DNA of 64,000 nucleotides from Flavobacteriales bacterium (GCA_016712025.1 JADJRW010000024.1:29753-93752); one strand, 5' to 3'. Shown: positions 1 through 64,000, numbered from the stretch's first letter. Notes: generated by a model from the sequence alone, not told the origin. Program-made: numbers and translations.

Positions 1-1
1 G

Positions 2-2170
2 ATGGGCCAGTTCATGAAGTGGATGCCCATCACCTTCATGGTCGCCCTCAGCTCTTCGCTCTTCGTCGCGCTCGTGGTGAACCCCGCCCTTAGCACCCAG
101 TTCATGAAAGTGGAACGAGAGAACCCGAACGCCCGCAAGGTGTATCGCCTCGCAGGGATCCTCGCGGTGATAGGCACCTTGATCGCGGTGCTCGGGTATT
201 CCGCAGGAAGTGGCTTCATTACCTCCATTGGCACGCTCACGGTGCTCGCTGGTATCCTGGGTATCCTCAATCTGAAGGTGGCCGTGCCCGGCACGCGCTG
301 GTTCCAGGACAAGTTCCTGCCACGCCTCGAAGCGCGGTACGAACGCTTCCTGCGCTATGCACTGGCCAAGCACCACCCCCGCACCTTCTTTTTCGGCACC
401 ATTGGTCTGCTCTTCTTGGCGTTCATCCTTTTGGCCGTGATCCCGCCCAAGGTGGAGTTCTTCCCGATCAACGAGCCCAAGTATGTGAACGTGTTCGTGG
501 AAGCACCGATCGGTACGGATATCGAAAAGACCGACATGATCACGCGACGCTTGGAATCGCAGGTGGAACGGATCGTCAACGTGCCACCCTACACCGAGCT
601 GAAGGAAACCCGCCTGCCCGACGGCACGGTGCGGCAGGACACGGTGAACTGGCTGATCAATTCCATGATCACCCAGGTGGGAAATGGTACCAGCGATCCC
701 GCACAAGGTGTGAGCCTCGCCACCACCCCGAACAAAGGCCGCATACAACTCAACTTCGTGAAGTACGCCGATCGCCGTGGGCTGAAGACCAACGATGTAC
801 TGCTGAAATTGCAGAAGGAGCTCACTGGCTACCCCGGTGTGATCGTGAGCGTGGACAAGGACGCCGCCGGTCCGCCCACGGGCAAGCCCATCAATATCGA
901 GATCACCGGTGACGAGATCGAACCTTTGCTCGCCGAGGCCGATCGCCTCAAGTCCTTCATGGAGAGCAAGAACGTGCCGGGTGTGGAAGCCTTGCGCGTG
1001 GACATCGACCGCGCCAAGCCGGAGATGCCGATCATCATCGATCGCGCGAAGGCGCGCCGCCTCAACCTGAGCACCTACGCCGTGGCCGATGCCATCCGCA
1101 GTGCGCTCTTCGGCAAGGAGGTGAGCACCTACCGCGTGGAAGGGGATGATGATGACTACAAGATCATGGTGCGTCTGCAGGATGATCAACGGTACGATGT
1201 AGGTACCATCATGGACATGAAGATCACCTTCCGCGACATGCTGAACGGCCAGATCCGCCAGGTGCCGATCAGCGCGGTGGCCACCGATGAACTGAGCTCC
1301 ACCTTCAGCGCCATCAAACGCACCGACCTGAAGCGCGTGGTGACGGTGAGCAGCAATGTGATCGCCGGGTACAACGCCAACGAGGTGATCGCCGAAATGA
1401 AGGACGGCTTGACGGGGTATGAAAGGGATGAACGCTTCGGCATGGTCTTCACCGGCCAGCAGGAGGACCAAGCCAAGGAAATGGCGTTCCTGGGCAAGGC
1501 GTTCCTGATCGCCATGTTCATCGTGTTCCTCATCATCGTGTGGCAGTTCAACAGCATCAGCTGGCCGTTGGTGATCCTCAGCACCGTGGTGTTCAGCACG
1601 ATCGGGGTGTTCCTCGGCCTGATCATTTTCCGCCAGGATTTCATCATCCTCATGTCCATGCTGGGCATCATTTCACTGATCGGTGTGGTGGTGAACAATG
1701 CCATCGTACTCATGGACTTCGCCAAGCTGCTCTTCGAGCGGAAGCGTGAGAAGTTGGGCCTGGACGAAACCGCCGAACTGCCCGTGGCCGACACGCGTGA
1801 AGCGCTCATCGTTGCGGGCAAGACCCGTCTGCGCCCTGTGCTGCTCACCGCCGTTACCGCCGTGCTGGGCCTATTACCTCTTGCCGTGGGCTTCAACCTC
1901 AACTTCGGCACGCTCTTCAGCCACCTCGACCCCCACATCCATATCGGCGGCGATAATGTGATCTTCTGGGGCCCCCTTAGCTGGGCGGTGATCTACGGGC
2001 TCATCTTCGCCACCTTCCTCACGCTTATCCTCGTGCCGGTGATGTTGCTGATCATCGCCAAGATCAAGCATCGCAGGGCTTGGAAGCGATCGGTGCGTGT
2101 GGCGGCGGAGACCAAGTTGGAACTGACCCCACGCGGCAATACCGTTCGGCCGGGACGTGCCATGGGTTGA
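2..2170 (+). CDS. Efflux RND transporter permease subunit (AcrB/HAE1-like); 5' end lies outside the window
   Basis: 722-aa ORF open at the window edge. Hydrophobic TM clusters (FLIAMFIVFLIIVWQFNSISWPLVILSTVVFSTIGVFLGLIIF; RLRPVLLTAVTAVLGLLPLAVGF) flank a large soluble loop, as in the C-terminal half of AcrB-type pumps. TGA at 2168-2170 is followed by a hairpin terminator. Confidence 0.9.
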   Translation: MGQFMKWMPITFMVALSSSLFVALVVNPALSTQFMKVERENPNARKVYRLAGILAVIGTLIAVLGYSAGSGFITSIGTLTVLAGILGILNLKVAVPGTRWFQDKFLPRLEARYERFLRYALAKHHPRTFFFGTIGLLFLAFILLAVIPPKVEFFPINEPKYVNVFVEAPIGTDIEKTDMITRRLESQVERIVNVPPYTELKETRLPDGTVRQDTVNWLINSMITQVGNGTSDPAQGVSLATTPNKGRIQLNFVKYADRRGLKTNDVLLKLQKELTGYPGVIVSVDKDAAGPPTGKPINIEITGDEIEPLLAEADRLKSFMESKNVPGVEALRVDIDRAKPEMPIIIDRAKARRLNLSTYAVADAIRSALFGKEVSTYRVEGDDDDYKIMVRLQDDQRYDVGTIMDMKITFRDMLNGQIRQVPISAVATDELSSTFSAIKRTDLKRVVTVSSNVIAGYNANEVIAEMKDGLTGYERDERFGMVFTGQQEDQAKEMAFLGKAFLIAMFIVFLIIVWQFNSISWPLVILSTVVFSTIGVFLGLIIFRQDFIILMSMLGIISLIGVVVNNAIVLMDFAKLLFERKREKLGLDETAELPVADTREALIVAGKTRLRPVLLTAVTAVLGLLPLAVGFNLNFGTLFSHLDPHIHIGGDNVIFWGPLSWAVIYGLIFATFLTLILVPVMLLIIAKIKHRRAWKRSVRVAAETKLELTPRGNTVRPGRAMG

Positions 2171-2192
2171 ACCGGTGGATCCTTGTTCCTGG

Positions 2193-2226
2193 ATGCCGCT
2201 CTGTTCCGCAGGGCGGCATTCTTTTT
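2193..2226 (+). terminator. Rho-independent terminator candidate downstream of the RND gene
   Basis: ATGCCGCTCTG / CAGGGCGGCAT stem (about 11 bp including one G-U pair), 5-nt loop TTCCG, then TCTTTTT tract. Confidence 0.55.
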
Positions 2227-2281
2227 CCTCGTTGTTCCTCCTTGCGCCCCCCATTCCCCGATCCCCACTACTTTTCGCCAC

Positions 2282-2773
2282 ATGGACAACCTGTTGGAAA
2301 GGGCTGTGCGGCTGGCGGCCAAGGTGCATAAGGGCCAGGTGGACCGCTTCGAGCAACCCTACCTCCTGCATGTGCTGCGCGTTACCACCCGCGGGCGCGA
2401 TCTGGAAGAGCAACTCCTCGGAGCCTTGCATGATGTGCTCGAACGCTCCGACCTCACCATGGAGGATCTGCGCGAAAAAGGCTTTCCCGAAGAGGTGCTC
2501 ACCGCGCTGAAGCATATTACCCGTGTCGCGAACGAGAGCTACGAAGCGTACATCGAACGTGTGGCGCAGAACAGCCTCGCCGTGCGGGTGAAGGTGCATG
2601 ACCTGAGCGATAAGATGGATCTGCGCAACGTGGGCCAATTGAACGAGGCCGACCTGAAACGCTACAACAAACAGATGGCGGCCTTCGAACGATTGAAGCG
2701 GCTGGAGTCCATTGTGCGTGCGCAACTCACATTGCAAGCCAAGCCTCCCAAAGTCGTCGCCAAGCAGAAGTGA
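2282..2773 (+). CDS. Small HD-domain hydrolase, RelA/SpoT-type HD (small alarmone hydrolase-like)
   Basis: ATG at 2282 lies downstream of the terminator, and the TTG-initiated extension from 2183 overlaps that terminator. AVRLAAKVHKGQVDRFEQPYLLHVLRV ... ALHDVLERSD ... VKVHDLSDKMDL gives the H...HD...D spacing of SpoT-like HD domains. 163 aa, no synthetase domain. Confidence 0.7.
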   Translation: MDNLLERAVRLAAKVHKGQVDRFEQPYLLHVLRVTTRGRDLEEQLLGALHDVLERSDLTMEDLREKGFPEEVLTALKHITRVANESYEAYIERVAQNSLAVRVKVHDLSDKMDLRNVGQLNEADLKRYNKQMAAFERLKRLESIVRAQLTLQAKPPKVVAKQK

Positions 2774-2822
2774 TCGGCTGCGAGCACCCACCTGTGCTCT
2801 TTCCCGAACCACGCCTTCCCGG

Positions 2823-3659
2823 ATGCGTTCAGTTCTCCTCTCCACCTGTGCTTCGGCGTTCGTGCTGTGCGTGGTTCCCGGTCCATGCTCCGCACAGCGC
2901 ACAGCGGATAGCTCGGTTTACCGCTTGCGCCCATGGGTGGACGGATCTCTGATCGTGGGGTCCGCAGGGCTCATGTTCGCTGGTGCTCGAATACAAGCCG
3001 CGCAGCAGCCATTGGAGGAGACCTTCGTGCTGGCTTTGGATCGGACTTCCATCAACGGTTTCGATCGCTGGGCCACGGATATCGATCTGGAAGGACGCGG
3101 GTCCGCGCGTGCCCGTTCCGATATCCTGCTCTGGACCTCTGCCTGCGCACCCTTCGCACTGCTCTTGGACCATCATGTTCGCGGGGAGTGGAAGCATGTG
3201 CTGCCTCTCTATGCAGAAGCCATGTTCGCGACCAACACGGTACAATCCTGGACCGCGATCGGCGCAGGTCGCGTGCGCCCGATCGCCTATATCGCCGAGG
3301 CGGACATAGAGGACCGCACCGAAGCGAAGAACCGACTTTCCTTCTTCAGCGGGCATGCGTCGAGCACCGCATGCGCCTCCTTCTTCATGGCCCAAGTGCT
3401 TGCCGATATGCACCCCGAGCTGGGTGGTTGGCGTGCGCTGCTCTATGCCGCTGCGCTGGTGCCTCCCGGGTTCACCGGATATTACCGCATTCAAGCGGGC
3501 AAGCACTATCCCACCGATACGCTCGTGGGTATCCTCGTAGGCGGCGCAACAGGGGTGCTCGTTCCTCAATGGCACAAGCGGAAGCGGCCCAATGGGCTGA
3601 CCATCCTGCCCACCACCGTGCCGGGTGGATCGGGAGTGCGTTTGGCCCTGCAGTGGTAA
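2823..3659 (+). CDS. PAP2-family membrane phosphatase
   Basis: Signal peptide MRSVLLSTCASAFVLCVVPGPCSAQ. Acid-phosphatase motifs are present: RVRPIAY (KxxxxxxRP-like), SFFSGHAS (PSGH) and GKHYPTDTLVGILVG (SRxxxxxHxxxD-like). Several TM segments. TAA at 3657-3659. Confidence 0.85.
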   Translation: MRSVLLSTCASAFVLCVVPGPCSAQRTADSSVYRLRPWVDGSLIVGSAGLMFAGARIQAAQQPLEETFVLALDRTSINGFDRWATDIDLEGRGSARARSDILLWTSACAPFALLLDHHVRGEWKHVLPLYAEAMFATNTVQSWTAIGAGRVRPIAYIAEADIEDRTEAKNRLSFFSGHASSTACASFFMAQVLADMHPELGGWRALLYAAALVPPGFTGYYRIQAGKHYPTDTLVGILVGGATGVLVPQWHKRKRPNGLTILPTTVPGGSGVRLALQW

Positions 3660-3742
3660 TGACCTGGTCGCTGGGTGATCCACCTACTTTCGTCCGCAGC
3701 GGAATGAACGTTCCTTCTCCAGTGCTCCGCGGATCATCGGCT

Positions 3743-6700
3743 ATGCGATCGGCTTTGGCAGGTGCTATGCTCTTGCTGGCCCCGCTGTTCAGCATTGCCC
3801 AAGGAGTGCGCCCTACCGACCATGTGCTTTACCTGATCGGCGATGCGGGCGAAGCAGGGGAGGAGCACGGGGCCCCGGTGTTCCGCTTGCTGCGGGAGGT
3901 GGTCGCGGCGGACGCGGCCAAGGAGCGCACGATCCTCTTTCTGGGTGACAACCTCTATCCCGAAGGACTGCACAAAAAGGGGCACCCGCTCCGCGCGCAG
4001 GATGAGGCGAACTTGAACGCGCAGCTGGATGCGGTGCGGGATCTCGATGCGCGAGCGTTGTTCATTCCGGGGAACCATGATTGGAAGCAGGGTGGTAAGT
4101 CAGGATGGAAATATGTACAGCGCGAGGAGCGCTATATCCGTGATACGCTTGGCCGAAAAGCGTTCCTGCCGCATGGCGGGTGCCCCGGCCCCGAGGTGGT
4201 GAAGCTGGGGAACGGTACCGTGCTGGTGGTTTTGGACACGCAGTGGTGGTTGCACCGCTATCGCCGTGCGGAAGGTGAACGCGATGGGTGTGAGGTGGCC
4301 ACGGAGGCCGATCTGCTCGCCGCGCTGAAGAACGTGCTGAACGAATACCGCGACCAACGCATCATCGTGGCCGCCCATCATCCGTTCCTCTCCTACAGCA
4401 GCCATGGCGGCCACTTTCCGTTGCGCACGCATCTCTTCCCTTTCACGGAACTGAACCAGCACCTGTGGATCCCCTTGCCGGTCCTCGGCAGTATTTATCC
4501 TGCGTACCGCGCACTGCTGGGTGATGTGCAGGACGTGGCCCATGCACGCTACAATTCCTTGCGTGCGGGTGTGGAGGCCTTGCTCGAACAATTCCCGGGC
4601 AGCGTGTACGCTTCAGGCCATGAGCACATCCTCCAGTATCTGCAGCGCAATGCGGTACACCATGTGATCAGTGGTGCCGGTTCGCGCACCACCTGGATGA
4701 AGCGTAGCAAGCAGCTGGATTTCGGACGGAGTGAACGCGGTTTCGCACGCCTTGTGATCGCCAAGGACGGTGCGCTCCGGCTCGAGTTCTATACACTGGA
4801 CCACGGTGCGATGCCCGAAGCCGCCTTCAACTTGCAAGGTGTCGAACGCCCGCCCATCACCGTGGATGATAGGCCGGGAGAACCCTTGCCCGATACCATC
4901 ACCGTGGCTCCGAACACCGATCTGCACGCCAGTGCTTTCAAACGCTTCTTCTTCGGATCGCTGTTGCGTGATGTGTGGTGCGCTCCCATCACTGTCCCGG
5001 TGCTGGATCCGGATTCGGCCTTCGGCGGGCTGCGCGCAAAAGCCATGGGTGGTGGTTTCCAGACCCGATCCCTCCGCCTTGATGCCGCCGATGGACATGC
5101 CTATGTGCTGCGCTCCATCCGCAAATACCCGGGTCTTGCGCTCGCCCCCAACCTGCGCGGCACCGTGGCGGAAGATGTGGTGAGCGATGGCATTGCCGCC
5201 AGCCATCCCTATGCGGGTATCGCCATACCGCCACTCGCCGATGCGGTGCATGTGCTCCACACGAACCCGCGTCTTGTGGTGGTGCCCGACCACCCGGCGC
5301 TCGGTGCCTACCGTGGCGTCTTCAGCAATACGCTTTGCCTGCTGGAGGAACGCACCGATGGCGATTGGCGCGGTTCCGCGCAGTTCGGCGGAAGCGAACG
5401 ACTGGCAAGTTCCGGGGAGCTGATCGAAGCGTTGCGCGAAGGCCATGACGACGTGATCGATGTGCCCGCCTTGTTGCGCGCACGCCTGTTGGATATGACC
5501 ATCGGTGATTGGGACCGACACGACGATCAGTGGCGTTGGGCCACTTTCAAGCAAGGCGACCGCACCGTGTACAAGCCGATCCCCCGCGATCGCGACCAAG
5601 CATTCTTCACCCAGAACGGATTGATCCCTTCCCTCACCAACCGGCGCTGGGGGATCAGCAAGTTCCAGGCTTTCGGGCCGGACATACGCGACATCAACGG
5701 ACAGAATTTCAATGCCCGCTACCTGGATCGCGCCTACCTCACCGAGCCCGACCGTGCGCTGTGGCAAGCGATAGCGGACAGCATGCGCACGGAGCTCACC
5801 GATGCGGTGATCGAAGAGGCCATCCATCGCTTTCCTGATACCACTTTCGCTTTGGTGGGTCCGCGCCTTATCGCTGGCTTAAAGGGGCGCCGGGACAAAC
5901 TGCCGAAGATCGCCGAGCGCCACTACCGTGCGCTGGCGAAAAGAGTGAACGTGGTGGGCACCGATGAGGATGAGTTCTTCGAAGTGGTGCGCTTGCCGGA
6001 AGGCCGCACCGAGGTGAACATCTACGACCGCAAGCACGGCAAGAAAGTAGGCAAGCGTCGCTACTTCCACCGTGTGTTCGAGGCACGGGATACACGCGAG
6101 ATCCGGCTTTATGGCCTGGAGGGCCACGACGAGTACCGCGTTAAGGGCGACGTGCGCTCGGCCATCAAAGTGCGCATCATCGGCGGCATGGAGAAGGATG
6201 TGATCCAGGACAGTTCGCGTGTCAGCGGGCCCAGTAAGCGCACCATCGTGTATGAGAGCGGTGGGCTGAAGAAGGGCAACAAATTGCGTCTTGGCCCGGA
6301 GGCTCGCCTAGTGCGCAGTGCTCGCTCGGACGCGTTGGACTACGATCGGACCGAATATGTGCGCGATGTGCTCATGCCGCTTGTTTCCATTGGTCTCAAC
6401 CCGGACGATGGTCTGTTCCTTGGCGGTGGGTTCAGCTACACCAAGCAAGGCTTCAAGGTGGAACCCTACAAATGGCGCCAACGCCTGCTGGCCAGCGTGG
6501 CTTTGCGCACTGGTGCGTACCGTGTGCAATACAGCGGCCGCGTGAACAAGGCCTTCGCCGGGCTCGACGCCGGTGTGGATGCGCGCCTGCTCGCTCCGGA
6601 CTTCAACTTCAATTTCTTCGGGTTCGGTAACCGTACCACCAAACCGGAAGACGAGGAGCAGTTCCAATACCGCATCGACCTGATCGATGTGGAGCCGTTC

Positions 6701-7387
6701 CTTGCCCGAACCTTCGGCGGTTCCCAGGAGCTTCGCCTTACCGGACTCTATCGAAGCGCTTCGCAAGGCCGGTTAAGCCCTGCGCTGGCGGATCGTCCGG
6801 AGCTACGCCCGCAGCCCGATGCGGACTATGCGGGTGCCGCTTTGAGTTATCGCCTCAACAACGTGGACAATGAGGCCGATCCGGAACGCGGCATTCGCTT
6901 CCACGCGGAAGTGGACGAGCTGGTGGAGCTGCATAGTGGCAAGGAAGTGCGGGGCGTCGCCGGTGATCTGCGCTTCTACATTCCTGCACGGATCGTTCCT
7001 GCGCGTACGGTGATCGCCCTGCGCGTGGCCGCTTCCCGGCGCGATGGCGCTATCGATCCCCTGGTGGCCCGCTACCTCGGTGGGCAGAGCGATATGCGCG
7101 GTTTGCGACGCACCCGCTACAGTGGGAACAGCATGGCCGTGGGTAACTTCGAGGTGCGCCAAGACCTCTTCAATTCACGCAACCGGTTGGTGCCGTTCCG
7201 CATGGGTTTGTTGGCTTTCGCCGATGCGGGCCGTGTATGGGTGGACGGACGTGACGAGCATTTCTGGCATAGTTCTGTGGGCGGCGGACTGTTCCTCAGT
7301 CCGTTCAACATGGTGATCCTACAGGCCAGCTACGCGGTGAGCGATGACGATGCCATCGTGGACGTGCGACTTGGCTTCTTCTTCTGA
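3743..7387 (+). CDS. Metallophosphoesterase (calcineurin-like) fused to an Omp85/BamA-like outer-membrane beta-barrel
   Basis: Signal peptide MRSALAGAMLLLAPLFSIAQG. Phosphoesterase motifs LIGDAGE, FLGDNLYPEG, GNHDW, AAHHPF and SGHEH. The C-terminus is beta-rich and ends ...VDVRLGFFF (aromatic terminal residue typical of OMPs). Start is uncertain: in-frame ATGs at 3659 (TAATG overlap with the PAP2 stop), 3704 and 3743. The 2933-3658 part of the ORF overlaps the PAP2 gene and is rejected. Confidence 0.85.
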   Translation: MRSALAGAMLLLAPLFSIAQGVRPTDHVLYLIGDAGEAGEEHGAPVFRLLREVVAADAAKERTILFLGDNLYPEGLHKKGHPLRAQDEANLNAQLDAVRDLDARALFIPGNHDWKQGGKSGWKYVQREERYIRDTLGRKAFLPHGGCPGPEVVKLGNGTVLVVLDTQWWLHRYRRAEGERDGCEVATEADLLAALKNVLNEYRDQRIIVAAHHPFLSYSSHGGHFPLRTHLFPFTELNQHLWIPLPVLGSIYPAYRALLGDVQDVAHARYNSLRAGVEALLEQFPGSVYASGHEHILQYLQRNAVHHVISGAGSRTTWMKRSKQLDFGRSERGFARLVIAKDGALRLEFYTLDHGAMPEAAFNLQGVERPPITVDDRPGEPLPDTITVAPNTDLHASAFKRFFFGSLLRDVWCAPITVPVLDPDSAFGGLRAKAMGGGFQTRSLRLDAADGHAYVLRSIRKYPGLALAPNLRGTVAEDVVSDGIAASHPYAGIAIPPLADAVHVLHTNPRLVVVPDHPALGAYRGVFSNTLCLLEERTDGDWRGSAQFGGSERLASSGELIEALREGHDDVIDVPALLRARLLDMTIGDWDRHDDQWRWATFKQGDRTVYKPIPRDRDQAFFTQNGLIPSLTNRRWGISKFQAFGPDIRDINGQNFNARYLDRAYLTEPDRALWQAIADSMRTELTDAVIEEAIHRFPDTTFALVGPRLIAGLKGRRDKLPKIAERHYRALAKRVNVVGTDEDEFFEVVRLPEGRTEVNIYDRKHGKKVGKRRYFHRVFEARDTREIRLYGLEGHDEYRVKGDVRSAIKVRIIGGMEKDVIQDSSRVSGPSKRTIVYESGGLKKGNKLRLGPEARLVRSARSDALDYDRTEYVRDVLMPLVSIGLNPDDGLFLGGGFSYTKQGFKVEPYKWRQRLLASVALRTGAYRVQYSGRVNKAFAGLDAGVDARLLAPDFNFNFFGFGNRTTKPEDEEQFQYRIDLIDVEPFLARTFGGSQELRLTGLYRSASQGRLSPALADRPELRPQPDADYAGAALSYRLNNVDNEADPERGIRFHAEVDELVELHSGKEVRGVAGDLRFYIPARIVPARTVIALRVAASRRDGAIDPLVARYLGGQSDMRGLRRTRYSGNSMAVGNFEVRQDLFNSRNRLVPFRMGLLAFADAGRVWVDGRDEHFWHSSVGGGLFLSPFNMVILQASYAVSDDDAIVDVRLGFFF

Positions 7388-7395
7388 CCGGTGGC

Positions 7396-8628
7396 CTAGT
7401 GACCGGGCACACCGCTCACGGTAAGCCCTGCCAGGTAGGCTGCCCGGGCGGCGGCGGCCACGGAGAGTACCAGACCGATGGCGAAAATGCTGTAGGTGAG
7501 GTTGAGGTAGCGGTACTTCTTGTGAAGCACCTTCCCTAGGTAGTACAGGTCCTTCGTCATGGAGCCGTACAGGTAGTCGCGATCGTTCATCACCTGCTCC
7601 ATGCCCCACTTGAAGTCGGGGTACTTCATGTTGTGGAAGTTGCCGAAGAACAAAAGGTTGGCGTTGCGTTTCTCGATCTCTTCCCGCGAGGTGTTGCCTT
7701 GCGTGACTTTGGGCCGCGTGGCCAAGGTGGCCGTTACGATGGAGGCCAAGCAAGTGAAGGTGAGCAGCGCCGCAGGCAGCATCAGCAGTTGGTTGTTCTC
7801 CAGTTTCGGGGCCAGGCCGCTCAACACCACCGAGATGATGAGCGCGTTCACGCTGAGCATCATGTTCGCCTTGTTGTCCGCGATCTGGCTCAGCCGGGTG
7901 TGGTTGTTCAACGTAACGCGGAACAAGGTTTCTACACCACGCTCGGTCTCCTTCCGTTTCCGGACGTTCTCCTTCTCTGCGTGTAACGCTTCCTTATCGC
8001 TTTTTTCCGCCTGCTTCTGCTCCGACTTCTTCTCGGCGTGTTCTTCCAGCATGGCTTGCAACGCAGCGAGGTTCTTCTGCCGGGCGGTGTTCCACGACCG
8101 CTTGCCGGCTTCCGAACGGAAGGGCGTGTGTTCCATGAAGGCGACGTTCTCAACGAGCCATTCCTTCTTCTTGATCTTCACGCCGCGCAGTGCTTCGATC
8201 TCCTCGCGAAGTCGCGCCAATTGGGCCAGGTGGTCGGGTCGCGCCAAATGCACCAGGTCCGCGTCGCGGATCATCAACTCCATCGCGCCGCTCACCACCG
8301 CGTCCTTCCGGGTGGCGAGGATCAGCTCCCGCACACGGGCCTTTAGCGCGGCCGTTGCGCCCTTGCTTTCCAGGAATTCTTCCGCTAACTCGGCACTGCG
8401 TGCTTCGTGTCCATCGGCACCCAGGTGGTATGCACTATCGTGGAACCACGCGGCTAACAGCAGCGCATCGCGGTCGTCCGCACCAAGGCTCGCTGCCAGG
8501 GCGAGTTCCCCGGCCGCCTCGGCCACCTGTGCGATGTGGTCGATGTTATGATAGGTCAGGTGGGCCGGGAAGTGGCTGGCCACATGCGCCCGTATGTGGG
8601 CCTCGGCCTGTTGGATCAATTCGCTCAT
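7396..8628 (-). CDS. HD-domain protein with C-terminal PycTM-like (DUF5706, 'Pycsar effector protein' domain) membrane module
   Basis: N-terminal HD domain (YHNIDHIAQV, AAWFHDSAYH, IRDADLVHL), a charged coiled linker (EEHAEKKSEQKQAEKSDKEALHAEKENVRKRKE), then RVTLNNHTRLSQIADNKANMMLSVNALIISVVLSGL plus further TM helices and LLFFGNFHNMKYPDFKWGMEQVMNDRDYLYGSMTKDLYYLGKVLHKKYRYLNLTY. I recognise this as the DUF5706/PycTM pattern. First ATG at 8628 is 5 nt after the cyclase stop (the ORF track starts at TTG 8637). TAG stop at 7396-7398. Confidence 0.85.
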   Translation of the reverse strand: MSELIQQAEAHIRAHVASHFPAHLTYHNIDHIAQVAEAAGELALAASLGADDRDALLLAAWFHDSAYHLGADGHEARSAELAEEFLESKGATAALKARVRELILATRKDAVVSGAMELMIRDADLVHLARPDHLAQLARLREEIEALRGVKIKKKEWLVENVAFMEHTPFRSEAGKRSWNTARQKNLAALQAMLEEHAEKKSEQKQAEKSDKEALHAEKENVRKRKETERGVETLFRVTLNNHTRLSQIADNKANMMLSVNALIISVVLSGLAPKLENNQLLMLPAALLTFTCLASIVTATLATRPKVTQGNTSREEIEKRNANLLFFGNFHNMKYPDFKWGMEQVMNDRDYLYGSMTKDLYYLGKVLHKKYRYLNLTYSIFAIGLVLSVAAAARAAYLAGLTVSGVPGH

Positions 8629-8633
8629 GTGCC

Positions 8634-9587
8634 TCAAACCTCGGTAAAAGTGGACGGACGGTCATGGAGTGGCTCCATGTTTTCCGAGGATCGCTCCACC
8701 GCGTGTATCGCGACATGCTGCTGCTTGCCTTTCAATAGCACACTGCCCAGTTCGATCGTGCGCAGCGGTAGGCTTTCGGTTATGGTACACGCGGCCAGCA
8801 GGGTTTCGCTGATGATCAGTGCGCGTCCCATTTCGTTGCACATGCTCTGTATCCGTGCCGCCGTGTTGATGGTGTCGCCGTGGTAGGCGATCTCGCGCTT
8901 GATCTCGCCGATCTCCACGGCCACCACTTCGCCCAGGTGCAGGCCCGCTTTGAATTCCGGCACCCGGCCATAGGTGGCCAGGTAGTGTTCGGCACGTTGC
9001 GTGATCGCGTCGCAGATGGCGAAGTGGAAGTGCAAGCAGCGCTCTTTGTCGGGCGTGTCGTCCGCGTTCCATGTAAAGACCACCTCGTCGCCCACATATT
9101 GGTAGATCTCGGCACCGTAGGTGGGCACCGCGCTATCCACATCGTGGAAAAGATCGCGCACCATGGAACTATAGCGCTCGGGCCCCAACTCTTCGGCGTG
9201 CCGCGTGCTGGACCTCAGGTCCATGAACATGAAGATGCGCCGCTCGCGCACCGGTTTCTGGTACCGACCCAGCAACAAACTCATCAGCAAACCAGGCCCG
9301 AAGCTGCGGTTCACCTGTTTGATGAAGGAGATGAGGAAGTTGCCCGCCAAAGTGGTTGGTACGAAGGTGAGCCCCCAGCGGAAGCTCACCTCGGCGCTCA
9401 TTTCCATGCCCAAGCGCGCGAACCAATCGGCCATGAGCAGGTTGAACGCCGTTAGGGTGATCGTGGAAATAACCACGAAGGTCACCGTGTAGAGCAGCGA
9501 CTTGACCAGGATGCGCCGACCCATGGAGGCGCCGGGGCCTAAACGGCGGTCCACCCAGAGATCCCATGAACGCCAGCGCGGTGCCAT
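8634..9587 (-). CDS. Class III adenylate/guanylate-type nucleotidyl cyclase, membrane-anchored (catalytic part intact)
   Basis: Cyclase homology-domain motifs: RRIFMFMDLRSSTRHAEELG (metal Asp), YQYVGDEVVFTW (second Asp), AGLHLGEVV, YHGDTINTAARIQS (Asn/Arg transition-state pair). TM helices precede the domain. The N-terminus probably continues in another frame up to 9819. Confidence 0.85.
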   Translation of the reverse strand: MAPRWRSWDLWVDRRLGPGASMGRRILVKSLLYTVTFVVISTITLTAFNLLMADWFARLGMEMSAEVSFRWGLTFVPTTLAGNFLISFIKQVNRSFGPGLLMSLLLGRYQKPVRERRIFMFMDLRSSTRHAEELGPERYSSMVRDLFHDVDSAVPTYGAEIYQYVGDEVVFTWNADDTPDKERCLHFHFAICDAITQRAEHYLATYGRVPEFKAGLHLGEVVAVEIGEIKREIAYHGDTINTAARIQSMCNEMGRALIISETLLAACTITESLPLRTIELGSVLLKGKQQHVAIHAVERSSENMEPLHDRPSTFTEV

Positions 9588-9819
9588 AGAATATACCGGT
9601 GAGCGAGCTGAGGCAGAGCACGGACAACAGCGGTGGGGGTTGTATCCGTGTGTAAGTGACGGATACCGCGACCAGAACCAAATGGCTGATCACGACCAGG
9701 ATCGCATTGACGACGATCCAGAAGTTCACCTGGGTGATCACCGCGGCCCACACCGGGTGCCTGTAGGCGAAGCGCGTGGCAAAGGAGCGGTAGTGCGCGG
9801 GGGAACGGTCCGTGCCCAT
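9553..9819 (-). pseudogene. Probable N-terminal membrane segment of the cyclase, encoded in a different frame (frame break near 9555-9565)
   Basis: ATG at 9819. MGTDRSPAHYRSFATRFAYRHPVWAAVITQVNFWIVVNAILVVISHLVLVAVSVTYTRIQPPPLLSVLCLSSLTGIFYGTALAFMGS reads as 2-3 TM helices. The frame then degenerates into low-complexity text, while the cyclase frame becomes TM-like (WDLWVDRRLG...ILVKSLLYTVTFVVISTITL). Confidence 0.5.
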
Positions 9820-9852
9820 GGGGTGCTGAAAGGTAGCGCGGCGGCGTGCCGA

Positions 9853-12093
9853 TCAGAGCACCACCAACCGGCTCGCTACGGTACCATCCACCGATAGCAC
9901 GCGCAGGATGTAGGTCCCTGCGTTCACACCACGCAGGTCCAGTAGCAGACCGGTGGGGCCCACCATGTTGGTGCGCCATGCACGAACGGTCCTGCCCGGC
10001 GCATCGATCATTTCGATCCTTGCATTCTCCCGAACGTGTGTCATGCTGATGCGCACTTCGTCGCTCGTCGGATTCGGGTAGAGGACCAGGCCCGGTACGT
10101 CCGTCTCGCTTTCCAATACGGATACCACGGCGACACATGCGCACTCCGCGTTCCAATAGGTGTCCATGGTCAAAGGATCTTCATCATCGCAGGGTGCTCC
10201 GGGCAGTGCGGAGCCGCCCGGCATGTCCGCGCAATCCAAGCCTTCGCAAATGCACAGTGCGTTCCATTGATCGTTGGTGGTGACCAGGATGCCATCATCG
10301 CACGTCGTGCCAGGAAGCGCACTTCCGCCGACGTCGCCAAGGCAGTCGCTGGTGAACGTGCCGGCGCAGAGACAGGCCAAGGTCCACACGTCGTCAACGG
10401 TATTGTCTAGCCCGTCATCGCATGGGCTTCCTGGTTGTGCATCCCCGGCGGGAACGCCAAGACAATCCGTGGGGATGAAGATGCCGAGGCATTCACAGGC
10501 AGTGCTCCAGGTGTCGTCGATCGTGTTGGGGTCGTCATCATCGCAAGGGGTACCCGGCAGGTTGGAACCGCCCACAACGCCAAGGCAATCGGCGATCTGG
10601 CCAACACAAATGCAATCGAACGACCAATATTCAGCGCTCGTGTTCGGATCCCCGTCATCACAGGGTTGCCCCCAAACGTCCGGGCCGCCCGGCACACCGA
10701 GACAATCGATCATGGCGCCGTAGCAGCTGCACCAAATGTTCCACACGTCGTTGCCGGTGTTCGCGTTGTTGTCATCGCACGGGGTGCCGGGTTGTGCGCT
10801 CCCGCCCACCGCGCCCAGACAATCCGTGGCGAGAATACCGAAGCACTGGCAGGCGCTGTTGTAAACATCGTCCGCGCTATCTGGGTTGCCATCGTTGCAC
10901 GGTGTGCCGGGCAACGCGGCACCACCGGGAACGGATTGGCAATCGAGCGGAAGGCCGATGCAGATGCAATTGGCGTTGAACGCATCATTGCCCGTGTCAG
11001 GATCCAGATCATCGCAGGCGCTGCCGGGTTGTGTGCTCCCGCCCACTACACCCGGGCAATCCGTGGCGAGAACACCGAAGCACTGGCAATCACCGTTGTA
11101 CACATCGCCGGTGCTGTCGGGATTGCCATCATCGCACGCCGTACCCGGTTGTGCGGGTCCTCCGAGCGTGCCGGTGCAATCGGTCGGGAGGGTGCCGTAG
11201 CACTGGCAGTTCGCGCTCCAGGTATCGTTCGTGCTGTTCCAGTTCCCATCATCGCACGCGGTGCCGGGCAATGCTGTGCCGTCCGGTGTGTCTGCACAAT
11301 CCAGTGGCAGACCGGCACATGTGCAGTTCACATCCCAAAGGTCGTTCCCTGTTGATGCGTCGCCGTCATCGCACGCGGTACCGGGCTGCGCGGACCCTTC
11401 TGGCTCGCCCTCGCAATCGATGGCCAATTGGCCCAGGCAAACGCAGTTCGCATTGAAGAGATCGTTCGCGGTGTTCGCGTTGCCGTCATCGCAAGGGGTA
11501 CCGGGCAAGGCCGCACCACCCACCTGACCCATGCAGTCCTCGGTGCAGGGTTCAGTGGAGAGGATAAGGTCGTAGGACCCGGATCCGCCGGGAAGTATCT
11601 CGGGGATCGGTAGGTAGTAGGTGCCTGGCGGCAGGTTCACGAAGGTCGTCTAGGGCACCCACAGTTGGTCCAGTTCCAGGCCGCAACTGGGCATGTTGAG
11701 ATCGGTAGCCACTGCGATGGAATCGGGATCGTACGGGCAGTTGGTGGCCATGAACGGAAGCGCACCGTTCCACGAACCCTGCATCGCGCAGAAACTCACT
11801 CGAACGGTCGCGCAAACCGGGATGGTGAACGCCTCCCACACAAGCGGGAACGCGGCTCCTTCACTGTTCGTAGCGCCCGCGTTGCTGCCGTTCAAGAATA
11901 CGCTCCCGGGGACGGAGAGCGCGTTCACGGTCGCATCCGCACATTCATCATTGGCCGGACCGCCACCTTCCTCCAATGATGGGGATGCCTCATACGCGGT
12001 GCTCGAACCCCACGCATCGTGCGGGCCGCAGAAGAGCAGTGCGGCGGTCCCGAGCGGGAGCCAAAAGGAATGGAGCGGGATAATGGATCGCAT
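9853..12093 (-). pseudogene. T9SS-sorted secreted protein: one N-terminal 'NDxC...GTYY' module plus 12 tandem 4-Cys repeats, interrupted by an in-frame TAG at 11650-11652
   Basis: ORFs 11650..12258 and 9853..11640 are in the same frame and read ...CGLELDQLWVP*TTFVNLPPGTYYLPIP. Signal peptide MRSIIPLHSFWLPLGTAALLFCGPHDAWG starts at 12093. The downstream piece has only a GTG start and no signal peptide, but it carries the T9SS tail (LVLYPNPTSDEVRISM...GTYILRVLSVDG). Confidence 0.8.
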
Positions 12094-12261
12094 CGCTGCC
12101 GGTCGATCAAAGATGGGAGTTTCCCGAACTATCCCGGGGCCTCGGGCGGATCCCTCTTGACGTTCACTTCGCGTTCGAGCTGGCTTTGGCGCATGGGCTA
12201 TTGTGATCTCCGGGGATCCCGTTATCTTGACCGGCCTCGCGGCTTTGTTATCCCGCACGAC

Positions 12262-13770
12262 ATGAGACCGACCTTTTTCCTCCTGCTCTATTGCTCTATG
12301 GGCGCCCCTGTGATGGCCCAGGAGTTCGCGACGGATGCGGCGATCTTCCCCAACGGTGCCTTGACCGATTACTTCGGTACTTCCATCGCGGTGGACGGGG
12401 ATCGCATGGCGGTGGGAGCGCCACGAACGGGAGTGACGGGTGCGGCGGAGGCAGGTGCTGTCTATCTGTACCGCTGGAACGGGGACCTTCTTGTTTGGGA
12501 AGCCGACGGTTCAGTGGAGCAGCAACCGGATCCTTTGGCTGGTATGGAATTCGGGACGCGCATTGCGTTGGGCAACGATCGTTTGGTGGTAGCGAGCACC
12601 TATGGCTGTGCCGATGGCAGTTGTTCGCTGCTCGTGTATCAGCGGCAGGGAGATGATGACTGGCAGTACCTCGGGGAACTGATCGTACCAGCTGCTCTGG
12701 ATGGCGGTTCTTTCGGCGCCGCGCTTGCCATGGATGGTGATCGGCTGGCGATCGGAGGCGGCTATGAAGGCGCACGCGAATGCGTCGCGCTCTATGATCT
12801 TTCCACGGGGCTTGCCTCGGTGCACGTGATTCTGGAGGATAGCCTGTTGGCAGGTGCGGACCAAGGTTTTGGCGCCTCGCTCGCACTGCTTGGCGACTTC
12901 CTCTTCGTCGGATCGCCCGGCGATGATCTTCTGGGCATGGATGCCGGCGCCGTGCAAGTACATAGCCGGAACATCGGTGGTCCGGACATGTGGGGGCTGG
13001 CGCGCAAAGTGTTGGCCTCGAACGGTGCGGCCGGTGATCGCTTCGGCACCGCTGTTGCCGTGGATCAGGATTTCGCGGCCGCCACGGCGTATGGCCTTCC
13101 CGGCTCCAACACCGATGGAGGCCGCGTCTACCTATTTGGCAAGGATGTGGGCTTCGCCGGCAATTGGGGCGAGATCGGCTTTGCCGAGCCGCAGCCTGTG
13201 CAGCCCGCTTCACGCTTCGGTTCCACCATGGATGTGAAGGGTGACCTTGTAGTGGTCGGTGCGCCTGAAGAGGACCAAGGGTCCAGCGTACTGCCGGAGG
13301 ACGGTGCGATCCACATCTTCCAACGTTCAACGAACGGGACCGGCGTTTCGCATACCCAACGCATTGGTGCCTCGACCGATCAGGAGCATTTCGGCAATGC
13401 CGTGGCATTTACTTCCCATGGGTTGGTCGCTGGCGCACCATGGAACGGTAGCGAGAGCGGGGATGATGGGATCGTGCGGGTGTTCAGGACCAGTGCCGTC
13501 GGTGTGGTCGATCACCAGCAACGGACCGCCACCGTGGCACCGAACCCTTTCCAAGGATCCTTCCAGGTTCATATGCCACCGGTCACACAGGGCTCTTCGG
13601 AGTGGCGCTTGCGGGATCAGCGCGGTACGCTCGTCGCCATAGGCACGATCGCTGCGGGCACGACCGCCTTTGAAGTGGTGCGTGATGAATGGAGTTCCGG
13701 CCTCTACCTGCTCACTGTAACGGATCATCGGGGTGTGGACCTGCTTCAGCAACGTTTGATCGCTGAGTAA
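12262..13770 (+). CDS. FG-GAP-like repeat beta-propeller protein with T9SS C-terminal sorting domain
   Basis: Signal peptide MRPTFFLLLYCSMGAPVMAQ. Repeated FGxSxAxDGDxxxVGAP...GAVYLY units (FGTSIAVDGDRMAVGAP, FGAALAMDGDRLAIGG, FGASLALLGDFLFVGSP, FGTAVAVDQDFAAATA, FGSTMDVKGDLVVVGAP). C-terminal VAPNPFQGSFQVHM...GLYLLTV. Confidence 0.85.
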   Translation: MRPTFFLLLYCSMGAPVMAQEFATDAAIFPNGALTDYFGTSIAVDGDRMAVGAPRTGVTGAAEAGAVYLYRWNGDLLVWEADGSVEQQPDPLAGMEFGTRIALGNDRLVVASTYGCADGSCSLLVYQRQGDDDWQYLGELIVPAALDGGSFGAALAMDGDRLAIGGGYEGARECVALYDLSTGLASVHVILEDSLLAGADQGFGASLALLGDFLFVGSPGDDLLGMDAGAVQVHSRNIGGPDMWGLARKVLASNGAAGDRFGTAVAVDQDFAAATAYGLPGSNTDGGRVYLFGKDVGFAGNWGEIGFAEPQPVQPASRFGSTMDVKGDLVVVGAPEEDQGSSVLPEDGAIHIFQRSTNGTGVSHTQRIGASTDQEHFGNAVAFTSHGLVAGAPWNGSESGDDGIVRVFRTSAVGVVDHQQRTATVAPNPFQGSFQVHMPPVTQGSSEWRLRDQRGTLVAIGTIAAGTTAFEVVRDEWSSGLYLLTVTDHRGVDLLQQRLIAE

Positions 13771-15224
13771 TGCTGCCGATCCGCCGGACCACTAGTGCAG
13801 GAGCTGCCCGGGCGATCACCTTGTTCGCCATGTTGGGTTTCACAACCGGTGTGCGTGCCCAATTAAGCGAGCGGCTCTTGATGAACCCGGTATTCGGCGA
13901 TACCAGTCACTTCGGTGCCAGCGTGGCGATCGATGGTGACTTCGCATTTGTTGGCGCTCCGGATTTCCGCCGCCATGGTGCGGTGTTCGTTTTCCACCGC
14001 AATATCGGCGGCGTGAACGGGTGGGGCCATGCGCACACACTCTATCCGAACGATACGATCTTCACTGCTGGCTTCGGTACTTCCATCGATGCCGATGGCG
14101 GGGTGCTGGTAGTGGGCAGTACCCAGGAGTACGATGGCTTCGCCTCCAACGGTCTCAGTGGCACGTACTTCTTCCGATGGGACCCGCAGCTTTCCTCCTT
14201 CGTGCGCGATACCTTGCTCTTGGACCCCGGCGAGAGCGCATGGGGCAGCGGGGTTTCCGTGCGGCGGCACGGCAGCAGCACGGTGGTCGCAGATGCCCTG
14301 CTGTATATCTATGACTTCAACCTGCCGTTCATTTACCACAGCGGCTACCACTGGTTCCGCGACGACACCGTACCCGGTACTTATGTGCTAGCGCATTCCT
14401 GGGAGAACATCGGTAATATCGGTTCGTTCTCTTCGCCACCGTTCCCCATGTGCCTGCACAACGATACCGTGATCTATCGCTGGGTAAACGACTATTGGTC
14501 CGCGCACACACTACAGCAGCAGGACTTCACTATTGGCAATGCGGACAATGAACTTCCCGATTACCAGGCCGTGGATGCCGATGACGGGACTTTCGCCCTG
14601 GGCCGACCACTTGATGATGACCAGGGACAGGATGCGGGCTCTGTGCTGCTCTTCCAGGTGAGCGACACTATGGAATTGATCACCGAACTGTACGAGCCAT
14701 CCCCATCCGCGTTCAGCCGTTTCGGCAGCCAGGTGGCGTGTCGAAGCGGGGTGCTGGCGGTAAACGATCAGGAACGATCGCTGATCTATCGCCGCGACCT
14801 CGGCGGTCCTGATGCCTGGGGGCTCGCCCAGATCGTGGAACCGCCCCAGTACGAATTGGGTGGAGACATTGACATCAGCGCTCTGGGCGAGGTGATCGTG
14901 GGCGGCACTTTCAATGGTGTGGGTGCGATGGCTTATGTGCTCTACGATCCCACGGTAACCGTGCCAGAACCGCTCGCTCCTTCCACCATCCAATGCGCGT
15001 ACGATCCGGCGCACGACCGGGTGGTGGTGCGTTCCTCCGAACCCTTGGTCGGGCAGTTGGAATTACTGGATGCGCAAAGCCGCTTGTTGAAGCGCTCAAC
15101 GCTGCACGCCACCATCGCCGTGGAACTGGATGTATCGCACCTCCCACCGGGCCTCTGTGTGTTGCGCATCATCGATCCCCAATACCCTGTGCGCAACGTG
15201 TCCTGCAAGGTTCTCATCCAATGA
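13770..15224 (+). CDS. FG-GAP-like repeat protein (paralog), degenerate T9SS tail
   Basis: ATG overlaps the previous TAA (TAATG). Signal peptide ...AITLFAMLGFTTGVRAQ. FGASVAIDGDFAFVGAPD...GAVFVFHRNIGGVNGWG and FGTSIDADGGVLVVGS. C-terminal ...PPGLCVLRIID. Confidence 0.85.
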   Translation: MLPIRRTTSAGAARAITLFAMLGFTTGVRAQLSERLLMNPVFGDTSHFGASVAIDGDFAFVGAPDFRRHGAVFVFHRNIGGVNGWGHAHTLYPNDTIFTAGFGTSIDADGGVLVVGSTQEYDGFASNGLSGTYFFRWDPQLSSFVRDTLLLDPGESAWGSGVSVRRHGSSTVVADALLYIYDFNLPFIYHSGYHWFRDDTVPGTYVLAHSWENIGNIGSFSSPPFPMCLHNDTVIYRWVNDYWSAHTLQQQDFTIGNADNELPDYQAVDADDGTFALGRPLDDDQGQDAGSVLLFQVSDTMELITELYEPSPSAFSRFGSQVACRSGVLAVNDQERSLIYRRDLGGPDAWGLAQIVEPPQYELGGDIDISALGEVIVGGTFNGVGAMAYVLYDPTVTVPEPLAPSTIQCAYDPAHDRVVVRSSEPLVGQLELLDAQSRLLKRSTLHATIAVELDVSHLPPGLCVLRIIDPQYPVRNVSCKVLIQ

Positions 15225-16639
15225 ACGTTACCACCGCGATGAAGCGCCCCTGGATCCTCGCCCTGTTGTGCGTGAGCGGGTCGGTCCAAGCGCAGGATTG
15301 GATCCAGTTCAAGCAGGTGGTCGCGGCGACGGCACAGCCGGGCCACCGTTTCGGGTGCGCGCTCTCCTTGCATCAGGACCGCTTGCTCGTTGGCGCGGAA
15401 GGCGATTCCACGGGCCGCGCCTACGTGTTCGACAGGCATACGGGCGGGGTGGAGCAATGGGGCGCGTTCCAGACCATCGACATTCCACCAGCGTTCAGTA
15501 ACGACCGAGGCTTTGGGCGTTTCACGCAACTCGATGAGGACGGTGCCTTCATCGCCTCCAACGAACATGTGTTCCGCTTCGCCTTCGACCCGATCGCGGA
15601 ACTCTATGTCTTCGATCGTGTGATACACAATGGCGGCGGGGATCTGGCCAAGAGCGATTCCTACTTCATCGTGGGCCAATGCGCCGGTGGTTTCGGCACG
15701 TATGACAGTGCTTTCAAGATCTACGCTCAGAACGCAGGCGGCGCCGATGCTTGGGGCTTTCAGCAGCTGTTGCTGGGCGATCAATTCACCCCCTATCTGG
15801 ACATCACCGAACCCAGCAGCCATTGCAGCATGGCCCTCAACGATGCACATTTCACCTACGGTTCGCCCATCACTGACCAGTGGTACGATCAAGGACCGTA
15901 CGGCTGCGCCCAAGGTCAGGTCCGCAGGCATGAACGCGACACGAGCTCGGGCCTCTGGTCCAACACCTGGAGCACTATGCAGAACTACGGCATCGGCCCC
16001 AGACCTTATGGGAAAGCGGTGGCGCAGCAAGGCGATACCCTCTACGCGAGCTTCGATCCCGGGTGCTGGTATTCCGCAGGTGGCGGCATCGCCAGTGATG
16101 CGCCGGATCTCGGGTGGTTCCACGTAGCGGGCCTCAGCCCCACGTTCATGCTCCCTTCACCCCCGTACCTCTTCGCGGTGGAACAGGAGCAGGATGCCAC
16201 ATACGATAACCTGTACATCTTCAAACAACTCGGCAACTACCTGTTGCCCCACCAAGTTTTGGGCGACGCCATCTTCCGCGGGTTGGATGTGGACGCCAAC
16301 TTGTGCGCGGTGGGGGTGGAGGTGGCCGGAGAAAGTTCCGTGCTGTTGCTCGGCACCGCCACCTATCTCTCCGTGCCCGAGGGGTCTCCGATGACTTCAA
16401 TACTGATCACCCCGAACCCTGCGGAAACGGAGGTGATGGTCTATTGGCCCGAGGCCGCGAAGGCATCCGAGCTTGCCATTGAAATGCGCGACTTGAGCGG
16501 TCGTGTGGTGAGCGTTGCACCGGTGCTTACCGCTCCGGTCATACTGCCCAGAGAAGGGCTCCCCAGCGGTATCTATTTGTTGCGCCTGGTGGGCGCGGAC
16601 GGCGAAACGTTTGGCACGGGTAAGGTGGCCTGGCGATGA
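15221..16639 (+). CDS. FG-GAP-like repeat protein (paralog) with T9SS tail
   Basis: ATGA overlap with the previous stop. MKRPWILALLCVSGSVQAQ signal. FGCALSLHQDRLLVGAEGDSTGRAYVFDRHTGGVEQWG. C-terminal ITPNPAETEVMVYW...GIYLLRLVGADG. Alternative ATG at 15239. Confidence 0.85.
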   Translation: MNVTTAMKRPWILALLCVSGSVQAQDWIQFKQVVAATAQPGHRFGCALSLHQDRLLVGAEGDSTGRAYVFDRHTGGVEQWGAFQTIDIPPAFSNDRGFGRFTQLDEDGAFIASNEHVFRFAFDPIAELYVFDRVIHNGGGDLAKSDSYFIVGQCAGGFGTYDSAFKIYAQNAGGADAWGFQQLLLGDQFTPYLDITEPSSHCSMALNDAHFTYGSPITDQWYDQGPYGCAQGQVRRHERDTSSGLWSNTWSTMQNYGIGPRPYGKAVAQQGDTLYASFDPGCWYSAGGGIASDAPDLGWFHVAGLSPTFMLPSPPYLFAVEQEQDATYDNLYIFKQLGNYLLPHQVLGDAIFRGLDVDANLCAVGVEVAGESSVLLLGTATYLSVPEGSPMTSILITPNPAETEVMVYWPEAAKASELAIEMRDLSGRVVSVAPVLTAPVILPREGLPSGIYLLRLVGADGETFGTGKVAWR

Positions 16640-16642
16640 CCG

Positions 16643-18166
16643 TCAGGGTAGCTGCTGCACCCGCGTCGCCGTCGGCACGGTGCCGCCGATCGTCTGTAGA
16701 ATGATGTCGCGATCGTTCGCGCTGCCGGCGTATTTCACGGTGCCGTTCAGGTTCACGTCCTCCGCGTAGTACCCGGCGGTGCTGGCCGTGGGTACCGTGC
16801 CCCCGATGCGGGTGAGCACGATGTCGCGGTCGTTCGCGCTGCCGGCGTATTTCACGGTACCATTGAAGTTCGTGTCACCGGGCCACAGGGTTAATTTGGT
16901 GCCATTGGTCTTGCGGGCGTTCGTGCCGTAGACCGTCGTGGTCGCGGTGGTGAAGTCCACCGTGGTGGAGGTGCTGCTAAGCAGGCTACCCGTGGACTTC
17001 ATCACCCCAAGGTGGTTGCGGTGGCGAACGGCCACCTTGTACGTGGCGCTGGGCACGTAAATATTCACGGGGCCGATGCCGTTCATGTCCACCACATCGC
17101 CATCGCGCTGCACCAGGGCAGCGCGTGTGGTTATGATCGTACTCGGCGTAGTATTGTCGCGCAGTTCCACCAGCACCCAATCCACAATGGCGTTCGCGCC
17201 GGTGGTGGTAAGTGTGGGAAGACGGATCTCACCCCCGCCGCCCACATGAGGATATCCCATCGCGGTGAAAGGCTCGGTCAACGGGATCAGCCCGGCGGCG
17301 CGCAGCCCATCATCCATCAAGTTGGTAGCGCTCACGAAAGGTCCATCCAGGAAGATCCGCGGCACCACTTTCACGCACGGGTTGGTAAGGCACACGGTGA
17401 AGCTCTTGTCCGGGTTCAGCCCCTGGTGCATTGCGTGCAGTCCAAGGACATACTCGTATCCTGCCATGAGGCCGGTGAACGTGTGCCCCACAGCAGCACC
17501 CAGTGGATAATAGAACCACTCACAGTCGGAATAGGGACCCAGGTTCGGGTCAACGGATGCTAACGAGAAGGTAAGATCATGCACGGCTGCCGACGGATCG
17601 ACGGTCACGGTGACGGCTGGGCCTGTAGCAGTGAATTTGTAGTGAACGTCTTGCCACGTAGTAATCCCTCCGGTACAGAGGTCGGGGAGCGTGTTCGTAG
17701 CGCCGTAAAAGGTGCCGCCGGTCGTTTGGCAGGTCGTGTTCACCGGCAGGGTGATGGCGCCCGCCACATCGTCATTGGCAGGCGGGGTGGTGCTGCCTGC
17801 GTAGAAAAGGCTGGACATGTTCGGGGCCCAAGCCTGCCAGTTGGTATTCCCCGGTTGGTTCACCTTCCTTATACCGTACATTAAGGGCTGTTCCAGTGGG
17901 AGTCCATAGATGGTTATGGAGGTATCCGCCGATCCCACTTGTTCGGAAGTCACATCCGGCCACGGATCGGGCCCGACGGTCGTCCACCAATACGCCGTGT
18001 AGATCCCTACCTGGTAATCCGCAGCACCCGGAACGGGCGACCAATGCAAGGTGACCACGCCGGGGGCATCGTTCGTGTAGGACCAGTTCTGGGCCTGTAG
18101 ATCCTCGCGAAGGAAGACGAAAGTGCTCGCGATAAGGAAGAAGGTGAGCGATGTGCGGCGGGCCAT
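16643..18166 (-). CDS. Secreted protein: FN3-like segment, one 'NDD..GA...YKFTAT' module and two C-terminal dockerin/EF-hand-like repeats
   Basis: Signal MARRTSLTFFLIASTFVFLREDLQAQ. VVTLHWSPVPGAADYQVGIY. PANDDVAGAITLPV...DVHYKFTATGPAVTV. Tandem DTNFNGTVKYAGSANDRDIVLTRIGGTVPTAS / DVNLNGTVKYAGSANDRDIILQTIGGTVPTAT. No T9SS tail seen. Confidence 0.85.
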   Translation of the reverse strand: MARRTSLTFFLIASTFVFLREDLQAQNWSYTNDAPGVVTLHWSPVPGAADYQVGIYTAYWWTTVGPDPWPDVTSEQVGSADTSITIYGLPLEQPLMYGIRKVNQPGNTNWQAWAPNMSSLFYAGSTTPPANDDVAGAITLPVNTTCQTTGGTFYGATNTLPDLCTGGITTWQDVHYKFTATGPAVTVTVDPSAAVHDLTFSLASVDPNLGPYSDCEWFYYPLGAAVGHTFTGLMAGYEYVLGLHAMHQGLNPDKSFTVCLTNPCVKVVPRIFLDGPFVSATNLMDDGLRAAGLIPLTEPFTAMGYPHVGGGGEIRLPTLTTTGANAIVDWVLVELRDNTTPSTIITTRAALVQRDGDVVDMNGIGPVNIYVPSATYKVAVRHRNHLGVMKSTGSLLSSTSTTVDFTTATTTVYGTNARKTNGTKLTLWPGDTNFNGTVKYAGSANDRDIVLTRIGGTVPTASTAGYYAEDVNLNGTVKYAGSANDRDIILQTIGGTVPTATRVQQLP

Positions 18167-18293
18167 GGTTCAGTGATCGAGGGGTGAAAATAGGGGATCT
18201 CGGTCAGTCGCCTTATGGCCCTGAGGAAATGGAGCACCCCGATCGGTTAGCTTGCGGACCCCGGGACTTCGCTGTTCCATAGTCACTATTACC

Positions 18294-19844
18294 GTGCGCA
18301 AGACCGCCGCATTGCTGTTGATGCATGTTATCCCGTTCGGGGCAACGTTCGGCCAGTACTGGCCGGAGGAGATCGTGCCGCCACCGCTTTCGGTCACAGC
18401 CAATGGGCGGTTCGGGCATTCCATCGCCCTGCAGGATAACTGGTTGTTGGTCGGTGCCCCGGGTGTGGATGCCGGGGTTCCAGGTTCCGGTCTGGCCTAT
18501 TTGTTCGATCGCAACGAGGGTGGTGTGGATGCTTGGGACCTGGTGAAGACGCTTTACCCTCCCTTCCCTGCCTTCGATGCGGGTTTTGGCACGCGGGTGG
18601 AGCTTTTCGGCGATCACGCTTTCGTTGCGGCCCCCACCGATACCTACCTCGGCTATCCGGTGGGTTCGGTGTGCGTTTTCCAGCGTGATCTGGGGGGACC
18701 TGGGAATTGGGGCTTTTTACAGAAGATCCAGTTGGATACCCTCCAGGCAGACCTGGCCTTTGGCGCAGCCATGTACCTGAGCGAAGGCTATGCGTTGATC
18801 GCTTGTCCTGGGTATGATGAGGATCCGGGAGGGCAGGAGGGCCTAGGTGCGGTGGTCCTCTTTTCTCTGAACAGCGCCGGGCTCTTTGAACAAACCCGGT
18901 TCATCCGTGGCGATGCCTTGGTGGATACCGTCACCTTCCGGCCTTGCATCGCCGGAGAACTCACCGTGGTGCAGAACACCTTTGTGCATGCCCGGAACGA
19001 TGGGATCTATTCCTTGAACGCCGACTCGGTCCTCGACGCAACGTTGCCGCTGCCAGTGGCCACCCGCAGCATGCTCACCGACACGTTCGGTCAACCGGCC
19101 AACTCCACTTTCTTCCGGCAGGTGCTTGGGTCGCAAGAACTGGCGGTCATTGGCGTGGTGCCCTATGATCAGAGCGTATTCCCGCGCATGGTATCGTTCA
19201 CGGTGGATGCCCAGCACCAACTCACGCAAGGAGGCCACGCCATTCCGGACACTTCGCTTTCCCAGTTGGAGTACCACGAGTATAGCTGGGGTAGAGCGGC
19301 GGACCTGGAGGGCCACCGGCTGATCGTAGGTGCCTATGGTGATGAGATCTTCACCCCGCTCGGACATGCGGAGGTCTTCGATCATGCCCCAGGCTCGCTT
19401 ACCGGGTGGGAGCGCCAGGCCTATCTCGTACAGCCTGATCCTGCCTTGGGCGATCTTTTCGGATGGTCAGTGACCATAGCGGACGATGTGGTCGCCGTTG
19501 GCGCACCGACCGCGGGTGGAACCGATGAAGGGAAGGTGTATGTGTTCCGCGACCCCTTCGCTACTGTGAACGCCCCCCCCGATGCAACGGCCCCCGGCTT
19601 CACAATAGCTCCGGATCCCATTTCGCGAGCGGAAGGTGTATTGCGCATTGACCTCGGCCCGCGCAACGGGGCGGGTACCGCGACGATCCGCAACGTGCGC
19701 GGCCATGTGATCGCGCACCATGCGTTGCAAGGCTCTGGTACGTTGCCCGTGCATGGGCTCCTGCCCGGCATCTATGTGTTGGAATGGGACCCGGCCGAGC
19801 CACACCTGCAGCGCGAAGCTCAACGCTTCGTCGTAATGCCATAA
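18294..19844 (+). CDS. FG-GAP-like repeat protein (paralog) with T9SS tail
   Basis: GTG at 18294 gives signal (M)RKTAALLLMHVIPFGATFGQ; the ORF track starts at TTG 18252 and there is an ATG at 18321. FGHSIALQDNWLLVGAPGVD...GLAYLFDRNEGGVDAWD and FGWSVTIADDVVAVGAP. C-terminal TIAPDPISRAEGVLRI...GIYVLEW. Confidence 0.8.
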   Translation: MRKTAALLLMHVIPFGATFGQYWPEEIVPPPLSVTANGRFGHSIALQDNWLLVGAPGVDAGVPGSGLAYLFDRNEGGVDAWDLVKTLYPPFPAFDAGFGTRVELFGDHAFVAAPTDTYLGYPVGSVCVFQRDLGGPGNWGFLQKIQLDTLQADLAFGAAMYLSEGYALIACPGYDEDPGGQEGLGAVVLFSLNSAGLFEQTRFIRGDALVDTVTFRPCIAGELTVVQNTFVHARNDGIYSLNADSVLDATLPLPVATRSMLTDTFGQPANSTFFRQVLGSQELAVIGVVPYDQSVFPRMVSFTVDAQHQLTQGGHAIPDTSLSQLEYHEYSWGRAADLEGHRLIVGAYGDEIFTPLGHAEVFDHAPGSLTGWERQAYLVQPDPALGDLFGWSVTIADDVVAVGAPTAGGTDEGKVYVFRDPFATVNAPPDATAPGFTIAPDPISRAEGVLRIDLGPRNGAGTATIRNVRGHVIAHHALQGSGTLPVHGLLPGIYVLEWDPAEPHLQREAQRFVVMP

Positions 19845-19849
19845 GACCG

Positions 19850-21178
19850 ATGATCGGACGGATCCGTTGTTCAACCATCCCCTGCCTGCTGGCTATCTGG
19901 GCCTATGTGCCGCATTGCGCCGCACAACTCTGGCAGTGGGATCGCACAGTAGCTGTGGCGGAGGTCGATACCAGCGCTCATGTTTCCATCGCTGTGGACA
20001 GCGGTATGGTGGCGGTGGCAATAAGCACCGCTCAAGGCGGAACGGTGCAGGTGCGTGCACGCCATCAAGGCGGTCAGGACCAATGGAACGACCTCTTCGA
20101 GGTGAACGACACCACACCTTGGTTCGGTTGGTCCGTGGCATTGCGGAACAAGCGGTTGACCATTGGTTCGCCTCAGAGCAACGCCAATGGTCCGAACGCG
20201 GGCGAGGTTCATATGTACCAGCTGGATATCGATGATCCTTTCGATCCGGTCATCGATCTCGGGCCGCTCAACCCTGCGGTGGCCGCGCCGGGCGATCTCT
20301 TCGGTTACGCCCAATGCTGGGCGGGTGATACGTTGGTGATCTCCGCGCCGGGCCGTTCGTTCTTCCGTGCCACTGGGGCGGTGTTCCTGTTCGCGGGTTC
20401 CGCGACCGGTGCGTCGGAGATCGGAACGCTTGCGGCCGATCCCTTGCAGGACCAGATCCCTTTTGTGCGGTGGTTCGGAGGGGCGCTCGCATCCACTGGG
20501 GATCGGTTGGCCATCGCCTCTCCTTTTAGCGGCTTCGAGCCGGGACTGGCCCAGCAGAACATCGGCTCTCTCCACCTTTTCCAACGCGATGCGAACGTGC
20601 CGGAGGGCTGGGCGAGGGATACTGTGGCGTTCGATCCATCACCTGATACCGCGAGCGGATGTGATCTCAAATGGATGGAACTGGGGCGCGCGGGAATGTT
20701 CTTCGCTGATGGTGATCTTGTTCTGGACCACTCCGCGCGATATGCCGGTGTGCCTGGCGTTGCGTTCGGATCCTGGCTCGTGCATCAGCAGGAACAAGGT
20801 GCCTGCCCGGAGTGTGGCCTAAGGATACTGGACGCACAAACGCCCGGTGAAATAGGCAGCGCGGTCCCCTTGGTCCTGGATAGCAACCAGTACCGCCGTG
20901 CCTTTTACGGTTGGTCCGCTTTCGGCGACCGCATACTACTGGAGCGGTTCGACCCGATCGGGTCCGCGTGGAGCACCGCGGTCCATGCGCGGGATACCGG
21001 CGGCATCGGTATGTGGGGTGTGGAACAAGTTCTGCCCGAGTTGGAGCCCTGCGACGATCTGCGTGGCCCCATCGCTTGTAACAGCACCTTCCTCGTTCGC
21101 ACGTCCTTGCGCAGGGATCCCGGTTGCGGTGTTCCCGCCGGATCGATGCGTGTGGAACTGCAGATCTACCTGCCTTGA
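19850..21178 (+). CDS. FG-GAP-like repeat protein (divergent paralog), no recognisable T9SS tail
   Basis: ATG 6 nt after the previous TAA. Signal MIGRIRCSTIPCLLAIWAYVPHCAAQ. FGWSVALRNKRLTIGSPQSNANGPNAGEVHMYQ, FGYAQCWAGDTLVISAPG and FGGALASTGDRLAIASP. Confidence 0.8.
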   Translation: MIGRIRCSTIPCLLAIWAYVPHCAAQLWQWDRTVAVAEVDTSAHVSIAVDSGMVAVAISTAQGGTVQVRARHQGGQDQWNDLFEVNDTTPWFGWSVALRNKRLTIGSPQSNANGPNAGEVHMYQLDIDDPFDPVIDLGPLNPAVAAPGDLFGYAQCWAGDTLVISAPGRSFFRATGAVFLFAGSATGASEIGTLAADPLQDQIPFVRWFGGALASTGDRLAIASPFSGFEPGLAQQNIGSLHLFQRDANVPEGWARDTVAFDPSPDTASGCDLKWMELGRAGMFFADGDLVLDHSARYAGVPGVAFGSWLVHQQEQGACPECGLRILDAQTPGEIGSAVPLVLDSNQYRRAFYGWSAFGDRILLERFDPIGSAWSTAVHARDTGGIGMWGVEQVLPELEPCDDLRGPIACNSTFLVRTSLRRDPGCGVPAGSMRVELQIYLP

Positions 21179-21196
21179 TCGCTGCGGGTGCTGTGA

Positions 21197-22822
21197 TCAG
21201 TGCAGCACCATCAACCTTGCGGATCCTTCGACCGCATCACCCTTGCCGAGGGTGATCATGTAACAGCCGCTGGGCATCGACCCCACATCCAATACCAGGC
21301 GATCCACTGGGCTGCCCGGGACGACCTGCGCAGGGGTCGTGCGTCCCAGCGCATCGGTGATCCAAACGTTCACCACGCTCCCATCCACACGGTGTATTGT
21401 TGCGAGGTCGTGGGCGGGGTTCGGTGCGATCATCAGGAGGGGCGTACCCAACTCATCGATATGCGTGGTGTGGATGATGAAGATCGAATCCGTCACCACG
21501 CTCGTTACACAAGCGATGGGATCGTTGAAATTCGCCAACGTGATGGTGATGGTGACCCAACCATCCGTGGCAAAGGCCGTGTACAATGAATCATTGTACA
21601 CCCCGGAACCGGTGGCGAACCAAGCGCTCACCAACGTATCACCCGTTTGCGCGTTTATCGGGTCGCCCAGATAGATCACCGTATCGGTGCTGAGGGTGTC
21701 GAAGGGTAGATCGTAAAGCAATTCCAGGGGTGCGGCTTGGTTCGGTCGCCATAACAGCAGGCCCGTGGTGTCCTCCACCGCACCGATCAGCAGGTCCTCC
21801 AGGCCATCTCCGTTCAGATCCGCCAGCGCTGTGCGCGAATGGAGCGGAGGTAGGTCCGTGAGGTTGTAAAGCACGGTGATGTTGTTCAGTTTGCTGGTCT
21901 TCACGGGTGGGTAGATCGCCGAACTGACCAAGACCTCCGGAACGGAGTCACAATCCCAATTCGCGATGCTCTGGTAGGTGAAGGGTTGCGGTAGTTGGCT
22001 CGGTGTGTCCAACCAACCAGCACCATTGGAGAACAGGGCACGCCCGCCGAAAGCGACATCGTGGTACACATCCTCGTTCAGATGGACACCCGCCAACCCG
22101 GTCGGTACGTTCACATTTCCCCACGGCGAGGAAGCCACCATCGGCGGGCCGAACCGTGCGTTGCCCAGGTTCCATAGTGCATAGAAGCGCTGCTCCGAAT
22201 AAACGCGCGCTATCAGGTCGAGGTCGGAATCGCCATCGATGTCCCCCACCGCATAGGGTCCTTGCACAGGCTGGCACCAATAGGGGATGGTATCCCGGGC
22301 GTACGCGTTGTTGCCCAAGTTGCGGTACCAGATCTCCCCATCGTTTCCCTGCAAGCTCAAAGCGTCCTGCAGGCCGTCTCCGTCCAGATCGGCGAACTGG
22401 GTGAGCGTGCGTGTGGCGGCGATGTGCGTATCGATGACCTCGGTCGCGAAGGTTCCCGCATTGTTCCGAAGGAGCACCACCAGGCTGTCGGTGTATGGTG
22501 CGAGCGTTACGCCGATCATATCACCATCACCATCGTTATCCGCGTCGCCCACCAGATCGATGGTGAGGTGGAACGGGTTCGCGGTGAGGTAGTCCGCAGG
22601 GTCGAACGTGCCATCGCCCTGGTTACGCATCCAGAGGATCGAGTCTTCGAAAGGGGTGGTGAGGATCAGGTCGATGTGCCCATCCTGGTCGTAGTCGAGT
22701 GTTTTCGGGAAGGCGCAGTTCACGCAGAGCGTATCGTTCGGTGGGGCGAACTGCGCGGAAAGCGGAGCACATGAGAGCGCACTGATAAGGATCGAACGGA
22801 AGCGAGCGCGGCGAAAGGGCAT
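21197..22822 (-). CDS. VCBS/FG-GAP (DxDGDG) repeat protein with T9SS tail; last gene of a four-gene operon
   Basis: Signal MPFRRARFRSILISALSCAPLSAQ. LDYDQDGHIDLIL, GDADNDGDGDMIG, FADLDGDGLQDAL, GDIDGDSDLDLI and LADLNGDGLEDLL. C-terminal MIAPNPAHDLATIHRV...GCYMITL. Alternative starts: ATG 22870 and GTG 22882, the latter overlapping the upstream stop as GTGA. Confidence 0.85.
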   Translation of the reverse strand: MPFRRARFRSILISALSCAPLSAQFAPPNDTLCVNCAFPKTLDYDQDGHIDLILTTPFEDSILWMRNQGDGTFDPADYLTANPFHLTIDLVGDADNDGDGDMIGVTLAPYTDSLVVLLRNNAGTFATEVIDTHIAATRTLTQFADLDGDGLQDALSLQGNDGEIWYRNLGNNAYARDTIPYWCQPVQGPYAVGDIDGDSDLDLIARVYSEQRFYALWNLGNARFGPPMVASSPWGNVNVPTGLAGVHLNEDVYHDVAFGGRALFSNGAGWLDTPSQLPQPFTYQSIANWDCDSVPEVLVSSAIYPPVKTSKLNNITVLYNLTDLPPLHSRTALADLNGDGLEDLLIGAVEDTTGLLLWRPNQAAPLELLYDLPFDTLSTDTVIYLGDPINAQTGDTLVSAWFATGSGVYNDSLYTAFATDGWVTITITLANFNDPIACVTSVVTDSIFIIHTTHIDELGTPLLMIAPNPAHDLATIHRVDGSVVNVWITDALGRTTPAQVVPGSPVDRLVLDVGSMPSGCYMITLGKGDAVEGSARLMVLH

Positions 22823-22878
22823 GGAGAAGAACACGGGAGTTCTGTCGATCGAGCGGCGGTAATTGCCCATGCGCGGGA

Positions 22879-24192
22879 TCACTGCAACACAACACGGAAC
22901 GTATGCACGAAGCTCGCGTTGAGGTAGGGATGTTGGCTGCCGATCAGGACGCGTTCGCCTCCTTCGCTGAAGATCCCGATGGCGCGCAGGCCCTGGCCGG
23001 GGATCACGGTGGTGGTGGTGCCGGGCTCCAACCCGGGGGATCCCAGACCTACCACTTCAAGATCGCTGGTGATGTCGCCCTCGAAAAAGGGCTGTAACGC
23101 GCTGCTCTCATGCACTTGGGTCACAAGCTCCAGACTTCCGTTGTGCAGCCCGGCACAATAGCTCGCTACCGGTCGATCGGCGGAGGAAAGCCCCGTGAGA
23201 ACACGCGGGCCATTGTTCACTTCGTTCGCATTGGCGAAGCGCGCTACCAAGGGTTTGATCGTGTTCGCATCGCTCGGGTCGGGTCGGTGACCCACGAGCA
23301 GGAAGGCATCACCGAGCCACTGCAGTTGTTGTGGTTCGGCGTTCATGATGGGCTGATTGTCCGCTTGAAGTGTGTTGCTCCCTGCAGCGATCCATCCGCC
23401 CGTGGCGGCGCTGAAGCCGATGGCACCCAGCGTATGGGAGGTCCCTGGCTGGCTTTGGTCCACGAGTAGCACGGCGTGGTCGTTCCCCGGATCGCAGCTC
23501 AAAGCGTGCAAACGATCGTCCGCGCTGTTCAGCGCGATGTCGGTTTGGGTGTTCACATCGGTGTTGCCGTTGGTGCCGAAGCGGAACAATCGGACGCCCG
23601 CAGCGCTGGAGGTCTCCCATCGGGCAGCCACCACCAGCGAACCGTTCATTGGTTCGCACAGTGCTCGAATCCGCGGCAGGCCGTCCAGATCACGCGTAGC
23701 GCCATCGATGTTCACCTGCACCACTCCTCCGGAGATGAGGTAGCGGCGGTAGGGTGCGCCGATGGAACTGCCATCGCGTGCGATGTGGTGGACGATCACA
23801 TGCAGCCGGTCCTCGAGTTCCACTTGACGGCCGATCCCCACCACCAGGATGGATCCATCGCTCTGAGGCGCGAAGTCAGTGTACAAAAGTTCGTTTTGCT
23901 GGAAGGTGATGTTCTCCGCCGTGCGCGGAGTGCGTTCGGATCGATACGTGTTCCCAAGATCCCCTTCGGCGTTCATCAATTGCAGAAAGGAAGTTCGGCG
24001 ATCCACAGGGGAACTCTTGCATAGCAGGATCTGTCCGCCCCAGGGATCCGCCTTCACTGCCGCACATACCAGTTCGTAGGTACGGTAGCTGCTTATTGGC
24101 GGCGCCTCCTCCTGCGGGTCGTTCTTCCGGCAGGCGCCGAAGAAGAGCGTGCAACACACCAGTGCGAACGTGCTGTATCGTGCGCCCTTCAT
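22879..24192 (-). CDS. Hypothetical lipoprotein
   Basis: 437-aa ORF with lipobox-like N-terminus MKGARYSTFALVCCTLFFGAC. The ATG overlaps the upstream gene's stop (ATGA at 24189-24192). No recognisable catalytic motif. Confidence 0.8.
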   Translation of the reverse strand: MKGARYSTFALVCCTLFFGACRKNDPQEEAPPISSYRTYELVCAAVKADPWGGQILLCKSSPVDRRTSFLQLMNAEGDLGNTYRSERTPRTAENITFQQNELLYTDFAPQSDGSILVVGIGRQVELEDRLHVIVHHIARDGSSIGAPYRRYLISGGVVQVNIDGATRDLDGLPRIRALCEPMNGSLVVAARWETSSAAGVRLFRFGTNGNTDVNTQTDIALNSADDRLHALSCDPGNDHAVLLVDQSQPGTSHTLGAIGFSAATGGWIAAGSNTLQADNQPIMNAEPQQLQWLGDAFLLVGHRPDPSDANTIKPLVARFANANEVNNGPRVLTGLSSADRPVASYCAGLHNGSLELVTQVHESSALQPFFEGDITSDLEVVGLGSPGLEPGTTTTVIPGQGLRAIGIFSEGGERVLIGSQHPYLNASFVHTFRVVLQ

Positions 24193-25283
24193 TTGAAGAT
24201 CCTGTTGTTGGGATGGTAGCGCAACACATACTGCAGTCCGATCGCCACACCACCTCCGGAAAGCGAGAATTTGCCGTCGACCCAGTAGTAGTTGGTGAGC
24301 AACTCGGTCTCGGTATAGGTGGGTTCATTCTTGGTGATCCGATCCAACGCGTAGCGGTAGTGCCCTTCCACGAAGAGGACCACATGCCCCACTTTGTAGC
24401 CTACGCCTAGACCTCCGCCCACCGCGATCTGTTCGGTCTTTCGCTCACTCGCACGTTCCAGGGTTTTCGGGGCCAGGAAGCGCAGGCCGTCGCCCGTGCG
24501 TTCAATATCCGCCGTGGCGCTTTGCAGCAGCATGTAGCTGCCTTCGGCGATCAGGTAAGGCACCCAGGAACAGTTCTTGATCCAGAACATCTTCTTGACG
24601 CCGAGACCCAAGGGAATGAACGTCAGCTTTTCGCCGTAGCGCACCCCCGTGCTGTTGGCCTCCAAGTTCCATTCGCTCCATCCCCCGCTGATGCGCAAGG
24701 CGAGGTTGGGAACCATGTCCCATTCCGCGTGTGCGCCCGTCTCCCAACCCAAGGTGCCTTTGTATTTCGGCGGTGCGTCCGCCTCGAAAACTTCCGGCGG
24801 GTCCTCCAGGTCCAGATCGCTTCGGTGCCCTTCGAAGTGGAGGCCCACACGCCACTGGCCGTGGTCTTTGCGCAGTTGCCCGGGCCCGGCACCACGGCTG
24901 CCCGCCAACCGCTCATAGGTGGTGAAAAGCTCCTCCTTGATGGGCAGGCCCACGATGATCGGATCGTACGGTTTCAGCACATACCCCCGGTCGTTACGGA
25001 ACAGTTGTTCCATACTTCGGCGCATGGCCTTGATGGAATCGTTGCGCGCCTCGATCACCGCCTTGAGGAAGACGATACGTTGCAGTTGGTCCTTGTCTTT
25101 GCGGCACTCCGCACACAGACTATCCAGGAGCACCCAGGCTTCGTTCAGGCGCCCGTCCTGATCATAAAGCGTGTAAGCCCGGCCGTACGCCTGCTCGCAA
25201 CTGGTGGCGTCCTGTGCCCGGGTGCCCAGTGTCAGGACCGCTGCGACAAGGAGCGGCAGTATCCGGGGGGTCAATTCTCGCAT
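24189..25283 (-). CDS. Putative outer-membrane beta-barrel protein with an N-terminal helical domain
   Basis: Signal MRELTPRILPLLVAAVLTLGTRAQ. N-terminal about 120 aa are helical/Cys-containing. The C-terminal about 220 aa show alternating-hydrophobic beta-strand periodicity (RVGLHFEGH, ALRISGGWSEWNL, IAVGGGLGVGYKVGHVVLFVEGHYRYAL, GGGVAIGLQYVLRY). The start overlaps the upstream gene's end by 13 nt. Confidence 0.65.
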   Translation of the reverse strand: MRELTPRILPLLVAAVLTLGTRAQDATSCEQAYGRAYTLYDQDGRLNEAWVLLDSLCAECRKDKDQLQRIVFLKAVIEARNDSIKAMRRSMEQLFRNDRGYVLKPYDPIIVGLPIKEELFTTYERLAGSRGAGPGQLRKDHGQWRVGLHFEGHRSDLDLEDPPEVFEADAPPKYKGTLGWETGAHAEWDMVPNLALRISGGWSEWNLEANSTGVRYGEKLTFIPLGLGVKKMFWIKNCSWVPYLIAEGSYMLLQSATADIERTGDGLRFLAPKTLERASERKTEQIAVGGGLGVGYKVGHVVLFVEGHYRYALDRITKNEPTYTETELLTNYYWVDGKFSLSGGGVAIGLQYVLRYHPNNRIFK

Positions 25284-26929
25284 GCGGGTTCCGGGGTTCC
25301 TTCGCCGATGTACTGATCCCATTCGGTCGCCGTGAGTTCGCGGCCCACCAGCGTACAGATCCGTTGCGCCATGCCTTTGGTGCTGATCAGAACGCGCCGC
25401 ACGGTGCGATCCTCCGAGCCAAGGTAAAGCACATCGGTATTGCCGAACGCCAGCACATTGGGGATGCCCGTCAGCGGGAGGTGCATGGGGGAGGTGGTCC
25501 CCTCCGGATCCACAACGCTCAAGGTGCGCACCGCATCCACCAATGCGATCCGGCCGCCGGGGCCCACGGCCAATACTTCCACCCGCTGCCCGTTGCCCGC
25601 AAAGCGCGTCCGGGTCGAGCGGCTGGTCACATCCAACGCTACCACGGTGCCGCTATGCGTGCCAATGCAAACTTCGCCGGGGGAACCCGGTGCGATGCTG
25701 TGCGCGCGAGCCGCATCACTGAGCGTGGCGGTGGTGAGCGATCCGTCCTTGGAAAGGATCGATATTTTTTCCGTGCCATGGACACCTAGGATCCGATCGT
25801 TGCGCGGCTCCAGCACCAGTGCGCGCACCGTTCCACCGGCTTTGTGCTGTTGAACCATGCGCAACGTCTTGCCCTCCACGGCCCACACCACCAGGTTGCC
25901 TTCGCGATCGCCGCTCACCAACGCGGTGCCATCGGCGAAAGCCGCCATCGCCGTGATGTCCTCGGCGTGCGGTGTCTTCTGTGCGGAGGCGATCACCGCA
26001 CCGTCTTTCGTGGAACAGATGGTGATGGTATGTGCTATGTCGGTCAGGAGCAGAACACCTTGCCCCAGGAAGGCACGTCCACCGGAAGCACCTGCATGCG
26101 CCGAAGCATCCGCAACCACATGCTTGCTCCAACCAGCGGGATCTATGCCGAGCAATTTGCCATCGTTGCCCAGCGCCCAGAGCTCGGCACCATGCATGCG
26201 CAACGCGCGGGGACCGGAGCCCAGCCGGTCCGCACCCGGTGGAGCGGCACGCTCCAATTCGTCCAGTGAACCTTGCAGTGCACGTATCAGTTCATCCTTG
26301 TGGACGTCGCCACCGGCTCTTTCCATGGTGCGCAATGCGTGCAAGGCCATGAGCGCGCGGGGCTGCGGTGCGCCTTTTACGGCCATGCTGTTCTGCGCTA
26401 GCTTGCTTGCCTGCAAGCGGCGGTTGGCCTCGTTCGTCCGTTGCTGTTCCACCGTAATGGAATCGGCACGGGCATCGGCCAGATCACGTTGTGCCTTCTC
26501 TTCAGTGCGCGCTTGTTGTTCGTTCTTCAGCGCGGCCTCCTTCGCGCGTGTTTGTTTTTTCGCTTCCACGGCCTGGGCGATCGCTTCGTTGGAGGCGGCC
26601 TTCTCCGCGTCGTACACGCGCTTCAGCTCCTCGTTGCCTTTCATCAGGTTGTCCAGGTAGGTCTCGGCGAATTCCTTTTGCCGTTCCGCTTGGAACCGTG
26701 CCAGCGAAGAGCGCTCGAGTTCGGCGCGCAAACTATCGCCCTCGGCGCTTAGGGCATGGACTTGTTTCTGAGCGCTCCCCTTGCCGCGAAGTGCCCAGAA
26801 CCCCATCGCGCCAAAGCCCGCCGCCAGGATGGGCCTCTTCGGTTGCGGCACCGATGATGCCACTTCTGATGAGGCCGCATCCGCTGCCGCATTGCCCGCC
26901 GCATGTGCCACCTTGGTGCGCGAAACCAT
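25271..26929 (-). CDS. Membrane-anchored coiled-coil + WD40-like beta-propeller protein
   Basis: Candidate TM ILAAGFGAMGFWAL. A long charged coiled coil (RAELERSSLARFQAERQKEFAETYL...EAALKNEQQARTEEKAQRDLADARAD). Repeated propeller-like blades (GDREGNLVVWAVEG, TVRALVLEPRNDRILGVHG, HSGTVVALDVTS, VEVLAVGPGGRIALVD). Start is uncertain: ATG 26929 or 26806. The ORF part above 26929 is antisense to the neighbouring kinase. Confidence 0.7.
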   Translation of the reverse strand: MVSRTKVAHAAGNAAADAASSEVASSVPQPKRPILAAGFGAMGFWALRGKGSAQKQVHALSAEGDSLRAELERSSLARFQAERQKEFAETYLDNLMKGNEELKRVYDAEKAASNEAIAQAVEAKKQTRAKEAALKNEQQARTEEKAQRDLADARADSITVEQQRTNEANRRLQASKLAQNSMAVKGAPQPRALMALHALRTMERAGGDVHKDELIRALQGSLDELERAAPPGADRLGSGPRALRMHGAELWALGNDGKLLGIDPAGWSKHVVADASAHAGASGGRAFLGQGVLLLTDIAHTITICSTKDGAVIASAQKTPHAEDITAMAAFADGTALVSGDREGNLVVWAVEGKTLRMVQQHKAGGTVRALVLEPRNDRILGVHGTEKISILSKDGSLTTATLSDAARAHSIAPGSPGEVCIGTHSGTVVALDVTSRSTRTRFAGNGQRVEVLAVGPGGRIALVDAVRTLSVVDPEGTTSPMHLPLTGIPNVLAFGNTDVLYLGSEDRTVRRVLISTKGMAQRICTLVGRELTATEWDQYIGEGTPEPACEN

Positions 26930-28844
26930 CGAGCGGGCCGATGCCACAGCGGATACCGCTGCGCGGATCACCGTGCTGGAAGAGGGGCTTGACGCCATGC
27001 CCCGCGAAGGCGCCGCGCACTGTGAACGCGAACTGCTGGTGGAATTGGCCGAGCTGCATGCAGGCACAGGCCGCACCGAAAGGCTGATCAGCGTATGCGA
27101 AGCCGCCATCCGGCCGGGTATGGGGCTGGATGCCGAACAGACCGCCCGTTTGAAAATGAAACTGGCACGGGCCTATTTCCAGGCAGGCCTGCCCCGTTCG
27201 TTCGATCTGGCCAAGGATGTGTTCCTCTACCTGGAGGAGATGAACGTGCGCAGCGACCGCATGCTGGAGGCCACGGACCTGCTGGTGAACACCTACGACC
27301 TGACCGGGGAGCTCACCGAGTGCCGCAAATTGTTGAGCGAGGCGCTGAAGAAGGCCGAAGCGGAAAGGGACATTCGTTGGACCACCGATCTGCTCGATCG
27401 TCTAGGCGTCTTGGCGGTGAAGCAGGGCGACGGCAAAGCGGCGGTGGCCTTGCACGAACGCTCGTTGACGGAACTCGCGCGCTTCTTTCGGAACGGTGCG
27501 GTGCGCGATACGCTGGTGCGCCATGTGCAACAGCGGCAGCGCCAGGCGAGCAATGGTCTCACCACGAGCACCGACACGCTCACGGAACTGCTCACCGAAC
27601 GGCAGTATCTGGTCATGCGCCACCGCGCGCTGAAGCTCTTGGGTGATGCGCAACGCGCCTCCCATGCGGACGAGCGCGCTGCGCGGGCTTACCTCGAAGC
27701 ATCGGCCATGGCGGCCACCGCGCACATCCCGGAACTGGTGCCGTCCTTCACCGAATTGGGGGAGATACGCGTCGCGCAGGGCGATCCCCGAGAAGCCGCG
27801 CGCCTCGGCGAACAAGGCCATGCGGATGCATTGCAACGCCGTGATATGGTCCGCGCGCAACGCGCCGCAAAACTGCTCTACCAAGCGTACAAAGCACAGG
27901 GCGATGCGGTGAAGGCGCTGCACATGTTCGAACTCCAGGGCCAGTATTCCGATTCCCTGAACAACGAAAGTTTTCGCATGGGCCTCCTAAAGAACCAGGT
28001 GACCTACGAGGTGCGCGATGACAGTTTGCGTATGTCGCTCGCCATCGTCGAAGGGCAACGCGACACCGCCTTCGCGCGGGCCGAAGCCCGCACCAATCGC
28101 AACCGGGCGCTTATGGTGGGTGGTGTGGCCGTGTTGCTCCTCATCGGCGGTGGGCTTTGGTGGCGCACCGATCGCAAACGCCGCAAGGAGCGCTTCGAGA
28201 AGGATGCTGCCCGCCTGGAGACCCAAGCTCTCCGTAGCCAGATGAACCCCCACTTCATCTTCAACGCGCTGAACTCGATCAATGCCTATGTTCAGAAGAA
28301 CGACCAGGACAGCGCCAGCAGCTACCTCACGAAGTTCGCGCGGGTGATGCGCAGCGTACTGGAGAACAGCCGCCATGCGGAAGTGCCGCTGGTGCAGGAC
28401 TTGGAAACGCTGCGCGGCTACATGGACCTCGAGCGCAAGCGCATGCAGGACAAGTTCGATTTCACCATCACGGTGGACGATGCGCTGGATCCCGAGGAGG
28501 TGATGGTGCCACCACTGGTAGTACAGCCCTTTGTGGAGAACGCCATCTGGCACGGCATGGCCGGCAAGGAGGGCAAAGGCCACATCAGCTTGCGGGTCGA
28601 GCAACAGGGCAAGCAACTGCTTTGGATCATCGAGGACGATGGAGTGGGGCGGCAGGCGAAGAAGGAACCGGTAGCACAGCCGGTGGAAGGGGCCACGAAG
28701 AAAACCAGCCTTGGTACAGCGATCACCCGAAGTCGCTTGGACCTGGTGCAGAAACAATACGGCGGCAAAGCCGGCTTCCGCTACGTGGATCGACCGATCG
28801 GCACGCGCGTGGAAGTGGACATGCCCATGCATTTGCAACATTGA
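26829..28844 (+). CDS. TPR-type sensor + single TM + LytS/YehU-type histidine kinase (His_kinase + HATPase_c)
   Basis: About 440-aa helical-repeat sensor, then TM ALMVGGVAVLLLIGGGLWW followed by RTDRKRRKERFEK. LRSQMNPHFIFNALNSINAYV is the signature of LytS-type kinases. VQPFVENAIWHG and IIEDDGVG form the ATPase. No upstream in-frame extension is possible because of TGA at 26769-26771. Confidence 0.85.
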   Translation: MGLFGCGTDDATSDEAASAAALPAACATLVRETIERADATADTAARITVLEEGLDAMPREGAAHCERELLVELAELHAGTGRTERLISVCEAAIRPGMGLDAEQTARLKMKLARAYFQAGLPRSFDLAKDVFLYLEEMNVRSDRMLEATDLLVNTYDLTGELTECRKLLSEALKKAEAERDIRWTTDLLDRLGVLAVKQGDGKAAVALHERSLTELARFFRNGAVRDTLVRHVQQRQRQASNGLTTSTDTLTELLTERQYLVMRHRALKLLGDAQRASHADERAARAYLEASAMAATAHIPELVPSFTELGEIRVAQGDPREAARLGEQGHADALQRRDMVRAQRAAKLLYQAYKAQGDAVKALHMFELQGQYSDSLNNESFRMGLLKNQVTYEVRDDSLRMSLAIVEGQRDTAFARAEARTNRNRALMVGGVAVLLLIGGGLWWRTDRKRRKERFEKDAARLETQALRSQMNPHFIFNALNSINAYVQKNDQDSASSYLTKFARVMRSVLENSRHAEVPLVQDLETLRGYMDLERKRMQDKFDFTITVDDALDPEEVMVPPLVVQPFVENAIWHGMAGKEGKGHISLRVEQQGKQLLWIIEDDGVGRQAKKEPVAQPVEGATKKTSLGTAITRSRLDLVQKQYGGKAGFRYVDRPIGTRVEVDMPMHLQH

Positions 28845-28849
28845 TACCG

Positions 28850-31800
28850 ATGCGCCCCATCCCTTTCATCCTTCTTTTTTGTTCCGCTCTGCTCATAGGT
28901 TGCGGTGAGGACCAGGCATCTGGAAGATCGGACGAGGGTGACCAAAAAACCTCGAAATGCGCCAAGCGTGTGCGTGCGATCCTCGAGGAAGCCGACGCCA
29001 CAAGGGATACCACCGCGCGGATCGCCGTCTTGGAAGCCGGGCTCGCGACAATGCCTCGCAAGGGGAGTGCGCATTGTGAACGTGAACTGCTTGTGGAACT
29101 TGCTGAACTGCACGCGGGAACAGGTCGTACCGAGCGATTGATCAGTGTTTGCGAAGCGGCCATCCGACCGGAAATGGGCTTGGACCCGGAGCAGACGGCC
29201 CGGCTGAAAATGAAGTTGGCGCGCGCCTATTTCCAGGCCGGCCTGCCGCGATCGTTCGATCTGGCCAAAGATGTGTTCTTGTACCTGGAGGAGATGAACG
29301 TGCGCAGCGATCGCATGCTGGACGCCACCGAACTGCTGGTACACACCTACGAACTGACGGGCGAGTTGACGGAGTGCCGCACCTTGCTCACCGAGGCGCT
29401 GGCGAAAGCGGAGCAGGAGCGTGACATCCGCTGGACGTGTGACCTGCTTGACCGGCTGGGCACCTTGGCGGAGAAGCAAGGGGATGCGGCCGGTGGTGTA
29501 GCGTTGCACCAGCGTGCGCTGAGGGAGTTGGAGCGTTTCTTCCGGCATGGGGCGGTGCGCGACACGTTGGTGCGACGCGTGCAAGTGAGACAACGCGAGG
29601 GGAGCGCTGGGCGGACCACCAGCACCGACACGCTCACCGAACTGCTCACCGAACGACACTATCTGGTGATGCGGCACCGGGCGCTGCGTTCCCTGGGCGA
29701 TGGCTTCAGCGCGATGCACGTCTTGGACAGCGCCGCCGCCGCCTACACCGCAGCGCTATCCTTGGGCGCCACAGCGCACATCGCGGAGCTTCCCGCTCCC
29801 TACGCCGAGCTTGGTGAAGTGCGGCTCTTGCAAGGGAAGGCTTCAGAGTCGGTCCAGTTGGGAGAGCAAGCGCTGGCCATGGCGCGCGCGGCGCACGATG
29901 CTGCTCGTGCGAAGCGGGCTACCCAACTGCTCTACCGCGCCTACAAGGCCACGGGCCAGCCAGCCCAAGCCTTGCGCATGTTCGAACTCACGGGCCAGTA
30001 TTCGGATTCGCTCAATAACGAAAGCTTCAGGATGGGCCTGCTGAAGAACCAGGTGACGTACGAAGTGCGGGACGATAGTCTGCGCATGTCCTTGCAAGTG
30101 GCCGAAGGGCAGCGCGATGCGGCTGTGGCCCGCACCGAAGCCCGCACCAACCGCAACCGTGCGCTGCTTTTCGGCGGTGCCGCACTTCTACTGTTGCTCG
30201 GGGGTGCGGTCCTCCTGCTCGTAATGCGCGGTCGTCAGCGCAAGAAGGAATTGGTGCGGCAGCAAGAGATCAACGAGCGCCTTCAGCACATCGACAAACT
30301 GAAGGACCAGTTCCTGGCCAATACGAGCCACGAGCTCCGCACCCCGCTCAACGGCATCATCGGTCTGAGCGAATCGCTCTACGATGGCGTGGCCGGGGAG
30401 CCCACCGAAGCGATGCGCGAAGACCTTTCCATGATCATTTCCTCGGGCAAGCGCCTCTCGGGATTGATCAACGATATCCTGGACCTCTCCAAGCTGCGCG
30501 AGAAGGACATCGTCCTGGCCCGCAAACCGATCGATCTGCGCAGCGTGGTGGAAGTTGATCTGCGCATCACCGCACCGATGGTGGAAGGCAAGGAGATCCA
30601 ACTCATGAACGCGGTGGCCAGAGACCTGGTGCGTGTGGATGCGGACGAAGACCGGCTGCAGCAGATCCTGCTCAACCTGCTCGGCAACGCGATCAAATTC
30701 ACAGAGCGGGGCACCGTGACCGTTACTGCGCAAGAACGCGATGGCATGGTCGCGGTCTCCATCACCGATACCGGGATCGGTATACCGCAGGACAAGCTCC
30801 GGTCCATCTTCGTTGCCTTCGACCAGGCGGATGGAACCGCGCAGCGCCAGCACGGCGGAACCGGGCTTGGGCTTTCCATCACCAAGCAGCTCGTGGAACT
30901 GCACGGAGGCACCATTAACGTCGAAAGCGAGCTGGGCAAGGGCTCGGTATTCACCTTCACCTTACCTGCCACGCAGGCCGAAGCGGAGCCCATGCGGTTG
31001 AGCACCGCCTTGATGCGCGTTCGCAACGTGGCCGATACCGTCGCGCCGGTGCAAGTGGTGCACGCCCAAAAGGACGGCGCCTTCCACGTGCTCATCGTGG
31101 ACGATGAAGTGGTGAACCGCAAGGTGCTGGTGAACTATCTGGCCGATGCTCCCTTCGAGATCCATCAGGCTGCGAGCGGACCGGAGGCGCTCGCGCTTTT
31201 GGAGAAGACACCGCTGGATGTGGTGCTGCTCGATGTGATGATGCCGGGCATGAGCGGCTATGAGACCTGCCAACGTATCCGGGAGAAATACCTCAGCAGT
31301 GAACTTCCCGTGATCATGCTCACGGCCAAGGACCAGGTGAACGATCTGGTGGAAGGGTTCAACACCGGCGCGAACGACTACCTGATCAAACCAGTGAACC
31401 GCAATGAGCTGATGGCACGGCTCAAGACGCACTTGAATCTGCTCAAGATCAACAATTCTTACAGCCGCTTCGTACCTCGCGATTTCCTGCGCTCCCTCGG
31501 CAAGGAGAACATCATCGATGTGAAGCTCGGCGACCAGATCAAGGACGACATCACCGTTATGTTCAGTGATATCCGTGGGTACACCACCCTGAGCGAATCC
31601 ATGACGGTCGATGAGAATTTCCGCTTCCTCAACGCCTTCATGGGGCATGTGGGACCTGTGATCCAGAAGCACCACGGCTTCGTGAACCAGTTCCTCGGCG
31701 ATGGCCTGATGACCCTGTTCCAGCGCCACCCGGAGGATTGCCTACGCGGCTCGTTGGAGATGCATGCCACCGTAGCGGAATACAACAAGAGCCGCGCGGC

Positions 31801-32317
31801 TCGGGGACGACTTCCCGTGCGTATCGGCATCGGCATGCACTACGGTTCGCTCATGATGGGCATCATCGGCGATGAGAAGCGCATGGACGCCGGGGTGGTG
31901 AGCGACACGGTGAACACCGCCGCGCGCGTCGAAGGGCTCACCAAGTATTACGGCGCTTCGATCCTGTTGAGCCAGGCCACCGTGGAACGCATAGGCGATA
32001 TCTCGGGCTACCAACATCGTTTCCTCGGGCGTGTGCTGATGAAGGGCAAGATGAAGCCGATGGCTATCTATGAGTTCTACGGCGGCGACCCGCAGCCCAC
32101 CATCGATCGTCGTGAGCGCACCGCGAAAGAATTCGCCGCCGGTCTCGCGGCCTATTACGAACGGCGGTTCGCAGAAGCGGCCAAACACTTCAGCAAGGTC
32201 ATCGACCTCGATCCGGAGGACCTCGCCGCCCAGCTCTACACGGGCAACTGCACTCGCTATATCGTGCATGGCGTGCCCGAGGAGTGGACCGGTGTGGAGG
32301 AGATGATCGGCAAGTAG
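28850..32317 (+). CDS. Hybrid TPR-sensor histidine kinase - receiver - class III nucleotidyl cyclase
   Basis: Lipoprotein-like signal MRPIPFILLFCSALLIGCG. TPR sensor paralogous to 26829..28844. TM ALLFGGAALLLLLGGAVLLLV. HisKA FLANTSHELRTPLNGIIGLSE. HATPase GTGLGLSITKQLVELHGGTINVESELGKGSVFTFTLP. REC VLIVDDEVVNRKVL...VVLLDVMMPGMSGYE...DYLIKP. Cyclase VMFSDIRGYTTLSE, FLGDGLMTLF and VVSDTVNTAARVEG. TAG stop at 32315-32317. Confidence 0.9.
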   Translation: MRPIPFILLFCSALLIGCGEDQASGRSDEGDQKTSKCAKRVRAILEEADATRDTTARIAVLEAGLATMPRKGSAHCERELLVELAELHAGTGRTERLISVCEAAIRPEMGLDPEQTARLKMKLARAYFQAGLPRSFDLAKDVFLYLEEMNVRSDRMLDATELLVHTYELTGELTECRTLLTEALAKAEQERDIRWTCDLLDRLGTLAEKQGDAAGGVALHQRALRELERFFRHGAVRDTLVRRVQVRQREGSAGRTTSTDTLTELLTERHYLVMRHRALRSLGDGFSAMHVLDSAAAAYTAALSLGATAHIAELPAPYAELGEVRLLQGKASESVQLGEQALAMARAAHDAARAKRATQLLYRAYKATGQPAQALRMFELTGQYSDSLNNESFRMGLLKNQVTYEVRDDSLRMSLQVAEGQRDAAVARTEARTNRNRALLFGGAALLLLLGGAVLLLVMRGRQRKKELVRQQEINERLQHIDKLKDQFLANTSHELRTPLNGIIGLSESLYDGVAGEPTEAMREDLSMIISSGKRLSGLINDILDLSKLREKDIVLARKPIDLRSVVEVDLRITAPMVEGKEIQLMNAVARDLVRVDADEDRLQQILLNLLGNAIKFTERGTVTVTAQERDGMVAVSITDTGIGIPQDKLRSIFVAFDQADGTAQRQHGGTGLGLSITKQLVELHGGTINVESELGKGSVFTFTLPATQAEAEPMRLSTALMRVRNVADTVAPVQVVHAQKDGAFHVLIVDDEVVNRKVLVNYLADAPFEIHQAASGPEALALLEKTPLDVVLLDVMMPGMSGYETCQRIREKYLSSELPVIMLTAKDQVNDLVEGFNTGANDYLIKPVNRNELMARLKTHLNLLKINNSYSRFVPRDFLRSLGKENIIDVKLGDQIKDDITVMFSDIRGYTTLSESMTVDENFRFLNAFMGHVGPVIQKHHGFVNQFLGDGLMTLFQRHPEDCLRGSLEMHATVAEYNKSRAARGRLPVRIGIGMHYGSLMMGIIGDEKRMDAGVVSDTVNTAARVEGLTKYYGASILLSQATVERIGDISGYQHRFLGRVLMKGKMKPMAIYEFYGGDPQPTIDRRERTAKEFAAGLAAYYERRFAEAAKHFSKVIDLDPEDLAAQLYTGNCTRYIVHGVPEEWTGVEEMIGK

Positions 32318-32358
32318 ACGCGGTTCTTCGCCATCCACCCTTACTACCGCGATCGCAG

Positions 32359-33789
32359 ATGCGTACCCGCCTTTTCCAACTCGCTGGACCATTGCTCGCC
32401 GCGCTGGTGGCTTGGGCCTGCTGGCATTTGGGCGCGTCGGCCGCGTGCATGGCAGGTATCGTGGCGTGGATGGCCCTGTGGTGGATCAGCGAAGCGGCCC
32501 CTTTGGCGATCACGTCGTTGTTACCGCTGGTGCTCTTTCCTCTGTGCGGTGTGCTGGGTACGGCGGAAACAGCGATCAACTATGGGCGCGATATCATCTT
32601 CCTTTTCCTAGGTGGATTTCTGCTCGCGCTAGGGATCGAGCGCAGTGGGCTGCATCGGCGTGTCGCGCTGATCATCGTGGGCCGCGTGGGGACATCGCCC
32701 GCGCGGTTGGTGCTGGGCATCATGCTCGCCAGTGGCCTGCTAAGTATGTGGATCAACAGCACGGCTTGTGTGCTGGTGATGCTACCTATCGCCCTGAGCC
32801 TGGTGGATGGATTGCGCACTGGCGAGCGCCAAGATCGGTTCGCCGTGGCGATGCTTCTCGCGGTGGCTTACGGCGCCACCATCGGTGGCGTCGCTACACC
32901 GGTGGGCACGCCACCGAACCTGGTGTTCATGGAACTGGCGAAGCAGTTGCTCCCGGACCGCCAAGTGATCGGTTTCGGACAGTGGATGGCGTTCGGTGTT
33001 CCGTTCGCGGCGATCTACATGCTCTTGGCGTGGGGCCTCCTTGTGCTGATGCACACCCGCCATCTACCAAGTGATCCGCATGGAGCGGCCGATGTGCGTG
33101 CCGAGTTGAAGGCGCTGGGTCGCATGCGTACCGCCGAGCATGTCGCCGCGTGCTTCTTCACCCTGGCCGCTGTGCTCTGGATCACCGGCGATGATCTGCC
33201 GATCAGCGATACGTTCACGCTACACGGATGGCGGTCGCTCACCGGGTGGAACGGTATCAGCGATGCGGGCGTGGCCATAGCGTGCGCGATGCCCTTGTTC
33301 TTGATCTCGGTCGGTGCATCGGGCGACAAGAAGCCACTGCTGGACTGGGATTTCGCGCAAGCGCGCGTGCCATGGGGCGTGCTCTTGCTCATCGGTTCCG
33401 GTTTCGCCCTGGCGAACGGCTTCGCAGCGAGCGGCTTGGACCAGGTGTTGGGGAGCGCGTTGGCGGGCTGGCATTTCGGTTCTTCGGCGATGCAGGTGGG
33501 GGTGCTTGGGCTCGGGGTGATACTCCTGAGCGAGTTGGGCAGCAACACCGCCGTGGCCAGTTTGGTGCTCCCGATCCTGGCGAGCACGGCGCCGGCATGG
33601 GGCCTGGATCCGGTGTCGATCATGATCCCCGCCACGGTCGCCGCCAGTTGTGGCTTCATGCTGCCCATCGCCAGCCCCATGCAGGCGATCGTCTTCGGGA
33701 CCGGGCGAATTCCCGTGGGCACCATGGTGAGGGCGGGTATATGGATGGACGTGATCGGGGTGGTGTTGCTCGTGCTCTTCTTCATGTGA
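32359..33789 (+). CDS. SLC13/DASS-family anion (sulfate/di-tricarboxylate):cation symporter
   Basis: 476-aa polytopic membrane protein. MALWWISEAAPLAITSLLPLVLFPLCGVL and SELGSNTAVASLVLPIL are hairpin-loop motifs typical of DASS permeases. ATG at 32359 chosen over the upstream GTG/ATG extension. Confidence 0.85.
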   Translation: MRTRLFQLAGPLLAALVAWACWHLGASAACMAGIVAWMALWWISEAAPLAITSLLPLVLFPLCGVLGTAETAINYGRDIIFLFLGGFLLALGIERSGLHRRVALIIVGRVGTSPARLVLGIMLASGLLSMWINSTACVLVMLPIALSLVDGLRTGERQDRFAVAMLLAVAYGATIGGVATPVGTPPNLVFMELAKQLLPDRQVIGFGQWMAFGVPFAAIYMLLAWGLLVLMHTRHLPSDPHGAADVRAELKALGRMRTAEHVAACFFTLAAVLWITGDDLPISDTFTLHGWRSLTGWNGISDAGVAIACAMPLFLISVGASGDKKPLLDWDFAQARVPWGVLLLIGSGFALANGFAASGLDQVLGSALAGWHFGSSAMQVGVLGLGVILLSELGSNTAVASLVLPILASTAPAWGLDPVSIMIPATVAASCGFMLPIASPMQAIVFGTGRIPVGTMVRAGIWMDVIGVVLLVLFFM

Positions 33790-33884
33790 GCCGATCGCCG
33801 CGTTAGGGATCCTGCCGACTTCTTGCGATCTTCAACGGCTCTTGCGCTGGGCGATAGTGCCCTGCGCCAACCAATGATCCTTGC

Positions 33885-34829
33885 ATGATGACACGCCTAC
33901 TCACGTTCACGCTGCTATTCACCTGCGTTGCGATCACCGCCCAAGGGCAGGTGGCTTTCTCCTACCCAACCGCCTTGCCGGAACAAGGCCAGCACTCCTT
34001 TGTTGAGCGGACCGCGGTTTGGACCGGTTATTCCGCCGCCCCGCCTTGGAACGTTACTGGACTCACGTTCAGCTTGCTCGGAGCGCGCGAATTGGTCTGG
34101 ACGCCCGCCGCTTCAACTCCCTTCGCTGCACAATTCCCACAGGCCACCGATTGTATACTCGATATCAACCAGTTCCCGCCATCCTACGACTATTACGAAG
34201 TGAGCTCCGCCGGTGTAGCGTATTGGGGCGCGGCTGACACCGGTCCGGTCGAAGTACTTACCGAACCCTTCACGTTCCGGGTTTTCCCTATGATGCTCTC
34301 TACCGGGTACAACGACACCTTCATTTTGGACGGAGATACCGTTTTCGCTGCGGTAAACCCGCTGGCCAAAGGAGATCTGCTTACACCCTTTGGCGACGTC
34401 GCCAGCGTTGGGGTCACGGAGGTGGTGGTGGACTTTGGACTGGGTGCCGAGTTCAGCTACTTGTTCTATCGGGAAGGGAACGCAATGATGCCCGTGGCGC
34501 AATACGATCCGGATGACCAAGCCATGATCCTTTATTCGCCAGGGAACATCAGCCCGCTCGCAGTGCCCGAGCAGGTGTTTCCGGCAGTGACCATGGGTCC
34601 GAATCCCGTGACGAACGACCTGTTAAAGTTGCGTTGGATCGGTGCGACCTCACCGGTGGACTTGTGCATTATTTCCGCAGAAGGTCGTTCGGTATTGCAA
34701 CGGCGGGTGTTGGCCTCGGCCGATGCTTTGGACGTGGACCTACATGGCCTTGCCCCCGGCACCTATGCCGTGCGGATCGAGCAGAAAGGGGCCCCTTTCT
34801 GGCAAGAGCGTTTTGTGCTGGTGCGTTGA
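33885..34829 (+). CDS. Hypothetical secreted protein with T9SS tail
   Basis: Signal MMTRLLTFTLLFTCVAITAQGQ. C-terminal VTMGPNPVTNDLLKLRW...GTYAVRIEQKG. Confidence 0.8.
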   Translation: MMTRLLTFTLLFTCVAITAQGQVAFSYPTALPEQGQHSFVERTAVWTGYSAAPPWNVTGLTFSLLGARELVWTPAASTPFAAQFPQATDCILDINQFPPSYDYYEVSSAGVAYWGAADTGPVEVLTEPFTFRVFPMMLSTGYNDTFILDGDTVFAAVNPLAKGDLLTPFGDVASVGVTEVVVDFGLGAEFSYLFYREGNAMMPVAQYDPDDQAMILYSPGNISPLAVPEQVFPAVTMGPNPVTNDLLKLRWIGATSPVDLCIISAEGRSVLQRRVLASADALDVDLHGLAPGTYAVRIEQKGAPFWQERFVLVR

Positions 34830-34862
34830 ACTTTCTTTTGACCCCGTCCCGGCTCTTCCATA

Positions 34863-34884
34863 AACGGTCGTACCGTTCTTTTCT
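34863..34884 (+). terminator. Weak hairpin + T-tract downstream of 33885..34829
   Basis: AACGGT-cgt-ACCGTT (6-bp stem, 3-nt loop) followed by CTTTTCT. Confidence 0.3.
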
Positions 34885-34908
34885 GGCTCAGAGGCGCTGC
34901 TCATTGGA

Positions 34909-35334
34909 TCACTGCCAATGATCCGGGTCCAACGGTGATATCTCCGGCGTCCTATCCAGTGCCTCCTCCCAGCGGATCAGTTCCATCATCCGTTCCTGAG
35001 TGATCCATCCCGTTGCCACGTTACGGTCCGGGCGAACCGCGCGATAACGCACCGTGCCCAGTTTGAAGTTCCAGGTGCGCTGCACGATGCGCATTGGTCC
35101 GTTCTTTCCGAGGTGTACCTCAGCACCTTCCTCAAAACGTGCGTACAGGGTGATCGCCTTGAGAAGATCGGCATGCGGCACATGGTAGTGGATGCGTAGC
35201 TCGCGATCCGCTGCGCGGGTGTGTAACGTATAGGTCCAGCCGTGCCGCGCATCCGCTCGGCCGCTTAGGATGGGTACGACTTGGCCTTCGTAAGGAACAA
35301 GGCCGTGTAACGGAAGGGGGGTCATGATCGCCAT
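34909..35334 (-). CDS. Hypothetical protein (141 aa)
   Basis: Internal ATG at 35334 (MAIMTPLPLHGLVPYEGQ...). The longer ORF up to 35535 would run into lysA. No motif recognised. Confidence 0.45.
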   Translation of the reverse strand: MAIMTPLPLHGLVPYEGQVVPILSGRADARHGWTYTLHTRAADRELRIHYHVPHADLLKAITLYARFEEGAEVHLGKNGPMRIVQRTWNFKLGTVRYRAVRPDRNVATGWITQERMMELIRWEEALDRTPEISPLDPDHWQ

Positions 35335-35418
35335 GGACCGACGCGGAAATCGTCGATCCGTCCGCCAAGAAGATAGCGCTCTCGGATCCGCAGCAGAACA
35401 CCGCGCTACTTTCAGCCC

Positions 35419-36652
35419 ATGGAGTTGAAAGAGGGCAAGTACTTGATCGGTGGTGTGCCCGCCGAAGATCTCGCCGCGATCGCCGGCACGCCCGTGTATG
35501 TGTATGATGCAAGCGTGATGGCTCGGCAGGTGCATCGCCTGCGTGCGGCCTACGCGCCGTTGCCCTTGCGGATCATGTACGCGTGCAAGGCCCTTCCGAA
35601 CCTAGCAGTGCTTCGCTGTATGAAGGAGCTCGGTTGCGGAATCGATGCAGTAAGCACTCAAGAAGTGGAGCTCGCTCTTCGCGCTGGCTTCGCGCCGCAG
35701 GACATCCTCTTCACCCCGAACATGGTCGCTTACGCGGAGTACCAGCGCGCCGTGGACTTGGGCGTGCACATCAACATCGATTCGCTGAGCGTGCTGGAGC
35801 ACTTCGGTCATGACTTCGGTGACACGCGTGCCGGTGTGCATCCGTTTCAATCCGCACATCATGGCCGGTGGTCATGAGCGCATCAGCACCGGTCATGTGG
35901 ATAGCAAGTTCGGGATCAGCATCCACCAGTTGCGTCATGTGCAGCGCGTGGTGGCCAGCACGGGCCTGCGTGTGAACGGCCTGCACATGCACACCGGCAG
36001 CGACATCCTCGATGCGGAGGTCTTCCTGCAGGGCGCCGAGATCATCCTAGAGATCGCGGAACAGTTCCCGCACCTCACCTTCCTCGATTTGGGCAGCGGC
36101 TACAAGGTGCCGTACAAGGAGGATGATATCGCCACCGACGTTGAGGAACTCGGGGCCCGGCTCAGTGCACGTATCGTACAGTTCAATGCAGGTCGCACCA
36201 CACCGATCGAGCTTTGGGCCGAGCCCGGCAAATTCCTCGTGAGCGAAGCGGGCACCTTGCTTGCGCGTGTCACACAGGTGAAGCAGACCACCGCCACCGT
36301 CTTCGTTGGCGTGGACACCGGGCTCAATCATCTCATCCGACCGATGTTCTACGGCAGCTACCACCACATCGTGAACGCAAGTGCGCCGGACGGGAAGCCG
36401 CGCATCTATACCGTGGCAGGCTACATCTGCGAAACGGACACCTTCGCGCAGGACCGCAAGCTCGCCGAGGTGCATGAGGGCGACCTGCTCGCCTTCCGCA
36501 ATGCAGGTGCCTATGGTCATAGCATGGCAAGCAACTACAACAGCCGCTTGCGTCCGCCGGAGATCCTGGTGAAGGATGGAAAGGCGCAGGTGATACGCAG
36601 GCGTGAGACGCTGGATGACTTGCTGGCCACGCAGATGGGGACTGGTGCATGA
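35419..36652 (+). pseudogene. lysA: Diaminopimelate decarboxylase, split by a +1 frame break near 35821-35830
   Basis: ORF 35419..35877 (…YACKALPNLAVL…GIDAVSTQEVELAL…NIDSLSVLEHFGHDFGDT) and ORF 35810..36652 (VPVCIRFNPHIMAGGHERISTGHVDSKFGI…HMHTGSDI…DLGSGYKVPY…EPGKFLV…GYICETDTF…GAYGHSMASNYN) together make a complete fold-III PLP decarboxylase. Confidence 0.9.
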
Positions 36653-38442
36653 ACGTCCGGCGCCTGACTCAGATAGCGTTCGGGGCCGCAGTGGTCCTGT
36701 TGTGCCTTCCTGCCCATGGACAAGATCCCAGGGTCACGCTCCTGCAAGAGCTGCGTGCCAATGGTGATCGCGACTCGCTTGAAGCCGAGGCAAAGCGCCT
36801 GCTCGTTGATGCAACGACGAAGGATCTCCTCTACGAAGCCGAATACCACTGGGCCTTCGCCCGCAGCGGCAAGGATGACCCACTGGGTGCTGTGCAGCAC
36901 GCTCAAGAGGCACTGCTCGCTGCGCGTGAGCTTGCGGACACGTCGCGCATCCTGGGCTCGCTCTATCAGCTCACCAAGTTCAACGTGGAAGGACGCCACT
37001 ACGAAGAGGCCGACCGCTTCCGTCGGGAGCACTTGGCGCTGGCGCGGGCATATGGGCGCGACACCATCCAACATGCACTCGCCCTCAACAGCATGGGCAG
37101 TATGTATAGTCGTATCGAACGACCGGACTCCGAGGAGTACTGCTACCGCGAAGGGCTGAAGTTGCTCGGCGATCGCAAGCACCTGGTGAAGCATGCCTTG
37201 CTTGGCAACCTCGCAAGCACGTTGAGCGCGCGAGGCGAACACACGGAAGCGGCGCAACTGCATGAACAGGTCCTCGCCGAGCTGGACAGCACCGATCTGC
37301 CCAACAAAGCCTGGACGCTGAGCAACCTCGGTCGGTCATTGATGTATGCCAAGCGATACGACGAAGCCATCGCGGCGTTCGATACGGGCGACTCGTTGAA
37401 TGCGGCCAGTGGGAATGCGCTCGACCTGGCGATCGATCTCGCTGAGCTGCGCGCCGAGTGCCTCGAAGCCATGGGGAATATCACGGGTGCGTACACGATG
37501 ATCAGGCGTGCCCGCGATCTGCAAGACACGCTCTTCGACCGGTCCATGAACGAGCAGTACTTGGAACTGGAGAAGCGCTTCGAGACCCAACTGAAGGAGG
37601 AGGAGATCGCGCGGTTGGATTCCGAAGCGCGGGAACGCGAGGAGCGGCTGCGCGTGCGTAATGTGCAGCTCTACGGAAGTCTCGCCATTGCAGTACTCGC
37701 TCTGGGCGCAGTCGTGCTCGTGTGGCGCAACCTTCGACAGAAGAGGAGGTACTCCGCCACATTGGAGAAGTTGAACGCGGAACTGAGCGAGCAGAAATCC
37801 CGCATCGAGGAGATCAATCGACTACTGCAACTGAAGGTGCTGCGCACGCAGATGAACCCGCACTTCATCTACAACAGCCTCAACGCCATCCACAACCTGG
37901 TGCGCAAGGGCGAGGCGGCTGCCGCCAGCGCCTACCTCGATGGCTTCGCGCGCTTGCTACGCATGGTACTGGACCACAGCGTGAAGGAGCGCGTTCCACT
38001 TGCGGAGGAGATCGCCTTCCTGCGCCAGTACCTGAAGCTGGAAGCGATGCGCTTCGAGGACGGGCTGGACTTTGTCGTGGATGTCGATCGCGCACTGCTC
38101 GATGATGAGGACCTGCTCGTACCCACACTGCTCGTGCAGCCCTTCTTGGAGAACGCGGTGTGGCACGGGCTTGCACCGAAGCAAGGCGAGAAGAAGTTGA
38201 ACGTGCGTTTCGCTATGCGCGGCGAACAAGTGGTCTGTACAGTGGAGGACAATGGCGTCGGAAGGAACGCCGCGCCAAAACGCTCACACCCTGATGGTAG
38301 TGCGAGCCTGGGCCTTCAACTCACGAACGAGCGCTTGCAGCTGCTGGCCTTCAAGCTCGGGGATACAGGCCGCGTGACGTTCACCGACCTGGTGGAAGAC
38401 GGTGTTCCTGCAGGGACGCGGGTTGAAGTGGTGTTGGGGTAA
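36649..38442 (+). CDS. TPR sensor + LytS/YehU-type histidine kinase
   Basis: ATGA overlap with the lysA stop. Signal/TM MNVRRLTQIAFGAAVVLLCLPAHGQ. TPR-like repeats. TM LYGSLAIAVLALGAVVLVW. LRTQMNPHFIYNSLNAIHNLV. LVQPFLENAVWHG. TVEDNGVG. Confidence 0.9.
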   Translation: MNVRRLTQIAFGAAVVLLCLPAHGQDPRVTLLQELRANGDRDSLEAEAKRLLVDATTKDLLYEAEYHWAFARSGKDDPLGAVQHAQEALLAARELADTSRILGSLYQLTKFNVEGRHYEEADRFRREHLALARAYGRDTIQHALALNSMGSMYSRIERPDSEEYCYREGLKLLGDRKHLVKHALLGNLASTLSARGEHTEAAQLHEQVLAELDSTDLPNKAWTLSNLGRSLMYAKRYDEAIAAFDTGDSLNAASGNALDLAIDLAELRAECLEAMGNITGAYTMIRRARDLQDTLFDRSMNEQYLELEKRFETQLKEEEIARLDSEAREREERLRVRNVQLYGSLAIAVLALGAVVLVWRNLRQKRRYSATLEKLNAELSEQKSRIEEINRLLQLKVLRTQMNPHFIYNSLNAIHNLVRKGEAAAASAYLDGFARLLRMVLDHSVKERVPLAEEIAFLRQYLKLEAMRFEDGLDFVVDVDRALLDDEDLLVPTLLVQPFLENAVWHGLAPKQGEKKLNVRFAMRGEQVVCTVEDNGVGRNAAPKRSHPDGSASLGLQLTNERLQLLAFKLGDTGRVTFTDLVEDGVPAGTRVEVVLG

Positions 38443-38450
38443 GGTCTTTT

Positions 38451-38532
38451 ACCGCCACGACGCGGCGAGCGCCAAGGACCCGCCACGAAATGCAGCGTTG
38501 CGCAATCGTTGCGTTCGTTGCGTCGTGGCGGT
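38451..38532 (+). promoter_or_regulatory. 13-bp perfect inverted repeat enclosing three GTTGCG direct repeats, between kinase and response regulator
   Basis: ACCGCCACGACGC (38451-38463) pairs with GCGTCGTGGCGGT (38520-38532). The spacer contains caGCGTTGCGcaatcGTTGCGttcGTTGCG, and GGGATTTCTTC follows. Confidence 0.35.
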
Positions 38533-38561
38533 GGGATTTCTTCACCACCTAACTTGCTCCC

Positions 38562-39299
38562 ATGATCACGGCGGTGCAGGTGGATGACGAAGCGAGCGCA
38601 CGCGAATTCCTGCGCTCCCGCTTGCACGATGTGGCCCCTGAAGTTCAGGTGCTCGGCGAAGCGAAGAACATCGACGAAGCCGCACGCTTGATCGCGGACA
38701 CCAAACCGCAACTCGTCTTCCTCGATGTGGAGATGCCCGGTGGCGATGGCTTCGAACTGCTCAAGCGCCTCGGCCGCTGGGACTTCGATGTCATCTTCAC
38801 GACCAGTCACCAGCACTACGCCATACAGGCCATCCGCTTCAGCGCGCTGGATTACCTGCTGAAGCCCGTGCAGGCGGATGAACTGCGCGCGGCGATCGAT
38901 CGGCATGTGGAGCGCAAGGGCCACGCTTCCACCGATGTGCAGCAGCAGTTCCTGAACAACATCGCGCACCGCGACGAGCAGGCCCTGAAGCTCACCCTCA
39001 CGCACGGCGATCGTACGCACGCCGTTGCCCCCGCCGACATCGCTTGGTGTCAGGCCGACGACAACTATACCGCGCTGCACCTCGCCGATGAGCGCCGCTT
39101 TGTCTCCGCACGCACACTGAAGGACTACGACGAGATGCTCACCCCGCTTGGCTTCATCCGTGTGCACAAGAGTGCGCTCGTGAACCGCCGCCATGTGGAT
39201 GGCATCGATGGCGAAGGACGCGTACGCCTGCGCAACGGCGTGCGCGTGGAGATCAGCCGGAGGAGGTTGGAGGAGGTGACGCTCGCATTGCGAGGTTGA
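38562..39299 (+). CDS. LytR/AlgR-family response regulator (REC + LytTR DNA-binding domain)
   Basis: MITAVQVDDEASAREFL...LVFLDVEMPGGDGFELL...DYLLKP (REC). ADIAWCQADDNYTALHLADERRFVSARTLKDYDEML...FIRVHKSALVN (LytTR). Confidence 0.9.
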   Translation: MITAVQVDDEASAREFLRSRLHDVAPEVQVLGEAKNIDEAARLIADTKPQLVFLDVEMPGGDGFELLKRLGRWDFDVIFTTSHQHYAIQAIRFSALDYLLKPVQADELRAAIDRHVERKGHASTDVQQQFLNNIAHRDEQALKLTLTHGDRTHAVAPADIAWCQADDNYTALHLADERRFVSARTLKDYDEMLTPLGFIRVHKSALVNRRHVDGIDGEGRVRLRNGVRVEISRRRLEEVTLALRG

Positions 39300-39333
39300 C
39301 CGTTCCCTCGATCCAGTACCAGTCCCTCGATCC
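39297..39333 (+). promoter_or_regulatory. Direct-repeat element TGACCGTTCCCTCGATCC-N5-(A)GTCCCTCGATCC upstream of 39372; candidate LytTR operator
   Basis: The 18-mer at 39297-39314 is repeated exactly at 39861-39878. An internal second copy TCCCTCGATCC lies at 39323-39333, followed by TTTGG. Confidence 0.35.
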
Positions 39334-39371
39334 TTTGGCCTGCACCGCCATGCGTTCACCTACTTCGCACG

Positions 39372-39863
39372 ATGCACTACTTCCCGACCCTCCCATTCAC
39401 GCTCGCCCTGTTGCTCTCCTTGTCGAGCGCCGCACAGATCACCGAAGTGGCCATGACCTTTGCCGGAACGCACCCGCCGGACAGCGCGGTGCTCGCGTTG
39501 TTGCGGACGGAATCAGAGATCATGGAGAAGCATCGCGTGGTGGCCGTGCGCGACAGTTTGCGGAAGGAGATCCTATCGCCGGGCTGGTTCTATCACGGTG
39601 TGGATGGCATGCCGATCGACCTGAAGGGATTGACTGCACGGCAAACGCGCAACGGGTTCAAGCTGATCGACGCGGAGGTGATGCGGGAGATCCTATACCA
39701 GTACGAGAATACGGCGATCCTGGTGCTGCACGAGCGCATGACCGTGGAGGACAAGGGCGAGCGGAAGGAGGTGTACGGTTCCTTGATCATGGTACTGGGC
39801 AAGGAGAACGGCCGCTGGAAGATCCAGGCCGAAGCGATCGGCAGCGAACCTCCACCGCGCTGA
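39372..39863 (+). CDS. SnoaL-like / DUF4440 (NTF2-fold) secreted protein
   Basis: Signal MHYFPTLPFTLALLLSLSSAAQ. C-terminal ...YGSLIMVLGKENGRWKIQAEAIG is typical of the NTF2-like DUF4440 family. Confidence 0.75.
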   Translation: MHYFPTLPFTLALLLSLSSAAQITEVAMTFAGTHPPDSAVLALLRTESEIMEKHRVVAVRDSLRKEILSPGWFYHGVDGMPIDLKGLTARQTRNGFKLIDAEVMREILYQYENTAILVLHERMTVEDKGERKEVYGSLIMVLGKENGRWKIQAEAIGSEPPPR

Positions 39864-39878
39864 CCGTTCCCTCGATCC
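39861..39878 (+). repeat. Second exact copy of the 18-mer TGACCGTTCCCTCGATCC, upstream of 39951
   Basis: Identical to 39297-39314. Both copies start with the TGA stop codon of the preceding gene. A related GTTCCCTTGGTC lies at 39922-39933. Confidence 0.5.
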
Positions 39879-39950
39879 CTTCCCGTAGCCTCGGTGTTCC
39901 TTTCTGTTCGCCCACCATAATGTTCCCTTGGTCGTGCAATTCCAACGACC

Positions 39951-42900
39951 ATGCGCACCATCCTTCTCGCCGCCCTCATCGTCCCGTCGTGCGTTCTCGC
40001 CCAGAACGCGAACAACCCCGATTGCGACAACGCTTATCCGATCGCCGTGAGCAGCGGGTCGGTGCCGGACGAATGGGTGCTGAGCAATACGGGCGATGAG
40101 CCCAACGCGATCAGCCCTGCCGCATGTACGGGTAACGGGTACAGCGATGTCTGGTTCAGTTTCATGGCGACGGCGAGCGCACTCACGATCGTGCATGATG
40201 GTCGCTCAGTGGACGCCGTGTGTATCGAGGCGTTCAGCGGCACATGTGGAACGCTCAACAGCATCGGCTGCACGGCCGGTCCGATATCCAACAGTGCATT
40301 GCCCCTGACAGGTCTAGCGGTGGGCAACACCTATTACTTCCGCAGTTTCCAGACGGTGCCGGGTGGTGGCAACACGCGGCGTTTGGGCGTGGTGCGTCCG
40401 ATCACCAACGACGATTGCGCCGGGGCCCTGGATCTCATTCCCTCGCCGAACATCGGTCCGCTCACCTTATGCCAGCAGTTCACCACCGTCGGGGCGACGC
40501 AATCGCTCCCGGGTTGCGGCGTGGCGGCTGCCAGCGACGATGACGTGTGGTTGCACTTCACCGCCACGGCAGCCAAGCATACGGTGGTGATCGCAGCGGA
40601 TCCCCCTCCCATAGTGGAAGCGTTCACGGGTACTTGTGGAAGTCTCACCAGCTTGTGGTGCGACGATGATTGGTTGCTGGACGGGGAACTCACCGGTCTG
40701 ACGCCCGGCCAGGACATCTACTTGCGTGTCTACTCCGAGAGCACGGTGGTGCAGAGCTACACTTGGTTCGGTGCGGGTATCGGGAGCCCGCCGGCGAACG
40801 ACGAGTGCGCGAACGCGATCACCATCGCGGTGAACGAAGGTCCGGAGCCAGGACAGGTGTATGGCTTCGACCTCGAAACGGCGACGAGTTCGGCCGTCAA
40901 CAACTACACGACGCTGGAGGACGTGTGGTATTCGTTCACCGCACCCTCCTCCAACCTTGTTGTGGAGAAAGTGGGCTCGTTCAGCCTGGCGCTCTTCGAT
41001 GAGAACTGCGTGGATGGCATCGTTTCGGAAGGCGTGTACATCCCTTTGGTGCTGGATGCGCTCGTGCCCGGAACCACTTACAAGCTGAAGGCGGGCAGTG
41101 GAACCACGGCGGGCCTCCGCACGCGGGGCTTCACCACCAACGACGATTGCGCGGACGCGATCAACCTGGCCGTGCAGAACGAAGACGACCCATTGGAGTA
41201 CACGCACGCCGTGACCTACGGCGCCACCGAAAGCGCCACGGCTTGCGTGCTGGGGACCGATGACGATGTGTGGTTCACCTTCACCGCCACCGCACCGACC
41301 ATCCACTTGAGCGCCCTCGCCGATGGCACGGCGTTGCGGTATGAACTGAACACTGGTGCATGCGGATCGCTGACGGCCATGGAATGCGGCGCGGTGGACT
41401 TCAACTTCGGCACCGTACTGGACAGCCTTGTGATCGGCACCAACTACACCTTTCGCCTGTGGACGAACGGCTCTTCGCCGAAGCCGCTACGGGTGGCCTT
41501 GGCAAAGACGCTATCGAACGATGAATGCGCCGGTGCGGTTCCGCTTCTACCGATGACCTTGGAGGACTTCGACCCCGCGCAACGCACCGAGTTCCGTTTT
41601 GCAACCTCATCGCTGCCCCAATGCGGCGCTGCATTCAGCACCAAGGACCTGTGGTACAGCTTCACGGCCACGGCTCCTACGGCGGCCTTGGTCCTGCAAC
41701 CGCACTACATCGACTACGAGCTGAGAAGCGAGCTCTTCTCCGGCACTTGCGGGTCACTCACCAGCATCTTCTGCACCGATGAGCGGCAGACCAACTACAC
41801 GGGCCTTGTTCCGGGCGAGACCTACTTCGTGCGCATCTATACCAACGCGGGCGGCGATACGCATCTCTTCAACCACCAGTTCTATGCACCTCCTGCGAAC
41901 GACGACATGGTTGGTGCGATCCAACTCATGCCGGACGGCGATGCGTTCGCGCATCCGATGAAGCCCTTTTCGAACTATGGCGCTTCGATGTCCTTCCCGC
42001 AGGTGGCTTGTACCGGCACACCCGAGAACGACGTGTGGTTCTACTTCGTGGCAACGGATGTGGAACACACCGTAGGCGCGGACGTGGGCAGCATCGAGTA
42101 CGAAGAGACCGCATCGACCCTGCGCATCGAGACTTTCCTCGGCTTCTCTACCATCCCTGATACGTTGCTCGCGAATGAGGCTGATCTGCGGTACCAGCAC
42201 CAACGGCATCAACGTATCAGGGCTCGCTGTCGGCGATACCGTGATGGTGCGCTACTTCTCCAGCACGAACGGTCCGCATGTCATCCGCACCTTCCATCCG
42301 TGGGTGGGCGGCAGTGCCACAAGTGATGAAGCGAGCGGCGCGGTGCTGATCGCCGATCGCGATGCGTACGCGGTGGAGTTCAACACGAACAACGCCACGC
42401 AGAGCCTGCCCAGCAACGGCTGCGGAGTGATCGGCGACAGCCCCGATGACGATGTCTGGTTCAAGTTCACGCACGATGGCGATGCCGCCACGATCATGTG
42501 CCACTTCCTGGACGACAACGCGGTGCTGGAGCTCTTCCAAGGTCCTGTTGGAAGTCTCGCATCGATCGCGTGCGGCTACAATTACCTCGTGTTCCCCAGC
42601 GGCATGGTCGATGGGCAGACCTATCACCTGCGCGTGTATAGCCGAAACACCAGCGACCTCCGTGGCAAGCTTGGCATCTTCCACACGCCGCACCCGATGG
42701 AAAGCGAATGCGCCGATGTGGATTGCCTGGGGCCGAACCTCGTGTTGAACCCCGGCATCGAACCGGGCGAGCTCAATGCCACGATGTTCCAAACGACCGG
42801 ACCTCCTGTACCCATCGGCCACGGACTGGCTCCGCACTGGCATACGGCGGTGGCCACGGCGGACAGCTATTCCTCCGGCAACGACTTTGCGGATCCCGAG

Positions 42901-43680
42901 CATCTGCCGACGAACCTGGCGGGCTCGATCGATCTGGCCTCCGATGTGCGCCCACGCGGCGGCGGTGGTGCAGGCGGTGCTTTCGCGCGCCAATCGTCCA
43001 CCTACCATGAAGCGCTCGGCGGAAAGCTGAGCGCTCCACTGGTGCCCGGAGTGCCCTACCTCATCGCCTTCAACGTGCGGCTGCGCGGGAACATCGGCGG
43101 CTGCGACGGTTTCGGTGTGCACCTGGGTTTGGAGCCGGTCGCGGTGTCCTATCCGCCGTTCAATCCGCCCATGCAGATCGAATGGCAGGGCGGTCCGATC
43201 AACGTCACCAACGAGTGGCAGACCATCTGCGGACAGATCATCGCAGACCAGCCGTATGAGCACATCACCATCGGTGTGTTGAAGCCGCGGGACGAAGTGG
43301 AGTGCACCGCCGGTATCGTCTACTACTACTTCGACGATGTGACCGTCGCCGAAGTGATCGATGCGCTCTGCGTAACGGTGGATGTGCCGGAAGTGGATCC
43401 CGCGACTTCCGCCACGGTGATCGGCGATGGCCTCAACGTATTCCCGAACCCGGCGAACGATCGGTTGAACATCAGCATCGAAGAGGGGTTGATCGGCGAA
43501 GAGGCGGTGATCGAACTGTTCGATGTCACGGGCAAACAAGTGCATGCGCGCGTGGTGCCGTCACTTGCGAGCAACGTTGTACTTGAACTGCCAGCGGAGC
43601 TGCGCGAAGGATTGTATTTGGTGATGCTGCGGGTGGAAGGACATGAGCCGATGTCGGCACGAGTGATCCTGCACCGATAG
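39951..43680 (+). pseudogene. Giant T9SS-sorted protein with about 7 tandem 'NDxC...DVWFxFTAT...CGSLT...GxxYxxR' modules; frame break near 42170-42190
   Basis: ORF 39951..42326 (signal MRTILLAALIVPSCVLAQ) continues as ORF 42175..43680. ...RIETFLGFSTIPDTLLANE joins LICGTSTNGINVSGLAVGDTVMVRYFSS in the middle of a module. C-terminal NVFPNPANDRLNISI...GLYLVMLRVEG. Confidence 0.85.
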
Positions 43681-43692
43681 CCACGTACCTTC

Positions 43693-44587
43693 ATGCGCAT
43701 GAAGCATTGGATGACACTCGTCGCACTGGTTCTGTGCATCGACCCTGCCAGCGGGCAGAACGCGGAACAAGGTGTGAATGCGCTACAACGCCTCGACGGT
43801 TTCTCCTTCACCGTGCTCTATAGTGCGGGCCATGAAGAACGGGCGCGTGCGATGGCTCAACTGTGCGAGCGCACCATGGTGTACATGGATGGTCAATTGG
43901 ACTTCATCCCAGCGCTGCAACTGAAGGTGCTGGCCCAGGTCGACTGGAGCGCGCATACGGCATTCCCGGTGTATGGCATGCCGCATCCCGTGCGCGATAC
44001 CACCTTGGTGCTCGCCGCCGAGGACAACGACTTCTGGCGCAGCTTTGTTCCGGATACGGCGCAACTACCAGGGGACCTTGTTATACAAGTGCGCAGCGCC
44101 TATGGCACGCCCGATGGTGGCTTGAGCATGCAGCCTTTCTTCGACCTGCTGGTATTGCATGAGCTTGCCCACCTGTACCATCTGCAACGCCCGTGGACTT
44201 CCCACGGCTTTGGTTGGGCGAGCTCTTCGCGAACGTGTTCCTGCACACCTTCATTGCAGCCGAGAGGCCCGATCGCTTCCGGCGCTCACGGTCTTTCCGC
44301 GCATGGTGGTCGCGCGTGGCACGCATGACTTCCAGTTCACTACACTGCCGGAACTCGAAGCGAACTACGAGTTGATCGCCAGCCAGCATCCCACGAACTA
44401 CGGCTGGTACCAATGTCGGTGGCACAGTGCCGCAGCCTCCATCTACGACCGTGGTGGCGCGATCGTCCTGCGGAAATTCTGGGAGGGCTTTACGTTGCCA
44501 AATGGCGAATTGGATGACGCCGCGTTGGCTGAGCTACTGCGCGAAAAGGTGCATCCGAGCGTGGCCGAAGTGATGACCAAGTGGTGA
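43693..44587 (+). pseudogene. Secreted HExxH-motif protein (putative metallopeptidase-like), two frame breaks (near 44190 and near 44285)
   Basis: Signal MRMKHWMTLVALVLCIDPASGQ, then ...LLVLHELAHLYHLQ in frame 1. Continues VDFPRLWLGELFANVFLHTFIAAERPD in the frame of ORF 44193, and LPALTVFPRMVVARGTHDFQF...KFWEGF... in the frame of ORF 44159. Confidence 0.7.
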
Positions 44588-44619
44588 TGGTCTCTCCTCT
44601 TGGATCCCACCGGCATTCC

Positions 44620-45874
44620 ATGCGGAACACACGAAGTGCTTTCCCCATCCTTGTGGCGTGCTTGTTCGCGGCGTGTTCCGCTCCGCGGGAGAACCCACCT
44701 GAGTACGTGCTTCCCGCTGAATGGGAGCCGCACGAAGCCGTCTGGTTCACCTATGGGGGGAATTCCCCGGACACGGTACTGGACAAGGTGGCGCTGGCCA
44801 TGGACAAGAGTGTCCTGTTGATCTGCGCTGCGGACAATGACAGCCTCGCACGGACGATCGCAGCTCGCTGGGAAAGCCTTGGCATCGCGCGCACGCGCTA
44901 TCGCATGGAGGTTTTGAGCGACAGTCTGGAGGCGCCTACGGTGCGTGATGGGGGACCGATCTTCCTGCGGAAGCGCGATGGTTCGCTGGCCGTGCTCGAT
45001 CCGGAGTGGAACTACTATGGCGACCATACCAACATGGTTGGGTCTTCACAAACAGCATTGGCATTCGAGGACACCTTTCCCACCATGATCGCGCGGCGGC
45101 TTGGTCTTCCAGTGGTGCATAGCAACATGGTCATTGAAGGTGGCGCGGTGGAAGTGAACGGTGCTGGAACGCTGTTGCAGGTGGAAGCGGTGAACATGCA
45201 ACGTAACCCCGGTTGGAGCAAGGACAGCATGGAGCACGAACTCAAGCGCGTGTTCGGCGTGCGGGCCATCATCTGGCTGAAGGAAGGTCCGGCCGATGAC
45301 ATGTGGTACTTGGCGCCGCGCATTCACGGCGATGTCTTCAACCAAGGCACCGGTGGGCACGTGGATGAATTCTGCCGTTTCGTGAATGACAGCACCATAC
45401 TGCTTGCCTGGCCTGATGATGCCGACTTGGCGGACAGCGTGCTGGCCATCACGCGCAAACGCATGGAAGTGAACCTGCGCATCCTGGAGCGGTTCCGCGA
45501 TCGCGATGGTCGGGCGCTGCGGGTGGTGAAGGTGCCCACGCCGGATACCGAGTTCTACAAGCACCGGATCGACAGCCTGCGCGACTATGACCAACGTGTG
45601 CTCATCAGTTATCCCGATCTGCATCACGGGGACACCATCCGATACATACCTGCCGCGAGCTACCTCAATCTGCTCATCACCAACGGACGCGTCTTCGCCC
45701 CGGCCTATTGGCATGAGGGAATGCCCACTTCCATGAAGGCGAAGGATGAACGTGTGCGCACCATCCTCAAGGGGTACTTCTCCGACCGCACCATCGTGCA
45801 GGTGGATCCGCGCGCGATCAACTGGCAGGGGGGGCGTACACTGTTGGACGCAACAACAACCGCGTTCGCGGTGA
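44620..45874 (+). pseudogene. Agmatine deiminase / PAD_porph-family protein; frameshift in a G7 run (45828-45834) displaces the catalytic-Cys C-terminus
   Basis: Lipoprotein-like MRNTRSAFPILVACLFAACS. LPAEWEPHEAVWFTY. VIEGGAVEVNGAGTLL. GTGGHVDEFCRFV. After INWQGG the expected GVHCWTQQQPRSR* is read only in the +1 frame (stop at 45872-45874). The annotated frame instead runs to 45903. Confidence 0.8.
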
Positions 45875-45899
45875 TGCTGGGAATGCCGTTCTTCACGGC

Positions 45900-47104
45900 A
45901 TGAGCGCCCCCGCCGCCGAACGCACCCACCTCCTCGATGCCCTGCGCGGCTTCGCGCTCTTCGGCGTGGTGTTCTCCAACTACGCGGCGTTGGCCTTTGG
46001 CTGTTCCTCACGCCGGAAGAGAAGTCCGCGCTGCCGGGCTCCTTCCTGGATGCGCCGCTGCATTGGATCCACATGGTGCTGATTGACGGCAAGTTCTACT
46101 CGATCTTCTCCATGCTCTTCGGCATCGGCTTCGGGTTCTTCCTGGCGAAGGGCAACGATGGCCTGCTGCGTTTCTACCGCCGCATGTTCATCCTGCTGAT
46201 CATCGGTTGGCTGCACCTGCGCTACCTGTGGAACGGCGACATCCTCTTCCTCTATGCCGTGCTCGGCCTTCTATTGCCGCTGTTCAGGGCCGCGTGGGGA
46301 TCGCACCTTGCTCATCACTGCGACTGTGCTTCTGCTCATGCCCATCGCCATCGACACGGTGAAGGTGATGACGGATGACGCCTTCGACCCGGGCGCATAT
46401 CCGCGCGTCATGGCCGATGCAGGCTCGAAAAGCGCGGACTTACCAAATGGAAATGCACCACACCGTGCTGAACGGTGGCATGCACGAGTTCATGGAAAGT
46501 CGCAAGATCGCCTGGCTCTGGCGCATGGAGAACCTGCTCGTCAGCAATCGCATCCCGAAGGTCTTCGCCATGTTCCTCATCGGCCTATGGGTTGAGCCGT
46601 CGCAAGCTCTTCGTGGACCCCGGCGCGCATGCACCGCTGCTCAAGCGCGTGCTATTGGTCGGCGCAGTGATCGGATTGCCGGGGTGCATACTCACGCATT
46701 GGGCACAGGAGAACTTGGAGGAATTGCCCCTGGCCGAAGGCTTGTGGGGAACACTTGGTTACACCCTCGGAGTAGTTCCGTTGGCCATGGCCTATGCCAG
46801 TGGCTTCGCACTGCTCTGGACGAAGGCCCGTTGGCATGGTGCGCTGAACGTATTCGCACCGATGGGTCGCATGGCGCTCACCAACTACCTGATGCAGACG
46901 ATCATCGCCGTCTTCCTGTTCACTGGCATGGGCTTCGGCTGGGGCACCCACGTCAGCGCGATCACGTTCGAGTCATTGGCTGTTGGAGTATTCATCCTTG
47001 AAGTGCTCTGGAGCCATTGGTGGTTGAAGCGCTTTCAATTCGGGCCTATGGAGTGGATTTGGCGGTCGCTGACGTATGGCAAAGTGATCGCGATGCGGAA
47101 GTGA
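45900..47104 (+). pseudogene. DUF418/YeiB-like membrane protein, about 4 frame breaks (near 45985, 46290, 46432 and 46590)
   Basis: The pieces MSAPAAERTHLLDALRGFALFGVVFSNYAALA / LWLFLTPEEKSALPGSFLDAPLHWIHMVLIDGKFYSIFSMLFGIGFGFFLAKG...LLPLFR / RDRTLLITATVLLLMPIAIDTV... / MHEFMESRKIAWLWRMENLLVSNRIPKVFAMFLIGLWV / RRKLFVDPGAHAPLLKRVLLVG...APMGRMALTNYLMQTIIAVFLF...WLKRFQFGPMEWIWRSLTYG lie in frames 0, 2, 0, 1 and 2. Confidence 0.75.
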
Positions 47105-47626
47105 TCAGGCGTAGTCTCGTTCCACCAACGCCTCGTGGTGCTGCACATGGTATATGGTGAAGAACAACATCTCGCGTACCGTGAGCTTGCCGAGCAGCGG
47201 ATGGGGTAGGAGGTAGTGGTCGAGATCCTCTTCCGACCAACCGTTCACCCGACGGACCAGGGTGTTGACGATGCGTTGCAGCGTGGCAGAGATCCGTTCC
47301 ACCTCGCTCGCGGGAACGATCGGGGGCACGAACTGCCCCGAGGCCTTGCCCCCGGCCGCGAGCTTCTCCTTGTAGCGCACCACCAGTGCCTCGTAGTCAC
47401 GCGGCGCACGGTTCGGTTTTCCGAACCGCCAGCGCAGGAACCACTTGGGAACGAGCATCGCGAGAGCAACAGGCCGCACAGCCCGCAGGATGTGTTCCAG
47501 ATGTTGTGCCGGCGTCCATTTGTCATTGCGCGATCGATCCAGCTGATCGTGGGGTAACGCTCGCACGCGTGTGATGAAGGCTTCGTGGCCCCTCAGCAAG
47601 GAAGCGTTGATCGCAGCCCTGTCCAT
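47105..47626 (-). CDS. DinB-family protein
   Basis: 173 aa. ...KWTPAQHLEHILRAV... and ...MLFFTIYHVQHHEALV give the His-triad spacing of the DinB four-helix bundle. Confidence 0.8.
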   Translation of the reverse strand: MDRAAINASLLRGHEAFITRVRALPHDQLDRSRNDKWTPAQHLEHILRAVRPVALAMLVPKWFLRWRFGKPNRAPRDYEALVVRYKEKLAAGGKASGQFVPPIVPASEVERISATLQRIVNTLVRRVNGWSEEDLDHYLLPHPLLGKLTVREMLFFTIYHVQHHEALVERDYA

Positions 47627-47633
47627 GCCCCGG

Positions 47634-48044
47634 TCAGATGGTGGCGATCACCTTCAACTCGATCGCGATCGGCGTCGGCAGGCAGTTGATCTCCAAGGTG
47701 GTGCGGCACGGCGGGTCCTTCTCGAAGTACTCCTTCCACAAGCGGTTGTAGGTCGGGAAGTCGTCCTTCATGTTGGTGAGGTACACGGTCACATCCACGA
47801 TCTTCTCCCAGCTGCTTCCCGCATCCTCCAGGATCCAGCGCACGTTCTGGAACACACTGCGCACCTGCGTCTCGATGTCGTAGGAAGCGATCGTTCCATC
47901 GGCGTTCAGCTCCACACCGGGAATCTTCTTCGTGCCACGCTCACGCGGCCCGACACCACTGAGGAACAACAGATCGCCCACGCGGCGCGCATGGGGGTAG
48001 TGACCAACAGGTTCAGGGGCTTTGTTGCTGTCGATGCTGCTCAT
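47634..48044 (-). CDS. RidA/YjgF-family reactive-intermediate deaminase
   Basis: 136 aa. APEPVGHYPHARRVGDLLFLSGVGP, VDVTVYLTNMKDDF and PCRTTLEINCLPTPIAIEL are classic YjgF/RidA blocks. Confidence 0.9.
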   Translation of the reverse strand: MSSIDSNKAPEPVGHYPHARRVGDLLFLSGVGPRERGTKKIPGVELNADGTIASYDIETQVRSVFQNVRWILEDAGSSWEKIVDVTVYLTNMKDDFPTYNRLWKEYFEKDPPCRTTLEINCLPTPIAIELKVIATI

Positions 48045-48136
48045 GCGGAATGGGATCGCACAAAGGTGCTGGTTCAGCAGGAGACGATGATCATTGGTCT
48101 TCCGTCACACCTTTGTACCCCAACCCACCACGAGCC

Positions 48137-49357
48137 ATGAGACGCCTTCTCGTTCTTCTTCTGTTGCTGGGTGTGTTGCGCTCCGCCGGGGCGCAGATCA
48201 CCTGGTCCGCCTGTACCATGCCAATGAACACCTTGACGGTGCTGACGGTCGGTCCCTATGGCGAGATCGTCACCCTGCTGCCCACCAACCCGGCGCAGCC
48301 GCGCATCAGCACGGATCAGGGACAGAGCTGGCAAAGTTTCCCCGGTACCGGTGGGCCGAACGGCATGCTGCTCTCGGACCAATGCCTGCACGTCACCAAC
48401 ACCGGCGCCATCCTGATCTGGGGAACCGTCACAGGGGGCAGCGCCTACCAGGTGTGGCGCAGCGCGGACGGCGGCAACACCTTCACCTCGGTAGGCAGTG
48501 GCAATGGCGTTCCGCCCAGCCGCTTCTTCTTCGACTTCGTGTCGAGCCCCAACGGCGATATCTACCTCTACGGCGAGGGCGTGCTCCATTCATCGGATGA
48601 TGGACAGAATTGGACCAGCATCGTGAACGCCACCACGAACTTGAGCGCACTGACAGCGAACTCCACCACACTTTATGGCGCCCAATTCAGCGCCATCTAT
48701 CGGGGTGCTTTGGACGGTACCGGCTTCGCAGGTTCCAACACGAGCGGGGTGTTCGTCACCGATGGCAGGGATCTGGCGCGGGGTATGAACGAACGCATCA
48801 TAGCAGTGGGAGGTGATGACCGCGTGATCACCACGTGGGATGACGGAAACCTGTGGTGGACCGCGAGCGCTGGCCTCGGCTTGGTGCCACCGGAATGGGA
48901 GCATGTCGCGGCGTCCTTGTCCAGCGATACCTGGGTGATCGGAAAGCAGACGAGCGTGCGCTTCACCGATGACGCTGGTGCTTCATGGATCACCGCGGAG
49001 ACCGGCCTTGCCCTGGCGCCGAACGAACCGATCCAAGGCATCTTCTGCGATTCCGTGGGAACGTTCTATCTGTACGGCTACTTCCACCTCTATCGGGCCG
49101 ACATCGGCACCAGCGTTCACGCCACCACCTCGCTCGATCGGAGCAGTGTGTTCCCGAATCCCACGACGGGCACCGTCCGGCTCGACGCGAAGTTCACGGG
49201 CGAAGCCTGTCTGGTGTTCGATCCATCCGGCCGCGAAGTGATGCGCGCCCGCGTCGGCTATGAGGGAACCATGGATCTTGGCCTATTGGAGACCGGACAG
49301 TATTTCCTGCGAACGGCGGACGATCCTTCGGTCGTATCCGTGCAGGTGAGGCATTGA
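48137..49357 (+). CDS. BNR/Asp-box repeat beta-propeller protein with T9SS tail
   Basis: Signal MRRLLVLLLLLGVLRSAGAQ. Asp-boxes STDQGQSW, SADGGNTF, SSDDGQNW, TWDDGNLW and TDDAGASW. C-terminal SVFPNPTTGTVRLDAKF...GQYFLRT. Confidence 0.85.
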   Translation: MRRLLVLLLLLGVLRSAGAQITWSACTMPMNTLTVLTVGPYGEIVTLLPTNPAQPRISTDQGQSWQSFPGTGGPNGMLLSDQCLHVTNTGAILIWGTVTGGSAYQVWRSADGGNTFTSVGSGNGVPPSRFFFDFVSSPNGDIYLYGEGVLHSSDDGQNWTSIVNATTNLSALTANSTTLYGAQFSAIYRGALDGTGFAGSNTSGVFVTDGRDLARGMNERIIAVGGDDRVITTWDDGNLWWTASAGLGLVPPEWEHVAASLSSDTWVIGKQTSVRFTDDAGASWITAETGLALAPNEPIQGIFCDSVGTFYLYGYFHLYRADIGTSVHATTSLDRSSVFPNPTTGTVRLDAKFTGEACLVFDPSGREVMRARVGYEGTMDLGLLETGQYFLRTADDPSVVSVQVRH

Positions 49358-49359
49358 AT

Positions 49360-49389
49360 AGAAGAGGCCCCGTCCCCGGAGCCTCTTCT
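49360..49389 (+). terminator. Rho-independent terminator candidate
   Basis: AGAAGAGGC / GCCTCTTCT perfect 9-bp stem with a 12-nt loop, immediately after the TGA at 49355-49357. Followed by TGTTGG. Confidence 0.5.
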
Positions 49390-49634
49390 TGTTGGCGTGC
49401 GCAAGGCGCACCTCACGTTGCCGTTAGGCCGGGCCGTGCCCTCCCGGGCAAGCAAAACACGTTCGGTGCAGGGGCCGCTGCTCGCGGGTCCCCGTTGTTC
49501 GGTGCGCGCGGAGGGGATGCATATCGCTGGATGGACCGGGGCAAGAGTCATTGGCCACTGGGAGGTCCGTTTGAAGCCAGTATCACAGTTGTGGAAGTTG
49601 TGAACGGCGGTTGATAACGATCCACCTTTGCGCT

Positions 49635-50624
49635 ATGACCATGCGCTACCGCCGCCTCGGCACCTCCGGCCTCCAAGTCTCCGAACTCTCCCTGGGCTCC
49701 TGGCTCACCTTCGGCAAGCAGATCACCGATGCCATGGCCGAAAAGCTCATGCGCATCGGCTATGAAGGCGGGATCAATTTTTTCGACAACGCCGAGATCT
49801 ACGCGCGCGGCGAAAGCGAGCGGGTGATGGGCAGGATCCTGAAGAAGGTGAAGTGGCCCCGCGATACGTGGATCGTGAGCAGCAAGGTCTTCTTCGGCTC
49901 CGGAGGGAAACTGCCCACGCAGACCGGCCTGCACCGCAAGCATGTGGTGGAAGCCTGCAACGATGCGCTCAAGCGCCTGCAAGTGGAGTACGTCGACCTC
50001 TACTTCTGCCATCGGCCGGACAAGAACACGCCGATCGAAGAGACCGTGTGGACCATGCACCAATTGATCCTGGCCGGCAAGATCCTCTATTGGGGCACCA
50101 GTGAGTGGAGCGCACAGGAGATCATGGAAGCGCACATGATCGCGAAACAGCACCACTTGATCGGGCCCATCATGGAGCAACCGCAATACAACATGTTCCA
50201 CCGCGACAAGGTGGAAGTGGAGTACGGGCGGATCTACAAGACCGTTGGCTTGGGCACCACCATTTGGAGCCCGTTAGCCAGCGGCATCCTCAGCGGGAAA
50301 CACACCCTTGATGGTGCCAAGAGCAGCCGCCTTCGCATGGCCGGCCTCGACTGGCTCCGCGAACGTGAGCTCACCACCGAACGCTTGAAGAAAGTGGAGA
50401 AGTTGAAGGCCGTTGCGCAGAAGCTCGATCTGTCGCTGCCGGTGATGGCCCTCGCCTGGTGCCTGAAGAACCCGCAGGTGAGCACCGTGATCCTCGGCGC
50501 CAGCAAGGAAGCCCAGTTGAAAGAGAACCTCCACGCGGTGGAGGCCCAAGACAAGCTGACGCCGGATGTGATGGCGCGCATCGGGAAGGTCTTGGACAAT
50601 ACGCCAGTGGGGCCCCTGTTCTGA
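49635..50624 (+). CDS. Aldo/keto reductase (Kv-beta/AKR6-like)
   Basis: MTMRYRRLGTSGLQVSELSLGSWLTFG, FFDNAEIYARGESE, YVDLYFCHRPD, ILYWGTSEWS and IMEQPQYNMF. Confidence 0.9.
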   Translation: MTMRYRRLGTSGLQVSELSLGSWLTFGKQITDAMAEKLMRIGYEGGINFFDNAEIYARGESERVMGRILKKVKWPRDTWIVSSKVFFGSGGKLPTQTGLHRKHVVEACNDALKRLQVEYVDLYFCHRPDKNTPIEETVWTMHQLILAGKILYWGTSEWSAQEIMEAHMIAKQHHLIGPIMEQPQYNMFHRDKVEVEYGRIYKTVGLGTTIWSPLASGILSGKHTLDGAKSSRLRMAGLDWLRERELTTERLKKVEKLKAVAQKLDLSLPVMALAWCLKNPQVSTVILGASKEAQLKENLHAVEAQDKLTPDVMARIGKVLDNTPVGPLF

Positions 50625-50782
50625 GCGTATACCCACGTTACCACCGCTTCCTGCGCCCTGAACGGGGTGCGAGAGGGCGAGCACTGGAGGACCTGTAGCA
50701 TCCATCCACGCGCCGAAGGGCGTCGTCCCTCGCTGTGCCGACCTGGCTGCGAAAAGGTCGAGCGGAGCGGGTTCCCTTCGGA

Positions 50783-51004
50783 CTAGGAGGCGAGGTACTT
50801 GATCTCCGCGCGCAGGAATCGGATCACATCGTCGGTATCCTCGATGTTGCTCCGGGACTTCTTCTGCGCCTCGCGCTGCAATTCCATGCGCACGAGGTAG
50901 GCCTCACAAGCGCGCTTGCGCTCGGCCTTGTTGGTAATGGACTTCAACTTCAGCTTGATGAACCCGGACGAGAGGATACTGGCTGGCTTTTTCGGGGTCG
51001 GCAT
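50783..51004 (-). CDS. Small basic hypothetical protein (73 aa)
   Basis: ATG-initiated ORF, Lys/Arg-rich and helical (…KAERKRACEAYLVRMELQREAQKK…), in an otherwise ORF-poor stretch. No motif recognised. Confidence 0.4.
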   Translation of the reverse strand: MPTPKKPASILSSGFIKLKLKSITNKAERKRACEAYLVRMELQREAQKKSRSNIEDTDDVIRFLRAEIKYLAS

Positions 51005-51474
51005 AGTGTTGCTTAGAGGGCTTACAAGCGGGAAAAGTACACTTTCGCGCCTCTTTTCCTAGGACGGATCGCTGTTCGAGTCTGTTCGGCCCGTCCACAT
51101 GGGCTTGAATACGCAGGCCAGTGCAGGCCATTCGCCCCCAGAGCCTTACTTCTCGAACCCCACGTTCGTGGGCTCTTTCTCCCCATCGGTCATAGGGGAG
51201 GCAGTGCCGTCATCGGTGAACTCGAGCACATCGAACCGGATCTGGCCCATGCCAGTGAGCAGGGCGCCATAGGCAAGCTTTGTGGCCCCCTTCGGACGTC
51301 TTAGGACTACTTCGTAGCGCATCCGGTCGGTGGTGCCGCTGATGGCGCGGTCCTGCATGTGGTCGAAGGCTAGGGGAGGCCTGCCCTTCACTCCTCCCCG
51401 TTGGTCCCCCTTACGCCCACCTCAGGTTCCCGCCCCTGTCCCTTACCCGTCCCAGCTCGCTGGTTATACTCGAC

Positions 51475-51499
51475 AAAACCCGCTCTGGGTGCGGGTTTT
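51475..51499 (-). terminator. Hairpin terminator downstream of tRNA-Ala (symmetrical A4/T4 flanks)
   Basis: AAAACCCGC-tctgggt-GCGGGTTTT, a perfect 9-bp stem with a 7-nt loop. On the minus strand it follows the tRNA 3' end and ends in TTTT. Confidence 0.65.
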
Positions 51500-51508
51500 G
51501 GAGGGGGG

Positions 51509-51585
<77 letters not shown>

Positions 51586-51703
51586 TAGGTCATCCGCTCG
51601 GCGACGAACGGACGGCAAAAGTAGTAGAAGATCGGATCTCCGCTTGGGTGGAAGATCATGCGCTAGGCACTGCCTGCCTCAGCGGTTTCTGCGATCTTGC
51701 GTT

Positions 51704-52532
51704 GTGATCACCACCCACGTCTTCCACCCCACCGACCTGTCCGTAGGGAGCGCGCCGTCCTTCCATCACGCGGTGCGCCTAGCGTTGAGCGGTCCGGCGC
51801 GGCTTACGGCCATGCATGTGCCCGAAGTGGGAGGTGTACAGGTGGAACTGCCGGGTGTGCGGCAGGTGCTGGTGCGCTGGAAGAAATTGCGGGACGCCGA
51901 GGATGAGAAGGGGCTGAGGCGCTGCGCCTCTCCGTACGCAAAGCGGTGACGGGAGAGGGAGACGCGGTGGACGGTTGTCTGGCCCACTTGATCCGCCATC
52001 CCGCTCAATGGTTGGTGCTCAGCACGGGGCAACGCAAAGGGGCGGCGCTCTGGTTGAACGGTTCAGTGGCGGAGGCATTGGTGCGCAGGTCCCGGATCAA
52101 TGCGCTTGTGCTGCCCTTGGGGTGCCGGGCTTCGTGCTGCCGGAGGATGGACGCGTGGTGTTGAAGCGCGTGCTGCTTCCCGTAGGCCCGCCGCAGTTGG
52201 CCCGAATGGCCACGATGGGACTGGCGCAACTCCTGGACCGCTATGCCTGCCAGCAGGTGCAGGTGGTCCTGCTCGCGGTAGGCGAGGGCACCATGCCCGC
52301 CGATCTGCGGGATCGCCTTCCGGCCAAGGCGGAAGTGATCCAACGCACGGAGAACGGAGACCTCGTGCCCACCATCCTGGATACCTGCGATCGCATGGCG
52401 GCGGATCTGGTGGTCATGTCCACCGAGGGGCACGATAGCTGGACGGACAGCCTGTGGGGAAGCCATACGGAACAGGTGCTACGCAGCGCCCGGGTGCCGC
52501 TGCTGGTGGTGCCGTCCAAGTTACCGGGCTGA
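51704..52532 (+). pseudogene. Tandem universal stress protein (UspA-like), two frame breaks at G4 runs (51910-51913 and 52119-52122)
   Basis: GTG 51704 gives (M)ITTHVFHPTDLSVGSAPSFHHAVRLAL... The protein continues EALRLSVRKAVTGEGDAVDGCLAHLIRHPAQWLVLSTGQRKGAALWLNGSVAEALVRRSRINALVLPLG in a second frame. It ends VPGFVLPEDGRVVLKRVLLPVG...ADLVVMSTEGHDSWTDSLWGSHTEQVLRSARVPLLVVP in a third. Confidence 0.7.
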
Positions 52533-52537
52533 GCCCG

Positions 52538-55247
52538 CTAGCGCTTCGCCGACCGCCCCTTGCTCGCGGATCTCTGGCGACGGTGCAGACCCATCAGGTA
52601 GGCATGGAAGGCGAGCTTGCTATGTATGGCCGCCTCCTCTTTCTCGCGCGGAACGTAGGCGTTCCGCTGGTCCGCGTCGATCGACCTGGCCTTGACACGG
52701 TCCCGCCATTGCAGGTCCAGAAAGCGATGCACTTGGGCACGCAACTCTTCATCCTCCAGCGGAAAGGCGTCTCCACACGGCGGTCGAGATTGCGCTCCAT
52801 CAGGTCCGCACTGGCGAGATAGGTGGTCATACGGCCCCGGTCATGGAACAGGTACACGCGGGCGTGTTCCAAGTAGCGGTCCACGATACTGATGGCCCGC
52901 ACGCGGTCGCTCACGTTCGGAAGACCAGGCACCAGGCAACAGATGCCGCGCAGAATGAGTTGCACCTCCACCCCGGCCCGGCTGGCGTCATAGAGCTTGT
53001 GGATCATGCTGGTGTCCTCCAGACTGTTGAGCTTGAAGACGATGCGCGCCGGACGCCCCTTCAAGGCCTGCTCGATCTCGCGGTCGATCATTTCCTCCAA
53101 TCTGCTGCGTAGATCGATCGGGGCCATCAGCAGATGGCGCAACGCGGGCACATGGCGCCGGTCCATCAAATAGGAGAACACCTCCTGCACCTCGCGCGTG
53201 ATCGCCGCCTGGGCGGTAAGCAGCCCCACGTCAGAATACACCTGGGCTGTGCGTTCGTTGAAGTTCCCAGTGCCTAGGTAGGCGTAGCGCCGCAGCCGAC
53301 CGCCCTCCGAACGTTGAACAAGGCACAGTTTGCCATGCACTTTGAGCCCCTCATAGCTGTAAAGCACTTTGGCTCCCGCCTTCTCCAGGGCCTCGCCCCA
53401 GTAAAGGTTGGAGCGTTCATCGAAACGTGCTTGCACTTCCACGAACACCGTGATCTGCTTGCCGTTGCGCAAGGCTTCCAGCAGGGCTTGGCAGATCAAC
53501 GATCCATACGCCACCCGGTAGAGGGTGATGGCGATCGAGCGCACCGCCCTATCCTTCGCGGCCTGCTGGAGCCACCGCACCAACAGGCCGAAATCGTGGT
53601 AAGGGAAGTGAAGCAATTGGTCGCTGTCCGAGACCGCTCGGAACAGGTCCTTCCGCCCGGTCAAGCCGGGATGCGGTACCATGGCCAATGGCTTGTCCCG
53701 CAGATCGGGACGTTCCTTCACCGGCAAATTGAGCAGATCGCTGAAGTTGTGATATCGCCCACCGGGCACTACGTCCGGCGGACGCAGGCCGAGGAAGGCG
53801 ATGATCGCTTTCAGCAGGGGCTTCGGCATGGCCTGGTCGAACAGGAAACGGGAGGGCATCCCCGTCTGCCGCTTACGCAGGCTCTTGCGCACCTTGTCCA
53901 CCACCTTGCCTGTGAACTCCTCCTCTAAGTAGAGATCAGCATCGCGCGAGAGTTTGATGGCATGCACGGAGATCATGCGGTGGCCTTTGAACGTGCGGTG
54001 CAGGCAAAGGCGGAGCACGTCATCCAGGAACATGAGTTCGTTGCGGCCTCGGGCCGAAGGGAGTTGCACGAACCGCCCCAGTTCCTCGCTGGGTACGTTC
54101 ACCACCACGCGTTTCTCCTTGCGCGAGCCCTTGGGTCGCAGGCGCAGACCAAGTACAGACGCCGATCCTCCACGAAGAGGGCATTGCCCGGACGCATCGT
54201 GGCCGTGGTCAACAACGGTTCCACCCGTTCGTGGTAGAACTCCTTCGCGAAGGCCTCCTGTTTCGCGGACAATTGTGTCTCGTTGATGATACGGATGCCT
54301 TGCCGTGCCAGGGCCGGCAGCAATTTGCCGCGATAGAGCGCGCCGAATTCCTGCAGCTGTCCTAGCGCTTTCGCGTTGATCCGTGCCACCAGCCGGTCCG
54401 GGGTGATGCCCAATGCTGTGCGGTCGTGCTTCCCCAACTTCACGAGCGACCGCAGGGAGGCCACGCGCACTCGGTAGAACTCATCGAGGTTGCTGGAGTA
54501 GATGGCCAGGAACTTGATGCGCTCCAACAACGGCACATGCTCGTCCTGGGCTTCCTGCAATACCCGGTCGTTGAACGAAAGCCAGCTCAGATCGCGATCG
54601 AACAAAGGCCACTTCCCCGGCTTGGGCACCTTCTCGTTCTTCAACTGGCCGCCCACGCGCAACTTGGGCCGTTTGAGGTTGATCGCCTTCTGCGGCCCGA
54701 AACGGCTCCGGGCGTAGGCGGTGTGGAACTGGTGCGCGGTGAGGTACGCCAGGTTCTCGTGCGACCAATCCGTTTTCTTGATCGCCTTGCCATGCACCAA
54801 CTGTAGTTCGATACGCAGCCGTTCCGCACGCGCCTCGAAATCCACCTGGCCGGCCTTGGCCGAATCGGCATCGCGCAATACGCGCTGTAGTATTCCGCGC
54901 GGGGTGGCACCAAGGCGCGTGCTGTTGATCGTCGCGCTCACCCGCTCACGGTCCCGTGTTGCGAATTTGGCTTGACGCAGGAACCCACGCGCGATCCGCG
55001 CGCTCTCTTTTTCGTGGCCCGCATAGGCCTGCGCGTACCCCGCATCGTGGAAAAGCGCCGCTATCTCCAGGAGCAGCAGGTCGCGGACCGATAGCTTCAT
55101 CGCACGGCCGATCTCCAGTGCCGTGCGTGTTACGGAGAGCGTGTGGTCCAGGTCGTGGAAGACGAATTCCGGGGGTATCGCTTTGCTGAAATGGCGACGG
55201 ATGAACAACCGCGCGCTCTCCAGGGTCGCCTCGTTCGCCTTCCTCAT
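52538..55247 (-). pseudogene. ppk1: Polyphosphate kinase 1 with an about 215-aa N-terminal HD-domain extension; two frame breaks (near 54150 and near 52770)
   Basis: HD part: VFHDLDHTLSV, ALFHDAGYAQ and LRDADSAKAG. PPK1 N-domain: DLSWLSFNDRVLQEAQDEHVPLLERIKFLAIYSSNLDEFYRVRVASLR. The middle and C-terminal domains lie in ORF 52594..54108 (VVVNVPSEELGRFVQLP...YLGTGNFNERTAQVYSDVGL...SADLMERNLDRRVE). The tail FPLEDEELRAQVHRFLDLQWRDRVKARSIDADQRNAYV lies in ORF 52538..52744. Confidence 0.85.
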
Positions 55248-55296
55248 CGCGTGGCAAAGTAAGTGCCCGGCCCGGCCTGGCACGGGGACAGCCTTC

Positions 55297-55304
55297 TATA
55301 TTTG
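55297..55304 (+). promoter_or_regulatory. Exact match to the Bacteroidetes -7 promoter element TAnnTTTG
   Basis: TATATTTG lies 15 nt upstream of the ATG at 55319, in the divergent ppk1/SiaB-like intergenic region. No clear -33 TTG partner was seen. Confidence 0.3.
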
Positions 55305-55318
55305 GCCGGCCCGGCCGG

Positions 55319-56371
55319 ATGAAGGCACCACGCGCTCATAGCCTTTTCCAAGCCTTGGCAGGAGAGGGTCCTTCTTTCCTCTACAGTGGGGCGTTCCATG
55401 ACGGCCATACCGCCCGATTGATCGGGATGGGAGAGGCCTTGGCGGACCACTTGGGGCTATCTCGTGCGCACCGTACCAAGTTGGCCTTCATCATGGTCGA
55501 GGCCTATCAGAACATCGTTCGGCATCGGGTACGCGATGGGCATCATGGTGAAGCCGACCGGAGCATGTTCCTGCTGCGTGCGTCCGCACGTTCCCAGCAA
55601 GTGGTCGCCTTCAACCCCTTGTTGGAGCAAGACCTGCCCGAACTCACGAAAGCACTATCGCGCCTGAACGGCAAAGACAAGGATCAGCTTAAGGAGATGT
55701 TCCTGCAAGGTCTGCGAGCGAACACCGCTTCAGCGAAAGGTGGAGCTGGCCTCGGCCTGATCGAGATGGCGCGCCGCAGCGGGCATCCCATACGGCACCA
55801 GCTTTACGCGCTCGCGAACGGATCGCACCGCCTCGGATTGGAGGTGGACCTCGGTGAGACCCCGCAAAGCGACGGGCCGCATACTGAACTGCCCCTTTTG
55901 GATCTGGTCATGGCCGAGGATGTGCTCTTGGCTTATGTAGGCCAACCCTTTCCGGCCATGTTGGAAGCGATCATTACGCTGGTACATGAGGATCTGGACG
56001 ATCGTCCGGAGAAGGCTGCGGCACGACGATCGGCACTATTGGCGGCCACCCAGCTCGTAGATGATCTGGCCGACTTTGGACCCGCTCCTGTGTTGTTGGC
56101 ACTCTCTCGGGACGGAGCCGGTTATCGGCTCTTCATGGCCCGGCCTCTGCCTGCTGCACCCGCTTCGGGCATTATGGATCAGGTAATGGCGTTGAACGCC
56201 ATGGATGCCCGCACTAGGCAGGCACGTTACCGCCACGACCTGCGCACACATGAAGCGGATAGGAGCCTGGGTTTGCTGGAACTCGCCTATCGGGCACATG
56301 GCCCGCTAGAAGCGCAGCTGGTACCAAGAGAGAGTGGGGAGGTACTGTTCACCTTGGAGATCGCCGTGTGA
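55319..56371 (+). CDS. Tandem SiaB-like GHKL (anti-sigma-kinase-like) domain protein; second copy degenerate
   Basis: N-terminal half: SFLYSGAFHDGHTARLI...KLAFIMVEAYQNIVRH...LNGKDKDQLKEMF...AKGGAGLGLIEMARRSG, which I recognise as the SiaB-family protein kinase pattern. The C-terminal half repeats the layout (VLLAYVGQPFPAMLEAII...LNAMDARTRQARY...) but has RSLGLLELA in place of GGAGLGL. Confidence 0.6.
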   Translation: MKAPRAHSLFQALAGEGPSFLYSGAFHDGHTARLIGMGEALADHLGLSRAHRTKLAFIMVEAYQNIVRHRVRDGHHGEADRSMFLLRASARSQQVVAFNPLLEQDLPELTKALSRLNGKDKDQLKEMFLQGLRANTASAKGGAGLGLIEMARRSGHPIRHQLYALANGSHRLGLEVDLGETPQSDGPHTELPLLDLVMAEDVLLAYVGQPFPAMLEAIITLVHEDLDDRPEKAAARRSALLAATQLVDDLADFGPAPVLLALSRDGAGYRLFMARPLPAAPASGIMDQVMALNAMDARTRQARYRHDLRTHEADRSLGLLELAYRAHGPLEAQLVPRESGEVLFTLEIAV

Positions 56372-56438
56372 TGCCCGTGCGGGTCGATCCGCGAGCGCCA
56401 CACAATTTCCGATCGGCGAACGCAGTTGTTCACTACAC

Positions 56439-56588
56439 ATGGACCGTCTGCTCTACCTGCTTTTCACCTGGACCGATCGCTTCGAGGTATGGTTCGACCG
56501 CCGTTTCGGCTGGTTCTTCACCAATGGGATGAAGACGGATCGGAAGGGTCCGTTCAAAGCCGCACGCACACGTTCTTCGCCTCGGTGA
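56439..56588 (+). CDS. Possible small protein (49 aa) with FGWFFTNG motif
   Basis: Internal ATG of ORF 56334..56588 gives MDRLLYLLFTWTDRFEVWFDRRFGWFFTNGMKTDRKGPF.... The 3' end overlaps the convergent aldehyde dehydrogenase by about 35 nt. Confidence 0.25.
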   Translation: MDRLLYLLFTWTDRFEVWFDRRFGWFFTNGMKTDRKGPFKAARTRSSPR

Positions 56589-57995
56589 AGAAGCGCAGCG
56601 CTTCCCAACCGCCTTCGCGTCCCACGCCGCTCTGCTTTACTCCGCCGAAAGGAGTGCGCAGGTCCCGCAGCATCCAGCAATTCACCCACACGATGCCGCT
56701 CTGCACGCCGCGCGCCACCCGGTGGGCACGTTGTAGGTCCTTGGTCCAGATCACGGCGGCGAGTCCGTAAGGGGTGCTGTTCGCAAGTGTCAGTGCCTCC
56801 GCTTCGGTATCGAAGGGTTGCAGCGTGACCACTGGTCCGAAGATCTCTTCCTGGTTGGTGCGGCACTGCGGTCCAAGACCTTCGATCACCGTGGGGCGCA
56901 TGTACCATCCGCCGGAAAGCGCGCCTTCCAAATGCACTTGGTCACCACCGCACAATATGCGTCCACCCTCGCTCTTGGCGATCTCTACATGCCCGAGCAC
57001 TTTTTCCAGATGCGCTTTGGAAACCAGGGCGCCGAGATCGCTGCCGGGGTCTTTCGGGTCGCCTACGTGAAGCGCCTTCGTACGTTCCACGAAGGCAGCG
57101 CGGAAACGATCGTACGATCCGCGCTGCACCAGGATCCGCGAACCACAGAGGCAGATCTGCCCTTGGTTGCGGAACGAGGAGCGCACGGTAGTGGTGAGCA
57201 TCGCCTCGAAGTCGCAATCATCGAACACGATCACCGGATTCTTGCCCCCCAGTTCCAAACTGAGTTTCTTGAACAAAGGTGCCGCCGTCCGCGCGATCTC
57301 GGCGCCAGTGCGTGTGCCTCCGGTGAAGGAGATCGCAGGGATGTCCGGATGCGCGCTCATCGCCGCGCCCACCTTGGGGCCAAGGCCATGAACGATGTTC
57401 AGCACCCCCGGCGGAAGGCCTTCCTCCGCGCACACCCTTGACAACAGGTAGGCGGTCCATGGGGTAACCTCCGAAGGCTTGGCCACTACCGTGCAACCGG
57501 CGGCAAGGGCTGGCGCCACTTTCCAAGTGAACAAATACAGCGGCAGGTTCCATGGGCTGATGCAACCGGCAACACCGATAGGTTGCCGGTCGGTGTAGTT
57601 CACCGCCAGGCCATCGGTCAGGTGCGCTTCACTTTGTTGGTGAAGGATCGCCGTAGCGAAGAAGCGAAGGTTGGCCACCGCGCGCGGGATGTCCACCTCG
57701 TGGGCCAGATGAACGGGCTTCCCGTTGTCTTGTGATTCGGCTTCGGCGAAGCGGTCCACGTCGCGCTCCACACGGGCCGCGATCGCAACATCATATGGCT
57801 GCGGCCCTCGCGCCCCAGAGCCTGCCAGGTGGCCAAGGCACCTTGCGCCGCGACGACCGCATCGTTCACATCGCTCTCATCGCTGTCCGGTATTTGCGCG
57901 AACACAGATCCGGTGGCGGGTGCGTAGACGTCAAGCCGCCCCTTGCCCCGCGCGACTACGAATTCGCCCCCGATATAATTGAGCGCTTGTTCCAT
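56554..57995 (-). pseudogene. NAD(P)-dependent aldehyde dehydrogenase, one frame break near 57780
   Basis: MEQALNYIGGEFVVARGKGRLDVYAPATGSVFAQIPDSDESDVNDAVVAAQGALATWQALGREGRSHMMLR lies in the frame of ORF 57618..58064. It joins IAARVERDVDRFAEAESQDNGKP...GCISPWNLPL...FTGGTRTG...LELGGKNP...QGQICLCGSRILV...EEIFGPV... in ORF 56554..57771. Confidence 0.85.
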
Positions 57996-58110
57996 GGAAG
58001 AAGACGGTCGAAAGGTAGGCTTGCGATTCAACAGGCCCTGACCGAAAAGCCGAAAGGCCCTCACAGTGTGAGAGCCTCCCAGCCCCTTGTTGCGCTGTCA
58101 TTGAACGAAC

Positions 58111-58347
58111 CTACTCGCTGACCAGCCTTTTGAATTCGATGGCACCACCGATCGGTGCGGCAGGTGCGTATGTGGTGCTCTTGGGTTTCTTGGTATAGCG
58201 GAAAGGAGTGGCCCGCAGCAGGTCGTCACCATTGGGTTGTACTGCGGTGCCGCGCTGGGGGCGCGTAGTCTCGGGTCCCGTTTGATCCGCGCTGGCGATC
58301 CCGTCCTGGAAGAGAAGGGCGCTGAGCAGAAAGACGTGGATGATCAT
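58111..58347 (-). CDS. Small secreted hypothetical protein
   Basis: The internal ATG gives signal-like MIIHVFLLSALLFQDGIASA. The remainder is low-complexity. Confidence 0.3.
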   Translation of the reverse strand: MIIHVFLLSALLFQDGIASADQTGPETTRPQRGTAVQPNGDDLLRATPFRYTKKPKSTTYAPAAPIGGAIEFKRLVSE

Positions 58348-58474
58348 GGCGACGGTGGTTTGGACGATGCGAACGTAGACTGGCCCCACCGCGTGGATCG
58401 TTAATGCACCGCCAACGGCAGTTAAAGAACGTTAACCCGCTAAGCCCCGCGAGGGGCCTGGATATTTTCGTCGG

Positions 58475-59890
58475 GTGAACGAACGCTCCATCATGGGCCT
58501 GAGCGTGGCGATCACCCTCGCGCTCGTGGGCCTGGTCATCATCCAGGTGCGGTGGATCAATGATACCATGCTGTTGAAGGACGTGCAGTTCGCGCAGAGC
58601 GTGGACAATGCCTTGCTCGCGGTGAGCGATCGGATGGAACGGCTCGATGCGCTGGTCCACCTGCGGGGCCACGAGAGCGGCAAGGAGTTGCTGGACCGCA
58701 TCGACCGTGCGGCGGTGGACACATTGCCTACGGGCCCTGCACCCGCCACCCAGGACGACCTGATCGCGGAAATGCTGCGCGGCATCCTGACCGCCGGCGC
58801 TGCGCAGCCTGTGGTGGAGCGCATCGATCCGAGATTGCTGGACTCGCTCATTACGGAAGAGCTGCGCGCGCGCGGGATAGACCAGGCCCACGTACATGGC
58901 GTCTTCGATCCGGACGGCCGGGTCTGGCTGCTATCCCAGGTCGAGGCGCTCGACACAAGTGGTCTGGCCCACTCACCCCATCGTGTACGTCTCTTCCGCA
59001 ATGATCCAGAGGCCTCGGCTACACATCTGCATGTAATAGTACCCGGCCAACAGCGCCATGTATGGCGCAGCATGCGCCCGCTGCTAGCCATGTCGGCCGC
59101 CTTCCTGCTCGTAATAGTGCTCGCCTTCGTTATCACCATGCGCACCATCCATCGTCAGAAGCGCATCAGCGATATCAAGAACGATCTGGTGAACAACCTG
59201 ACCCATGAACTGAAGACCCCGATCAGCACGATCGCCTTGGCCTGCGAGGCGTTGTCCGATCCCGGTATGCCGCGCACCGAACAACAGACCAAGACGTTCG
59301 TGAACATGATCCGCGACGAGAACAAGCGCCTGGGCGTGCTTGTGGAGAACGTGCTGCAAAGCGCGGTGCTGGAAAGCGGGCAGATGCACATCAAACCGGT
59401 GGACCTCGACCTGCATGCGGTGCTGCACGACGTGGTGCGGAGCATCCAGATCCAAGCCTCGCGCCGCAACGGCCGCATCGATCTGGACCTGCACGCGGAC
59501 CTTTCGCATGTGCAAGGCGACCGCATCCATTTGACGAACGTGTTGCACAACCTGCTGGACAACGCCATCAAGTATTCCGCCCAGGAACCGCGCATCGTGG
59601 TGTCCACCCGAAGCGACGCGGCCGGTCTCTCCGTCTCCGTGCGCGACAATGGGATCGGGATCCCACGCGCGGAACACCGCAGGATCTTCGACAAGCTCTA
59701 TCGCGTGCCCACCGGTAACATCCATAACGTGAAAGGCTTCGGGCTCGGGTTGAGCTATGTGCGCGCCGTGGTGGAGCGACATCATGGACGCATCAGCGTG
59801 GAAAGCACCCCGGGCAACGGAAGCACCTTCACTATCACGATACCCTTCGAACATGGACACACACTTCAAGCTGCTGCTGGTCGAGGATGA
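58475..59890 (+). CDS. Sensor histidine kinase (HisKA + HATPase_c), RprX-like
   Basis: TM GLSVAITLALVGLVIIQV, periplasmic loop, then second TM LLAMSAAFLLVIVLAFVITM. H-box NNLTHELKTPISTIALACEAL. N/G boxes LLDNAIKYS, VRDNGIGIP and GFGLGLSYV. GTG at 58475; alternative ATG at 58493. Confidence 0.9.
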   Translation: MNERSIMGLSVAITLALVGLVIIQVRWINDTMLLKDVQFAQSVDNALLAVSDRMERLDALVHLRGHESGKELLDRIDRAAVDTLPTGPAPATQDDLIAEMLRGILTAGAAQPVVERIDPRLLDSLITEELRARGIDQAHVHGVFDPDGRVWLLSQVEALDTSGLAHSPHRVRLFRNDPEASATHLHVIVPGQQRHVWRSMRPLLAMSAAFLLVIVLAFVITMRTIHRQKRISDIKNDLVNNLTHELKTPISTIALACEALSDPGMPRTEQQTKTFVNMIRDENKRLGVLVENVLQSAVLESGQMHIKPVDLDLHAVLHDVVRSIQIQASRRNGRIDLDLHADLSHVQGDRIHLTNVLHNLLDNAIKYSAQEPRIVVSTRSDAAGLSVSVRDNGIGIPRAEHRRIFDKLYRVPTGNIHNVKGFGLGLSYVRAVVERHHGRISVESTPGNGSTFTITIPFEHGHTLQAAAGRG

Positions 59891-60557
59891 CCCCAACCTG
59901 GGCACCCTGCTCGCGGAGTACCTGCGCGTGAAGGGCTTCGATGTGGAGCTTCGCAACGATGGTGCGGAAGGGCTCAAGGCCTATGCCCAGGGCGCCTTCG
60001 ATCTGCTCCTGCTGGATGTGATGATGCCGGTAAAGGACGGCTTCACCCTCGCCCGCGAGATCCGCTTGAAGGATCAGCAGGTGCCCATCATCTTCCTCAC
60101 CGCGAAAAGCATGAAACAGGACACCATCCAGGGTTTCCAGAGCGGTGCGGACGATTACCTCACCAAGCCTTTCAGTATGGAAGAACTGGTGTTACGCGTG
60201 CAAGCCGTGTTGAAGCGGGCCAAGGGACCCATGGGCGTGCAGGACCAGCCCCAACATTATGCACTGGGCACGTATGCCTTCGATCTGCGGAAACAGTTGC
60301 TGATGCGCGAGGGGGCGGAAAGGAAGCTCACTACCAAGGAATCGGAACTGCTGCGGTTGCTCTGCCTGCATCGCAACGGCCTGTTGGCACGAAGCCATGC
60401 CCTGCGCGAGATATGGGGGGATGACAACTACTTCAACGGGCGAAGCATGGACGTCTACATCGCCAAATTGCGCAAGTACTTGAAGGACGACCCGGAGGTG
60501 GAGATAATCAACATACACGGCCAAGGTTTCCGCCTTGCGGCACGGGAACCGGCATGA
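59853..60557 (+). CDS. OmpR/PhoB-family response regulator, RprY-like
   Basis: MDTHFKLLLVEDDPNLGTLLAEYL...LLLLDVMMPVKDGFTLA...PIIFLTAKS...DDYLTKPF. Winged-helix C-terminus LTTKESELLRLL...MDVYIAKLRKYL...IINIHGQGFRL. The start overlaps the kinase 3' end by 38 nt. Confidence 0.9.
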   Translation: MDTHFKLLLVEDDPNLGTLLAEYLRVKGFDVELRNDGAEGLKAYAQGAFDLLLLDVMMPVKDGFTLAREIRLKDQQVPIIFLTAKSMKQDTIQGFQSGADDYLTKPFSMEELVLRVQAVLKRAKGPMGVQDQPQHYALGTYAFDLRKQLLMREGAERKLTTKESELLRLLCLHRNGLLARSHALREIWGDDNYFNGRSMDVYIAKLRKYLKDDPEVEIINIHGQGFRLAAREPA

Positions 60558-61095
60558 TCACAAGCAGCCGGTGCGCCCGCCGTCCACCGGCAGGTTGATA
60601 CCATTGACATAGGCGGCATGCGGCCCTGCAAGGAAAGTGATCGCGTGCGCTATATCTTCGGATCACATTGATGATGCGCCCGTGCCGTACTGCTTTCATG
60701 CCAGGCACCACCGCGAGCACCAGGGTTTGGAAGGCCAGCAAGTGGAGGCGGAAAGCGTGCTCGAAGGCGGCCAATTCGGCCTGATGCGCCGCACCTGGCG
60801 CAGGCCCCCCCGCGTTGTTCACCAGGATGCTGAATGGGCCGTGCGCGCGCAGATGATCCGTGACCGCCAGCCTGAGCGCGGTCGTATCAGCGAGATCCAC
60901 CGCTATGATCGAGTGACCGCTCCCGGGCAAGGACGCGAGTACCTGCGCGAGTGCCTTCTCCGTTCGGGCCAGCAAGGTGACCATCGAACCCTGCCCTGCC
61001 AGCGCATGTGCTGTGGCACGGCCAATGCCTTGGCTGGCGCCGCACACGAGGGCGCGTTCGCCGGACAAGAACTGGGAGGTTGGATCGAGGGGCAT
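60558..61095 (-). pseudogene. Short-chain dehydrogenase/reductase with an out-of-frame internal deletion that removes the catalytic Ser/YxxxK region
   Basis: The N-part carries ALVCGASQGIGRATAHAL (TGxxxGxG), ILVNNAGG and GRIINV. At about 60660-60666 it abuts, in another frame, the SDR C-terminus SEDIAHAITFLAGPHAAYVNGINLPVDGGRTGCL* (stop at 60558-60560). The roughly 75-80 aa normally in between are absent. Confidence 0.8.
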
Positions 61096-61246
61096 ACGGG
61101 GGAACGGTCGGTGGGCAAAGGTATCCGGTCGTCCTGTCCGAGATGACAGCAGACCGTTGATAACCCTTCATCGAGATCGCCTGCTGAGGTAACATGGCGC
61201 GACCATCTTTGTGGATCTCAACGAGCAACCACCTGAACCTCTCGAT

Positions 61247-63748
61247 ATGATCCTTCGTTCCGCTACGGCGCGTGTCGCGCTCCTCACCCTCGCCCTTTGG
61301 TCCCTCTCCGCGCCCCTCGCTTCGGCCCAGGGCGTGGACGATTGTTCGCAAGCCGTGCCTGATGTATTAGAGGCTGGCACACCACTGCTCTGGACCGGGG
61401 ACAATAGCACCGCCACCGCCATTGGCGATGCCCTGCCCGGCACGGCCGCCGCCGGTACGGCCAACTTCTGGCATGTCTTCACCACGGATTCCTGCACCAA
61501 TATCACGATCGACTATTGCGGATCGCCCACCGTTTTCGGGTCGAACGATATCTGGAACGCGTTGTTCACCACCTGCCCTGCGGACAACCAATATCTACCG
61601 GCCGACTTCGTGAACGGCTCGGCGTGCGGCGATGGCAATGCCACTGCGCAGTTCAATAATGTACCTGCGGGCACCTACTATTTCCCGGTCTACATGCCAC
61701 CGGGCGGTGGAGGTCCGTACGCGATCAACGTCACCGCCACCGCATGTCAGACCATTGTGCCACCACCCAACGACAGTTGTTCGACCGTTGTGCCTGAGGC
61801 GCTGGCATCGGGAGCTACGCTGGTCTTCAGTGGTGACAATACGAACGCGACCCATGAGGGTGATTGGATCCCTGGTTTCGGCTTCAGCACGGCACAGTGT
61901 GTCTGGCACGCTATAACCACGGATGGTTGCAATGATCTGGTGGTGAGCTATTGTGGATTGAACCCTTCCTGGAACAATGCCCTCGGATTCCTCCCACGGA
62001 CCTGCCCAGGTGACACCAACAGAGTGCTCTGCGACGATTGCAACTACACCGAGTGCGGGGATGGTAACCCCACCTTCCATTTCAGCAACGTTGCTGCAGG
62101 TACTTATTACATCCCCGTAATGCTCGACGCGGGCAATGATGCCATCGGTCCGTATTCGATCTCCGTTTCGGCGGTCGCTTGCGTTGGGGTGCCGCCTCCG
62201 AACGATGACTGTGCGAATGTGATCCCCGAAGTGTTGGCGGTGAACGACACGCTGACCTTCATTGGGGACAATACTTACGCGACCTATGAGACCGACTTTC
62301 TCGATAGTACGACGTTCTACGGGGCCTACGTTGTTTGGCATGCGATCACGACCACGACATGTTCCGATGTCACTGTTGGCTACTGTGGTCAGAGCCCGGT
62401 ATGGACCAACGCGCTGGGCTTCCTGAGCCCGAACTGCCCGGGTGATTCCGTGCTTATCTTCTTCAGCACGTTCAATGTCTCGGATTGCGGCGATGGCAAC
62501 TTGACCTACATCTACAATGATGTTCCTGCGGGCACTTACTACATCCCCGTGCAGCTCGATGCCGTTAACGACGCCATTGGACCGTACACCTTGACGGTGA
62601 GCGCCGCTGCATGTTCCGGCGGTGTGCCACCGAACGACGATTGTGCGGATGTGGTACCTGAGGCACTGGCCACCAATGCTACGTTGATCTTTACCGGGGA
62701 TAACACCGGGGCCACCCTTGACGGAGACTGGCTTCCGGGATTCGGGTTCAGCAACTCACCGGTGGTCTGGCACGCCTTCACCACAGATGCTTGTAATGAT
62801 CTGATCGTGACTTATTGCGGAATGACCCCGGCATGGGGCAATGCGTTCGGCTTCCTCCCACTCACCTGCCCTGGCGACACGGTGCGGGTGCTTTGTGACG
62901 ATTTCAACTATGTCGATTGCGGGGATGGGAACCCGACCTTCTACTACAACGAATTACCGGCGGGCACTTACTACCTTCCCGTGTTGCTCGATCCGGGCAG
63001 CAATGCCGTTGGGCCTTATTCCATCGCGGTGACCTCCAACCCTTGCGCTGGATACGTACCCCCCAATGATCTGTGCGCTGACGTCGATATTGAGAGCTTG
63101 AACGTTGGGGACACGTTGATCCTTTCAGGCGATAACACCAATGCCACTTTCACGGATGATTGGATCCCCGGCATGGGCATCAGCTTCGCCCCGGTTGTGT
63201 GGCATGCCTTTGTGACGGATACCTGCGCGGAAGTATCACTTTCCTATTGTGGTCTATCGCCCACCTGGGACAACACTTTCGCTTTCTTGGCCACCAGCTG
63301 CCCTGGCGATACCGTACGGGTGAACATCAGCACATCGAACGACACCGCCTGCGGCGATGGGAACGTGACCTATAACTACTACCAGTTGGAAGCAGGCACC
63401 TACTACGTGCCGGTGCTTTACGATCCCATTAACAATGCTGCGGGTCCTTATAACCTGGAGTTGATCGCCACAAGCTGCTTGAGCACGGGCTTGGCTTCTG
63501 CTGAGCGGCCTTCCTTCACGATCTTCCCGAACCCCAGCAATGGCGACCTCACGGTTCTGGGCCTCGATCCTGGCACGGAATGGTTGGAGGTAGTGGACGT
63601 TACCGGCCGGATGCTCCATCGTGAGCGATCGACCAACACCGCCGCTCGCACGCATGAACTGCACTTGCCATGGCTCCGCCCTGGATCCTATACGTTGCGG
63701 GCCGTAGGTTCCGGCGCCACCGTCGGTCAGCGTTTCATGGTGCGTTAG
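61247..63748 (+). CDS. T9SS-sorted protein made of five about 140-aa Cys-rich modules (PPNDxC...VVWHAxTTDxC...YCG...CPGD...CGDGN...PAGTYYxPV...GPYxxxV)
   Basis: Signal MILRSATARVALLTLALWSLSAPLASAQG (ATG 61247; the ORF track starts at GTG 61211). Five consecutive modules. C-terminal TIFPNPSNGDLTVLGL...GSYTLRAVGSG. Confidence 0.9.
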   Translation: MILRSATARVALLTLALWSLSAPLASAQGVDDCSQAVPDVLEAGTPLLWTGDNSTATAIGDALPGTAAAGTANFWHVFTTDSCTNITIDYCGSPTVFGSNDIWNALFTTCPADNQYLPADFVNGSACGDGNATAQFNNVPAGTYYFPVYMPPGGGGPYAINVTATACQTIVPPPNDSCSTVVPEALASGATLVFSGDNTNATHEGDWIPGFGFSTAQCVWHAITTDGCNDLVVSYCGLNPSWNNALGFLPRTCPGDTNRVLCDDCNYTECGDGNPTFHFSNVAAGTYYIPVMLDAGNDAIGPYSISVSAVACVGVPPPNDDCANVIPEVLAVNDTLTFIGDNTYATYETDFLDSTTFYGAYVVWHAITTTTCSDVTVGYCGQSPVWTNALGFLSPNCPGDSVLIFFSTFNVSDCGDGNLTYIYNDVPAGTYYIPVQLDAVNDAIGPYTLTVSAAACSGGVPPNDDCADVVPEALATNATLIFTGDNTGATLDGDWLPGFGFSNSPVVWHAFTTDACNDLIVTYCGMTPAWGNAFGFLPLTCPGDTVRVLCDDFNYVDCGDGNPTFYYNELPAGTYYLPVLLDPGSNAVGPYSIAVTSNPCAGYVPPNDLCADVDIESLNVGDTLILSGDNTNATFTDDWIPGMGISFAPVVWHAFVTDTCAEVSLSYCGLSPTWDNTFAFLATSCPGDTVRVNISTSNDTACGDGNVTYNYYQLEAGTYYVPVLYDPINNAAGPYNLELIATSCLSTGLASAERPSFTIFPNPSNGDLTVLGLDPGTEWLEVVDVTGRMLHRERSTNTAARTHELHLPWLRPGSYTLRAVGSGATVGQRFMVR

Positions 63749-63781
63749 TCCGTCCTCCGAATCACCCATCAACTTACCGTC

Positions 63782-64000
63782 ATGAACCTCCTACTTAACA
63801 GCAGCGCAAGAGCCACCGCGTTCATGGCCATCGCCTTTCCGATGCTCGCCATGGCGCAGCCGCCGAACGACATATGCACTGGGGCCGTGATCGAACCTTT
63901 GGCCGCAGGGGCCACGGTGACGCGGACCGGTGACAGCAGCGGAGCGACGGATGACCTTGGTGCAGGTGGTGAGGTATGGGAAGCTTTCACCACGACCCAA
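63782..64000 (+). CDS. 5' part of another secreted protein of the same module family; runs off the window
   Basis: Not in the ORF track because no stop is reached. ATG 63782 gives MNLLLNSSARATAFMAIAFPMLAMAQPPNDICTGAVIEPLAAGATVTRTGDSSGATDDLGAGGEVWEAFTTTQ: a signal peptide followed by PPNDxC...VWxAFTT. Confidence 0.7.
   Translation, partial: MNLLLNSSARATAFMAIAFPMLAMAQPPNDICTGAVIEPLAAGATVTRTGDSSGATDDLGAGGEVWEAFTTTQ

Follow-up and report, generated by a model that had tools for sequence, protein, structure and literature searches.

A membrane class III cyclase encoded beside an HD-PycTM protein in one Flavobacteriales clade: a candidate chromosomal signalling operon sharing a module with Pycsar effectors

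The Pycsar system combines a PycC cyclase with a PycTM effector (Tal et al., 2021, as summarised in PMC11224242). Pucsar, a cGMP offshoot of Pycsar, consists of PucC and PucTM, and a hexameric cylindrical assembly has been reported for EcPucTM (bioRxiv 10.64898/2026.08.12.744502). The same family of three-transmembrane (3-TM) proteins is reported to include SpdB3, a Streptomyces plasmid-spread protein (10.64898/2026.08.12.744502; PMC4447253). Thousands of Bacteroidota genes carry the name 'Pycsar system effector family protein', and cyclic-nucleotide signalling in this phylum has been little studied.

A stretch of 64,000 nucleotides from a Flavobacteriales bacterium (GCA_016712025.1 JADJRW010000024.1:29753-93752), here called the window, encodes a 4-TM cyclase with an intact catalytic core directly upstream of an inner-membrane protein of phylum-wide occurrence, which consists of an HD domain, a long helix and a 3-TM module and is referred to below as HD-PycTM. 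The features, with positions counted from the first letter of the window, are these:

3704-7387, plus strand: metallophosphoesterase plus Omp85-type outer-membrane protein, ~1227 aa (PF00149; NF047779 Omp85_fam, E 8e-24)
7396-8628, minus strand: HD-PycTM gene, 410 aa (HD, charged helix, 3-TM PycTM-type module)
7396-7878, minus strand: PycTM-type 3-TM module (PF18967; PADLOC profiles; invariant columns; hydropathy and charge distribution)
7879-8094, minus strand: Lys/Glu-rich helical linker, aa 179-250, running straight into TM1 (translation; DSSP helix)
8095-8628, minus strand: HD phosphohydrolase domain, aa 1-178, YedJ-like subtype (motifs YHNxxH, WFHD, GHE, ILAT, DADLxH)
8629-8633, minus strand: spacer of 5 nt separating the stop codon of the cyclase from the start codon of HD-PycTM
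8634-9819, minus strand: gene of the membrane class III nucleotidyl cyclase, assembled as two ORFs that differ in frame, 394 aa after a 1-nt correction
8718-9233, minus strand: cyclase catalytic domain (PF00211, Pfam E 6.5e-13; metal Asp, Asn and Arg intact)
9563-9565, minus strand: homopolymer with a 1-nt insertion that splits the cyclase frame (CCC on the plus strand, GGG on the coding strand)
52594-55283, minus strand: PPK1 bearing at its N-terminus an HD domain of the HD-PycTM subtype (PF01966, E 1e-9)

A preliminary description of this locus, made from the sequence alone, reported two tightly coupled, co-directional genes 5 nt apart, and this is what is found: the cyclase stop TGA lies at 8636-8634 and the HD-PycTM ATG at 8628-8626. 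Both genes are on the minus strand, which that description left unstated. Its recognition of the parts (class III cyclase, HD domain, PycTM module) was correct, and all the motifs that it quoted are present in the two proteins. At orthologous junctions the genes overlap by 4 nt (ATGA) or are separated by 6 or 32 nt, and the coupling is kept across one clade; the two proteins are probably co-translated. The metallophosphoesterase-Omp85 gene is convergent with HD-PycTM, with a gap of 8 nt in the window.

The C-terminal module of HD-PycTM, identified earlier as DUF5706/PycTM, matches PF18967 with E 5.8e-34 (117.1 bits against a cut-off of 27.2; residues 275-385). It also matches the PADLOC PycTM and CBASS '2TM effector' profiles (E 1.6e-16 to 1e-8), the PycTM match at E 1.6e-16 covering profile positions 13-146 of 160. 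Three TM helices (256-274, 281-299 and 375-393) and a cytosolic insert between TM2 and TM3, with the invariant motifs NLLFFGNF and DLYxLGxVLxxKY, complete the features of the PF18967/pJV1-spdB3 3-TM family, and the positive-inside charge pattern fits the predicted N-in topology. Judged by sequence, the module is homologous to the membrane effectors of Pycsar and CBASS. It had been stated that Pycsar effectors normally sense their nucleotide through a cyclic-nucleotide-binding domain (CNBD), which holds for PycTIR. The PADLOC PycTM profiles are only 154-165 positions long and nearly their whole length is matched by residues 237-392, so the absence of a CAP-type domain alone is no departure from PycTM-type effectors. 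An AlphaFold model of HD-PycTM (mean pLDDT 86) has a continuous helix at 173-276 (DSSP), with lower pLDDT (68-80) in its charged part.

The HD domain announced for this protein is present on family evidence, although the window protein itself falls below the PF01966 threshold (17.3 bits against 22, E 0.006). It is called because H27, H31, H63, D64, H74, E75, D122, D124 and H127 are invariant in 25 homologues, and 17 of 18 HD domains of the family match PF01966; by these residues and profiles it belongs to the YedJ-like branch of the HD superfamily. A profile of the domain retrieved 2pq7, 3b57, 3dto, 2qgs and 3gw7 (YedJ) from the PDB at E 1e-8 to 7e-5, compared with E about 0.05 for cNMP phosphodiesterases (PDEs). 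The HD-only model (pLDDT 95.6) gave 3b57, 2pq7, 2pjq and PDE4D as best Foldseek matches, none at E<=1e-3; the matches to PDE4D and PDE5 had E 3e-3 to 1e-2, TMq 0.55 and rmsd 7-8 A. The best profile and fold matches (E 1e-8, TM 0.6-0.73) are the YedJ-like hydrolases (3gw7, E. coli YedJ; 3b57, Lin1889; 2pq7; 3dto; 2qgs; 2pjq), which are soluble, stand-alone proteins, whereas the HD of HD-PycTM is borne on a 3-TM module.

The constellation H...H...HD...(H)E...T...D is common to the window HD, the YedJ-like proteins and the class I PDEs. The motifs YHNxxH, HD, (L)AT and (D/C)ADL run parallel to the PDE signature, as in PDE4D. Eukaryote-type PDEs have a catalytic domain of ~320 aa with extra subdomains, in contrast to the 178-aa HD. 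PF00233, the class I PDE family, was matched by four of 18 HD domains (best E 5e-5), with the window protein not among them; to judge from these searches, the likeness to class I PDEs is one of active-site motifs at superfamily level and not of membership in PF00233.

The same HD subtype is found at the C-terminus of canonical adenylate cyclases. These cyclase-HD fusions (561 representatives at E<=1e-30) are proteins of ~1200-1300 aa in which Reg_prop beta-propellers and Y_Y_Y precede a class III cyclase and the HD (P0247, P0255, P0306). Guanylate_cyc and HD were both present in each of the four fusions scanned, and an alignment of 36 sampled members runs through both domains, the adenine-specifying pair K777/D849 being invariant. 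The two HD profiles align over 178 columns (hhalign, probability 99.8%, E 1.3e-29), including the C-terminal helical extension (W...NF...HxYFT). Physical coupling of a class III cyclase to the HD is common to the fusions and the window; the fusions differ in being single polypeptides with a K/D adenine pair and no PycTM module, whereas the window has separate genes, the HD on a 3-TM module and Q/A in place of K/D. No experimental work on this Bacteroidota fusion family was found in the literature. Recurrence of the HD module fused to PPK1, noted previously, was confirmed (PF01966 E 1e-9, 31% identity). The cyclase-HD fusions and the PF00233 matches lend independent support to the earlier idea of a built-in HD phosphodiesterase, and the HD domain of HD-PycTM is probably a phosphodiesterase. 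Since one HD subtype is carried by a Pycsar-type module, by hundreds of sensor adenylate cyclases and by PPK1, it is a testable candidate for the cNMP phosphodiesterase of the phylum. On the other side, the PDE matches are at superfamily level and the closest solved relatives (YedJ, Lin1889, 2pq7) are without known substrate.

Membrane-anchored class III cyclases exist in bacteria, for example the mycobacterial 6-TM Rv1625c. The window cyclase is likewise membrane-anchored, as had been proposed: an N-terminal 4-TM domain (35-53, 64-82, 103-121 and ~149-169), which matched no Pfam family, is followed by a cytoplasmic catalytic domain in which the expected PF00211 was found. Metal-binding D200 and D244 and transition-state N318 and R322, invariant in 20 aligned family members, together with PF00211 identify it as class III. 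In the PDB, the sequences closest to it are those of OaPAC/bPAC, which are photoactivated adenylyl cyclases (E 1.7e-10). These and Rv1625c share with it an N-terminal polytopic or sensor domain, a single catalytic domain needing dimerisation, and intact catalytic Asp, Asp, Asn and Arg. It differs from them in a 4-TM domain outside Pfam and in the base-specifying positions, Q240/A311, both invariant throughout the alignment of the Bacteroidota family. Q240 lies opposite Lys and A311 opposite Thr of OaPAC, and the canonical pairs (Lys + Asp/Thr for ATP; Glu + Cys/Ser for GTP) are absent; as the specificity positions are non-canonical, the base of the cNMP product cannot be predicted. At D-2 and D+3 of the second metal Asp the cyclase has Val/Val, where AnPycC has the bulky K104/F109 (PMC11224242). 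The 4-TM cyclase family, with 4755 matches, is Bacteroidota-wide.

The preliminary description read the pair as Pycsar-like abortive infection, in which phage would activate the cyclase, and the resulting cNMP would open or assemble PycTM and so damage the membrane, with the HD as sensor or safety off-switch. Several features agree with this. As in Pycsar and Pucsar, a class III-fold cyclase gene adjoins, here across the 5-nt spacer, the gene of a pJV1-spdB3/PycTM-type protein in a tight operon; of the two effector types, PycTM-type and CNBD-TIR, the former is present, truly homologous by PF18967 and PADLOC profiles. The cyclase matches PADLOC PycC profiles, weakly (39.5 bits). Two tandem cyclases lie beside HD-PycTM in some paired lineages and tandem cyclases are known in some Pycsar-1 loci (preprint), and the cyclase-linked clade has long branches in a neighbour-joining (NJ) tree.

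The distribution of the genes argues against it. The HD-PycTM family occurs in Bacteroidota and Ignavibacteria, in at least 579 representative genomes, and none of 80 sampled representative loci had an adjoining cyclase. Conversely, HD-PycTM was near the 4-TM cyclase in one of 80 metagenomic loci, of which 53 have >=1.2 kb downstream, and the Pedobacter 4-TM cyclase stands alone, without a PycTM neighbour. Both families are normally unlinked, an outcome that the preliminary description had itself named as counting against its Pycsar reading. The two are joined only in one deep Flavobacteriales clade of about six lineages, whose HD-PycTM and cyclase proteins are 48-75% and 49-66% identical to those of the window; the data suggest ~7 further pairs. 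In the NJ tree of HD-PycTM the loci linked to a cyclase fall into a single clade, and the rest tracks taxonomy; the family is vertically inherited, once per locus. The paired loci have syntenic flanks (SpoT-like HD, PAP2, Metallophos-Omp85, RND pump), GC across the locus is uniform (0.59-0.63), no tRNA or integrase lies nearby, no relatives were present in 2.9 M viral contigs, and three MAGs of one species carry an identical locus. A patchy, mobile or island-associated distribution is therefore not seen, unlike that expected of Pycsar and Pucsar.

The proteins themselves point the same way. HD-PycTM carries a 178-aa HD and a long charged helix before its 3-TM module, and homologues without a cyclase neighbour score equally on the PycTM profiles. 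The cyclase appears to lie outside the PycC/PucC immune clade, whose members are soluble and stand-alone or AGS-C-fused: it has four TM helices, its matches to PycC profiles are partial, and it belongs to a housekeeping-type family otherwise unlinked to HD-PycTM, whose unlinked homologues also match PycC profiles (25-28 bits). PycC structures were not among its PDB matches at E<=0.01. A defence role of the Pycsar kind is thus highly improbable for this pair. Defence-finding pipelines could nevertheless miscall this conserved and probably housekeeping operon as Pycsar, because the cyclase adjoins and weakly matches PycC profiles.

We favour, with moderate confidence, a chromosomal, vertically inherited cyclic-nucleotide signalling operon of one deep Flavobacteriales clade, and not a Pycsar system; the preliminary description had named a housekeeping cNMP circuit made of these components as its fallback. 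The conserved 4-TM domain would let the cyclase sense a cue in the membrane or periplasm, and the cyclase would make a 3',5'-cNMP. The HD domain would be the phosphodiesterase that ends the signal, because its motifs parallel those of class I PDEs and canonical adenylate cyclases carry its subtype at their C-terminus. The 3-TM module would tether and oligomerise the HD at the membrane beside the cyclase, and outside the paired clade the HD-3TM protein would act without a dedicated neighbouring cyclase. A variant that we consider quite unlikely is that the 3-TM module itself responds to cNMP, as a non-lethal, cNMP-gated membrane device with its own HD phosphodiesterase as off-switch, fed directly, in this Flavobacteriales clade, by the 4-TM cyclase; HD-PycTM would then be a housekeeping relative, and possibly the evolutionary source, of Pycsar, Pucsar and CBASS effectors. 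A vertically inherited protein that shares the Pycsar/CBASS 3-TM module but has no defence role offers a handle on the origin of such immune effectors, and on the function of the module in cells that it does not kill.

A metallophosphoesterase-Omp85 protein of ~1200 aa is the commonest neighbour of HD-PycTM, within 10 kb at 57 of 80 representative loci; it is divergent, convergent or co-directional, lies within 300 nt 35 times, and spans Flavobacteriales, Cytophagales and Chitinophagales. PPK1 lies directly downstream in L091/L092, L010 and L025, and 1.8 kb downstream in L083. With the HD-PPK1 fusion, these neighbours count against a cNMP substrate, and the HD could act on polyphosphate or another phosphoester. 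It may accordingly be asked whether adjacency to the cyclase means co-expression only. HD-PycTM would then be an envelope or phosphate-metabolism protein (for example of polyphosphate), working with metallophosphoesterase-Omp85 and/or PPK1, its HD acting on a non-cyclic phosphoester and its 3-TM module a mere oligomeric anchor, while the cyclase was inserted in one clade without direct signalling to it. This is consistent with a neighbour kept in three orders and varied orientations, with the match of one HD member to Ppx-GppA domain III, with the non-defence SpdB3 in the 3-TM family, and with the lack of a cyclase at all 80 HD-PycTM loci. However, stop-start overlap or near-abutment of the pair is kept down to ~48% protein identity, hundreds of representative adenylate cyclases carry the HD subtype as a fusion, the characterised relatives of the 3-TM module are cNMP-activated, and the polyphosphate link amounts to five loci and one fusion. 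We therefore regard co-expression alone as rather unlikely. That most HD-PycTM genes have no nearby cyclase also weighs against the signalling operon, as would a cyclase pseudogene.

The catalytic core of the cyclase is intact, as had been described, but as assembled the gene is not a single ORF, a 1-nt indel having been overlooked: the N-terminal TM part lies in ORF 9819-9169 and the remainder in ORF 9587-8634, in another frame. Removal of one base from CCC 9563-9565 yields a 394-aa cyclase collinear with intact orthologues of 397 and 401 aa (L001:4801-5994 and L004:4799-6004), and the frameshift is probably an assembly error. Were it genuine, the cyclase would be a pseudogene in this genome and HD-PycTM alone functional. 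The assembled sequence does carry the insertion, which breaks the ORF after TM2, and an internal ATG at 9587 would give a truncated cyclase without two TM helices. We find this very doubtful, as the indel sits within a homopolymer and the housekeeping PPK1 of the window is likewise split by a 1-nt homopolymer indel, near 54099-54108. Among three MAGs of a sister species the cyclase is split in one (L003) and intact in two (L001/L002), while their HD-PycTM proteins are identical. There are no further stops or decay in the window cyclase, and the sequence after the shift is 60-68% identical to its orthologues.

The pairing of a 4-TM class III nucleotidyl cyclase with HD-PycTM, a protein made of an HD phosphohydrolase domain, a charged helix and a 3-TM PycTM-type module, is a real feature of the window, and all the peptide motifs quoted in the preliminary description are found in the sequence. 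The pair and its nearest conserved neighbor are arranged as follows:

9819-8634, minus strand: cyclase, 394 aa after removal of 1 base
8636-8634, minus strand: cyclase stop codon TGA, 5 nt upstream of the HD-PycTM ATG
8628-7396, minus strand: HD-PycTM, 410 aa from its ATG
3704-7387, plus strand: Metallophos-Omp85, an N-terminal calcineurin-like metallophosphoesterase with a C-terminal Omp85-type barrel

A frameshift in the cyclase at 9563-9565 was overlooked in the preliminary description. Its first 85 codons (ORF from 9819) and the rest (ORF 9587-8634) lie in different frames; removal of one base from the CCC run at 9563-9565 gives a protein collinear with intact orthologues of 397-401 aa. 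The polyphosphate kinase of the window, PPK1 (52594-55283, minus strand), likewise consists of two ORFs, separated by a single-base indel in a homopolymer around 54099-54108 (GACCC/AAGGG). Because PPK1 is broken in the same manner and the cyclase of the sister species is split in one of three MAGs and intact in the other two, we attribute the shift to an error in the assembly; a real pseudogene in this genome is improbable.

Four TM segments (35-53, 64-82, 103-121 and approximately 149-169) precede a conserved juxtamembrane GPG...GRY and then the catalytic domain, which matches PF00211 in Pfam (E 6.5e-13). The metal-binding residues D200 and D244 and the transition-state residues N318 and R322 are invariant in the family alignment. 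The base-specifying positions, Q240/A311, are invariant in the whole family and align with Lys/Thr of the adenylyl cyclase OaPAC; on sequence grounds the product is not predictable from these two residues. For the 4-TM domain there was no Pfam family, only a weak match to DUF6404, and NCBIfam had no model matching either the cyclase or HD-PycTM.

The C-terminal module of HD-PycTM is PycTM, as had been recognized: PF18967 matches residues 275-385 (E 5.8e-34; 117 bits, cut-off 27.2), and the PADLOC profiles for PycTM and the CBASS '2TM' effector match residues ~237-392 (E 1.6e-16 to 1e-8). The HD assignment through PF01966 was sub-threshold in the window protein itself, at 17.3 bits, but is secure for the family, in which 17 of 18 HD domains match. 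H27, H31, H63, D64, H74, E75, D122, D124 and H127 are invariant among 25 homologues. In the AlphaFold model (pLDDT 86) a compact all-helical HD domain (1-170) is followed by a single unbroken helix (173-276), which includes a Lys/Glu-rich stretch and continues into TM1. TM2 (281-299) and TM3 (375-393) enclose an insert with the invariant motifs NLLFFGNF and DLYxLGxVLxxKY. From the charge distribution the topology is probably N-in, which would put both the HD domain and the motif-bearing insert on the cytoplasmic side. Scanning the locus for promoters and terminators gave no sigma-70-like sites; Bacteroidota promoters fall outside its coverage.

In every locus of the window's clade the cyclase lies directly upstream of HD-PycTM, and for seven further pairs of the two proteins the longest contigs agree in length, which suggests additional cases:

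L001-L003 and L097: HD-PycTM identity 75%, cyclase 66%; gap 6-10 nt
L004: HD-PycTM identity 50%; 4-nt overlap with the cyclase
L086/L087 and L088: HD-PycTM identity 48%; 4-nt overlap; two tandem cyclase paralogues
L093/L094: HD-PycTM identity 52%; gap 32 nt to the cyclase

The tandem 4-TM paralogues (L086 5663-8004; L088 5715-8004) stand upstream of HD-PycTM and could possibly form heterodimeric cyclases; the window has kept one cyclase, orthologous to the paralogue nearer to HD-PycTM. The flanks of the pair are syntenic, with an RND pump, a 163-aa SpoT-type HD protein, a PAP2 phosphatase and Metallophos-Omp85. A neighbor-joining (NJ) tree of HD-PycTM proteins follows taxonomy and places the cyclase-linked loci in a single clade, sister to other Flavobacteriales. 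Recent horizontal acquisition was rejected on the basis of this tree, a flat GC content across the locus (0.59-0.63), the lack of a tRNA or integrase nearby, and the lack of HD-PycTM relatives in 2.9 million viral contigs. Branches within the cyclase-linked clade are clearly longer than those of other Flavobacteriales HD-PycTM, which could be compositional (high GC) or reflect accelerated evolution.

Three flanking genes deserve separate mention:

2282-2770, plus strand: 163-aa RelA/SpoT-type HD protein (TIGR00691, E 1e-7), possibly a small alarmone hydrolase
2823-3656, plus strand: PAP2 phosphatase, the next gene
9853-11640, minus strand: T9SS-sorted 595-aa protein (Por_Secre_tail) with ~12 Cys-rich repeats (...PGTxCDDGNxxTxxDxxxxxCxC...)

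The 163-aa protein shares 97% identity with its orthologue in L001, far above PAP2 (74%), HD-PycTM (75%) and the cyclase (66%). The end of the T9SS-sorted protein and the start of the cyclase downstream of it are 33 nt apart, so the two may be co-transcribed.

The HD-PycTM family has at least 2377 matches, and NCBI names for its members include 'Pycsar system effector family protein', 'phosphohydrolase' and 'HD domain-containing protein'. When one genome was taken for each GTDB species, at least 579 relatives were confirmed. Bacteroidales were not seen among the family matches listed, and early genomes of that order were reported to lack cyclases (PMC1183210). The best 80 of these loci, from 80 different genomes, belong to Flavobacteriales, Cytophagales, Chitinophagales, Saprospiraceae and Ignavibacteria, are 36-43% identical to the window protein, and carry HD-PycTM in single copy. 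By tblastn none of the 80 has an adjacent cyclase; the only class III matches, weak and distant, lie 5-9 kb away in two loci. The most conserved neighbor is the ~1200-aa Metallophos-Omp85 protein, present in 57 of the 80 loci (for example L014 6326-9835 and L012 6364-9975); the HD-PycTM orthologue of Flavobacterium johnsoniae also has it as a neighbor. Over a wider set of loci, those of the window's clade included, it is divergent from HD-PycTM in 47, convergent in 8 and co-directional in 4, and lies within 300 nt in 35. In 54 Flavobacteriaceae loci a ~794-aa protein (for example L015 11234-13618, minus strand) is convergent with HD-PycTM at a median gap of 5 nt; it matches nothing in Pfam, NCBIfam or the PDB, the window lacks it, and it is treated as local synteny.

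The linkage to Metallophos-Omp85 is also one argument for the main alternative, in which HD-PycTM serves the envelope or polyphosphate metabolism and the cyclase simply shares its transcript. For polyphosphate, five loci have PPK1 following HD-PycTM in the same direction, directly in L091/L092, L010 and L025 and 1.8 kb farther on in L083:

L091: 8001-11197
L092: 2328-5524
L010: 2335-5408
L025: 2076-5784
L083: 10001-14850

These five loci include two from Ignavibacteria, one from Chitinophagales and one Flavobacteriales-like, with gaps of 60 nt to 1.8 kb. In the relative P0034 (46% identity) there is no cyclase, and HD-PycTM is followed by PPK1. In the window PPK1 is itself fused to an N-terminal HD domain of the YedJ-like subtype, 31% identical to that of HD-PycTM. 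These loci and the fusion are hints of a polyphosphate link; the alternative is less likely than a housekeeping cNMP circuit.

A search of the PDB with the whole HD-PycTM sequence returned only noise (BAG, catenin); a profile of the HD domain alone was informative. It found the uncharacterized YedJ-like hydrolases 2pq7, 3b57, 3dto, 2qgs and 3gw7 (E 1e-8 to 7e-5), and cGMP/cAMP phosphodiesterases (PDEs) at E ~0.05. Foldseek with the full-length model gave mostly PDE entries, with weak E-values and partly through the long helices. The HD-only model (pLDDT 95.6) gave the YedJ-like and PDE groups again, none at E≤1e-3, and PDE membership is not claimed on this account. PF00233 (PDEase_I) was matched by 4 of 18 HD domains (best 5e-5) and Ppx-GppA domain III by one. 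The motifs YHNxxH, (W)FHD, GHE, ILAT and DADL appear to parallel the class I PDE signature, as in PDE4D.

A word-indexed search with the HD domain of PPK1 returned only six proteins, mostly fragments, among them a cyclase-HD fusion. Exhaustive phmmer with this fusion gave 3802 representatives, 561 at E≤1e-30, mostly of 1200-1300 aa with the matching part C-terminal. All four that were scanned consist of a Reg_prop/Y_Y_Y sensor, Guanylate_cyc and HD. The 36 sampled align across both domains, with the adenine-specifying pair K777/D849 invariant, and their HD domain is of the same subtype as that of HD-PycTM (hhalign 99.8%, E 1.3e-29, 178 columns). They (P0247-P0396) make up a large Bacteroidota family with Reg_prop beta-propellers, Y_Y_Y, a canonical (K/D) adenylate cyclase and this HD at the C-terminus.

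In one clade the cyclase and HD-PycTM genes make up a conserved operon. Catalytic residues are intact in both products, the 3-TM module shares homology with effectors activated by cNMPs, and adenylate cyclases repeatedly carry a fused HD domain of this subtype. We lean towards a housekeeping cNMP circuit, which the preliminary description had held as its fallback and which these findings support. The 4-TM domain would sense a signal, the cyclase would make a cNMP and the HD domain would hydrolyze it, while the 3-TM module would anchor and oligomerize the HD domain beside the cyclase. The narrower proposal, that the HD domain is a cNMP phosphodiesterase, is put forward tentatively from its motifs and relatives.

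Pycsar and Pucsar combine a cyclase with a 3-TM effector (PMC11224242; preprint 10.64898/2026.08.12.744502). In the preprint PycTM is the 'pJV1-spdB3 family 3TM', named for a Streptomyces plasmid-spread protein, so defence is not the only setting of the module. The window locus resembles these systems in joining a cyclase gene to a 3-TM-module gene. Unlike them, its cyclase appears to fall outside the PycC/PucC clade, and its distribution is neither mobile nor patchy. The cyclase gives only weak, partial matches to the PADLOC profiles for PycC (39.5 bits), and its nearest relatives of solved structure are photoactivated adenylyl cyclases, with no PycC structure at E≤0.01 in the same PDB search. 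Among plasmids, tblastn with the PycTM module found only three Cytophagales megaplasmid copies, all members of this family, and none of the canonical short PycTM effectors. The antiphage reading first proposed fails where it could be checked, on the clade of the cyclase and on a mobile or patchy distribution, and a defence role is very improbable. No paper was found on the HD-PycTM fusion, the PycTM literature included as far as its text was available, or on DUF5706, the cyclase-HD fusion family or the HD-PPK1 fusion. What is new is a putative module for cNMP synthesis and turnover with its hydrolase on a Pycsar-type membrane module; database entries exist, and an analysis in the literature was not found. 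It is a warning for the annotation of Pycsar-named proteins, offers a candidate cNMP phosphodiesterase family of Bacteroidota, and would place an immune-effector module in a housekeeping context.

The 4-TM cyclase family at large has 4755 relatives, many of them from Pedobacter and Algoriphagus; that of Pedobacter gandavensis is solitary, with no HD-PycTM partner. Among 80 metagenomic loci found by family alignment, 53 of them with at least 1.2 kb downstream, HD-PycTM occurs anywhere in the locus only once, in L097 (66% identical). Unlinked members also score 25-28 bits against the PADLOC profiles for PycC, so such matches reflect class III similarity in general. The window encodes a second class III cyclase, a 1231-aa hybrid (28622-32317, plus strand) with TPR, HisKA, HATPase_c, receiver, Guanylate_cyc and C-terminal TPR domains.

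Follow-up and report, generated by a model that had tools for sequence, protein, structure and literature searches.

A tandem pair of Flavobacteriales sensor kinases with a duplicated periplasmic TPR-like sensor and two classes of output, likely formed by sensor replacement

Two adjacent genes of an uncultured Flavobacteriales bacterium from activated sludge share their sensor and differ in the enzymes that follow it. How did such a pair arise, and could one signal be read twice and routed to two outputs? We analyzed the window, i.e. the whole 64-kb stretch of DNA that carries the genes, here called A and B. Taken together, we consider it likely that an old sensor is shared, that B is a chimera formed by sensor replacement, and that the result is a tandem pair with two outputs. 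The features of the pair are the following.

26829..28844, plus strand: gene A, TPR sensor, TM helix and LytS/YehU-type histidine kinase, 5'-truncated (Pfam)
26830..26831, no strand: junction at which 220 bp present in relatives and public runs are missing (blastn against L001, translations)
26835..28106, plus strand: A sensor, periplasmic TPR-like superhelix and juxtamembrane segment (73% identity to the B sensor; family alignment)
27018..27116 in A and 29072-29170 in B, plus strand: identical block 1, 33 aa
27135..27266 in A and 29189-29320 in B, plus strand: identical block 2, 44 aa
27939..28040 in A and 29993-30094 in B, plus strand: identical block 3, juxtamembrane motif DSLNNESFRMGLLKNQVTYEVRDDSLRMSL, 34 aa
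28107..28163, plus strand: A TM helix ALMVGGVAVLLLIGGGLWW (hydrophobic stretch, then RTDRKRRKER)
28218..28829, plus strand: A transmitter, His_kinase 28218-28457 (NPHF 28245-28256) and HATPase_c 28518-28829 (Pfam, motifs)
28850..32317, plus strand: gene B, lipoprotein signal peptide, A-type TPR sensor, TM, HisKA, HATPase_c, REC, class III cyclase and C-terminal TPR hairpin (Pfam)
28850..28903, plus strand: B signal peptide MRPIPFILLFCSALLIGC, lipobox LLIGC, Cys18 (read from sequence)
28904..30160, plus strand: B sensor module (AlphaFold2 pLDDT 81.5; Foldseek)
30161..30226, plus strand: B TM helix ALLFGGAALLLLLGGAVLLLVM (sequence)
30203..30239, plus strand: chimera breakpoint, where similarity to A stops and similarity to P0016-type kinase-cyclases starts (three-way alignment, 20-aa window identities)
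30302..30973, plus strand: B HisKA 30302-30502 (H-box SHELRTP 30326-30346) and HATPase_c 30644-30973 (Pfam, motifs)
31088..31423, plus strand: B receiver, phospho-acceptor Asp in LLDVMMP 31226-31246 (Pfam, motifs)
31535..32065, plus strand: B class III nucleotidyl cyclase (Pfam Guanylate_cyc 1e-17; aligned to 2w01 and 6fht)

The first-pass annotation had estimated by eye an identity of roughly 70% across the two sensors and TM helices, with blocks of 33-44 identical residues. BLASTP bears this out, with 309/426 identical residues (73%, E = 0) between A aa 3-426 and B aa 15-437, a common stretch that spans about 430 aa of the sensor and continues through half of the TM helix; the three blocks (33, 44 and 34 aa) were recovered at their paired coordinates. 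At the nucleotide level the duplication appears in a repeat search as direct repeats of 72-77% with a spacing of 2054 nt. The juxtamembrane motif of block 3 is kept family-wide and is still discernible in distant TPR-TM proteins.

The sensor is preceded by a signal peptide (MRPIPFILLFCSALLIGC in B, MPAPAPLRPCTWLAYLAALVPILFGC in the A orthologues), whose lipobox Cys column is conserved across the sensor family, and is followed by the TM helix and an R/K-rich stretch. No TPR profile scored above threshold in the sensor, the best being TPR_7 with 26.5 bits (cutoff 27.9) and TPR_12 with 21.5 bits (cutoff 30.1). The AlphaFold2 model of the B sensor is nevertheless a predicted right-handed superhelix of about nine helix pairs, with a beta-hairpin insert at residues 222-249, and Foldseek matched it best to the TPR domain of LGN/Pins (E 7.5e-10), with those of OGT and KLC also among the top matches. 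On the predicted structure the invariant blocks map to the N-terminal TPRs and the juxtamembrane segment. Since the predicted fold is a TPR superhelix, the ligand is likely to be a peptide or a protein.

Immediately after the TM helix the two proteins had been described as diverging completely, A into a LytS/YehU-type kinase and B into a HisKA-HATPase-REC-class III cyclase. Pfam identifies both outputs, and the A/B similarity does end inside or just after the helix. In A, His_kinase (PF06580) scores 80.6 bits (cutoff 25.2; 1.1e-22) and HATPase_c 27.2 bits against a cutoff of 26.4; none of the NCBIfam models matched A. A and its orthologues all have the phospho-acceptor His motif QMNPHFIFNALN. 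For B the scores are 68.9 (HisKA), 115.4 (HATPase_c) and 110 bits (Response_reg), and all of the hybrid-kinase motifs are in place (SHELRTP, LLNLLGNAIKF, DTGIGI, GGTGLGL, VDDE, LLDVMMP, MLTA and YLIKP). The metal-binding Asp residues of its cyclase (FSDIRG, FLGDG) and the Asn/Arg pair (VNTAARVE) align with those of 2w01, and B and its orthologues alike have retained intact catalytic motifs. The canonical purine pair (Lys/Asp for ATP; Glu/Cys or Glu/Gly for GTP) is absent from the B cyclase, which has Gln (VNQFLGDG) and Gly (DAGVVS) instead, so that the choice of nucleotide is not readable from the sequence. The Gln at the first of these positions also occurs in B_L5, B_L6, P0016 and P0017.

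Around the pair, the window holds the following genes.

22879..26830, minus strand: divergent three-gene operon, conserved beside every A-type kinase
22879..24192, minus strand: 437-aa putative lipoprotein, operon member
24189..25322, minus strand: 377-aa protein, operon member
25271..~26830, minus strand: WD40/beta-propeller protein with TM anchor and coiled coil, 5'-truncated, operon member
32380..33789, plus strand: DASS-family anion symporter, directly 3' of B (NCBIfam TIGR00785, 241 bits against a cutoff of 198.6)
36649..39299, plus strand: third TPR-His_kinase (C) 36649..38442 and LytTR response regulator 38562..39299 (Pfam, NCBIfam)

The divergent operon lies upstream of A at loci L001, L002, L005, L006, L007 and L008, and in part at L009. 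A and B are separated by 5 nt and are probably co-transcribed. Contigs from metatranscriptome-labelled wastewater runs fall on both genes, with DNA carry-over being possible. As a LytS-type kinase, A had been assigned a LytTR regulator as partner. The kinase class holds (PF06580), but no LytTR gene lies next to A: the sole one in the 64 kb stands beside another kinase, and none adjoins A in L001 or L002.

The A+B pair also occurs in two other Flavobacteriales MAG species (L001/L005 and L006), and the distant relatives L002, L007, L008 and L009 carry A alone. In a neighbor-joining tree the A clade was supported at 100%, the B clade at 71% and the A+B clade at 100%. Among 1.84 billion representatives the sensor gave only four matches below E = 1e-30, and all of the close sensor homologues (11/11) bear a PF06580 LytS-type kinase. 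The HisKA-HATPase-REC-cyclase cassette of B, on the other hand, returned at least 8000 matches and is combined with TPR, 7TMR-DISM, PAS, GAF, Y_Y_Y and dCache sensors. One of its relatives, P0016 at locus L004, is 68% identical to B in the cassette and merely TPR-like in the sensor, for which it has a canonical TPR sensor of its own. P0016 shares with B the linkage to the DASS symporter and lies upstream of the same symporter, TPR-kinase C and LytTR regulator, with identities to the genes of the window of 57%, 51% and 87%, respectively. Positional orthology of B is supported by one syntenic locus, L004; two other close cassette relatives are non-syntenic. The breakpoint falls within the latter half of the TM helix or immediately behind it, in a region where the motif NRNRAL..GG...LLL.GG is already common to both families. 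A is the ancestral architecture and B a derived chimera: the sensor that the two share came to B when the original one of the kinase-cyclase gene gave way to a copy from the neighboring gene. The earlier picture of one duplicated sensor fused to two transmitters is therefore right as to the duplication but not as to its symmetry, insofar that B is a widespread kinase-cyclase with a replaced TPR sensor. As an example of domain shuffling in nature the pair is a clean one, but it does not represent a new kind of system.

The duplication is old, and each of the sensors is under purifying selection. Over 466 aligned codons the Nei-Gojobori method gave pS 0.64, pN 0.21 and dN/dS 0.17 between A and B, with third-position identity at 49%; dN/dS was 0.15-0.17 between the paralogues and 0.16-0.17 when taken over the whole sensor, far from a value near 1, and 0.08-0.12 (A) and 0.14 (B) between orthologues. 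In block 1 we reproduced exactly the earlier count of 18/33 differing codons, of which 18/18 are synonymous. The same-codon fraction in alignment columns 84-133, which hold this block, was 0.41 against an expected 0.41, and in blocks 1 and 3 the synonymous sites match random codon choice and are saturated. As synonymous sites are fully randomized, the amino acid identity of block 1 is held by selection alone. The earlier statement of an old duplication holds, and that of no recent conversion is correct for block 1, but not for block 2. In the latter and its flank (columns 134-189, within A 27132-27342 and B 29186-29396) the same-codon fraction rises to 0.71 against 0.43 expected (z = 4.2), and the sister species L006 displays a 78-nt perfect A/B run in block 2 together with a common lineage-specific synonymous variant. 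This tract of lowered synonymous divergence is probably due to short-tract gene conversion. It could be hypothesized from the same tract, and from a block 1 pS between the two copies of 0.41-0.54 in L001/L005 as compared to 0.64-0.76 in the window, that repeated conversion between the tandem copies, and not selection on each copy, keeps the sensors alike. We regard such concerted evolution as improbable, since synonymous sites beyond block 2 do not deviate from what random codons would give, the longest identical A/B nucleotide run in the window is 29 nt, third positions of A are no closer to B of the same genome than to B of other genomes (0.49-0.55 throughout), and A and B form separate clades across the three species.

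A further alternative concerns the 5' end of A. The 220 bp missing at 26830 comprise the beginning of the divergent WD40 gene, the spacer between the two genes and the lipoprotein signal peptide of A. In the annotation of gene A as 26829..28844 the start needs correction: position 26829 is not the natural N-terminus, the gap having removed the true 5' end, and the start in relatives lies about 21 codons further 5'. With the promoter, the signal peptide and the start of the WD40 gene deleted, A could be dead here and B the only functional member of the pair. The window sequence itself, devoid of signal peptide and upstream region, fits such a loss. In addition, lysA carries a +1 frameshift, and this second lesion points either to decay or to a poor consensus. 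However, public run X1 contains a 499-bp contig with the extra 220 bp and 0 mismatches in both flanks, a loose end in run X3 matches L001, and among contigs of public runs none was found to span the deleted junction of the window. Moreover, the A protein is otherwise intact and 95-96% identical to its orthologues, its dN/dS is as low as given above, and the copies in L001, L005 and L006 are all intact, with the N-terminus MPAPAPLRPCTWLAYLAALVPILFGC. An assembly artefact or a rare variant is the likeliest cause of the missing signal peptide, and a dead A is very improbable.

That one signal feeds two outputs is plausible from the sequences, and two other functional readings deserve consideration. 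The sensors could share a fold and a transmission element and yet respond to different ligands or partners, with no splitting of a signal. By a hand count from the alignment, about 28 sensor positions before the TM helix differ in a fixed manner between A and B in all three species, which could reflect a change in specificity; the part of the sensor at A aa ~280-360 is just 42-55% identical to B, and the invariant N-terminal TPR and juxtamembrane blocks could serve folding, dimerization or transmission and not ligand contact. These observations make divergent specificity a real possibility, though we lean against it, given that the six A/B genes all agree in 285 of ~457 aligned columns, that dN/dS is low and similar in A and B, and that both are equally far from the outgroup (0.42-0.43), a distance that gives no sign of an accelerated, neofunctionalizing copy. 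Alternatively, the TPR module may be a scaffold that docks both enzymes to one periplasmic or outer-membrane complex, e.g. the products of the WD40 operon, so that location or partner is what they share. Consistent with this, the best structural matches include the protein- or peptide-binding TPR scaffolds LGN, KLC and RapF, every A-type gene faces away from the same three-gene operon, and TPR-juxtamembrane-TM cassettes are found with outputs of many kinds (His_kinase, SpoIIE, HisKA, cyclase and HisKA_3). However, recognition of a protein partner also counts as sensing, and the scaffold, which we think unlikely, overlaps to that extent with the reading of a shared sensor with two outputs.

In this preferred reading, anatomy, origin and selection follow from the results above, and we infer the nature of the ligand, the regulator that partners A and the sameness of the A and B signals. 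The front end is common to both proteins: a lipoprotein signal peptide comes first, then a periplasmic TPR superhelix of ~410 aa that carries a beta-hairpin insert, and finally an invariant juxtamembrane segment and a single TM helix. An ancestor common to the three species swapped the TPR sensor of its kinase-cyclase for a copy of the A sensor, and since then purifying selection, aided locally by short-tract gene conversion, has kept both sensors alike. In the mechanism that we propose, a periplasmic peptide or protein would fill the TPR groove, and the juxtamembrane/TM helix would relay the change. In A this would set autophosphorylation and, through an unlinked LytTR regulator, a transcriptional output; in B, HisKA autophosphorylation and intramolecular transfer to the receiver Asp would switch the fused cyclase and lead to a cyclic-nucleotide output.

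Among known systems, A resembles the LytS/YehU(BtsS) kinases in its PF06580 domain with the NPHF histidine motif and in its HATPase_c domain, and the window too encodes a BtsR/LytR-type LytTR regulator (38562..39299), though not beside A. These kinases have a multi-TM 5TMR-LYT sensor, for which A gave no Pfam match, whereas A has a periplasmic TPR superhelix and one TM helix. Everything that B carries from its TM helix onwards, including the C-terminal TPR hairpin and the purine-site Gln, is shared with Bacteroidota TPR-TM-HisKA-HATPase-REC-cyclase proteins; beyond P0016, identity to many others is 50-63%, and the relatives include “tetratricopeptide repeat protein” entries from Flagellimonas and Flavivirga. 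The TPR arrays of these relatives are canonical and recognized by Pfam, in contrast to the divergent A-type sensor of B, which is otherwise found only on LytS-type kinases.

The closest solved cyclase is Cya2 of Synechocystis (PDB 2w01; E = 4e-26 across the whole B catalytic domain), with which the metal and Asn/Arg residues align as described; the purine-specifying position is Glu in Cya2, Lys in the engineered adenylate cyclase 6fht and Gln in B. In CyaC of Spirulina and Anabaena, kinase and receiver lie directly upstream of a class III cyclase, as in B. CyaC is a soluble protein with GAF domains and an extra N-terminal receiver, whereas B, known here from its sequence, is a membrane protein with a periplasmic sensor. 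According to the summary in PMC3009899, the cyclase of cyanobacterial CyaC becomes active once its own kinase has phosphorylated the adjacent receiver. By analogy, we propose CyaC-like receiver control of the B cyclase as a working model.

The predicted sensor fold matches the peptide-binding TPR superhelices of LGN/Pins, KLC and Rap/RRNPP (Foldseek probability 1.0, target-normalised TM-scores 0.54-0.63) at a sequence identity of just 13-17%. Unlike these, the A/B sensor is periplasmic, lipid-anchored and TM-tethered, and has the beta-hairpin insert. Finally, domain shuffling and orphan kinases have been described as hallmarks of lineage-specific histidine-kinase expansions (Alm et al. 2006, PMC1630713). 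A and B follow that pattern, with duplication, module exchange at the boundary of sensor and transmitter, and an orphan kinase. They differ from it in that the duplicated and retained part is the sensor and the transmitters differ in class, and in that one can point to the donor, the recipient and the breakpoint as well as to a syntenic counterpart that was not swapped.

A and B lie side by side on the same strand, separated by 5 nt in the ORF list, and three stretches of their sensors encode identical residues:

26781/26829..28844, same strand as B: A, the TPR sensor and TM helix with a LytS/YehU-type kinase (ORF list)
28850..32317, same strand as A: B, starting MRPIPFILLFCSALLIGC, the same sensor on HisKA-HATPase-REC-class III cyclase (ORF list)
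27018-27116 in A, 29072-29170 in B: block 1, 33 aa
27135-27266 in A, 29189-29320 in B: block 2, 44 aa
27939-28040 in A, 29993-30094 in B: block 3, 34 aa

BLASTP aligned aa 3-426 of A with aa 15-437 of B at 309/426 identities (73%) and found no significant match between them beyond this shared region, which bears out the roughly 70% sensor identity of the first-pass annotation. Its assignment of different outputs also held: Pfam placed His_kinase (PF06580) and HATPase_c on A, and HisKA, HATPase_c, Response_reg, Guanylate_cyc and a C-terminal TPR hairpin on B. NCBIfam returned no match for A, and for B only generic hybrid-kinase hits, all below cutoff. Two similar antisense ORFs, 25271-27109 (-) and 28723-29163 (-) (MAASHTLISLSVRPVPACSS... 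and MAASQTLINRSVRPVPACSS...), lie opposite the 5' parts of the two sensors; they reflect the duplication, in a GC-rich frame, rather than being independent genes.

The sensors are under purifying selection, as had been proposed. Over 466 aligned codons A and B differ by pS = 0.64 and pN = 0.21 (dS about 1.46, dN 0.245, dN/dS 0.17), and pS never falls below 0.32 in windows of 40 codons. Between orthologues, dN/dS is 0.12 for the A sensor and 0.14 for the B sensor (whole genes 0.08 and 0.14), with values of 0.08 to 0.29 for neighbouring genes. Our count for block 1 reproduces the earlier one, 18 of 33 codons being different and none of the changes non-synonymous. At identical residues, blocks 1 and 3 have shared-codon fractions of 0.41 and 0.45, and random synonymous choice under local codon usage predicts 0.41-0.44; identity in these two blocks therefore owes nothing to recent exchange. 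We also considered selection for extra synonymous divergence, suppressing recombination between the repeats, given that pS in the blocks exceeds 0.75, and rejected it since the same-codon fraction equals the random expectation (0.41-0.45).

The claim that no recent conversion has occurred stands for block 1 and for the module taken overall; block 2 is the exception. Codon identity there reaches 0.71 where 0.43 is expected (z = 4.2), and a rise is also seen when B is compared with its counterpart B' in L001/L005, and when B' is compared with its neighbour A'. The longest perfect nucleotide run between A and B falls in block 2 in all three genomes, at 29, 32 and 78 nt (95th percentile in shuffles, 25-28 nt), and A and B of L006 have a lineage-specific synonymous variant in common in this block. 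Taken together, the codon identity, the long runs and the L006 variant point to short-tract conversion over about 100-130 nt. The A and B genes of the three species, six in all, have nearly the same nucleotide sequence along this tract, which lies within 27132-27342 and 29186-29396; from this pattern we read it as probable recurrent short-tract conversion, with nucleotide-level constraint as the alternative.

Orthologous sensors are 93-95% identical for A and 75-77% for B, as if the B sensor evolved about 5 times faster. This is mostly explained away, since dN/dS is alike (0.12 and 0.14), A and B are equally far from the outgroup A-type sensor protein P0002 (0.42-0.43) and the genomes are mosaic; the gap mainly reflects coalescence depth. 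Calculated by segment, pS among the three genomes runs from 0.00 to 0.83. Between L005 and L006 it is 0.00-0.08 over most of the B output domains (codons 501-1100; one window 0.31, one 0.12) and at the 3' end of A, but 0.3-0.5 in the sensor of A, and between the window and L005 it is 0.03 in parts of the A sensor. Such mosaicism indicates homologous recombination between these lineages, or "species".

The two halves of B have very different relatives. A search with the B sensor gave only 11 true homologues (40-73% identity), a count that leaves out the B orthologues, which came by other routes; all 11 carry a PF06580 output. This word-indexed search missed B itself and its 75-77% identical orthologues (P0014, P0015), although they were in the collection. 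An exhaustive HMMER search of 1.84 billion representatives gave only 4 hits to the A-type sensor below 1e-30 and 9 below 1e-10, so the A-type sensor is a very small family. The output cassette of B, by comparison, has at least 8000 homologues at E below 1e-10 in several phyla, joined to TPR, 7TMR-DISM, PAS, GAF, Y_Y_Y or dCache sensors. Of the proteins that are not orthologues, P0016 comes closest, with 68% identity across the queried cassette; the strong pairwise match with B runs from the TM helix to the C-terminus, and the front of P0016 is an unrelated canonical TPR array. On L004, the gene immediately downstream of P0016 is a DASS symporter with 57% identity to that of the window, followed by a TPR-His_kinase (51% identical to C, the third TPR-His_kinase of the window) and a LytTR regulator (87% identical). 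From this match and the shared neighbourhood, B is best read as the local version of a kinase-cyclase gene whose own sensor was replaced by a copy of that of A. The other close relatives of the cassette, P0017 and P0019, are found in unrelated gene contexts, so the positional orthology of B is a matter of L004 only. In a three-way alignment similarity switches between aa ~452 and ~464 of B (nt 30203-30239, ~12 codons), in the cytoplasmic half of the TM helix and the stop-transfer patch, just after a motif common to all three proteins, NRNRAL..GG...LLL.GG.

In a scan of species-representative genomes, A-type sensors occurred only in Flavobacteriales MAGs, several of them labelled as from activated sludge, and in one genome labelled uncultured Chryseobacterium sp. 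Both A and B are present in L005 (the same species as L001) and L006; L002, L007, L008 and L009 have A without B. A neighbour-joining tree with 500 bootstraps supported the A clade at 100%, the B clade at 71% and A+B at 100%, with P0002 and P0003, a second outgroup A-type sensor, outside. Tree and distribution place the sensor swap after the split from the A-only and outgroup lineages and before that of the three B-carrying species.

At its 5' end, A in the window has no hydrophobic N-terminus, the ORF reading ...PKPAARMGLFGCG. In the syntenic L001 (80-91% nucleotide identity), about 220 bp are inserted relative to the window between 26830 and 26834, holding the intergenic region with, on one side, the first ~22 codons and half of the TM anchor of the divergent WD40 gene and, on the other, the lipoprotein signal peptide of A, MPAPAPLRPCTWLAYLAALVPILFGC. 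The gap at 26830 thus truncates both the WD40 gene and A and takes away their common intergenic region. L005 and L006 carry the stretch as L001 does, and lipobox signal peptides recur in more distant A orthologues. Among contigs of public wastewater runs, one of 499 bp matches both flanks with 0 mismatches and has the 220 extra bp at 26830; a second stops at 26830, its loose end matching L001; and no contig in these runs spans the window's own junction. The gap most probably reflects an assembly artefact or a rare variant. Elsewhere, a lysA-like diaminopimelate/ornithine decarboxylase gene (35419-36652), a single 410-aa gene in L001, is broken into two ORFs where 1 nt is inserted (+1 frameshift, ~35824), which is either a consensus error or a pseudogene; four public DNA runs had no coverage at this position.

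AlphaFold2, run on the mature B sensor and TM helix with a family alignment, gave a model of mean pLDDT 81.5 with about nine helix pairs, a beta-hairpin insert (model residues 222-249, pLDDT 63-74), a low-confidence linker and a single long helix (375-452) through the membrane. The predicted fold resembles peptide-binding TPR superhelices, the best Foldseek matches in the PDB being LGN/Pins (E 7.5e-10), then OGT, KLC and RapF. Blocks 1 and 2 map to TPR helices (57-87 and 96-140) and block 3 to the juxtamembrane segment (365-398). Distant TPR-TM proteins retain a weaker block 3 motif in their consensus, and the outputs of 69 of them include His_kinase (12), SpoIIE (9), HisKA (7), cyclase (6) and HisKA_3 (5). 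Our data support a portable TPR-juxtamembrane-TM cassette which, judging by the model, would most likely sense a peptide or protein.

The catalytic motifs of the kinase, receiver and cyclase of B are all intact and kept in its orthologues, and the closest solved cyclase is Cya2 (2w01, E = 4e-26). Adenylate cyclases have Lys and guanylate cyclases Glu at the first purine-specifying position. B has Gln there (aa 947, nt 31688-31690), as do all the members examined of this large, uncharacterised cassette family, P0016 and P0017 among them. At the second position B has Gly in the alignment to 2w01, so the product nucleotide is not predictable. In CyaC the intrinsic kinase phosphorylates the receiver and thereby activates the cyclase, as summarised in PMC3009899; by analogy, the kinase of B may phosphorylate its own receiver and so switch the cyclase. 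A second class III cyclase nearby is suggested by an ORF at 8634-9587 (-), which is weakly similar to the cyclase domain of B (24% over 219 aa, E = 1.5e-10).

The window contains a single LytTR gene, which lies next to C, and this regulator could possibly be shared with the orphan kinase A. C has canonical TPR hits, and the pair (36649-39299) is syntenic with L004 and L001. At every A locus found (window, L001, L002, L005-L008 and, with part of the operon, L009) A is divergent from the same operon, which encodes a TM-anchored WD40/beta-propeller protein containing a coiled coil, a ~370-aa protein with a weak hit to OMP beta-barrels and a ~435-aa putative lipoprotein, none of the three matching NCBIfam. 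The operon products are candidate partners or targets of the sensor. In two wastewater runs labelled as metatranscriptomes, contigs matched each of the two genes, A and B, at 93-100% identity, which is weak evidence for their transcription. Over 26000-35000, a sigma-70 promoter scan, uninformative for Bacteroidota, found none, and terminators were at chance level only.

The observation behind the first-pass annotation is thus confirmed and its interpretation supported in part; that the same signal is read twice is a tentative hypothesis. The pair might, though we consider it rather doubtful, act as a signal splitter, in which a single cue in the periplasm, a protein or peptide perhaps encoded by the divergent WD40/lipoprotein operon, would reach two near-identical TPR sensors and evoke a LytTR response and a second-messenger pulse in parallel. 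If so, a single TPR-juxtamembrane-TM cassette could drive structurally unrelated LytS-type and HisKA-type transmitters across a junction in the membrane; nature would thereby have proved that transmembrane signalling can be plug-and-play, and A/B sensor heterodimers might provide a point of cross-talk.

Exchange of sensor and transmitter modules is the accepted route by which bacterial signalling diversifies, yet most such events are too ancient to be traced. In this case the donor (A), the kinase-receiver-cyclase recipient family, the breakpoint, a syntenic relative (P0016) whose TPR sensor is its own and unrelated, and retention under selection in three species can all be identified. The swap offers a concrete template for chimeric receptor engineering and a case in which to test whether signalling by a TPR-TM cassette depends on the class of kinase that follows it, and it flags a small uncharacterised sensor family with a conserved partner operon in abundant wastewater Flavobacteriales. 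A literature search for characterised TPR-kinase-cyclase proteins in Bacteroidetes gave nothing specific. Domain shuffling and orphan kinases are a recognised result of kinase family expansion (PMC1630713). Both architectures belong to known classes, and the pair does not reveal a new type of system; it is notable for one sensor-TM unit serving two different kinase classes, and for an event that is unusually clear to reconstruct.
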